A stretch of DNA of 32,000 nucleotides, taken from positions 5,130,001 to 5,162,000 of the forward strand of contig NC_008312.1 of the NCBI RefSeq assembly GCF_000014265.1. The letters run 5' to 3'. The translations under genes were made by a program, and so were the position numbers. The notes beneath the pieces were generated by a model. The model was not told the origin of the DNA and did not search any database. It saw only the letters and a program-made list of their open reading frames with translations. This document shows positions 1-32,000 of the stretch, piece by piece; positions within the stretch are counted from its first letter, which is position 1, and each line of letters starts with the position of its first letter. This DNA comes from Trichodesmium erythraeum IMS101. GTDB lineage: Bacteria; Cyanobacteriota; Cyanobacteriia; Cyanobacteriales; Microcoleaceae.

Positions 1-444
1 ATGAATAACTCCCAAATTATGAATATATTCCAACACTGGTAAAAGTTGCAGCAAAAACTTTATTACTTCTGCTTCCTGAAAAAGTTTGCCTTGAAGTTTC
101 CGGTTTTCTAACAAAGCACGATAAGTTTTACCTTTTATATAATCTTGTACTAAAAATAGATATCCTTCTGCATTTAACTTATAGCGAAACATTTCTCGGA
201 AACCAGGAATTTGGGGATGTCGTAACTTGTATAGTACACCTGCCTCCCGTTCAAATAGTTCCTGGGATTTTTGCAAGGCGTAGCTACCGTGAACTTGGGG
301 GGCAAATTCTTTAAGTACACAGAGTTCCTGGAAACGGTGGTTATCTTCTGCGAGGTAAGTACGTCCAAAACCACCATGTCCTAATTGTTTGATAATTTTA
401 TAGCGGTCAGTGAGTATTAGACCAGGATATATAGGGTTATTCAT
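1..444 (-). CDS. Ser/Thr protein kinase, N-terminal part (gene continues past the left edge)
   Basis: The ORF runs off the window, so it is absent from the ORF track. The reverse complement from ATG (444-442) is open to base 1. It reads MNNPIYPGLILTDRYKIIKQLGHGGFGRTYLAEDNHRFQELCVLKEFAP...FEREAGVLYKLRHPQIPGF...LEYIHNLGVIH. It shows the Hanks-kinase glycine loop (GHGGFG), the invariant Lys context (CVLKEF) and the helix-C Glu, and it ends just before the catalytic loop. Confidence 0.85.
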   Translation of the reverse strand, partial: MNNPIYPGLILTDRYKIIKQLGHGGFGRTYLAEDNHRFQELCVLKEFAPQVHGSYALQKSQELFEREAGVLYKLRHPQIPGFREMFRYKLNAEGYLFLVQDYIKGKTYRALLENRKLQGKLFQEAEVIKFLLQLLPVLEYIHNLGVIH

Positions 445-486
445 AAAAACAATTGGTAATTTCAGCCTAAATTAAGTTCTATTTAT

Positions 487-604
487 AGGACTTGCGCAAA
501 AAAAAACATAGTAGTTTCTGTTATTACTAGGGGCAGCCTTTGCGGAGCAGTCCATCAGGATAGTAATTTCAAGCTAATATTTTCGTGGTGGATGGGTAAG
601 TCCT
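487..604. repeat. Short element bounded by an imperfect inverted repeat AGGACTTGC / GTAAGTCCT (ACTTRCGCAAA-type dispersed motif)
   Basis: aggacttgc at 487-495 and gtaagtcct at 596-604 match 8/9 as an inverted repeat. The same ACTTACGCAAAG-type motif recurs at 24452 (+) and about 29961 (-). Confidence 0.3.
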
Positions 605-625
605 GATTTATTAGATTCGGCCATT

Positions 626-654
626 TTAGTTATCCGTTATCAATTATCAGTACC
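626..654. repeat. Heptamer STRR-like tract (ttagtta tccgtta tcaatta tcagtac)
   Basis: Read directly. A near-identical tract occurs at 1726-1749 and a longer array at 28883-28946. Confidence 0.7.
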
Positions 655-1499
655 TCCAGAATTGAAAATGTAAACTTCAAGAAGAAAAAACCGGAAAAAT
701 TTAGCAAAAAGCAACATTTGAATTATTTTAATAACTATAGATTTTACTTAATTTATTCTATATCTAGAATAATTAATGATGTTACTGTGATAGTGATTTT
801 AGCTAATTACCTTAACTTCATTTTTGAGGAAGTAGGTAGAGACTTTGTATATAATATCCCTACAGATTAGTAATTTGGGAAATAGGAAGTAAAAAAAAAG
901 AAAAAAACTATACTTTAGTCATAATAGATTAGACAAAATTAATTACACAAAATTAATTTTTAACCCCCATCCAGCCTAGATATTATAATTTATAATTAAG
1001 CAAATAACTTTGTCTAATTACTGAGAAAAGCTAGCCCAGATAATTTTTCACTATAGTCGTACTTAAGTTGATACTTTTGTGTTAGTTTAGAGACCTCCTT
1101 TAATATGATTGTAAATGGATATTATCTAATTACTGCTGCTTTACCTTGAGTTAGTAATAATCTTAATTTAACAGATAAATTTTGTCATATTAAATGAAAT
1201 TTTTCACAATAATTATTGTTAGTATCTATAAAAAAATAAGCTTATTTTAATGTTTTAAAAAAAACTTATTTCTAGGATAATAGTCACATTTATAATATTA
1301 AAAATATTGTCAATATAGGCACAATTTCAATCTCAAAATAGAATATTTAATAGCTAAAGATAGAGCTACAAAGTCATAAAGAAGTTGTAAGCATATTGAT
1401 TTTTAACGTAGCCATTAAAAAGCTCAGGCTGGTTCTAAACTTGCAAATAGTAGCTTTAAAACCCCACCCTATACCCTTATATCAGCTTGGACTTTGACA

Positions 1500-1925
1500 G
1501 TATTTTCATCTCCTTTTTGGGCTAATTTATTCTGAATTTTACTTGTATACTTAGTCAGTATCAAGTTTCCGATTTCTGAAAATTACTATAGGCACTAGTA
1601 AATTAGGGGATTTAAATAATCCAAGAATTACAATGAAAATAATTACTCCTATAGACATTTTGCTAGAAATACCAGAAAACTTATTGATAATTTATTTGAA
1701 CATTTTTTTCTTCAGTAGACTTATTTTAGTTATCAATTGTCAGTACGCCCTATTAAAGTTTATTCTTTTCATTTTCTGAAAATGGGATAATTGAGACCTA
1801 ACTAATTTCAGAAAAATCTACTTTGCCTTTAAAAGCCATTTCCATTCCTCATAATTTCAGTTTCTCATTGAGAGTTATTTTATATTCAGTTTTCAATTTT
1901 GGCAAATCTAAATTAACTTCATATC
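1500..1925 (-). pseudogene. Shuffled fragments of a second serpin copy (mid-domain fragment fused to an N-terminal leader remnant)
   Basis: The reverse complement of 1801-1920 reads EVNLDLPKLKTEYKITLNEKLKL*GMEMAFKGKVDFSEIS. This is paralogous to INLGLPKLKNEYKVTFNNALKSLGMKIAFDEIAADFSGM of the neighbouring copy, with a stop where that copy has Ser. DNA at 1621-1665 (ccaagaattacaatgaaaataattactcctatagacattttg) parallels 3196-3240 (ccccaataattacaattaaagcaattatccctaaagacattttg), which is the hydrophobic leader of the other copy. Confidence 0.5.
1726..1749. repeat. Heptamer STRR-like tract (ttagtta tcaattg tcagtac gcc)
   Basis: Near-duplicate of 626-654. Confidence 0.6.
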
Positions 1926-1961
1926 CCTACCTTGATTTTCTATTCCCTTTTCCCTTTTTGA

Positions 1962-3280
1962 TTAAATTTTGGGATTTGTAATTTCTCCCATAAACAAAAT
2001 AGTTCCAGAATCATTATCTCTCATCGCAAAAAAGAAGGGGCGACTAATTAACATATCGACAGCTTGTACTGTAGGGCCAGAAGTTAACATTGGTTCAACA
2101 CCGGTAACTGCTGCTGCTTCTGTTCCTGTTTCATTCACTTCAACAAATGTTTTATCTTTAACTTTACTGATATATAAATTTGGTGGAATGGGGCGCATAC
2201 CAGAAAAATCTGCTGCAATTTCATCAAAAGCTATTTTCATTCCCAAAGATTTCAATGCATTATTGAAAGTAACTTTATATTCATTTTTCAATTTTGGCAA
2301 ACCTAAATTAATTTAGTCATACTTAAACTTTAGCATCCAATTTTTCTAGTTTTCTTCATTCAGAAATTGATAAAATTACTCTAAACCTACTTGTTCCCTG
2401 GGAAGAAATATATACATACTAACCAGACCTTTTTTATAGGACACACTCACTTCCTAAAAACCTTCATTTTCGTAATATAAATGTCTTGATAATTGGAACA
2501 TAATTGGATTTTTTTTGACTTCCATTTTGCAGATAAAACGGTAATTATTTAGTATAATTTTCTGCAAAACTTTTATTACAATTACCCTTAAAATAAATCA
2601 CATTTAACAAAATCATGACCGCATTAGTATCTATTTTTTCAAACAATTTATCAATTTTTTATTTGGTATAATCCTTAACCCAATCATTAATAATTTTTAG
2701 TGTTTGAAGATAATTAAAATGAATAAAATTGACTTGACTCTTATAAAAAAAATTGATTATTGTCTAAAAAACTTGAAGAGAAATATATTCCTTTTTTTTT
2801 CTCATATTGAGTTAGCAATATCTAATTCAATATCTGTATTTAAACTTTTTAATAAAATGCCTAAGTCTTTGTTTGCCTGATTAATTTCCTCTAAACTCAT
2901 TCTCTCAAAATTTAGAGTTTTAGCCATCACTTCTTGAGTTTTACCACTAGCGCCATTGTAAGTCATTGATAGAGCGATCGCTATACTACTCAGCGATATC
3001 AAGATATTTTCATTTAAGCCTGATTTCTGAATTTTTCAAAATAGCTGAAAAGCAAATTTATTATTAACAGAAACTAATTTCTTAATCATGTCCATAGATC
3101 CCCTTTGAACTAACTTATTCTGCATATAACTAGTTTGATTATCGGTATAATTATTTTATTTTTTAACTTAATAACAGCTCCTGGTAAATAATAGACCCCA
3201 ATAATTACAATTAAAGCAATTATCCCTAAAGACATTTTGACAAAAATAGAATAACATTTATTTATAAGTTCTCTTAACAT
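1962..3280 (-). pseudogene. Serpin (serine protease inhibitor) pseudogene, full length but with several frameshifts and in-frame stops
   Basis: The C-terminal 112 aa are intact (ORF 1962-2300): hinge and reactive-centre loop GTEAAAVTGVEPMLTSGPTVQAVDMLISRPFFFAMRDNDSGTILFMGEITNP. The N-terminal part reads MDMIKKLVSVNNKFAFQLF*KIQKSGLNENILISLSSIAIALSMTYNGASGKTQEVMAKTL, with TGA at 3036-3038. The middle is recognisable only across frames and stops: IINDWVKDYTK*KIDKLFEKIDTNAVMILLNVIYFKGNCNKSFAENYTK* and YYENEGF*EVSVSYKKGLVSMYIFLPREQVGLE*FYQFLNEEN*KNWMLKFKYD*INLGLPKLKNEYK. A hydrophobic leader ORF (ATG 3280 or 3235) lies in another frame. Confidence 0.75.
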
Positions 3281-3311
3281 TTTATTACCTTAGTGGAGTC
3301 AATAAATAACA

Positions 3312-3779
3312 ATGACAATTGATTTAATTTTCAACAGTGCTAATTTCTTTGTATTACCATTCTGGGCATTAATTATATTTTTGCCTAACTGGAAAGTAAC
3401 TCGTAAAATCATGGAATCTTTTATTCCTTTTATATTATTAGTAGTCGTTTATCTTTATCTACTTATTAGTAGCCTTACCCCTGAATCTGCAGCAGCTTTA
3501 TCCAATCCTACTTTGTCAGATATTGCTAAATTCTTTGGAGAAGAATCAGCCGCAGCAACAGGATGGGTTCATTTTTTAGTTATGGATTTATTTGTTGGTC
3601 GTTGGATTTATTGGGAAGGACAACGTACAGGTGTTTGGACTTTCCACTCAATAATTCTTTGTTTGTTTGCCGGACCTTTCGGCTTATTATCTCATATTTT
3701 AACATCTTGGATAAGTACAAAATTTTTCAAAAATTCTCAGGAAAATACAACTTCAAAACCCACTGTAGAAGGTGTATAA
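3312..3779 (+). CDS. ABA4-like (DUF4281) membrane protein
   Basis: 155-aa ORF with an ATG start and multiple hydrophobic helices. It carries the characteristic block ATGWVHFLVMDLFVGRWIYWEGQ...LCLFAGPFGLLSH. Confidence 0.7.
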   Translation: MTIDLIFNSANFFVLPFWALIIFLPNWKVTRKIMESFIPFILLVVVYLYLLISSLTPESAAALSNPTLSDIAKFFGEESAAATGWVHFLVMDLFVGRWIYWEGQRTGVWTFHSIILCLFAGPFGLLSHILTSWISTKFFKNSQENTTSKPTVEGV

Positions 3780-4665
3780 ATTAAGATAGTTAAATTATTA
3801 ATCTCATGTTTTCATGTTTTTATTAATACTTAGTATTTTATCATATAATACTAAGTAAGTAAGTTTAATTATGTATCTAATAACAATGGAGATAAAAAAT
3901 GGTGATAACTTATTGATAAATTGCTTATAGGTTATTTTTCACCCTTGCTTTTAATCTTTATTTATACCTACCTAGTTAATATTGTAATCATTCAATATTG
4001 TGGTAGGTAAAATTTATTAATTAGGTAAAAGGCTATATAAAAAAAATTACAAATTACTATAATTAAGTAGTTTATTGGTAAATTTTTCTGTCAGTAAAAA
4101 AAAACTTATTATTAACTTGAGTTTCTTTGTTTTTCTCTCCTACTTATTGTTCCTATCTGAACATTCAGCTATCTCCCATTCAGCACCCAACTTGTCGTAA
4201 AATTTTAGGCAAACAACTTTTGAATAAATTCAAGCAAGTACTAAAGTTAGATGATGACTAATTTATTTCCTCTCGAATACTAAAAAAAAGAAATTTTAAT
4301 TCTTCTTGAAGACTAATTCATTCTTCAGTTTAATCAGTGAGTAGACATGAAAAATGTTAAATATATCAAGATTTATATACTAATTCTAAGTTTCTCCCAA
4401 AAATTGAGTAAATAATTTATTTAATTTTGTTATATAGGGAAAAGTTGTCATACTAACTTACTTAATGAGCTAATAACTAACAGTCAAATCTTTATCCTGG
4501 TAATTAGTATTTTTTTTCACTAGAAAATTAGATCTTAAACATCCCTTGTAAAGGGCATAAAAAATAACTCTTAATATTGTTATACTCAAATTTCAAAAAT
4601 TACTAAAAATTGATATATAATAACTAATAAATAATAACTAGTAACTGATAGATAGAGGTAAAATT

Positions 4666-6087
4666 ATGGCAGTTAAATATGATATTGTCATTATTGGTGG
4701 TGGTTCTGCTGGCTTAGTAGTAGCTTCTGCTGCAGCTCAATTAAAAGCTAAAGTAGCATTAGTAGAAAGGGATAAATTAGGAGGTGATTGTTTATGGTTT
4801 GGTTGTGTTCCTAGTAAGTCTTTAATTCATGCTTCTCGTGTTGCTTATCAAGTAAAAAATGCTGCTAGATTTGGCATTTATACCCAGCCTCCAGAAATTG
4901 AATTTGCTAAAGTAACTAGTCATGTTCAACAAGTAATAGCTAATATTCAACCCCATGATTCACCAGAAAGATTTCGAGGTTTGGGTGTTGAAGTTATTTT
5001 TGGGGAAGGTGAATTTATAGATCAAAAAACTTTTGAAGTTAATGGTCAAAAATTAACAGCAAGAGCTTTTGTTATTTCCACAGGTTCTCGACCTGCAATT
5101 CCATCTTTTGAAGGATTAAATTCTGCTGATTTTTTAACAAATGAAAAAGTATTTGATCTAAAACAACGACCAAATAATTTAGCAATAATTGGTGCCGGCC
5201 CAATAGGTTGTGAGTTGGGTCAAGCTTTTTCTCGTCTTGGTAGTAATGTGACTATTATCTCTAGTAAAAGTCATATTTTACCGAAGGAAGAACCCGAAGC
5301 GGCTCTAGTTGTACAGAAACAATTTGAGTCGGAAGGGATTAATATTTTAAAGGAAGTTAGAGCAGAAAAAGTGGAAGTTGTGGATGGGAAAAAGCAAGTA
5401 ACTGCGGGTGGAAAAAATATTATAGTTGATGAAATTTTATTTGCTGGTGGTAGGTTGCCTAATGTAGAATCTTTGAATTTAGAAGTTGCTGGTGTAGAAG
5501 TAGGAAAGCAAGGAATTATTGTTAATGAAAAGTTGCAAACTACTAATTCTAAAATTTATGCTTGTGGAGATGTAATTGGCGGTTATCAGTTTACTCATGT
5601 GGCTGGTTATGAAGCGGTTGTTGCTTTAACAAATGCGTTATTTTTTCCTATTAGTAAAGTTAATTATCGGGTTATTCCTTGGGCAACTTTTACTGACCCA
5701 GAGTTGGCAAGGGTAGGGTTAACAGAACAGCAGGCAAAAGAACGTTATGGAGATGATGTTTGTGTATTGAAGCAACCTTTTTCTGGTGTAGACCGCGCCC
5801 AAGCTGAGGCAGCTACAAATGGATTTTGTAAGATTATTACTAAAGGTAATGGGGAAATTTTAGGAGCACATTTAGTTGGTATTTCTGCTGGTGAGTTAAT
5901 CCATGAAATTGTTTTAGCAATGTCGAATAATTTGCCGGTTTCTGCTTTGACTGGGATTCATGTTTATCCGACTTTATCTGAGGTGAATAGTAAGGCAGGT
6001 TTATTGTTGAAAAAGCAGAAATATGCCAAGAATTTATCCCAGCAAAATTTGTTAGAGCAGTTCTTTAATTGGAGGCGTTCTTTTTAA
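4666..6087 (+). CDS. Class-I pyridine nucleotide-disulfide oxidoreductase (Lpd / glutathione-reductase / MerA-like), FAD-dependent
   Basis: N-terminal FAD fold IVIIGGGSAGLVVA, redox-active disulfide GGDCLWFGCVPSK, NAD(P) fold LAIIGAGPIGCELG, and C-terminal interface His-Glu pair HVYPTLSE. There is no C-terminal Cys pair, so I do not call it mercuric reductase. Confidence 0.85.
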   Translation: MAVKYDIVIIGGGSAGLVVASAAAQLKAKVALVERDKLGGDCLWFGCVPSKSLIHASRVAYQVKNAARFGIYTQPPEIEFAKVTSHVQQVIANIQPHDSPERFRGLGVEVIFGEGEFIDQKTFEVNGQKLTARAFVISTGSRPAIPSFEGLNSADFLTNEKVFDLKQRPNNLAIIGAGPIGCELGQAFSRLGSNVTIISSKSHILPKEEPEAALVVQKQFESEGINILKEVRAEKVEVVDGKKQVTAGGKNIIVDEILFAGGRLPNVESLNLEVAGVEVGKQGIIVNEKLQTTNSKIYACGDVIGGYQFTHVAGYEAVVALTNALFFPISKVNYRVIPWATFTDPELARVGLTEQQAKERYGDDVCVLKQPFSGVDRAQAEAATNGFCKIITKGNGEILGAHLVGISAGELIHEIVLAMSNNLPVSALTGIHVYPTLSEVNSKAGLLLKKQKYAKNLSQQNLLEQFFNWRRSF

Positions 6088-6165
6088 AGTTTATAATTTT
6101 TAGGGCGGCAAATAATATTTTTTTATCTTGATATTCTATCCTAGAAAATTTGCCTAATTATTCTC

Positions 6166-6211
6166 TTGTTAAGATTTTTTTTTGTTAATAAAATATAGTG
6201 CTACTAGCACT
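6166..6211 (+). promoter_or_regulatory. Candidate sigma70-type promoter (TTGTTA-17 nt-TAAAAT) abutting a perfect palindrome AGTGCTA-N-TAGCACT
   Basis: -35 at 6166-6171, -10 at 6189-6194, palindrome at 6197-6211, about 155 bp upstream of ATG 6368. In AT-rich DNA such hexamers arise easily by chance. Confidence 0.25.
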
Positions 6212-6367
6212 GTACTTGAGTGAAATTCTGAAGTATCATCAATTTCTATGGCAAATATATAACTTCTCTCTTTTCTCAAATTTTATGAAAAGAAAGATGT
6301 TGATAAAGCCTAACCTTAAAGGGTGAGGTATAATTATAGTCAAACACAAAAATAAGGTAGTTGAACA

Positions 6368-6703
6368 ATGCTCAAAATAGCTATTGATGGGTTAGATGCT
6401 GTCCAAGCTACTAAAGAAATTCTAGCCATTGAAGGTATAGAAGGTAGCTATAAAATAGATGGAGATGGCTATGAAAAAGGTGATACTTTAGCAACGATTC
6501 TGACAATAGTTGGAATTGGTTCAGGAACTTCTATCATTATTAATAATACTCTAAGCATTGCAGAGAAGATTTTTCAGTGTTACAAAAAACATGAGAAAAA
6601 ACTAGAGAAGGTCGAAATTGTGTCTGGAGAAAAGCGAGTTGTACTTCAAGGTGCAACTGTAGAACAAATTAAAGATATTTTGGAAAGTTTCGAAGGAAAA
6701 TAA
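6368..6703 (+). CDS. Small (111 aa) hypothetical protein, translationally coupled partner of the CHAT-NTPase-GUN4 gene
   Basis: ATG start preceded by aaggtag. Its stop TAA (6701-6703) lies 2 nt before the next ATG (6706). It has a central hydrophobic stretch LATILTIVGIGSGTSIIINNTL between charged N- and C-terminal parts. I recognise no family. Confidence 0.6.
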   Translation: MLKIAIDGLDAVQATKEILAIEGIEGSYKIDGDGYEKGDTLATILTIVGIGSGTSIIINNTLSIAEKIFQCYKKHEKKLEKVEIVSGEKRVVLQGATVEQIKDILESFEGK

Positions 6704-6705
6704 TT

Positions 6706-9645
6706 ATGCAAATTCTTCACTTAGATTTAAAATTAATAGGGGATAATTATGCTGAAGTCCGATACTTTTGGAATAATCCCAATGATTACCAATCTTATCA
6801 ATTATCTTTGACAGAAACTTCTGATGTCATCAAAAAAATAGATAGTATTTATAATACAAGACTACCAGAAGACTACGCCAAAACTGGTCAAACACTTTAT
6901 AACTGGTTGGATGGAAATAATCGTATTTTTCGACAAGAACTTGATAAATATCAACGGGAAGGAATTGTTTTAGCTATTTCTACTTCAGAAAGATTAGCTC
7001 ATTTACCTTGGGAGTTGCTCCATGATGGTCAAGAATTTTTAGTTCAGCGTAAACCTGCTATTATTCCTGTTCGTTGGGTGACCGATAGTCAACAACTTTC
7101 TTTTCAAAATCAACCTAATAACCGAGCATTAAATGTGGTGTTTATGGCAAGTTCCCCCCGCAACACGGGAGACTATTTTCGTGAACTTGATTTTGAAGCG
7201 GAGGAGGGAAGTATTTTGGAAGCAACCAAAAGATCGCCTTTGTTTTTAGAAGTAGAAGAAAGTGGTTGTTTGACTGAGTTAGGTTATCTGGTGGAAAGCC
7301 AGGAAGAGAATTTTTTCGATGTTGTTCATCTCACAGGTCATGCAACTTTTGAGCATGGCAAACCTTGCTTTATTACTGAGACAGAATATGGGGAAGCAAA
7401 ATATAGCAGTGCGGAAGATATTGCTAAAGAATTACAATTTCAGCACCCGAAACTAATTTTTTTATCGGGTTGTCGGAGTGGATATTCACATCACGAAAAT
7501 GTTCCATCAATGGCAGAATCTTTATTAAGTCAAGGTGCAACAGCAGTTTTAGGATGGGGCGGTTGGGTTTTAGATACAGAAGCAACAAAAGCAGCAGCAA
7601 AGCTATATCAGGGGTTGTCCTTTGGTAAAGGGGTAACGGAAGCATTAGGGGAAACTTACCAGGAATTAATTGAGGTTGAAGCTAGAGATTGGCATAAATT
7701 ACGACTTTATGTAGCGGGTAGTTTACCGGGAGCGTTGGTAACCCCTTTGAGAAAACGAGGTCGGAAACCAGCACCCCGTTACCAGAAAACCATTGAATTT
7801 AGAGACCCAGAAGGTAAACTTAGGGTGGCCACTCGTGAAAATTTTGTTGGTCGTCGTCGTCAGTTACAAAATTGTCTCCGTACTTTTAAGTTAGATTCTG
7901 ATAAGTTGGGAGTGTTAATTCATGGTATGGGAGGTTTGGGAAAAAGTACCATTGCTTCTCGACTTTGGGAGCGTTTATCGGAATATGAAAGGGTTTCATG
8001 GTGGCGACAAATTGATAATTCTAATTTAGTGGAAAAATTGGCAGATAAATTGAAAGATGCTGACCTGCGTTTTGCCTTAAAAGATAATCAAAATGAACTC
8101 AAATATAGGTTGCGAGATTTATTTGAAAATTTAAGTGAAGCTGGAGCAAAACCTTTTCTTTTCCTGTTTGATGACTTTGAATGGAATCTTGAACCTCGTC
8201 AAGGTGGATATGTTTTGAAGCCTAAAGCAGCAGAAGTTTTAAATGCTTTAATTTGGGCAATTCAGGAAGTAGGTGCGAGGGAAAAAATTATTATTACTTC
8301 TCGTTATAAGTTTCAATTTGAGTTATTAAGTGAGTTTTGGGTACAAGGTTTAGAAGCATTTCGCAAAGCTGATTTAGAGAAAAATTTGAAACGTCTGGAG
8401 AATTTTAATTCGGGAAAAATTGATAAACAATTAATTGAAAGAGCGTTAAAACTTGCCAACGGAAATCCTCGTTTATTGGAATGGTTGGATAAAGATGTAC
8501 TTGCTTGTGGGGATATTGACGGGAAGTTAAGTAAACTTGAATCTAGTTCTGAAGATTGGCAGGGGAAAATTATTTGGCCTGAACTTTATGAACAAATTGA
8601 TGAAAAAATGATTCAGGTATTGAGTCATTGTTTGGTGTTTGAAATTCCTGTACCGATGTCAGCTTTAGAGGTAGTTTGTGAGTCTATTTCTGGTTGTAAA
8701 GAACAACTTAAAAGAGGGATTGATTTAAGTTTGATAGAAGTTAGTTCAGAAGTAGAAGAACCTGAGCGTGTTTATCAGGTTTCACGAGTGTTGCCTCCTA
8801 TTATTTCGAGTATTAAATTACCTAAAGCTCCTGAAGCTTATTCTTTCTATGAAAAAGGTTCAGAAAAATTGTTTAAGTTGTGGGGTACAATACCCAATCA
8901 AAACTGGAAAAGATGGCGTGAGATTTTCCGGTTAAAGTTTGCCCATAAAGAAAATCCTGAGCGATTTCGACAGGGGTTGTCTTCAACGTTATCCTTCTAT
9001 TATGATAATCAGGGTGTGCACTATTATAATTTAGCCCATGCTGCTTATTGGTCTGAACTTAAGGAAATCAAAACTGAACTAGAAGAACTGCTACAGGATA
9101 ATAATTTGGAAGAATATTTGCGTCATAATAATTTGGAAGAATATTTGCGTCAAAGTGAATGGAGAAAAGCTGATGAGGAGACACTAGTAATTTTTTATCA
9201 AACAACAGTAATTTTTCCTGAATTAATAAAATTTCAAGGTTCTGATGGTGTAACATCTTTTATTTATGATGATAGGGAGATTCCACGGTTAACACTTGAG
9301 TACATAGACCAACTTTGGGTAAAATATAGCCATGGTAAGTTTGGTTTTTCCGTCCAAAAAAAAATTTATCAGAGTTTGGGTGGAAAAGGAGAGTATGACA
9401 GGGAAGTATACGAAGCATTTGGTAATGAAGTCGGATGGCGTTCAGGAGAAAAACAGTTGTCTTACTCTGAACTAACTTTTAGCTTAGATACGCATTATAC
9501 GGGGCATCTCCCATTTCAGGCATGGAATCATTGGGAAGAGGCTAGTAAATTCGCTGCGGCTATGACAGGGAAGTATCCAGTGAAGTTTACAGTTTACTAC
9601 TATACGAAGCATTTGATTAGGTATCCGAGAAATATGGAGATTTGA
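6706..9645 (+). CDS. Multidomain CHAT (caspase-like protease) - STAND P-loop NTPase - GUN4-like domain protein
   Basis: CHAT module: LAHLPWELLHDG, His in VVHLTGHATF (7327-7341), Cys in LIFLSGCRSG (7471-7473). NTPase module: FVGRRRQL...VLIHGMGGLGKSTIASRLWERL (Walker A 7924-7950), Walker B-like PFLFLFDDFEW, and the helical motif ANGNPRLLEWL. C-terminus: SEWRKADEET...LEYIDQLWVKYSHGKFGFSVQKKIY...FGNEVGWRSG...YTGHLPF, which matches the cyanobacterial GUN4-domain pattern. Confidence 0.85.
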   Translation: MQILHLDLKLIGDNYAEVRYFWNNPNDYQSYQLSLTETSDVIKKIDSIYNTRLPEDYAKTGQTLYNWLDGNNRIFRQELDKYQREGIVLAISTSERLAHLPWELLHDGQEFLVQRKPAIIPVRWVTDSQQLSFQNQPNNRALNVVFMASSPRNTGDYFRELDFEAEEGSILEATKRSPLFLEVEESGCLTELGYLVESQEENFFDVVHLTGHATFEHGKPCFITETEYGEAKYSSAEDIAKELQFQHPKLIFLSGCRSGYSHHENVPSMAESLLSQGATAVLGWGGWVLDTEATKAAAKLYQGLSFGKGVTEALGETYQELIEVEARDWHKLRLYVAGSLPGALVTPLRKRGRKPAPRYQKTIEFRDPEGKLRVATRENFVGRRRQLQNCLRTFKLDSDKLGVLIHGMGGLGKSTIASRLWERLSEYERVSWWRQIDNSNLVEKLADKLKDADLRFALKDNQNELKYRLRDLFENLSEAGAKPFLFLFDDFEWNLEPRQGGYVLKPKAAEVLNALIWAIQEVGAREKIIITSRYKFQFELLSEFWVQGLEAFRKADLEKNLKRLENFNSGKIDKQLIERALKLANGNPRLLEWLDKDVLACGDIDGKLSKLESSSEDWQGKIIWPELYEQIDEKMIQVLSHCLVFEIPVPMSALEVVCESISGCKEQLKRGIDLSLIEVSSEVEEPERVYQVSRVLPPIISSIKLPKAPEAYSFYEKGSEKLFKLWGTIPNQNWKRWREIFRLKFAHKENPERFRQGLSSTLSFYYDNQGVHYYNLAHAAYWSELKEIKTELEELLQDNNLEEYLRHNNLEEYLRQSEWRKADEETLVIFYQTTVIFPELIKFQGSDGVTSFIYDDREIPRLTLEYIDQLWVKYSHGKFGFSVQKKIYQSLGGKGEYDREVYEAFGNEVGWRSGEKQLSYSELTFSLDTHYTGHLPFQAWNHWEEASKFAAAMTGKYPVKFTVYYYTKHLIRYPRNMEI
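9098..9151 (+). repeat. Perfect 27-bp tandem duplication inside the CDS (ataataatttggaagaatatttgcgtc x2)
   Basis: 9098-9124 equals 9125-9151 exactly. It encodes NNLEEYLRH/NNLEEYLRQ in frame, just upstream of the GUN4-like domain. Confidence 0.95.
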
Positions 9646-10080
9646 TGGGGAAAACTTATTTATTTATTGTTTACAATATGGAAATTATCAGGAACAAGAA
9701 AAGTCAAATGTTTTGCCAATTTTATCGAGGTCAGTTATTTTAAATTTTCTTATTAGGCGAGGAGAAAAAGGCGAAAATGCTTTGCTCCGAGAGTTTCGTG
9801 AATGGTTACAGAACCCAGAGAATAGGTAGAAGTAAATGATTTTTTTTCTGAGTCATAGCGATCGCTCTTTTCTACAAAAGTTTGATTATAAATATTTCTA
9901 CTTTATATACTTTAAACCCTCTGTCTCTATAAATTTATCGCTAAAACCCGACTACGCACTTTCATCATAATTATTCAATCAGACATAATATAACTTATTA
10001 AACTTATCCTGACAAAAACTCCTGTAATATTTTTCTCAAATATCCAGGAGTTTAGTAAAATTTTCCCTACTCAACTAACC

Positions 10081-12144
10081 TTATTCCACCACTTTTTTTT
10101 CCTGCTCATTCAAACTAACTTTGACATCCTCATCAGACTCTTCCGAAGCTTTTGTCAACTCAAAAATTGGCGGTTCTAAATCAGGAATAGGTACTTCAAA
10201 CCCTGGGGGTAAAGGAGGCAGTTGTGGCAGACCAGAACCATTATCTTTAGTCTGCTTCAGCAACTCATTAATACTAACCTCTGGTACAGGCGGTACTTCC
10301 GTAACCTTCAATGCTGCCATCAAATTCCCCAAAGCAAACTCAATATGACTATCTGGATCTTTCGTCACCCATCCATCCTGTGTTAACTGTCGCATTTCAA
10401 AATGTAAATGGGGACCCGTAGACATTCCCGTACTACCAACCCTGCCAATAACCTCACCCTGTTGTACAAACTCCCCTGGCTGCACAAAAATTTCTGATAA
10501 GTGACCATAGAGAGTTTCCAATGATTTTCTCTGGTGGTCTAACACAACAGCTACACCATAACCACCTAACCAGTCAGCGATCGCTACCTTTCCTGCATAA
10601 GTTGCCACTACTGGAGTACCAGTTGGTGCCCCTAAGTCTGTTCCAGTATGAAACTTTCTATAACCTAAAACTGGATGTTCTCTCCACCCAAATAATGAAG
10701 TAATAGGTGCTGGAACAGATAGAGGAAATATTAACCGAGTATTACCATTTCCAGGTACTGCCGGAGGTCGCATGGTGCGTTTGTAATAAGCTAAACCTGA
10801 CTGAGATATGGGGTTATGAAAAAGTCCCTGCACCTGAGCCGGTAATACTGCTGCCACCTCCACTCCTCTTGAAGAGTCTGAGTAGTTTGGAGCATAAGAG
10901 GTGCTGGAGTAATAACCATTTTGACCGGAGGATGAGTTTGAATAGTAACTTGTTTGACTATAACTAGAAGTATCTGAATAATAACTATTATCCTTGGAAG
11001 AGTAATAGCTATTATCATTGGAAGAATAATAACTATTATCGTTGGAGGAGTAATTTTGCCGACCTTCCCCATACAATGAATTATAAGATGAAGTTTGAGC
11101 AGGAGCACTCCAATTATTTGTTGCAGTAGTTCCACTCCAATTATTGTTCTGAGTAGGGGCGCTCCAATTATTATTATTTTCAGCTACAGCACTCCAATTT
11201 TTATTATTATTTTCGGCTACAGCACTCCAATTTTTATTATTTGTTGGATATTGAGCAACTTCACCTGTAGAACGCTCTGAGAAAACTACTGTACTTGGTG
11301 CCTCATAACTATCAGTTGCACCCACTTTATAATCTGTCTCATCTATATAAGCATTAGTCGAACCATTATAATAATAAAGCTTCTCAGGTTTTGGTAGTGT
11401 TAGAGGTGGTAAGTTATTTTTAGATTTTTTTGATAGGTTGATATTAGTATTAGTCGGAGGTGCTACATATAAATTTTTGGGTAGATAGATAGTACTGTCT
11501 GGTTCCGGTTCTGGTTCCGGTTCATAAATTGGTGCTGGCTGGGAATAGTAATAAGGTTCCGGTTCATAAGTTGGTGCTGGTTGAGAATAATATGGTTCCG
11601 GTGAATAATATGGCTCTGGTTCGTAGTAGGGTTGAGAATAATATGGTTCTGGTTCGTAATAACTTGGTGCTGGTGAAGAATAATATGGTTCTGGTGAATA
11701 AGATGGTGCTGGTGAATAATATGGTGCTGGTTCGTAGTAGGGTTGAGAATAATATGGTGCTGGTGAATAGGATGGTGCTGGTGAATAATATGGCTCTGGT
11801 GAATAAGATGGTGCTGGCGAATAATATGGCTCTGGTGAATAAGATGGTGCTGGCGAATAATATGGCTCTGGTGAATAAGATGGTGCTGAATAAGATGTTT
11901 GGGGTACTGGGGCGGGTTGATATGATGGGTCATAGTCATATACTTCTATTTCCAAAACCACCTCCCCTAAAACCATACCTCTACTCAGCATCCCTAAACT
12001 AGCTAGACAACAACCTAGCTGCATAAGTGATTTGCGAGGGAAGAGTTTGGTGATTTTCAAATTTTGCTTTTGGTTCGGCCCTTGAGTTATTTCCTGTATT
12101 TCAGCTTTAGACTCAATTGATTGATTTTGATTTTCTGGTGACAT
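10081..12144 (-). CDS. M23 (LytM-type) peptidoglycan metalloendopeptidase with an N-terminal membrane anchor and long low-complexity repeat linkers
   Basis: C-terminal domain FGWREHPVLGYRKFHTGTDLGAPTGTPV...LYGHLSEI...GSTGMSTGPHLHFEMR carries the HxxxD and HxH zinc motifs. The N-terminal hydrophobic segment is LMQLGCCLASLGMLSRGMVLGEVVL. There are PAPSYSPEPYYS-type repeats and NNNWSA / SNDNSYYS repeats. Confidence 0.9.
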   Translation of the reverse strand: MSPENQNQSIESKAEIQEITQGPNQKQNLKITKLFPRKSLMQLGCCLASLGMLSRGMVLGEVVLEIEVYDYDPSYQPAPVPQTSYSAPSYSPEPYYSPAPSYSPEPYYSPAPSYSPEPYYSPAPSYSPAPYYSQPYYEPAPYYSPAPSYSPEPYYSSPAPSYYEPEPYYSQPYYEPEPYYSPEPYYSQPAPTYEPEPYYYSQPAPIYEPEPEPEPDSTIYLPKNLYVAPPTNTNINLSKKSKNNLPPLTLPKPEKLYYYNGSTNAYIDETDYKVGATDSYEAPSTVVFSERSTGEVAQYPTNNKNWSAVAENNNKNWSAVAENNNNWSAPTQNNNWSGTTATNNWSAPAQTSSYNSLYGEGRQNYSSNDNSYYSSNDNSYYSSKDNSYYSDTSSYSQTSYYSNSSSGQNGYYSSTSYAPNYSDSSRGVEVAAVLPAQVQGLFHNPISQSGLAYYKRTMRPPAVPGNGNTRLIFPLSVPAPITSLFGWREHPVLGYRKFHTGTDLGAPTGTPVVATYAGKVAIADWLGGYGVAVVLDHQRKSLETLYGHLSEIFVQPGEFVQQGEVIGRVGSTGMSTGPHLHFEMRQLTQDGWVTKDPDSHIEFALGNLMAALKVTEVPPVPEVSINELLKQTKDNGSGLPQLPPLPPGFEVPIPDLEPPIFELTKASEESDEDVKVSLNEQEKKVVE
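11500..11940 (-). repeat. Coding tandem repeats (Pro/Tyr/Ser-rich, roughly 36-nt periodicity) within the M23 gene
   Basis: Reiterated tggtgctggtgaataa(g/t)atgg... units on the + strand give (S)PEPYYSPAPSY repeats. They also create spurious ORFs in other frames on both strands. Confidence 0.85.
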
Positions 12145-12562
12145 TATTATTTAAGTTGCTTTTTATAAACAATTTAACAGTTTAATAAACTTTGACTTCG
12201 ATATAACCATGTTTTTTCACCCTATGGGTTTGGAAAGCAAGTAATATCCTGTTTCAAGAAAATATTAAATTTTTCCCACTTAAAAATAAATGACCAGATG
12301 TATTCCAATTTGTGCCCCACTCCCCTGTTCCTCACTACTCTTAGATTTTTTTTACAGGAATAATACTGTAAAACAAATCAGACTCCAGGGAAACAAGACT
12401 TGATAGACATTAGAGGAAGTAGACAACGAAGCACAGCCACCTCTAAATTAAAACTTATAAAAATTTAGCTCTCTATCAAGCCAGCACAAAATTTAAGCAA
12501 TGACAATTATTTTTTTCTCCCTTACCACTTTCTCCTCTTTGCACTTTAAGTCTATTCACCCA

Positions 12563-13429
12563 TTAACCATAACCCAGACTGATTGTACCTGGTTTTAGAT
12601 ATATTTCTGAAGGTAATATTTGAGACTGAGTTTTTGCAGTAGCTGAACCAGAATTAATTTTTACTTTTAACTCCCCACTCTTTGTCACTCCTACAACCTC
12701 CCCAAGACGATCTTCCACCAATACCTGCTTCCCCATATTTATTAATAGTTGATTATAGGCAGGTAAAATATTTTCTATTCCTGAGTCTAAAAGTTGTCTA
12801 ATGGCAGACTCTAATGCATGAAAAACTATTGCCGCTAACATTTCTAGAGAAGATATTCCTGGTTGAGACTCGTTTCTATAATAACTTTGCAGGTTAATCC
12901 CTGTATCTCCTATCTCAGAATTTGCCCAGTTAATCCCAATACCAATTACTGCCCAAGGAACTTTTTCTTTCTTGACCCTCGTTTCTGTAAGGATACCACC
13001 TAATTTTCGATTTTCTAGAATTAAGTCGTTAGGCCACTTAATTTTAACTGGTACACCATAATTCTGCAAACTTGAGGCTATACCCCAAGCTGTACATAAG
13101 GTTAGTTGTGGGATATGAGATATCAATATTTTGGGCATACTCGTCCATCCGCAACCCTTACAGAAAGCTACTGACATATATAGTCCGCCAATACTTGATA
13201 TCCAGTTTCTACCCCATTGTCCTCGCCCTGCTGTTTGTTGGGCAGCTATGACCATAGTTCCTGATGATGCTCCTGAGTCAATTAGTTGCCAGAGGGTTTG
13301 ATTTGTTGAGGGAAGGCTAGAAAAAATGTGCAAATGATTGGGGGTTAAAGGACTCGAGCTGTGGGATAATTTCGTTCCCTGAATATTTGATAGGGAGTTG
13401 ATAAATTTTTGTTGATTAAATTCTAACAA
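12563..13429 (-). CDS. birA: Biotin--[acetyl-CoA-carboxylase] ligase
   Basis: GRGQWGRNWISSIGGLYMSV (the GRGRxGRxW biotin-binding loop), KIKWPNDLILENRKLGGILTE, and a C-terminal SH3-like tail. The track start is TTG (13429) and there is no upstream in-frame ATG, so the start is uncertain. Confidence 0.85.
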   Translation of the reverse strand: MLEFNQQKFINSLSNIQGTKLSHSSSPLTPNHLHIFSSLPSTNQTLWQLIDSGASSGTMVIAAQQTAGRGQWGRNWISSIGGLYMSVAFCKGCGWTSMPKILISHIPQLTLCTAWGIASSLQNYGVPVKIKWPNDLILENRKLGGILTETRVKKEKVPWAVIGIGINWANSEIGDTGINLQSYYRNESQPGISSLEMLAAIVFHALESAIRQLLDSGIENILPAYNQLLINMGKQVLVEDRLGEVVGVTKSGELKVKINSGSATAKTQSQILPSEIYLKPGTISLGYG

Positions 13430-13672
13430 TTTTTTTTCTTTAGATAATTCTATATTTATGTATTATGGTTTTGATTGATTTGGCTAAACTAAACTTTTCT
13501 TCTCATAGCTAATTCATTTTTATAAGCACCAAACCAATATAAATTTTTTCCCTATTGTCTATAGAGTAATAACAAAATCAACCTTTTAAACTATAGGGAA
13601 CCTGAATATAGTTAGGAACAGTGCCAAAATAAAAATCTAAACTGCAAACTGCGAATTTTGATTTTGATTCTG

Positions 13673-14509
13673 ATGACTATAGCTAACTCTGATTCACAAA
13701 AACTAAGTAAATACTACCAAGTTTTGAGTAAAAATAATGTAACTTGGTATTGGCAAAAATGGGAAGGACTACCCTTCCTAACCTGTAGCCTTTTACAAAA
13801 TTGGCCTCATGGTTTTTTTACTAACCATTTTTTCCCCAACACACCAACAGAATTAGTAGATATATTACATCCTTCAGCAGAAGTATATCGTGTCAAGCAA
13901 GTACATGGTAGTACTGTAATTACACCAGCGAAGTTTACTGTTGAAACTGAAGGAAATTATCCCGAAGCTGATGGTTTACTCACAGAAAAAGCCAAACAAG
14001 CAGTTTGGGTTTGTACTGCTGACTGTGTTCCTGTTCTAATTGCTGACCAAAAAACCGGACAAGTAGCTGCTGTTCATGCCGGGTGGCGTGGTACTGCTGC
14101 CAAAATTGTTCCCGTGGCATTGGCCGGTTTTGAGGCCCAGGGAAGTCAATTATCTGATTTATTAGTTGTACTTGGCCCTGCTATTGCTGGAGAGGTTTAT
14201 CAAGTCTCTCAAGAGGTAGCAGCCCAAGTGGGAGCAACGATTTTTCCAGAAACAGGAAAAGCAACCATTGAAGATATTATGCATTTCCTTGAGCTTTTAC
14301 CCCATTCACCAATATTGTCCGATCCAGAACCGGGAAAAGTTCGCCTAGATGTTCGTTTAGTCAATATCTTACAATTAAAACAATTAGGTATTGATAATCA
14401 ACAGGTGGCGATCGCTCCCTATTGTACTTATCAACAACCAGAATACTTTTTCTCTTATCGGCGTGAAAAACAAAAAAAGGTGCAGTGGTCAGGAATAGTT
14501 AGTAACTGA
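13673..14509 (+). CDS. pgeF: Peptidoglycan editing factor PgeF (YfiH/DUF152, laccase-domain protein)
   Basis: VKQVHGSTVI...EADGLLT...VWVCTADCVPVLIAD...VAAVHAGWRGTAAKIV...CTYQQPEYFFSYRRE. The track ORF begins at TTG 13658; I prefer the in-frame ATG at 13673. Confidence 0.85.
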   Translation: MTIANSDSQKLSKYYQVLSKNNVTWYWQKWEGLPFLTCSLLQNWPHGFFTNHFFPNTPTELVDILHPSAEVYRVKQVHGSTVITPAKFTVETEGNYPEADGLLTEKAKQAVWVCTADCVPVLIADQKTGQVAAVHAGWRGTAAKIVPVALAGFEAQGSQLSDLLVVLGPAIAGEVYQVSQEVAAQVGATIFPETGKATIEDIMHFLELLPHSPILSDPEPGKVRLDVRLVNILQLKQLGIDNQQVAIAPYCTYQQPEYFFSYRREKQKKVQWSGIVSN

Positions 14510-14635
14510 GATTAAATCATATTAATTATCTATCAAAAGTCAAAGATTAAAACTTAAAAGTAATACAAATTAACGATAGATATTTATAAAAAGAGCCTGT
14601 ACTTCTAAGATCACTTTTATTTCATTTTATTTGAC

Positions 14636-14820
14636 CTTCTCCCGAGCTATGAAGCCGCAGTATTTCTACTGTTGGGTTGCTAAAATTCGAGTTTTGTAAT
14701 TAGCCCGGGCTTCGAGCTCCACAAGCTAAGTCCAACTTCTCATTCCTAGGGCTATAAAAAGACCCTAGCCTAAGAATTGCTTGATGCGCCCATTTTTTGT
14801 CTCCCATTGCTCGGGAGTAA
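14636..14820 (-). ncRNA. Structured RNA candidate (~185 nt), with 6S RNA (ssaA) as one hypothesis
   Basis: A terminal helix CUCCCGAGC / GCUCGGGAG (14810-14818 with 14639-14647), plus an adjacent AUG/CAU, encloses about 165 nt. Internally there is a 12-bp hairpin AUUCUUAGGCUA...UAGCCCUAGGAAU containing a U-G pair that works only on the minus-strand RNA. The minus-strand 3' arm ...CUGCGGCUUCAUAGCUCGGGAGA resembles the E. coli 6S 3' arm ...CUGCGGCGGCAUCUCGGAGA as I recall it. The interior does not fold into a clean 6S rod by eye. Confidence 0.3.
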
Positions 14821-15168
14821 CTGAAAAAAGAAGAATAACAGATGTATTTAAAAAAACAATTAAAAAGTCTTCCGATGGCAGAGCAAGGCTTTAAACCCAA
14901 ATTTTTTGTAAGTCAAATTAAATACCTATCTAGCCAACTTTTATCCATCATATCTCAACATTCTTTTTTTATCTACCTTGTCTTAACCTCAGGCCTCAGA
15001 ACTTAATTCTTATATAGTAAATAAATCATATTCAGTATTAAAGTTATTTGTTAATTTATAGAGAGATATTTGTCAAGTTAACTAGGCATATTTCTGTAAA
15101 ACTAAATAAGATTAAAGTACTATAATTGAATATTGTATCATAGTTTAAAAGATTATTAATAAATTCAT

Positions 15169-15780
15169 ATGAGTAATCAGAGTCATTATCAACAACTTGG
15201 TCTTACTGAAGACGCTTCTTTTGAGGAAATTCAAGCAGCAAAACAACATTTAAAGCAACAGTATGGTCATGATCAGAAAACAATGGAAAATATTGAAGCT
15301 GCTTATGATGCTATTTTAATGGACCGTCTACGACTACGCCAGGAAGGCAAAATTAAAGTGCCTGAGCGTATTAGATTTCCAGAGAGGCAAGCAAAAAAAG
15401 CAACTGAAACTTTTACTTCACAGGAAACCAATCAAGGGCCAGCTTGGCTACAAAGGTTGATTGACACTCCTAGTCAAGCTGATATCCTATGGCCGACTGG
15501 TATATATCTGCTCTTAGGCGGAATTAGTATTTATTTGGGGGATACTGATCCTTCTAGATTACAACTAACTTGGGTTTTGGGAGTTGGTAGTTGTCTTTAT
15601 TTCCTTAAGCGGAAAGAAAATAATTTTGGTCGAGCTGTTTTATTAGCATTTAGTAGTTTAATTTTTGGATTGATTTTAGGGGGAATACTGAGTTCTTTGG
15701 CAATCGGTTTACCAGCGGAAACATTTATTACTTTGGTAACTTTTTTGTTGTTATGGATGGTTAGTTGTTTTTTGCGTTAG
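15169..15780 (+). CDS. J-like domain membrane protein (CPP1/CDF1-like, DUF3353-type)
   Basis: N-terminal J-like helix pattern HYQQLGLTEDASFEEIQAAKQHLKQQYGHDQ...IEAAYDAIL without a canonical HPD motif. The C-terminal half has 3-4 hydrophobic helices. Confidence 0.65.
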   Translation: MSNQSHYQQLGLTEDASFEEIQAAKQHLKQQYGHDQKTMENIEAAYDAILMDRLRLRQEGKIKVPERIRFPERQAKKATETFTSQETNQGPAWLQRLIDTPSQADILWPTGIYLLLGGISIYLGDTDPSRLQLTWVLGVGSCLYFLKRKENNFGRAVLLAFSSLIFGLILGGILSSLAIGLPAETFITLVTFLLLWMVSCFLR

Positions 15781-15882
15781 TTACTAAGTATTCAGCTATT
15801 AGTTATTAGATATTAGCCATAAAAATTAAGTCAGTTATCGAGCAATTCAGTCTAGAAAAAAACTAGATTAAAGCTTCGTATA

Positions 15883-15926
15883 CATTCAGCTAATAGCTGA
15901 TAGCTGAAAGCTGAATGCTTATTTCT
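15883..15926 (+). terminator. Hairpin (9-bp stem CATTCAGCT/AGCTGAATG) built from TAGCTGA heptamers, followed by CUUAUUUCU
   Basis: Stem arms at 15883-15891 and 15909-15917, between convergent genes. A related GCTAATAGCTGAATGCTTA motif recurs at about 18611. Confidence 0.45.
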
Positions 15927-16011
15927 AGAGTTTAGACTAAATTATGGGGAATTCAAATAATGGAGAAATTTCCGGCAATATTTAATAAGTCTAACTTCCG
16001 TGAATTGCTAG

Positions 16012-17667
16012 TTATGATTTATTAATTTTCAAGAAAGAAAATTGCTGAGTAGGTTCTAAACTAACCCCACTGATGTTTTTCTGAGCAAATACATAATCTT
16101 TATCTAACCATAATGGGATAAAAGGAACATCTTCTGCTAATAATTCTTGAATTTCTACAAAAATAGCTAGCCGCTTTTCTGGGTTTTGCTCTTGACGTTG
16201 TTGTTGGATTAATTTATTTATCCGATCACTATAATAAAATGAACCTTGAAATTGACTAGCCCCTTCTTCACAACCTTTTTCTTTTGAACCTTTGATACAT
16301 TCTAAAAATGGTTGGATATAATTATCCGCATCAAGAAAGTCTCCATACCAGTCTAAAATAAATGTTTGATATACTCCTTTATCTAAATTATTAAAAGCAG
16401 TAGCTGCTTCTACGCTATTCAATTCTAACTCCATTAAACCTTCTAAATTTTGATCTACATATGCTTTTAATGTACTAGCTGTTAATTGCCTCTTAGTAGA
16501 ATTTGCAGCATACCAAATTTCAATTTTGGCTGGGCTATTTCGAGAATATCCTGCCTCTTTTAATAACTCCTTAGCTTGAGCAAAATTTCCATCTCCATAG
16601 TTTTCTTTAAACACTGGTTTATAGCTATTAATTTGTTTAGGAATTAGACTATAAACTGGTTCAGCTTTTCCTTGTAAAACTCGTTCATTTAGTAATTTTC
16701 TATCAATAATAGATGCTAAAGCTTGTCTAACAGCTTTGTTATTTAATGGTTCTAAATTGAGATTTAAAACCATATAATTAACTGTCTTACCATCTGTAGA
16801 AATTACTTGCCATCCTTGACGGATAGCTTCAGCTTCTAAATTAGTAATTTGGTCAGTGTCTAGAGAAAAATAAGCTACATCAATAGACCCTGTTTTAAAA
16901 GCATTAAATAGGTTAGCTGAACTAGAAAATATTTGAATGTCAATTCCTTGATTTTTTGGTTTTTCTCCCCAATAATTTTCAAATACATCTAAGCGTAAAG
17001 TATCAGTACCATACTCAGCTAATTTATAGGGACCAGTACCAATAAATGTATCAGGTTTAAATTGACTTTCACCTATTTCATAAGCTTGTGGGGAAACAGC
17101 ACACAGACCAGAAAATGTTAATAAAGAAGTAAAAGCTGCAAAGGGTTTTTTCAACTTAATTGTTAATTGGTATTCTCCCGTAGCTTCTACTGATTTAATA
17201 GTATTAGTTAACAAAGAAGAAGGTGGGCCACTATTTTTAATAAAACGTTTGAAAGAAAAGGCCATTGCTTCAGCGTTGAAAGGAGTACCGTCATGGAATG
17301 TCACCCCTTGACGAATGGGAATAGTATATGTTGTGCCATCTTCACTAATTTTTGGCATTTCTGTTGCTAGTGATGGTACAAGTTCCATTGTTCCTAGCTT
17401 ATAACCGTAGAGGCGATCGCCTAAGTTATGGAGTAAGTTACCAGATATTACTTCGTAGGCATCTGCCGGGTCGATAGTCCGAGGTTTTAAAGTTGTGCCT
17501 ATAGTAATGCGATTTGTATTTGTTTCTATAGTTAGAGTATTGTCGGGGTTATTTTGAGGTTGGCTACAACTAATGACCAGGAAACAGCAAAGACAAAATA
17601 AGCCAAAAAATTGAATTATTGACTGCCAGGAATGGTTGATTGAATTAAATGATTTATGTTTTTCCAT
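16012..17667 (-). CDS. ABC transporter substrate-binding lipoprotein, family 5 (peptide/nickel/opine type)
   Basis: 551 aa. Signal peptide with a lipobox (LVISCSQ), and family-5 solute-binding-protein style sequence throughout (ITIGTT...DPA.AY...; GTGPYKL.EY). No permease or ATPase genes are adjacent. Confidence 0.9.
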   Translation of the reverse strand: MEKHKSFNSINHSWQSIIQFFGLFCLCCFLVISCSQPQNNPDNTLTIETNTNRITIGTTLKPRTIDPADAYEVISGNLLHNLGDRLYGYKLGTMELVPSLATEMPKISEDGTTYTIPIRQGVTFHDGTPFNAEAMAFSFKRFIKNSGPPSSLLTNTIKSVEATGEYQLTIKLKKPFAAFTSLLTFSGLCAVSPQAYEIGESQFKPDTFIGTGPYKLAEYGTDTLRLDVFENYWGEKPKNQGIDIQIFSSSANLFNAFKTGSIDVAYFSLDTDQITNLEAEAIRQGWQVISTDGKTVNYMVLNLNLEPLNNKAVRQALASIIDRKLLNERVLQGKAEPVYSLIPKQINSYKPVFKENYGDGNFAQAKELLKEAGYSRNSPAKIEIWYAANSTKRQLTASTLKAYVDQNLEGLMELELNSVEAATAFNNLDKGVYQTFILDWYGDFLDADNYIQPFLECIKGSKEKGCEEGASQFQGSFYYSDRINKLIQQQRQEQNPEKRLAIFVEIQELLAEDVPFIPLWLDKDYVFAQKNISGVSLEPTQQFSFLKINKS

Positions 17668-18156
17668 AAAGGCTATTTACCTCTTATTGCTCCTCTATAA
17701 AACTAATACAAAAAAATTTAATACCAAAAAATTGCATGAAGTAAAAATCTAATGTTTACTTCCTTTTTCTACTTAGAATGTCGGGAGTTAGTCATCTACA
17801 GTTATTGTCCACCTGTATTCAGTAAGGTTAATACTTGCATTTTATACTTGTTGTATAGAAACATTATAGGTATCTTTTCTAAACTAAATAAGTTAGTATT
17901 TTGACTAATTAATTGCCATCTTATTATCAAAATAATAACTATTTATACGAATAATAATTATTGTAATAAACAGGATTTTTTTAGGATAATTTATTAGGTA
18001 AAATCTATAAATTTAGTTCTATATAATAAGCTTAAATATCTAAAATATTGTCATTCTTGGATTAAGTTAATCTTTGGGGTAATATCTGAAATAATATAGT
18101 TTGAATATCATGCGCAGTTAAATATTTAAACTCTGGAGGATGTTGTCGCTTATTCT

Positions 18157-18381
18157 GAAGGGAATAAAATATAAGAAAGGGGAAAGTTTTTTGGTTTTAT
18201 TTTCCCTTATGGATATCAAATACAACATATCACCCGTAAGGGGAATATTACCCGGAAATAACATTACATCAAGGATAAAAGATAAGAAAGGAGAAAGTCT
18301 TTTTTACTTTGCTTTCCCTGAAGGATATAAAATACGAAATTTGACCTGTAAGCCGAATATTACTCGGGCATAATATTACAT
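18157..18381 (-). repeat. Two tandem ~112-nt direct repeats, each with a hairpin plus U-tract on the minus strand (candidate multicopy sRNA units)
   Basis: Unit A is 18157-18269 and unit B is 18270-18381, with about 75% identity and small indels. Minus-strand hairpins are AAGGGAAAAUAAAACCAAAAAACUUUCCCCUU (A) and AGGGAAAGCAAAGUAAAAAAGACUUUCUCCU (B). They are followed by UCUUAUAUUUUAUU and UCUUAUCUUUUAUCC respectively. Confidence 0.8.
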
Positions 18382-18723
18382 ATTAAAAGTTACAAAATTC
18401 AGGTGAGTAAGGAAGTATAGAATAGATTAAAAGTATCGAATAAGCTTTAAAAATTTATTGTCAGCTCATGAAAAAAAATTATCTAATCAAGAAAAAAAAG
18501 TCATCAAAAAAATTAACTAATTATCATTTGTTAATTTCTGACTAACTTTTATTAGCTTTTCTACACTGAATTTTGTCTCACTCATATCAAACACCCTATG
18601 TTTAATCTATGGCTAATAGCTGAATGCTTACAAGTTAAGAATTATCACAGACCCTAGATGATTGTAAAGATTACTGTTTAGAATTCCACCTAATATAGTT
18701 TTTTTTCTTGACTCTCAAAATCT

Positions 18724-19209
18724 ATGTCTAGTTATAAAAATATCAACAAAAATTTGAGCATGGAAGAAGTTTATACTTGTCCTGTTTGCTATCATGGTCA
18801 AATTTCAGCAATGACTTTGATGGATGCTTTCTCTTGTAACTTTTGTAACCATATTTTTACTGCCGATCTGGTAAAACAATCATTAAAAATAGCAGATGCT
18901 TCTTCTCCTTTAAGCTGGAAATGGAATGGTAAAAAATGGAAGGCTGACCATCCTCAAGTAGAATGGAGTTGGGTAATTCAGTTATTAGCAGTTGGATTTA
19001 TATTATTACCAACTACATTAATAGGATTAAGCGTTTACTTTTTTCCTCCAACACCAGGCACTCCTTTATGTTGGCTACCCATTTTTTGGATAGGTTTAAC
19101 TTTTCTATCTCATTTAGCTATTATTGTTAATATTCTAATTGATTATTACCAGTTTCCAGTCAAGTTATACTTCAAAGCACTGGGGCGAAATTTATATTTT
19201 CGGGCTTAA
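18724..19209 (+). CDS. Zinc-ribbon membrane protein, hypothetical
   Basis: CPVCYHGQ...CNFCNHIF (a CxxC...CxxC ribbon) is followed by two or three hydrophobic helices. ATG start. Confidence 0.6.
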   Translation: MSSYKNINKNLSMEEVYTCPVCYHGQISAMTLMDAFSCNFCNHIFTADLVKQSLKIADASSPLSWKWNGKKWKADHPQVEWSWVIQLLAVGFILLPTTLIGLSVYFFPPTPGTPLCWLPIFWIGLTFLSHLAIIVNILIDYYQFPVKLYFKALGRNLYFRA

Positions 19210-20908
19210 TACCAAATTCTTAAATATAAGAACCTTATATTAATGAGGTACAGTATTTTTTCTTCTTCCGTATTTCCTTTCCCCAGATCCGGTGCTCTCC
19301 AAAATCAAAAACTTGTTGTTCTCAACATTAGTTATTCGCGATAATTGCCATATAAATTTTAAGGTTTGATTTCAGATTTTCTATTGCTCATTAATCATAG
19401 TTAATGTAGCAGTAGAAAACATCCAATTTTTTTGATTTTAAATAATGCATATTAACTAGTAATTCAATTTCATTGAGAGAAAATAAATTCCCTTTTATCT
19501 ATATAATTAGCTAATTTTTATAAATTATATTCTAGTACTCAAAAAAAGAATGTACTTAACACAGAAGTCAGTAATTTAAGAAAAGGAAAAGTCGTAATTG
19601 ATCCGGTGTTTAAACCACCTAATAGATACAAACAATCCTGATAGCATATAGAGAACCTCACAGTATTTTTATCTGAATATTGATTGAAAAAAATATCATA
19701 AAAATTATGTCTGCTTTGCATAAAGGCAAAGAAAAAATACTATAATGAAAGGGGGAGTCAATATTTTTCAATATCATGGATAAAAGTAAATTTTGGTAAA
19801 CATAAACTATTGTTAAATCAAAATATTCCTTAAATAAACTAGGTATAATAAATGTATACTTTAGTTTTCTATGAAAAATAGATAAATAATCAGAATTGTT
19901 TTGAAGAAGAATGATATTTTTCACTAAATTATCATCTCCTCAAAAAGTTTCAAAAGTATATAGGCAGAGGATGGCAATTAAAGCAATGTTTCAAGACTAG
20001 AAAACTTGTAATTCTCCTCTATAAGCAGCAAAAGCAAAGAAAAAAAATTGAATAATTTGATGCAAATTTATAGCTATCTTATACAGAATTAATGTATTGA
20101 TAGTATAAAAAAACAAAAATTACCGAATTAAATAATATATATCAATAACGGATACAAAAGAGGCTGCTACTAGTATTGAATTACATAAATTAATATACTT
20201 ATTTATCTAGTAAAAAAAAGCTTGAAGCGAAGAAAATCTAGGCAAAGTATTTAGGAATAGAAAATTTAAATATAGCAAAGTTTTTCATAATTAGTATGAG
20301 AGAGCAAACCCTAGACTAATTTCTATAATCATCAAAAAAACTAAGTTTTAAGTTGTATCTAAATCCTCTAAATATTAATTAGGGCTAGCTGAATAAATAT
20401 AGAACCCTAATAATGTGTCAGTTTAAGTAGTCTTAAACCTTGAGAAAAGTGCTAAAAAATTATGAAATTATATTCTCTAATTTAGAATTTTCCCTGATCT
20501 GGTGGGAAAAGCGTAGAAACATTAACATGCTCCAAAATTTATAACTGCTCAAGCTCAGTTAGGGATGACTTTTGAAGCCATTAGTTTTTCCCTGGCGGGG
20601 TAAGCAGGGGGTTTACTTTTAATTAGCCCATAGTACTCTACCCTGTTAAACCTGACCTACTTTATCATTCCCTAGCTTATGACAAAGGAATTTAACCTCA
20701 TTATAAGTTTTGAGTTATTAGCCCTGATGACTATTTAATCTTGTGAGAATGAGAGATGTCAGACATGTTACTTAATGACTTCTTTGGCTTTAAGAACTAC
20801 CCTCAAGAAACTCTAATTACAATTCGATAACTCTTGAAGAAAAACTAATCTAACTATATCTAACTAATAGTAATAGGTAAAAATGTAAATAATCAAAGGA
20901 TATGAACT

Positions 20909-21526
20909 ATGAAATATAATTATAAAAACTATCGGCTAGATGCAGACAGGAAGCTTTATCAGAAATCACCTCATCCTTTTTTATTAGCATTAATATTAAC
21001 TGGAATTTTAGCTGCTGAAGCATATCCTAATCTTACTGAAACAGCAATTGCTGCTGTTAAGGTTTTTCAGTATCCTCAACTAGAAACAAAAGGGAAAATT
21101 ATTTCCAAAGCTAATAATTCTTCTAATCTTTTTAACTCTGTAACACAAACTAAATCTGATGCTAATACAGAAATATTTCAACCTTTTTCCTTGACTAGTA
21201 TTAATGATGCGAAAAAGTTCAATGAACCTCGAAGTGAAGAACTAGAAAAAATAGCTAATCAAAGTAAAAAAATACCTAATGATATAGTTGAAGTTGTTCG
21301 TCAAGATTTAGCTAGTAAAATAGGTATTGCACCTGAAAAAATCAAAGTTATTGGGGTTACTCAAGAGACTTGGCCAAATACTTGTTTGGGTTTACCAAAA
21401 AATGATGAACTTTGTGGCCAAATGTTAGTAGAAGGTTGGCGTCTTATTTTGTCTCATGACAAAGGTAAATGGATTTACCGTACAGACAATTTAGGTAGAC
21501 TAATGAGAGTAGAATTGAAGAAATAA
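20909..21526 (+). CDS. Hypothetical protein with N-terminal membrane anchor or signal
   Basis: 205-aa ORF. Hydrophobic segment PFLLALILTGILAAEA. The C-terminal ~80 aa (VTQETWPNTCLGLPKNDELCGQMLVEGWRLIL...WIYRTD) look globular with a Cys pair. I recognise no family. Confidence 0.55.
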   Translation: MKYNYKNYRLDADRKLYQKSPHPFLLALILTGILAAEAYPNLTETAIAAVKVFQYPQLETKGKIISKANNSSNLFNSVTQTKSDANTEIFQPFSLTSINDAKKFNEPRSEELEKIANQSKKIPNDIVEVVRQDLASKIGIAPEKIKVIGVTQETWPNTCLGLPKNDELCGQMLVEGWRLILSHDKGKWIYRTDNLGRLMRVELKK

Positions 21527-21621
21527 AAATAGTTATCTAAAATTCGTTACTTGATGGTCGAATTAGTTTAAATATAATTAAGTCTGAATATACTCGGTTT
21601 AGTTAGTCGAATCTAATTTAA

Positions 21622-21693
21622 CTGGGGCGGAAGGATTCGAACCTCCGAATGGCTGGACCAAAACCAGCTGCCTTACCACTTGGCGACGCCCCA
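21622..21693 (-). tRNA. tRNA-Gln (anticodon UUG)
   Basis: The minus strand reads TGGGGCG TC GCC AAGTGGTAA GGC A GCTGG TTTTGGT CCAGC CATTC GGAGG TTCGAAT CCTTC CGCCCCA G. This gives a 7-bp acceptor stem, a TTCGAAT T-loop and the anticodon loop UUUUGGU. The overall pattern is very close to E. coli tRNA-Gln. CCA is not encoded. Confidence 0.9.
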
Positions 21694-21710
21694 TCTCGTC
21701 AACATTTAAT

Positions 21711-21741
21711 ATATTAACACTGATACCTAGGAGTTTGTCAA
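21711..21741 (-). promoter_or_regulatory. Candidate promoter of tRNA-Gln (TTGACA - 17 to 19 nt - TAATAT)
   Basis: On the minus strand, cccTTGACAaactcctaggtatcagtgtTAATATattaaatgttgacgaga is followed directly by the tRNA 5' end. Confidence 0.4.
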
Positions 21742-22431
21742 GGGTTTTTTTCAATAATTTTGAAGTTTTGATTGTGAAAGAGTTATATGTTAGTTGACAA
21801 TTTCGGAATCTAAGTTTGTCAAATGCCCTAGTTATTCAGATGAGGACTCATAATAGTAGATTTTCGTTTATGATCACCTTGCTCAACTTCCTTGGGGTGA
21901 GAATTAGGACTACATTACCCTGACTCTGCTTTATACCTATACACACTGGAGACAGGTTTGCTAGTTGATCAATACTGGGAGACTGGAGTACCCGCGCAGT
22001 ATTCCCGTGGAAAGGAATTTAATCTCCATTATTATTAAGGTTATCCCACTTCAAGGGACTGGTGTTGGTAGTTTACACAACTAATTAGGTGAAACGGCTC
22101 GTACTCTGCTCATCTCCTCTAACTGTATTATTATTTAAGTAGGGCTGACTGATTAATTCTCAAGGCATTGATACAAATTATGCTCATAGCCAAATTTAGA
22201 TAGCAAAAAGTACCAGAAGTCAGAAGTTTGGTTGCTTAAGCTTATGGGTGGATAGGGTTTTTGGCATATCGCTAGCATAAAAATTAGAGGACAATTCTTA
22301 CTACACCGGACTTGGTGACTAAGGCGTTTATCCATGCTGACTTACTGACCTGCTGACCTGCAATAATTCTCACCTTATTAGACAATAGATGTGCTAAACC
22401 TAAGTGTTGAAGAGAATTTGATCTGATCTGC

Positions 22432-23325
22432 TTAATTTGACTTAATTAAACTTTTTAACTCCCGCCAGATAGAGGGCTGACTAGAAATTGATGGGGGATG
22501 AGTGAAAATTCCCTGAGTGGGGCTGAACAAAAAAGCTAGTATAAATAACCCAAATGATACTAATACAATTGCTGGACCAGATGGCAAGTTATAGAAATAG
22601 CTAATATACATCCCACTAATACTAGATAAAGTTCCTATTCCTACTCCTAATATGATTACTTGGTGAAGTCTTTTGACTAATAGATAAGCTGTAGATGCTG
22701 GTGTGATTAATAAGGATAAAACTAATACTACTCCTACTGCTTTAAGACTTGCTACAATTGTTAAACCAATTAACATCATTAGCCCTAGGTTTAATAAGTT
22801 TACAGGTAAACCTACTGCTTGAGCGCCGAGGGGATCAAATGTATAAAATAATAGTTCTTTATAAAGTAAGATTACAACTAATAAAACAATTATACCAATA
22901 ATTAGTGTATCGCGGACGTCTCCAACGGTTACGCCTAGAATATTACCGAATAAAAAATGATTGAGGTCGATTTTATTGTCTTTCTGAATAATTGTCATTA
23001 GTGTTATTCCTAAAGCAAAGAAGGCTGAAAAAACTATGCCCATTGCTGCGTCTTCTTTGATTGACGATCGCGTTCTAATTAGATTGATTAAAATTGTGCT
23101 AATTATGCCGGCTATAAATGCCCCGATAAATATATTTGCTCCAACCCAAAAAGCAATGGCTAATCCTGGTAGTACTGAGTGACTAATTGCATCTCCTAGT
23201 AGAGCTAATCTTTGTACCATTAAATAACTGCCTACTACTGCACAAATAATTCCAACTATTATTGCTACTAGGAGCGATCGCTGCATAAAACTATATTGTA
23301 ATGGTTCAACTAATTTTTCTAACAT
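22432..23325 (-). CDS. Metal (Mn/Zn) ABC transporter permease, ABC-3 family (MntB/ZnuB-like)
   Basis: 297 aa and strongly hydrophobic, with typical ABC-3 blocks: LLGDAISHSVLPGLAIAF, EDAAMGIVFSAFFALG, FDPLGAQAVGLPV, LITPASTAYLL. Confidence 0.9.
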   Translation of the reverse strand: MLEKLVEPLQYSFMQRSLLVAIIVGIICAVVGSYLMVQRLALLGDAISHSVLPGLAIAFWVGANIFIGAFIAGIISTILINLIRTRSSIKEDAAMGIVFSAFFALGITLMTIIQKDNKIDLNHFLFGNILGVTVGDVRDTLIIGIIVLLVVILLYKELLFYTFDPLGAQAVGLPVNLLNLGLMMLIGLTIVASLKAVGVVLVLSLLITPASTAYLLVKRLHQVIILGVGIGTLSSISGMYISYFYNLPSGPAIVLVSFGLFILAFLFSPTQGIFTHPPSISSQPSIWRELKSLIKSN

Positions 23326-24225
23326 TGGTGCTTGTTTCCTCTTTTTTGTGTTTTTGATTATTTTGATTTTATCGCAAAAAAAAATAATTTTTAATTTCAG
23401 AATATTTTAGATGATTAATTCAATATTGATAGGTATTTTTCTATATTTTTAAATTAAATATATATAGAATAATCTGCTTATTTAATTAAGTTTAATTAAC
23501 TGTAAAATTTGTTGTTTATTTATTTCCTCTGAAACTAAAATTATTAGAGTTTTGGTGATGTTTACTTATCAAAGTATTTCGGCAGCAAGTTAATAATAAA
23601 TATGATTATAATCCCAGTTTTATTATTGTTAATAATATTAATATACACTAGAAAAATATAAACTGAATCTACATTATCTTAAGTTAGATTAATTACTTCA
23701 TAATAATCATTATATTGTTCAGGATATATTACGATTGTGACATCCATTTGAACATTAGTTAATCTATTGGATTATTAGCAGGTTTATGAGTTCTATATTT
23801 CTATACTATTTTCTGAATAATCTCAAGATGGTTGTGTAACTTAAAAATTTAACTATTCTCTAATTTTTTACATCAAAACTGATTATATTTAGTTGTATTT
23901 TATTAATAATTAATGAGCTTAATCTATTTGAAAAAGATATTTTTATAAGTTTGCTCACTAATGGCAGGGTTAAGTAAATATTTTGGTTATGGTTCTGATA
24001 ATACACTTGGATATTTTTCATGTTGCCTCACTGCAATTTGTAAGTTGTTGATGGGAGAAATACTAATAAAAATTTTGATGTAGATGACAATTTTTGTGTT
24101 TTTTGGCAGCGATCGCTATATTTAGCACAGGATATATAGTGTATTTCCGTAAGGCCTGTCCATTAAGTTATGGGCCTATTTTTTTGTGGCTTTTATTGTG
24201 GCTCTATGCTGTCAGAAAATAAAAA

Positions 24226-24250
24226 AGACATAACTAAAACAGTTATGTCT
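24226..24250 (-). terminator. Orphan intrinsic terminator (perfect 10-bp stem AGACATAACT/AGTTATGTCT, loop of 5)
   Basis: On the minus-strand RNA the hairpin is followed by UUUUUUAUUUU (the + strand a-run at 24215-24225). No minus-strand ORF lies upstream of it. Confidence 0.5.
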
Positions 24251-24767
24251 CCAAAAAATTGTTTGTTTAGATTGAATTAGCTTGGTTTTAGCTAATTTTT
24301 ACTTAAAAATGGACTAAGATGGGCCATCTTTTCCTAAAATTCGAGACATAATTGTATCAATTAAGTACACTTTAATTTTGTTCAACCCCTTGCGTTTATA
24401 AGAAAGTTCAGGCAATAATACGTTTATAGAAAAGTTGAGGCAATAACAAAACTTACGCAAAGACTCTAATTGTCATGTAAATATTTAAATAAATTACCAA
24501 AAATAGACTATATATTGTGCTCTTGTGTAGGTCTTGAAAAAAAGACTACAAAAAACTAAGTGATCACAAAAAGTTTCAATAGCCTCAGTGCGGATATACT
24601 GCGCACCAGGATGGGAATGGCACTCGTAATATGAGTTTACGGGCTTTACAGCTCATATGCGATCGCCTTAACTGGTGATGCTGTACTGATTCAAGGTGTA
24701 TAGCTTTGAGTCGGTTAAATGTTGCACAACAAAAACCAAAAACAACAAGTTTTCTAAATAAAGAACT

Positions 24768-27700
24768 ATGATGACAACACCGAGCTCGAGGAGAGTTCAG
24801 AACTCTAGGAATAATCCTCCAGTAGCTGATAAGAACAAAATCACAGTATACGAAAATAGCACAGACACACCTTTAGGAATCACAGCTCCCACGGACCCTG
24901 ATGGAGATCCCCTAACTATTCGAGTCATCGGATTACCAAGATTAGGAACAGTAACTAAAGCTGACGGTACAGAAGTTAAAAGACGTGACAAATTAACATC
25001 AGAGGAATTAGTGGGGTTAGAGTATGATGCCCCTAACAATTACAACGGTAAAGGTAACGCTGGAGGTTTTTTCTACTTTGTTAATGACGGTACATCCAAC
25101 AGGTTAGGTAGCACACGTATAACTATTAATCCTTTACCTGAAGATTTCAAACCAGGGGAAGTCATTGTTAAACTTAAAGATGTCGATAATAAAACATCTT
25201 CTAAGAAGATTGAATCTTTCCGTGATAATCTAGATATTGAAGTAATTTCGACAATTGAAGGGATCGGCGTTGAGTTGTGGAAGTTACCAAATTCTACTAA
25301 TGTACAAGAGTTTGTTGAAGAATATAGTAGCCGTCCGGAGTTTGATATTCAGCCGAATTTTACAAATACTAAGTTGTTTACTCCTAATCATCCTGATGAT
25401 CCAGATTATAATGTTCTAGAGGGTTCTTCTCCTCCTGGGCTAGGACGTCTTTGGGGACTCAACAATAAAGGACAAACTGGGGGAACAGATGATGCAGATA
25501 TTAATGCACCAGAAGCTTGGGGTTTTACAACAACTCCAGTAGTATCTCCTACAGTTAATTCTACTGTTCGTGTAGCTGTTATTGACACAGGTGTTGACGT
25601 AAATCACCCAGATTTAACAGGTAACTTAAATTTAGATTTGGCGGCTAATACAATATTTGGCGATGATCCTGAGGATGTGACAGACAACCACGGTCACGGT
25701 ACTCATGTTGCTGGAATCATTGGTGCTGTAGGAAATAATCAGACAGGAGTAGTCGGAGTCAATTGGGATGTTGAAATCGTGCCGATAAAAGCCTTTGATG
25801 ATATTGATGGCGATGGTGTTCCAGAGGCAACTGATATGGCTATTTTAGAGGCAATTAACTATGCGATTAACGTTGCCAAAGTAGATATAATCAATGCTAG
25901 TTGGGGCAAGCTACCTGATAATGATAATGATGATAATGATGATATAGCGGAACTTTGGAAGAATGTCATAGATAATGATACTGATGACGAAAGCCAACCA
26001 CCACCGTCACCGCCACCACTATTCGTCGCAGCAGCTGGTAATCAAGGGGTTGATATTGATGATCCGGAAAATGCTGTTTACCCTGCGAGCATTGACTCAC
26101 AAAACATTATTTCTGTAGCTGCAACAGACCATGACGATAACCTTTCCTCATTTTCCAACTTTGGAGCATCCGTTGATTTAGCTGCTCCCGGCGGTAGCGA
26201 TATACCAGGTAATGGTCCTGGAAGTTCTACTGATCCTCGTAATATTTATAGTACGTTGCCAAATAATGATTATGGATACAGTGCAGGTACTTCCGCCGCC
26301 GCAGCTTATGTGAGTGGAGCAGCAGCTTTAATGCTGGGGACAAGAAGAGCCAGGAATGAGAAAACCGGTCAGCCTGATTTGAGTACTCTTCAATTGGAAG
26401 AGAAACTTCGAAATGCAATCACTCCTATTAATGGTTTGCCAACAGCCACAGGTGGTCGCCTTAATTTGTATAATGGAATTGATCAGGAAGGTATTGGTTG
26501 GGGTGACGTACACTTTACCACTTTTGACGGTCGTAAATATGACCTTCAATCCTTTGGCGACTTTATTATGGCCGAAACAGCGCGGAATGATGATGACTGG
26601 GTAGTTCAAACTCGTCAACAACCTTGGGCAAAGAATAGTTCAGTTGCTGTTAATACAGCTTTTGCTACCCGAGTTGATGGTAAAACGGTAGTTTTTAACC
26701 AGAAGTTTCCTAACAACAGACTCCAAGTTGGTGGAGTTGATTTTCCCTTGGCTAGCGGTGAGACTAAAAACATTGGGGACAGCAAAATCGAACGTGATGG
26801 CAACAAATACACAATTACCTATGCAGGAAATGATGGTATTATTGATGTTGATGATGCTAAGTTAACAGCTTTTGATAACGGCGATCATATCAATATTCAT
26901 ATATCTGACTTTGCTACAATGCAAGGGCTGTTAGGAAATAATGATGGTAACCCTAACAATGATTTTGCTTTAAGTGATGATACTCAAAAGTCTAACAATG
27001 TAACCGCAAAAACAATACACCAAGAGCATGGTGAGTATTGGCGGGTACCGAGTGAAGACAAAGAACAAAAGGGGGATAGAAAATCTTTGTTTGAAGACTC
27101 AGCCGAGGTTATAGGCATTCCTAAAAGATTTTTAACGCTGGATGGTTTCCCTAAAAATGACGTGGCAGCAGTCAATGCAAAGGTAAAAAAAGCAGGAATT
27201 ACTGACAAAGACAGAGCAGATGCAGTTGCTTTCGACCTTCTTGCAACTGAAGATGAAACTTTTCTGACTAGTGCTGTAGAGTTTTTTAAGTCTGTAGACG
27301 AAGCAAATAATCCTGACGTTCAAGCACCTGTCCAGTTTGACTTCAATGCTGATGGAGTAGCAGACATTCTCTGGCGTGAGGAAAAAGGGCGTCGTGCGCG
27401 TAGTGATATTTGGTTTATGAATGATGATGGTACACTTAATAAAAGTACTCCACTCGTAAATTATTATTCAAGGTGGGATGTAGCAGGAGTAGGAGACTTC
27501 AATGCTGATGGAGTAGCAGACATTCTCTGGCGCCACAAAAAATACGGCTTTAACTATATTTGGTTGATGAATGATGAAGGCACATTTAATAGCCGTCTTC
27601 ACATCAAGCGTCTTAGTTCAAGCTGGAATGTAGAAGGAGTAGCAGACTTCAATGGTGATGGAGTAGAAGACATTTTCTGGCGTAATAAATCTCAAAACCA

Positions 27701-28232
27701 GATTTGGTTTATGAATGATGAGGGCAAAGTTAATAACCGTGCTAGCCTTGACAGTCTTGGTACAAGTTGGGATGTAGCAGGAGTAGGAGATTTCAATGGT
27801 GATGGAGTAGAAGACATTCTCTTGCGTGATACAAAAGGAAGTAACGAGATTTGGTTTATGAATGATCAGGGCGAAGTTGATAACCGTGATCGCCTTAGCC
27901 GTCTTAGTTCAAGGTGGGATGTAGCAGGAGTAGGAGATTTCAATAGTGATGGAGTAGAAGACATTCTCTGGCGTGATACAAAAGGAAGTAATCAGATTTG
28001 GTTAATGAATGATCAGGGGAAAGTTCAGAGTTCTGTTGACCCAGGAAGTTATGATTCAGCTTGGGATGTAGCAGGAGTAGCAGAGTTCAACGGTGATGGA
28101 GTTGCAGATATTCTCTGGCGCGATGAAAATAATGGATCTAACCGTATTTGGTTGATGAATAATGACGGCACACGTAATCAGATCGTTGACCCTGGATCTC
28201 TTGGTTCAACTTGGGACGTAGTTGGGATGTAA
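24768..28232 (+). CDS. Large multidomain subtilase: cadherin-like repeat, I9-like propeptide, peptidase S8, von Willebrand factor type D domain, six FG-GAP/VCBS-like repeats
   Basis: S8 catalytic triad contexts: VAVIDTGVDVNHPDL (Asp 25584-25586), NHGHGTHVAGIIGA (His 25695-25697), GTSAAAAYVSGAAAL (Ser 26292-26294), with the oxyanion Asn in AAAGNQG. VWD domain: GWGDVHFTTFDGRKYDLQSFGDFIMAE ... MQGLLGNNDGNPNNDF. C-terminus: six units of about 49 aa of the form DFNxDGVxDILWR....IWxMNDxG......WDVAGVG. N-terminus: PVADKNKITVYENSTDTPLGITAPTDPDGDPLTIRVIGLP..GTV..ADG, an adhesin-type Ig/cadherin-like repeat. No obvious Sec signal peptide. Confidence 0.9.
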   Translation: MMTTPSSRRVQNSRNNPPVADKNKITVYENSTDTPLGITAPTDPDGDPLTIRVIGLPRLGTVTKADGTEVKRRDKLTSEELVGLEYDAPNNYNGKGNAGGFFYFVNDGTSNRLGSTRITINPLPEDFKPGEVIVKLKDVDNKTSSKKIESFRDNLDIEVISTIEGIGVELWKLPNSTNVQEFVEEYSSRPEFDIQPNFTNTKLFTPNHPDDPDYNVLEGSSPPGLGRLWGLNNKGQTGGTDDADINAPEAWGFTTTPVVSPTVNSTVRVAVIDTGVDVNHPDLTGNLNLDLAANTIFGDDPEDVTDNHGHGTHVAGIIGAVGNNQTGVVGVNWDVEIVPIKAFDDIDGDGVPEATDMAILEAINYAINVAKVDIINASWGKLPDNDNDDNDDIAELWKNVIDNDTDDESQPPPSPPPLFVAAAGNQGVDIDDPENAVYPASIDSQNIISVAATDHDDNLSSFSNFGASVDLAAPGGSDIPGNGPGSSTDPRNIYSTLPNNDYGYSAGTSAAAAYVSGAAALMLGTRRARNEKTGQPDLSTLQLEEKLRNAITPINGLPTATGGRLNLYNGIDQEGIGWGDVHFTTFDGRKYDLQSFGDFIMAETARNDDDWVVQTRQQPWAKNSSVAVNTAFATRVDGKTVVFNQKFPNNRLQVGGVDFPLASGETKNIGDSKIERDGNKYTITYAGNDGIIDVDDAKLTAFDNGDHINIHISDFATMQGLLGNNDGNPNNDFALSDDTQKSNNVTAKTIHQEHGEYWRVPSEDKEQKGDRKSLFEDSAEVIGIPKRFLTLDGFPKNDVAAVNAKVKKAGITDKDRADAVAFDLLATEDETFLTSAVEFFKSVDEANNPDVQAPVQFDFNADGVADILWREEKGRRARSDIWFMNDDGTLNKSTPLVNYYSRWDVAGVGDFNADGVADILWRHKKYGFNYIWLMNDEGTFNSRLHIKRLSSSWNVEGVADFNGDGVEDIFWRNKSQNQIWFMNDEGKVNNRASLDSLGTSWDVAGVGDFNGDGVEDILLRDTKGSNEIWFMNDQGEVDNRDRLSRLSSRWDVAGVGDFNSDGVEDILWRDTKGSNQIWLMNDQGKVQSSVDPGSYDSAWDVAGVAEFNGDGVADILWRDENNGSNRIWLMNNDGTRNQIVDPGSLGSTWDVVGM
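27330..28229 (+). repeat. Six tandem ~147-bp coding repeats (FG-GAP/VCBS-like blades) with long identical DNA stretches
   Basis: For example, gacttcaatgctgatggagtagcagacattctctggcg is identical in units 1 and 2. Units 3-5 share ttcaatggtgatggagtagaagacatt and gatttggtt(t/a)atgaatgat. Confidence 0.9.
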
Positions 28233-28277
28233 AACATTAACATCCTCCCGACGCTGCTTTCTGAAACAGCGCGGGTT

Positions 28278-28296
28278 CCCCTCACCTTGGGGTTTT
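28278..28296 (+). terminator. Intrinsic terminator of the subtilase gene (CCCC-TCACCTT-GGGG-TTTT), preceded by a second hairpin CGCTG...CAGCG (28252-28271)
   Basis: Read directly. It lies 46 nt after the stop, in a convergent intergenic region. Confidence 0.55.
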
Positions 28297-28359
28297 AGTA
28301 GCAACTATGGATAAAACCAGAGCTGTATCTACTCCCTAAACACAAAAATCATAGCCAAA

Positions 28360-28881
28360 TTAACTAATGCCAGAAATATGTACAGAAACTACATTTTTAA
28401 TTTCTGGGCAATGGGTTTTAATAGCTTGTTCCACACCGTCTTTCATGGTTAATGTGGAAGCAGGACAGTTACTACAATTTCCCACTAACTTGACCTCTAC
28501 GGTATCGGGCAATTTTATCCCAACTAACTCCACATCACCATTATGGCTTTGCAAACCTGGGCGAACTTCATCCAATGCTTGTTGAATCCTAATTTCTAAA
28601 GGTGGTGTGGGTGGTTTAACTAATTCGTGGTAACGCAATAAACCATAAACTACCTCATCTTGCACCGCTTCACGCAGTGCTGGCATAGATTCTTTTTTCA
28701 CACTACGAATTAATCTAGTCAAAGCTTCTTTGTGTAATGCTTCAATAGCATTTTTCAATCCCTCAACTACTAACTTTTGATTTTCATCCCAATGAGCGAT
28801 CGTCTGTTCAAAGTGGGTAATATCAGAGACCAGAGCTTCTAGACTCACAGACTCTGGCAAAGGAATTTTAGCTTGAGTCAT
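28360..28881 (-). CDS. NifU-like (Nfu-type) Fe-S cluster scaffold or carrier domain protein
   Basis: C-terminal block LQSHNGDVELVGIKLPDTVEVKLVGNCSNCPASTLTMKDGVEQAIKTHCPEI matches the NifU C-terminal domain with its CxxC motif. It is preceded by an N-terminal helical region of about 95 aa. Confidence 0.85.
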   Translation of the reverse strand: MTQAKIPLPESVSLEALVSDITHFEQTIAHWDENQKLVVEGLKNAIEALHKEALTRLIRSVKKESMPALREAVQDEVVYGLLRYHELVKPPTPPLEIRIQQALDEVRPGLQSHNGDVELVGIKLPDTVEVKLVGNCSNCPASTLTMKDGVEQAIKTHCPEIKNVVSVHISGIS

Positions 28882-28882
28882 A

Positions 28883-28946
28883 TCAGTTATTAGTTATTAG
28901 TTATCGGTTATCAATTATCAGTTATTAATTATTAGTTATCAATTAT
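28883..28946. repeat. Array of nine heptamer repeats, STRR-type (tcagtta ttagtta ttagtta tcggtta tcaatta tcagtta ttaatta ttagtta tcaatta)
   Basis: Read directly, immediately upstream of the NifU-like start codon. Confidence 0.9.
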
Positions 28947-29201
28947 ATTATGTCCGGAGCATCGCTTCTCAAAAAACTTTCTCCCATAATTGCCAATTCT
29001 ATCTTTGTGCTGAGAGCAACAGAATATCCTGCCAAAATTTTCCAAGGTGTAAGCATTCAACCGGACATAATATTCTTCTCCTGGGTAGGAAATTCCTTTT
29101 TCGTGTTCTGTAGAGAAACAGTGCCTCCAACTGAAGCCGGAGGCAACAAAATCAGAAGTTTCTTTTTTTATCCTCTTGAAATAAGAAGCTATTAATCTTA
29201 T
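28932..29201 (-). other. Stop-to-stop 89-codon open frame without a canonical start (possible gene relic or unconventional start). It competes with the + strand track ORF 28950-29195.
   Basis: The minus frame reads IRLIASYFKRIKKETSDFVASGFSWRHCFSTEHEKGISYPGEEYYVRLNAYTLENFGRIFCCSQHKDRIGNYGRKFFEKRCSGHNIIDN*. It is co-oriented with the flanking minus-strand genes. Its last codons are encoded by the heptamer array. Confidence 0.25.
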
Positions 29202-29221
29202 TTATTAATCATTTGAGCTTT

Positions 29222-29455
29222 TTATTTCAACTTCATATCTTTGAGTAAAAATGGCATAAGAATTCCAGTTCCTAGACTAGAAATGATAATTGGCAAGAAC
29301 AATGTTGTCTCCATTTGTGCCATTACTATTAACAGTAAAGCACCAACTGTAGTTGCCAAAACTACTTGTTTAATAAAGTCAAGTGGATCTCGTAGCAGTT
29401 TACCCTTGAGTAACAACTTGACACTATACAAACCTATTTCTAACATAAAAATCAA
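29222..29455 (-). CDS. Small membrane protein, hypothetical (77 aa from TTG 29455, or 74 aa from ATG 29446)
   Basis: Two hydrophobic helices (VVLATTVGALLLIVMA; LFLPIIISSLGTGILMPFLL). I recognise no family. Confidence 0.45.
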   Translation of the reverse strand: MIFMLEIGLYSVKLLLKGKLLRDPLDFIKQVVLATTVGALLLIVMAQMETTLFLPIIISSLGTGILMPFLLKDMKLK

Positions 29456-29482
29456 CTCCTATTCAAAATCATTTTTTTGAAA

Positions 29483-29773
29483 CTAAACAAATTTCAAAAT
29501 TGTCAAACCCACAATAACTGCAGGAATGACACCAGCAGGACCAAACAAACCACCAATAGTAGCAGCTAGACCATAACCTAAGTCTTTTCCTGCTAACCAT
29601 ATTCCACCAATAGCACCAGCAAGAATTGAAATTAAGCTAGCAACTGCCAGCCAAAATATAGCAGTCAGTATTGTAATTTCTCCTGTAGCCAAGTTACTCA
29701 AAAAAACATGAAAGCTTGGCATTACCTCCAAGTTTGCCATCAGAGTATTAGTAGTCGTAAGTAAATAAGTCAT
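29483..29773 (-). CDS. Small Gly-rich membrane protein, hypothetical (96 aa)
   Basis: ATG preceded by AGGAG (taattaggagaagaaaaATG). Glycine-zipper-like helices ILAGAIGGIWLAGKDLGYGLAATIGGLFGPAGVIPAVIVGL. Confidence 0.6.
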   Translation of the reverse strand: MTYLLTTTNTLMANLEVMPSFHVFLSNLATGEITILTAIFWLAVASLISILAGAIGGIWLAGKDLGYGLAATIGGLFGPAGVIPAVIVGLTILKFV

Positions 29774-29843
29774 TTTTCTTCTCCTAATTATCTTGAAACA
29801 TACTATTTTCTACAAGTTATACCAATTGACTTTTAAGGTGTTA

Positions 29844-30099
29844 GGTTTTAGGCTTTAGATTTAAAAGTTAACAAGTTGATCACATCAGGGTTTAGGCAAA
29901 TTCACTTTTACGCCATTTTTAGAGGCTTTCTGGTATTCGCCCTCACGCTCATGTAGTGGCCTTTGCGTAAGTTCCGAATATCTTATTACTAAATAAATTT
30001 ATTTTGCTGCTTCATACATTTATTTTGCTTCGTTAAATCTCAATAACTGTTGACTTCAATCATTTTCTATCTTTAGTGTTAACCACCAAGCCTAAAACC
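29844..30099. repeat. Candidate MITE-like element bounded by a 12-bp perfect inverted repeat GGTTTTAGGCTT / AAGCCTAAAACC
   Basis: Arms at 29844-29855 and 30088-30099. The interior holds an ACTTACGCAAAGG motif (minus strand, about 29961) with a partial inverted partner GCGTAAAAGT (about 29905, minus-strand reading). Confidence 0.3.
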
Positions 30100-30193
30100 A
30101 CTAAACTAACTAACTATCTTTGCTCTTTACGACTAAACCAGCAAACATACTAAAACTTAAAATATTTGGGAGCGCTAATAGTCAGCTAGTAAA

Positions 30194-31213
30194 TTAAACT
30201 TTACACAACAACAATTCAGCTTCCACTTCTGCCAATGCTTCCAAAACTACTGATGCTTTTTCCATCTCCCTATACCGAGAAAAAATTTCTTGAGCTTCCC
30301 CATAGAGATTTTTGGCCTCAAGTAAATTATGATAATTTCCGGCTTCTGGCTTTTCTGGGTTATCAGGTAAATTATATAGCAGATTTGCTTTATTAGAGAT
30401 AGTTGTCGCATACTCTAATGGTGTATCTTTAGCAGTACGAACTTTTAGAGCTTCATTGTAAGCACTCAAAGCCCGCAAATTATTATCTATCGGATGGAGA
30501 CTAGGGAGATATTGTAAAGCATTAGCCAAGTTATTTTGCAACATCGCGTATTCTTTAGGATGTTCGATCAGGTTAATTGCTCTTAATGCCCCCTCAAATG
30601 ACTGTACAGCCATTGCTTGTCCCATACCTTCTTTTTCTGGATCTAAAGTCATAGAAAGGTAAGCGATCGCTATATTATTCTGCAATATGGCATATTCTTG
30701 GGGATATTTGTCCACTGTAAATACTGACAATGCTTGTTGAGATACCTGTATTGCTTGTTGCATTGTTGCCAAATTATCAGGAACTAACCCTTGCAACACC
30801 AGCCCCAAATTCATTTCCGCTTCGGCAATTTCTTCAGGTTTTGCCTGTTCCCTTAGTGTTGTTAAAGCAGTTTCATAAGCTTCTTTTGCCTCTAATAGTA
30901 AATTAACCCCTCCTCCGGGCATTGTTCTCAAAGCTGTCGCCATTCCTACTAAGGCCCTTGCTTGCAGTAGAGTATAATTTTCTCCAGATAATTCTATAGC
31001 TTGCTGATATAAATAAATAGCATCATATAATTGTTTATAGTTCTGGGGTTTTTGTTGTAACCCATTTGCCATTTCAATCAACATTTGAATTTTTTCTAGA
31101 ACATTTACAGACTCTGATTCTATAGCATTCAAAGCCGCTTTTACCGTCGTATCACTAATAGTTTGCAGCACAATTTTACAGAAATTAGTATTTTCAACAA
31201 AAAAAATTGACAA
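30194..31213 (-). CDS. TPR-like repeat protein
   Basis: Reiterated helical-repeat signatures of about 40 aa: EYAILQNNIAIAYL, EYAMLQNNLANALQ, EYATTISNKANLLY, EIAEAEMNLGLVLQ, each followed by A..aYeeAL-type helices. The track start is TTG (31213) and in-frame GTG/ATG codons lie downstream, so the start is uncertain. Confidence 0.75.
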   Translation of the reverse strand: MSIFFVENTNFCKIVLQTISDTTVKAALNAIESESVNVLEKIQMLIEMANGLQQKPQNYKQLYDAIYLYQQAIELSGENYTLLQARALVGMATALRTMPGGGVNLLLEAKEAYETALTTLREQAKPEEIAEAEMNLGLVLQGLVPDNLATMQQAIQVSQQALSVFTVDKYPQEYAILQNNIAIAYLSMTLDPEKEGMGQAMAVQSFEGALRAINLIEHPKEYAMLQNNLANALQYLPSLHPIDNNLRALSAYNEALKVRTAKDTPLEYATTISNKANLLYNLPDNPEKPEAGNYHNLLEAKNLYGEAQEIFSRYREMEKASVVLEALAEVEAELLLCKV

Positions 31214-31452
31214 GAAAAATATTCTTTTGAACTATCTAATATATTTTGCTTAAATTTTACTTAATTTAATTAATTCAATTTAATTAATATTTTCATAGTT
31301 CATGTTTTCTTTAATACTTAAATACTGAGTTTTAGCTATTAATAAATCAATCACAAATCGGGTGAGCAATGGAAAAATTTCCAGAATAAATAGTAATCTT
31401 TATTAACCCACCCTCAAAGGATAATTTAAATTTTTTACAACTTTAATATTGT

Positions 31453-31782
31453 TCAAATTTTGGCTGGGAATGCCATTTCTTTAGAACTACGTTCAAGACT
31501 AATCATATTAGTAATAGATTCTGGTAATTCCTGCAAATTATCTGTATCTTCAGAACTACTTAAAGGAGATACAAAAGTATAACAAGGGTCACATTCACCA
31601 GTATCATAAACCTGAAGAATCCAATAGTCAGGACATCCTTTTATCCCAACTTCAACAATATACCAACTAGATTCTTGTTTAGCATACCTAATAGTAAACC
31701 AATCTTTTTCAGTCTGGGGAATTTCCCAATCATTAATCAAAAAATCAATTGCTAAATTTTCTGCTTCTTTTTGAGAAAACAT
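31453..31782 (-). CDS. Hypothetical protein (109 aa)
   Basis: ATG start. It lies 17 nt downstream of the stop of the preceding minus-strand ORF. I recognise no family. Confidence 0.5.
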   Translation of the reverse strand: MFSQKEAENLAIDFLINDWEIPQTEKDWFTIRYAKQESSWYIVEVGIKGCPDYWILQVYDTGECDPCYTFVSPLSSSEDTDNLQELPESITNMISLERSSKEMAFPAKI

Positions 31783-31798
31783 AACATTAACTATCTAT

Positions 31799-32000
31799 TT
31801 ACTGAGCAGGAGCTTGAGAAGCATTTGGGTCAGGATAAAACCCTAATTGTTTTGCTAATTCACGAGCAAGATGGAATAAAAATTTAGCTCCATCTTGATT
31901 TCCATGATGAATTTGGGCTTGACCTACTTCCATTAAAACGGAAATAAAATCTGCATCAACTAATTCAATATTTTCATCTAAAATATCAGGTTCTTTCCCA
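31799..32000 (-). CDS. 3' end of an unidentified gene (the gene enters from the right edge)
   Basis: The reverse complement is open from the window edge and reads ...GKEPDILDENIELVDADFISVLMEVGQAQIHHGNQDGAKFLFHLARELAKQLGFYPDPNASQAPAQ*, with stop at 31799-31801. Confidence 0.5.
   Translation of the reverse strand, partial: GKEPDILDENIELVDADFISVLMEVGQAQIHHGNQDGAKFLFHLARELAKQLGFYPDPNASQAPAQ

Follow-up and report, generated by a model that had tools for sequence, protein, structure and literature searches.

The window, the whole 32,000-nucleotide stretch of Trichodesmium erythraeum IMS101 that was analysed, contains two genes on the + strand that encode proteins of 111 aa and 979 aa (Table 1). 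They are 2 nt apart, the TAA of the small gene being at 6701-6703 and the ATG of the large gene at 6706, and this closeness makes it likely that the two are translationally coupled. The small gene is preceded by 280 nt of non-coding DNA, the previous ORF ending at 6087, and downstream of the pair lies a convergent gene (10081..12144, - strand); ORF calls and coordinates agree with this layout as given in the first-pass annotation. A perfect TATAAT hexamer lies 34 nt before the ATG of the small gene and is a candidate -10 element of the cassette promoter; a scan upstream of the small gene found no -35 element matching it, and the DNA is AT-rich. The AAGG motif is 10 nt upstream of the ATG at 6368.

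Table 1. Features of the two-gene cassette (positions in the window)
Feature	Position	Strand	Basis
TATAAT hexamer, candidate -10 element	6329..6334	+	seen in sequence
AAGG, Shine-Dalgarno-like motif	6354..6357	+	sequence, inference
Small gene (111 aa) for a divergent EACC1-like protein, predicted to be the protease substrate and a latent pore-forming effector	6368..6703	+	ORF, hhalign, AF2
N-terminal beta-alpha-beta unit (residues 1-31), predicted to be an autoinhibitory fragment	6368..6460	+	AF2, alignment to KrEACC1
Exposed linker of low model confidence, residues 32-39 (GDGYEKGD); region where CHAT is predicted to cut	6461..6484	+	AF2 pLDDT, family conservation
Hydrophobic segment with a patch of Gly and small residues (TLATILTIVGIGSG...), residues 40-63; predicted to insert into the membrane or to oligomerise	6485..6556	+	hydropathy, conservation
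Residues 64-111, helix, beta-hairpin and helix; C-terminal part of predicted toxic fragment	6557..6700	+	AF2, EACC1 alignment
Large gene (979 aa) for a fusion of CHAT protease, STAND NTPase and GUN4-like domain	6706..9645	+	Pfam, Foldseek, alignment
CHAT (caspase/hemoglobinase-fold) protease domain, residues 59-328	6880..7689	+	Pfam CHAT E 2.4e-23, Foldseek
His212 codon, predicted catalytic histidine (HLTGH)	7339..7341	+	invariant in alignment
Cys256 codon, predicted catalytic cysteine (FLSGC)	7471..7473	+	invariant in alignment
Core of the STAND-type P-loop NTPase (residues 379-495), with Walker A at 7924-7950 and Walker B at 8155-8181	7840..8190	+	Pfam, Foldseek
Helical/winged-helix arm of STAND module and helical spacer, residues 496-804	8191..9117	+	model, mostly helical
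GUN4-like domain, paralogue type, in sensor position, residues 805-944	9118..9537	+	Pfam GUN4 E 4.8e-25

Homologues of the large protein with a matching domain set numbered 1510, and relatives are encoded at 216 loci of species-representative genomes; the family is confined almost entirely to cyanobacteria. A census of gene neighbourhoods, which had been suggested in the first-pass annotation together with profile searches, showed that in cyanobacterial reference genomes the small gene is directly upstream in 57 of the 65 intact homologues, both where the C-terminus is GUN4-like (30 of 34) and where it consists of TPR repeats (27 of 31), and that in 28 of the 57 paired loci the two genes are no more than 12 nt apart. 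The pair is thus a conserved unit that stays constant while the C-terminus varies between GUN4 and TPR, which fits the 'constant component' logic of EACC1 systems (PMC7159879). The two-gene unit, with about 50% identity in the small protein, recurs on a Nostocales chromosome, on a plasmid of Leptolyngbya, and in metagenomes, and its flanks there are unrelated. Many of the flanking genes in other lineages are toxin-antitoxin, prophage-like, and plasmid genes; in the genome analysed here the cassette occupies a stable chromosomal position flanked by housekeeping genes and is not part of a defence island.

Protease and NTPase of the large protein

The CHAT, STAND NTPase, and GUN4-like architecture that had been read from motifs was borne out by Pfam hits, all of which exceed the curated cut-offs and lie far outside what chance would give, by fold matches, and by the invariant His/Cys dyad. 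The motifs themselves are all at the expected residues, namely VVHLTGHATF at 206-215 and LIFLSGCRSG at 250-259 for the dyad, GMGGLGKST at 407-415 for Walker A, the Walker B-like FLFLFDDFE at 484-492, and GNPRLLEWL at 586-594. No variation was seen in His212, Cys256, GxGGxGKS, or the DD of Walker B across 18 diverse homologues, and in the model of the large protein His212 comes just after core strand 206-210 and Cys256 after core strand 250-254. With Foldseek the CHAT domain matched SAVED-CHAT (8tl0, 1.6e-7), Craspase TPR-CHAT/Csx29, separase, and caspase-9. The NTPase region was matched in Pfam by AAA_16 (residues 379-494, E 6.2e-11), NB-ARC (E 2.4e-6), and nSTAND5 (1.1e-4), and by Foldseek to CED-4, WRR4A, RPP1, and MalT. 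Residues 496 to about 745 are common to the TPR-type sister proteins; the profile coverage of these sisters stops at about 745, and TPR arrays sit in the sisters where the GUN4-like domain sits here. No further recognisable effector domain was found by Pfam in the large protein.

The small protein and EACC1

Two-gene EACC1-caspase systems were predicted in 2020 as 'System 4' by Kaur, Burroughs, Iyer & Aravind (PMC7159879) and one of them, KrEACC1-KrAvs12 of Ktedonobacter racemifer, has been experimentally characterised (Evans et al. 2025 preprint, bioRxiv 10.1101/2025.11.14.688446). It was shown there that KrAvs12 cleaves KrEACC1, that the C-terminal fragment has toxic and liposome-lysing activity, which is abolished by the C152A mutation, and that the N-terminal fragment is non-toxic and autoinhibitory. 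As in those systems, a 5' gene for a protein of about 110 aa lies here directly before a large gene that joins an N-terminal caspase-fold cysteine protease to a STAND NTPase and a variable sensor region.

In a Pfam search the small protein of the window had no EACC1 hit, and among its relatives EACC1 was the sole recurrent family, with sub-threshold matches in 7 of 77 (best 3.4e-4). When the small-protein family, which comprises 203 representative clusters at 50% identity, was compared by hhalign with genuine EACC1, 91 collinear columns were aligned with a P of 3.4e-6 and a probability of 87.8%, and P dropped from 9.8e-4 to 5.9e-5 to 3.4e-6 as the EACC1 profile was deepened. The real score of 38.1 is at least 9 sd above the composition- and block-preserving shuffles; column shuffles gave 10.8 ± 2.0, block shuffles gave 13.8 ± 2.7 with a maximum of 27.2, and the reversed alignment scored 15.0. 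The two proteins also match in size, fragment geometry, and hydropathy peak, the Kyte-Doolittle 19-residue maximum being 1.84 for the small protein and 1.71 for KrEACC1. These comparisons indicate that the 111-aa protein is a distant EACC1 homologue that is missed by Pfam, at a profile-profile probability of 87.8% and not above 95%.

The resemblance could instead be convergent, both being small alpha/beta proteins with a hydrophobic helix, in which case the 111-aa protein would have no relation to EACC1 and would represent a new class of substrate or partner for CHAT. This would agree with the missing Pfam hit, the hhalign probability below 90%, the P of just 5.8e-4 across 53 columns obtained with the narrow-family profile A1, the different protease families, and PDB matches of the small-protein model to generic ferredoxin-like folds only. 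We consider it highly improbable, however, because the collinear alignment is full-length and far above the shuffles, the E-value became steadily better as independent EACC1 sequences joined the profile, genuine EACC1 relatives of KrEACC1 also reach only about 20 bits with the Pfam model, the same range as the cyanobacterial members, and EACC1 systems have the identical gene order, size, and pairing with a caspase-fold protease at the N-terminus.

Distant homology to EACC1 is also consistent with the AF2 model of the small protein (pLDDT 84), in which an N-terminal alpha/beta unit (strand 2-8, helix 11-19, strand 24-31) that aligns with the N-terminal fragment of KrEACC1 packs against the C-terminal strands, and the linker that follows is floppy, as described for EACC1. 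In this linker pLDDT falls to about 58. Across the family [RK] occurs at reference position 37 in 74 of 77 and [ED] at 38 in 51 of 77, and this conserved pair lines up with Q48-D49, which is invariant in EACC1 and is where KrEACC1 is cleaved; the window protein has K37-G38-D39, the acidic residue being displaced by one position. The conserved Gly-rich hydrophobic segment that comes next, which is followed by W/basic residues as in EACC1, matches the hydrophobic segment in the 2020 description (PMC7159879) and holds a clade-specific 7-aa insertion. The C-terminal part (helix 58-74, strands 79-86 and 89-92, helix 98-109, pLDDT above 89) is collinear with the beta-hairpin-helix C-terminus of EACC1 from residue 64 onwards.

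Of the three roles offered for the small protein in the first-pass annotation, substrate, inhibitor, or adaptor, that of substrate is favoured by the co-conservation of the pair and the distant EACC1 homology. A membrane-anchored sensor, adaptor, or inhibitor of CHAT, with the protease acting on itself or on other cellular substrates, appears quite improbable. Kaur et al. did propose that the TM segment of EACC1 is a membrane-associated sensor that activates the caspase (PMC7159879), CHAT relatives with non-pore substrates exist (Csx29/Csx30, separase/cohesin, SAVED-CHAT/PCaspase; bioRxiv 10.1101/2025.11.14.688446), and five intact homologues (L029, L056, L069, L071, L076) have no small gene at all, so the large protein may work alone. 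However, genuine EACC1 is cleaved to a C-terminal fragment that by itself is toxic and liposome-lysing, and deletion of EACC1 removes toxicity (Evans et al. 2025), the AF2 fold is a compact, soluble alpha/beta one whose hydrophobic segment forms a buried strand and not a constitutive TM anchor, and a second effector domain was not recognised by Pfam in the large protein.

Proposed mechanism and trigger

From this we consider it reasonably probable that the cassette is a two-gene, protease-gated cell-death module of the abortive-infection type and of the EACC1-caspase kind. The GUN4-like domain, possibly together with the helical arm, would bind the trigger, upon which the STAND NTPase would oligomerise with nucleotide and gather the N-terminal CHAT domains, which would thereby be activated through His212/Cys256. 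Active CHAT would cut the co-translated 111-aa protein in the linker at about residues 32-39, beside the basic-acidic pair, and release its acidic N-terminal autoinhibitory unit of about 4 kDa. The freed C-terminal fragment of about 8 kDa, with its hydrophobic segment first, would then oligomerise and permeabilise the membrane, and the cell would be killed or arrested. The analysis itself shows the gene structure, the domain identities, the invariant catalytic residues, the co-conservation of the pair, and the distant homology to EACC1; activation by oligomerisation, the cleavage position, pore formation, and the trigger are inferred. Since no sequence similarity is detectable between the CHAT domain and the KrAvs12 protease domain, the small protein is assigned as substrate of the protease by analogy and synteny. 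CHAT had been taken as the terminal effector in the first-pass annotation; this is probably not so because EACC1 is a latent pore-forming death effector freed by its protease (bioRxiv 10.1101/2025.11.14.688446).

The most likely trigger is phage infection. A profile of the GUN4-like domain reached GUN4 structures in the PDB at 9e-14, and the core signature (DxLW, GxFGFSVQ, VGW, GHLP) is present. Unlike the standalone GUN4 of about 230 aa, a Mg-chelatase cofactor that binds porphyrin and bilin, it is a C-terminal module of a protease-NTPase with no link to ChlH, and like the cyanobacterial paralogue clade it lacks LxNxLR, a motif required for bilin binding whose loss is typical of non-functional paralogues. 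When the cassette was scanned with PADLOC profiles, as had also been suggested, neither an Avs nor any other model matched except PD-T4-6 (PDLC04062), an E. coli anti-T4 Ser/Thr-kinase defence protein. This match is to the GUN4-like domain alone (positions 303-441 of 450, E 1.7e-24), the C-terminal third of the profile being GUN4-like; the cassette has no kinase domain. A GUN4-like module therefore occurs in a validated defence protein.

Caspase-like programmed cell death in Trichodesmium is documented under iron or light stress. The same death module could have a physiological trigger and not a viral one, the GUN4-like domain binding a tetrapyrrole (porphyrin, Mg-porphyrin, or bilin), and pigment or photo-oxidative stress would then be coupled to programmed death in filamentous, colony- or bloom-forming cyanobacteria. 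The clear homology of the domain to GUN4, the essentially cyanobacterial family, and its stable place here among housekeeping genes agree with this, as do the proposal of Kaur et al. that GUN4 fused to caspases, kinases, TIR, and other domains senses intracellular tetrapyrrole (PMC7159879) and the suggestion that EACC1 modules with DnaK-like fusions may answer general stress (Evans et al. 2025). Nevertheless, it seems unlikely. LxNxLR is kept in 0 of 18 diverse members, so that a tetrapyrrole sensor is not supported, although this bears on bilin and not on porphyrin; sisters swap GUN4 for TPR arrays, the usual protein-recognising STAND sensors; the PD-T4-6 profile of an anti-phage protein includes the GUN4-like region; and elsewhere the cassette is on plasmids or beside toxin-antitoxin or prophage-like genes.

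Relation to known systems

The first-pass annotation knew of no experimentally characterised system with this exact organisation; the pair belongs to the EACC1 two-gene system (PMC7159879), a kind since characterised, and what stands of the novelty is that the exact combination of CHAT and GUN4 remains uncharacterised. The cassette is a branch, cyanobacterial and not annotated before, of a known bacterial suicide/defence module and not an unknown kind of system; its sensor-controlled caspase-like protease most likely cuts the small neighbour and thereby frees a fragment that forms membrane pores. It is unusual compared to the known module in its protease, which is CHAT and not a KrAvs12-type caspase domain, and in its GUN4-like sensor; the small protein has diverged beyond the reach of the Pfam EACC1 model, and the clade is cyanobacterial whereas the 2020 description covered actinobacteria and some proteobacteria (PMC7159879).

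With Avs/NLR-like STAND ATPases (Avs2/Avs4-protease with MBL or Pepco partners) the cassette shares an effector, a STAND NTPase, and a C-terminal sensor, the CED-4/plant NLR fold similarity, and the predicted protease-gated release of a neighbouring latent toxin (bioRxiv 10.1101/2025.11.14.688446), but it has no PADLOC Avs match and its sensor is GUN4-like, whereas the sister proteins have a TPR-like array. With Craspase Csx29/Csx30 of type III-E, SAVED-CHAT/PCaspase, and gasdermin-protease operons it shares the CHAT fold (Foldseek 1e-7 to 1e-5) and the predicted logic of a sensor-activated protease that cuts a specific partner and unleashes a downstream response; for gasdermin as for EACC1, pores form once an autoinhibitory piece is lost (bioRxiv 10.1101/2025.11.14.688446). 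Unlike these, the cassette is without Cas7-11, crRNA, or SAVED/cyclic-nucleotide input, the fused STAND NTPase would activate the protease, and the predicted substrate is a 111-aa EACC1-like protein and not a sigma-factor regulator, second caspase, or gasdermin, none of which was found by Pfam among the cassette proteins. Finally, the large protein of homologue L031 carries a fused EAD1 adaptor domain, and its gene is not preceded by an ORF of the small family; this is expected in the effector-recruiting network of Kaur et al. (PMC7159879).

The gene pair and its conservation

The two open reading frames that the first-pass annotation had described as a self-contained cassette were found on the plus strand as claimed, with non-coding DNA upstream (280 nt) and a convergent gene downstream, and every motif that it had quoted is at the residue assigned to it in the large protein. 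The 2-nt gap between the two genes suggests that they are translationally coupled. A perfect TATAAT and an AAGG precede the small gene (see the table), and promoter and terminator scans of the cassette region, where the DNA is AT-rich, gave nothing informative. The intergenic region between the upstream oxidoreductase gene and the cassette also contains a palindrome, AGTGCTA-C-TAGCACT, with perfect 7-bp arms, which from its sequence could be the terminator hairpin of the upstream gene or an operator.

Features of the cassette, its surroundings and three homologous loci (the last three positions are those of the respective locus)
Feature	Position	Strand	Remarks
Palindrome	6197-6211		intergenic, between oxidoreductase gene and cassette
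TATAAT	6329-6334		5' of small gene; perfect
AAGG	6354-6357		5' of small gene
Small gene	6368-6703	+	111 aa; TAA 6701-6703
TSIIINN insertion	6527-6547		residues 54-60 of small protein
Large gene	6706-9645	+	979 aa; ATG 6706; CHAT, STAND NTPase, GUN4-like
M23 peptidase gene	10081-12144	-	687 aa; Pfam 9.2e-32; convergent, downstream of cassette
1154-aa protein gene	24768-28232	+	fervidolysin-like prodomain, S8 subtilase, VWD domain, FG-GAP repeats
L031 (Scytonema)	3683-6835		EAD1 fused to large-protein N-terminus
L033 (uncultured cyanobacterium)	3182-6829		extra N-terminal Peptidase_C14 domain
L089 (Streptomyces sp. W1SF4 plasmid p1)	5956-7638		EACC1 gene 5' of caspase family gene

Homologues of the small protein are all cyanobacterial and all unannotated, and an exhaustive profile search grouped the family into 203 representative clusters at 50% identity. 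The large protein has 1510 homologues, and its relatives are encoded at 216 loci in species-representative genomes, the closest being in a Trichodesmium MAG (87%). Conservation on this massive scale rules out that these are chance ORFs. When the best 80 of the 216 loci were taken for a census and the counts were restricted to the 65 intact large genes with sufficient upstream sequence, an ORF of the small family was present upstream on the same strand at 57 of them, with a gap of 12 nt or less at 28 of the 57, so that the two genes are indeed co-conserved, as the first-pass annotation had expected. The relatives of the large protein differ at the C-terminus, which is either GUN4-like or, in sister proteins that match the large protein only to about residue 745, made up of TPR arrays. 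The small gene is upstream in 30/34 GUN4-type and 27/31 TPR-type loci and, since it is kept with both types, the small protein and the CHAT-NTPase part form a constant core to which a variable C-terminus is joined.

At five census loci the small gene is wholly absent and at another, L011, a mere remnant of it is left. Two loci have no small-family ORF upstream and carry N-terminal fusions of the large protein instead, to an EAD1 adaptor domain in L031 (PF19955, 1.2e-23) and to an additional caspase domain in L033, and their sequences point to alternative ways of recruiting effectors. Pairs in which a small homologue of about 50% identity lies 2-9 nt 5' of a CHAT/AAA_16/GUN4 protein of 943-968 aa occur on a Nostocales chromosome, on a Leptolyngbya plasmid and on JGI metagenome contigs, and the flanks of these pairs are unrelated, namely T5orf172/DdrB/R-M subunit genes, RelB-ParE, and BrnT/PemK/PIN clusters, respectively. 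On three of the JGI contigs (L005, L006 and L008) a dense toxin-antitoxin cluster (BrnT, PemK, DUF433/PIN-like) follows the cassette, and in the Leptolyngbya locus (L002) RelB-ParE precedes it and a nearby gene product has a faint RdRP-family Pfam match; judged by gene content, these surroundings look like defence or addiction islands.

Domains of the large protein and identity of the small protein

The three domains proposed for the large protein were all recovered by Pfam above the curated cut-offs, CHAT at residues 59-328 (E 2.4e-23), AAA_16 at 379-494 (6.2e-11; NB-ARC 2.4e-6) and GUN4 at 805-944 (4.8e-25), while matches to nSTAND5/6/3 were weak. The central module has the Walker A (GxxxxGK[ST]) and Walker B (hhhhDD) motifs of a STAND NTPase, with profile and fold support. 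Although the AlphaFold2 model of the large protein is of moderate quality (pLDDT 69.6), its N-terminal part matched SAVED-CHAT, Craspase TPR-CHAT/Csx29, separase and caspase-9, and its central part matched CED-4, the plant NLRs WRR4A and RPP1, and MalT, in Foldseek searches. In an alignment of 18 homologues (52-78% identity) H208, H212, C256, the Walker A residues G407-S414 and the Walker B residues D489/D490 were invariant. In the model H212 follows the core beta-strand 206-210 and C256 follows the strand 250-254, which is the topology expected of a dyad of the caspase-hemoglobinase fold, and H212 and C256 are the predicted catalytic residues, in agreement with the His/Cys dyad claimed earlier. 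PDB sequence searches with the large protein did not reach a CHAT structure and an NCBIfam scan gave weak partial matches and nothing more. Two homologous proteins of 1427-1463 aa (P0087 and P0090) carry TraG/VirD4/FtsK-like ATPase domains (PF10412, PF02534, PF12696, PF01935) in addition to CHAT, NTPase and GUN4, an arrangement reminiscent of the EccC/FtsK-type fusions that EACC1 modules are reported to have.

In the PADLOC scan neither an Avs nor any other defence model matched except PD-T4-6, and the PD-T4-6 match covers profile positions 303-441 of 450, that is, its C-terminal third, and falls on the GUN4-like domain. PD-T4-6 has an N-terminal Ser/Thr kinase, whereas the protein in the window has no kinase Pfam match, and in the literature on PD-T4-6 no mechanism for the GUN4-like part was found.

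The small protein gave nothing significant in Pfam, NCBIfam or PADLOC. A candidate identity came from EACC1, the "effector-associated constant component", which in the available text of Kaur et al. (2020, PMC7159879) is described as the product of the small first gene of a pair; the second gene encodes a protein whose N-terminal peptidase is of the caspase superfamily and whose C-terminal domains vary. The window protein does not reach the gathering threshold of the curated EACC1 model (PF19953) and does not match it even at E<=10, and a precomputed PF19953 annotation is on none of the top 120 small-protein homologues listed. Since homologue searches returned unannotated cyanobacterial proteins alone, word-indexed searches provided no bridge to EACC1. 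PF19953 was, all the same, the sole family that members of the small family matched repeatedly, below threshold, in 1 of 30 close and 7 of 77 diverse members (E 3.4e-4 to 0.01). From its N-terminus the small protein consists of a beta-alpha-beta unit and a linker, then a hydrophobic segment in which Gly and small residues form a patch, and then a helix and a beta-hairpin-helix, a layout that agrees with the published description of EACC1.

For a profile-profile comparison, EACC1 sequences were collected starting from KrEACC1 of Ktedonobacter racemifer (WP_007905045.1, listed in the Evans et al. supplement), which scores 28.2 bits against PF19953. When KrEACC1 was used in tblastn against plasmids, one Streptomyces homologue was found, which as a query retrieved itself alone. 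The gene for this homologue, a canonical EACC1 whose annotation reads "hypothetical protein", lies on the 482-kb linear plasmid p1 of Streptomyces sp. W1SF4 (L089), directly 5' of a "caspase family protein" that is a Peptidase_C14 of 441 aa without an NTPase; the two form a minimal EACC1-caspase pair, and the co-directional layout with the small gene first is common to this pair and the window. A metagenome scan with an automatic pattern from the alignment of these two EACC1 sequences found nothing, and a hand-designed DNA pattern for the motif QDxGTILxIxLG, which is absent from the cyanobacterial small family, recovered eight metagenomic EACC1 ORFs. Against PF19953, 6/8 of these KrEACC1 relatives match, mostly at about 20 bits, and 6/8 are below the gathering threshold, which shows that PF19953 performs poorly even on sequences plainly related to EACC1.

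As the EACC1 side was deepened from 1 to 2 to 10 sequences (KrEACC1, the Streptomyces plasmid EACC1 and the eight metagenomic ORFs), the P value of its hhalign alignment with the small family fell from 9.8e-4 to 5.9e-5 and to 3.4e-6. With the small-family profile A3 and all 10 independent EACC1 sequences the probability given by hhalign was 87.8% over 91 collinear columns, nearly the full length of both. The score was 38.1, compared to 15.0 for the reversed alignment, 10.8+/-2.0 (maximum 18.7) for 100 column shuffles and 13.8+/-2.7 (maximum 27.2) for 100 shuffles of twelve-column blocks. From the recurrence of the Pfam family, the profile-profile results and the shuffle controls we conclude, on sequence grounds, that EACC1 and the small protein are distant homologues and that the latter lies outside the reach of the curated model. 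A Foldseek search of the PDB with the small-protein model gave generic ferredoxin-like matches and nothing else. The CHAT fold is common to the large protein, Craspase (Csx29/Csx30) and gasdermin operons, but neither a gasdermin nor a Csx30 profile matched the EACC1-like partner (111 aa) in the window, and the reading of it as a gasdermin-type or Csx30-type substrate was rejected for this lack of profile support; the scanned neighbouring ORFs are housekeeping and not cas genes.

The cassette therefore belongs to the known EACC1-caspase kind, in which the 3' protein has its caspase-superfamily peptidase, complete with the His/Cys dyad, at the N-terminus and varies in what comes after it, and the large protein is built in this way. 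What is new is the divergent EACC1, the CHAT protease, where the Streptomyces partner is a Peptidase_C14, the GUN4-like sensor and the large cyanobacterial clade. In hhalign the large-protein profile aligned with the N-terminus of KrAvs12, the partner of KrEACC1, at the Walker A motif alone and no similarity was detected in the protease region, so that the protease of the CHARACTERISED system (KrAvs12) and the CHAT domain in the window are of different sequence families. In the available text of Kaur et al. (2020, PMC7159879) EACC1 systems are said to be prevalent among actinobacteria, with sporadic occurrences in proteobacteria, and GUN4-caspase fusions are noted in general terms only; CHAT and GUN4 are unmentioned in Evans et al. 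(bioRxiv 10.1101/2025.11.14.688446). The earlier claim of novelty has to be narrowed accordingly, since the prediction of this kind of system dates from 2020 and its characterisation from 2025, but our literature search found no paper on the exact CHAT-STAND-GUN4 architecture with a small partner.

Proposed mechanism and the GUN4-like domain

In KrAvs12 a caspase-like protease and a STAND ATPase are joined in one protein, which a tail-connector protein of a phage switches on and which cuts KrEACC1 at or near Asp49 into fragments of 5.7 and 7.1 kDa. Toxicity resides in the C-terminal fragment only and is abolished by C152A or by deletion of EACC1, and cleaved EACC1 permeabilises liposomes (Evans et al., bioRxiv 10.1101/2025.11.14.688446). 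The small protein in the window has the corresponding traits of EACC1, a single hydrophobic, TM-like segment with a central patch of Gly and small residues between short alpha+beta flanks (beta-alpha-beta and beta-beta-alpha). Its AlphaFold2 model (pLDDT 84, pTM 0.73) shows a confident beta-alpha-beta unit at 2-31, a low-confidence linker at about 32-40 and the hydrophobic segment at 41-50 as a buried strand, followed by a helix (58-74), a hairpin (79-92) and a second helix (98-109). The hydrophobic segment reads TLATILTIVGIGSG, with G49 and G53 conserved, and the KD hydropathy maximum of the protein is 1.84, compared to 1.71 in KrEACC1. Among 77 family representatives the linker is best conserved at a pair of positions 3-4 residues before the hydrophobic segment, [R/K] in 74/77 and then [E/D] in 51/77, and this pair was aligned by hhalign to the invariant Q48-D49 of EACC1. 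In the window the pair corresponds to K37-G38-D39, where a cut would give a computed acidic N-fragment of 4.1 kDa and a C-fragment of 7.9 kDa beginning TLATILTIVGIGSG; the computed cut of KrEACC1 after D49, immediately before its hydrophobic segment (WGTILEIVLGS), gives 5.7 + 7.2 kDa. In the Trichodesmium/Okeania subclade the conserved hydrophobic segment has a 7-residue insertion, TSIIINN, that is absent from about 75 of the 77 representatives.

On the precedent of KrEACC1/KrAvs12, and from the linker, cleavage geometry and hydropathy of the small protein, the most likely mechanism has four steps. The C-terminal sensor of the large protein would bind a trigger, the STAND module would then oligomerise in an NTP-dependent manner, proximity would activate the CHAT domains, and these would cut the EACC1-like protein, whose C-terminal fragment would make pores and cause cell death or abortive infection. 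It is from homology, linker geometry and fragment sizes that we infer the cleavage of the small protein and the toxic, pore-forming nature of its C-fragment. The architecture of sensor, switch and protease in the first-pass annotation is thus borne out by profiles and folds, and of the roles it had offered for the small neighbour that of substrate is the best reading; its assignment of CHAT as the terminal effector has to be revised, since the terminal effector is probably the small protein.

With this, a testable function is assigned to a large unannotated cyanobacterial family (about 200 small-protein clusters at 50% identity and 216 large-protein loci), in which the small "hypothetical protein" is a predicted latent pore-forming toxin and the CHAT-STAND protein its predicted licensing protease. 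The EACC1 module is extended past the Pfam model, and past the actinobacterial and proteobacterial range given in the available text of the 2020 study (PMC7159879), to CHAT and to cyanobacteria including the bloom-former Trichodesmium. The cassette brings a real gain in annotation and, with its GUN4-like sensor, a real question, but the way in which such a system works has ceased to be a surprise.

The interchange of the GUN4-like domain with TPR arrays raises the question of what a domain derived from the chlorophyll pathway recognises in an immune or cell-death receptor. The domain matches solved GUN4 structures and, by its sequence, is a true GUN4 homologue, with an alignment that stops at GHLP. 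Bilin binding requires the Asn of LxNxLR, a motif that is conserved in GUN4 orthologues and lost in cyanobacterial GUN4 paralogues (PMC10156173). It is absent from the GUN4 region of 18/18 aligned family members, the window reading GHLPFQAWNHWEE. GUN4 is a standalone protein of about 230 aa that acts with ChlH, whereas the domain in the window is one module, the C-terminal one, of a protein of 979 aa, and there is no Mg-chelatase gene among the annotated neighbours of the cassette. An orthologous role in chlorophyll synthesis is ruled out by the wrong motif and architecture. The domain occupies the STAND sensor position that is taken by TPR arrays in the sister proteins, and this position, the alignment ending at GHLP and the absence of LxNxLR make a reading as a tetrapyrrole sensor possible but unsupported. 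We consider it unlikely that the domain is a genuine small-molecule sensor through which a STAND-CHAT-EACC1 suicide switch reads tetrapyrrole or bilin state. The inputs that such a sensor might have, equally doubtful, are porphyrins that build up in cells under iron or photo-oxidative stress, or a heme and bilin metabolism altered by the heme oxygenase and bilin reductases of cyanophages. Should the ligand turn out to be a tetrapyrrole, or a product of cyanophage, the death of marine nitrogen fixers would be tied to their pigment metabolism or to phage infection. Caspase-like programmed cell death and bloom collapse have long been observed in Trichodesmium and other cyanobacteria, and tetrapyrrole or bilin sensing, if true, would give them a molecular basis and would be the first case of a bacterial NLR-like death pathway that acts by pore formation and is gated by a metabolite.

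Surroundings of the cassette in Trichodesmium

The gene order oxidoreductase, cassette, M23 peptidase is common to the window and the Trichodesmium MAG, and the upstream oxidoreductase gene is also shared by a Dapis locus. This synteny, the housekeeping nature of the annotated neighbours and a GC content of the cassette (0.365) near that of the window (0.339) indicate a stably inherited chromosomal locus in this clade, unlike in other lineages, where the cassette is found among toxin-antitoxin, prophage-like or plasmid genes. The evidence from context for an anti-phage role is thus mixed.

The M23 peptidase downstream has an N-terminal low-complexity region of about 300 aa with Pro/Tyr/Ser-rich (YYSPAPSYSPEP...) and Asn/Ser/Tyr-rich repeats. 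The 1154-aa protein encoded further downstream is, from its domains, probably a large secreted or surface protease. Four stretches of the window of 1-2 kb each (1-1960, 17667-18724, 19209-20909 and 23325-24768) contain no ORF of at least 90 aa. The window as a whole has a low coding density, 34% GC and 87-95% identity to the Trichodesmium MAG, and long non-coding regions are a known trait of the genus.
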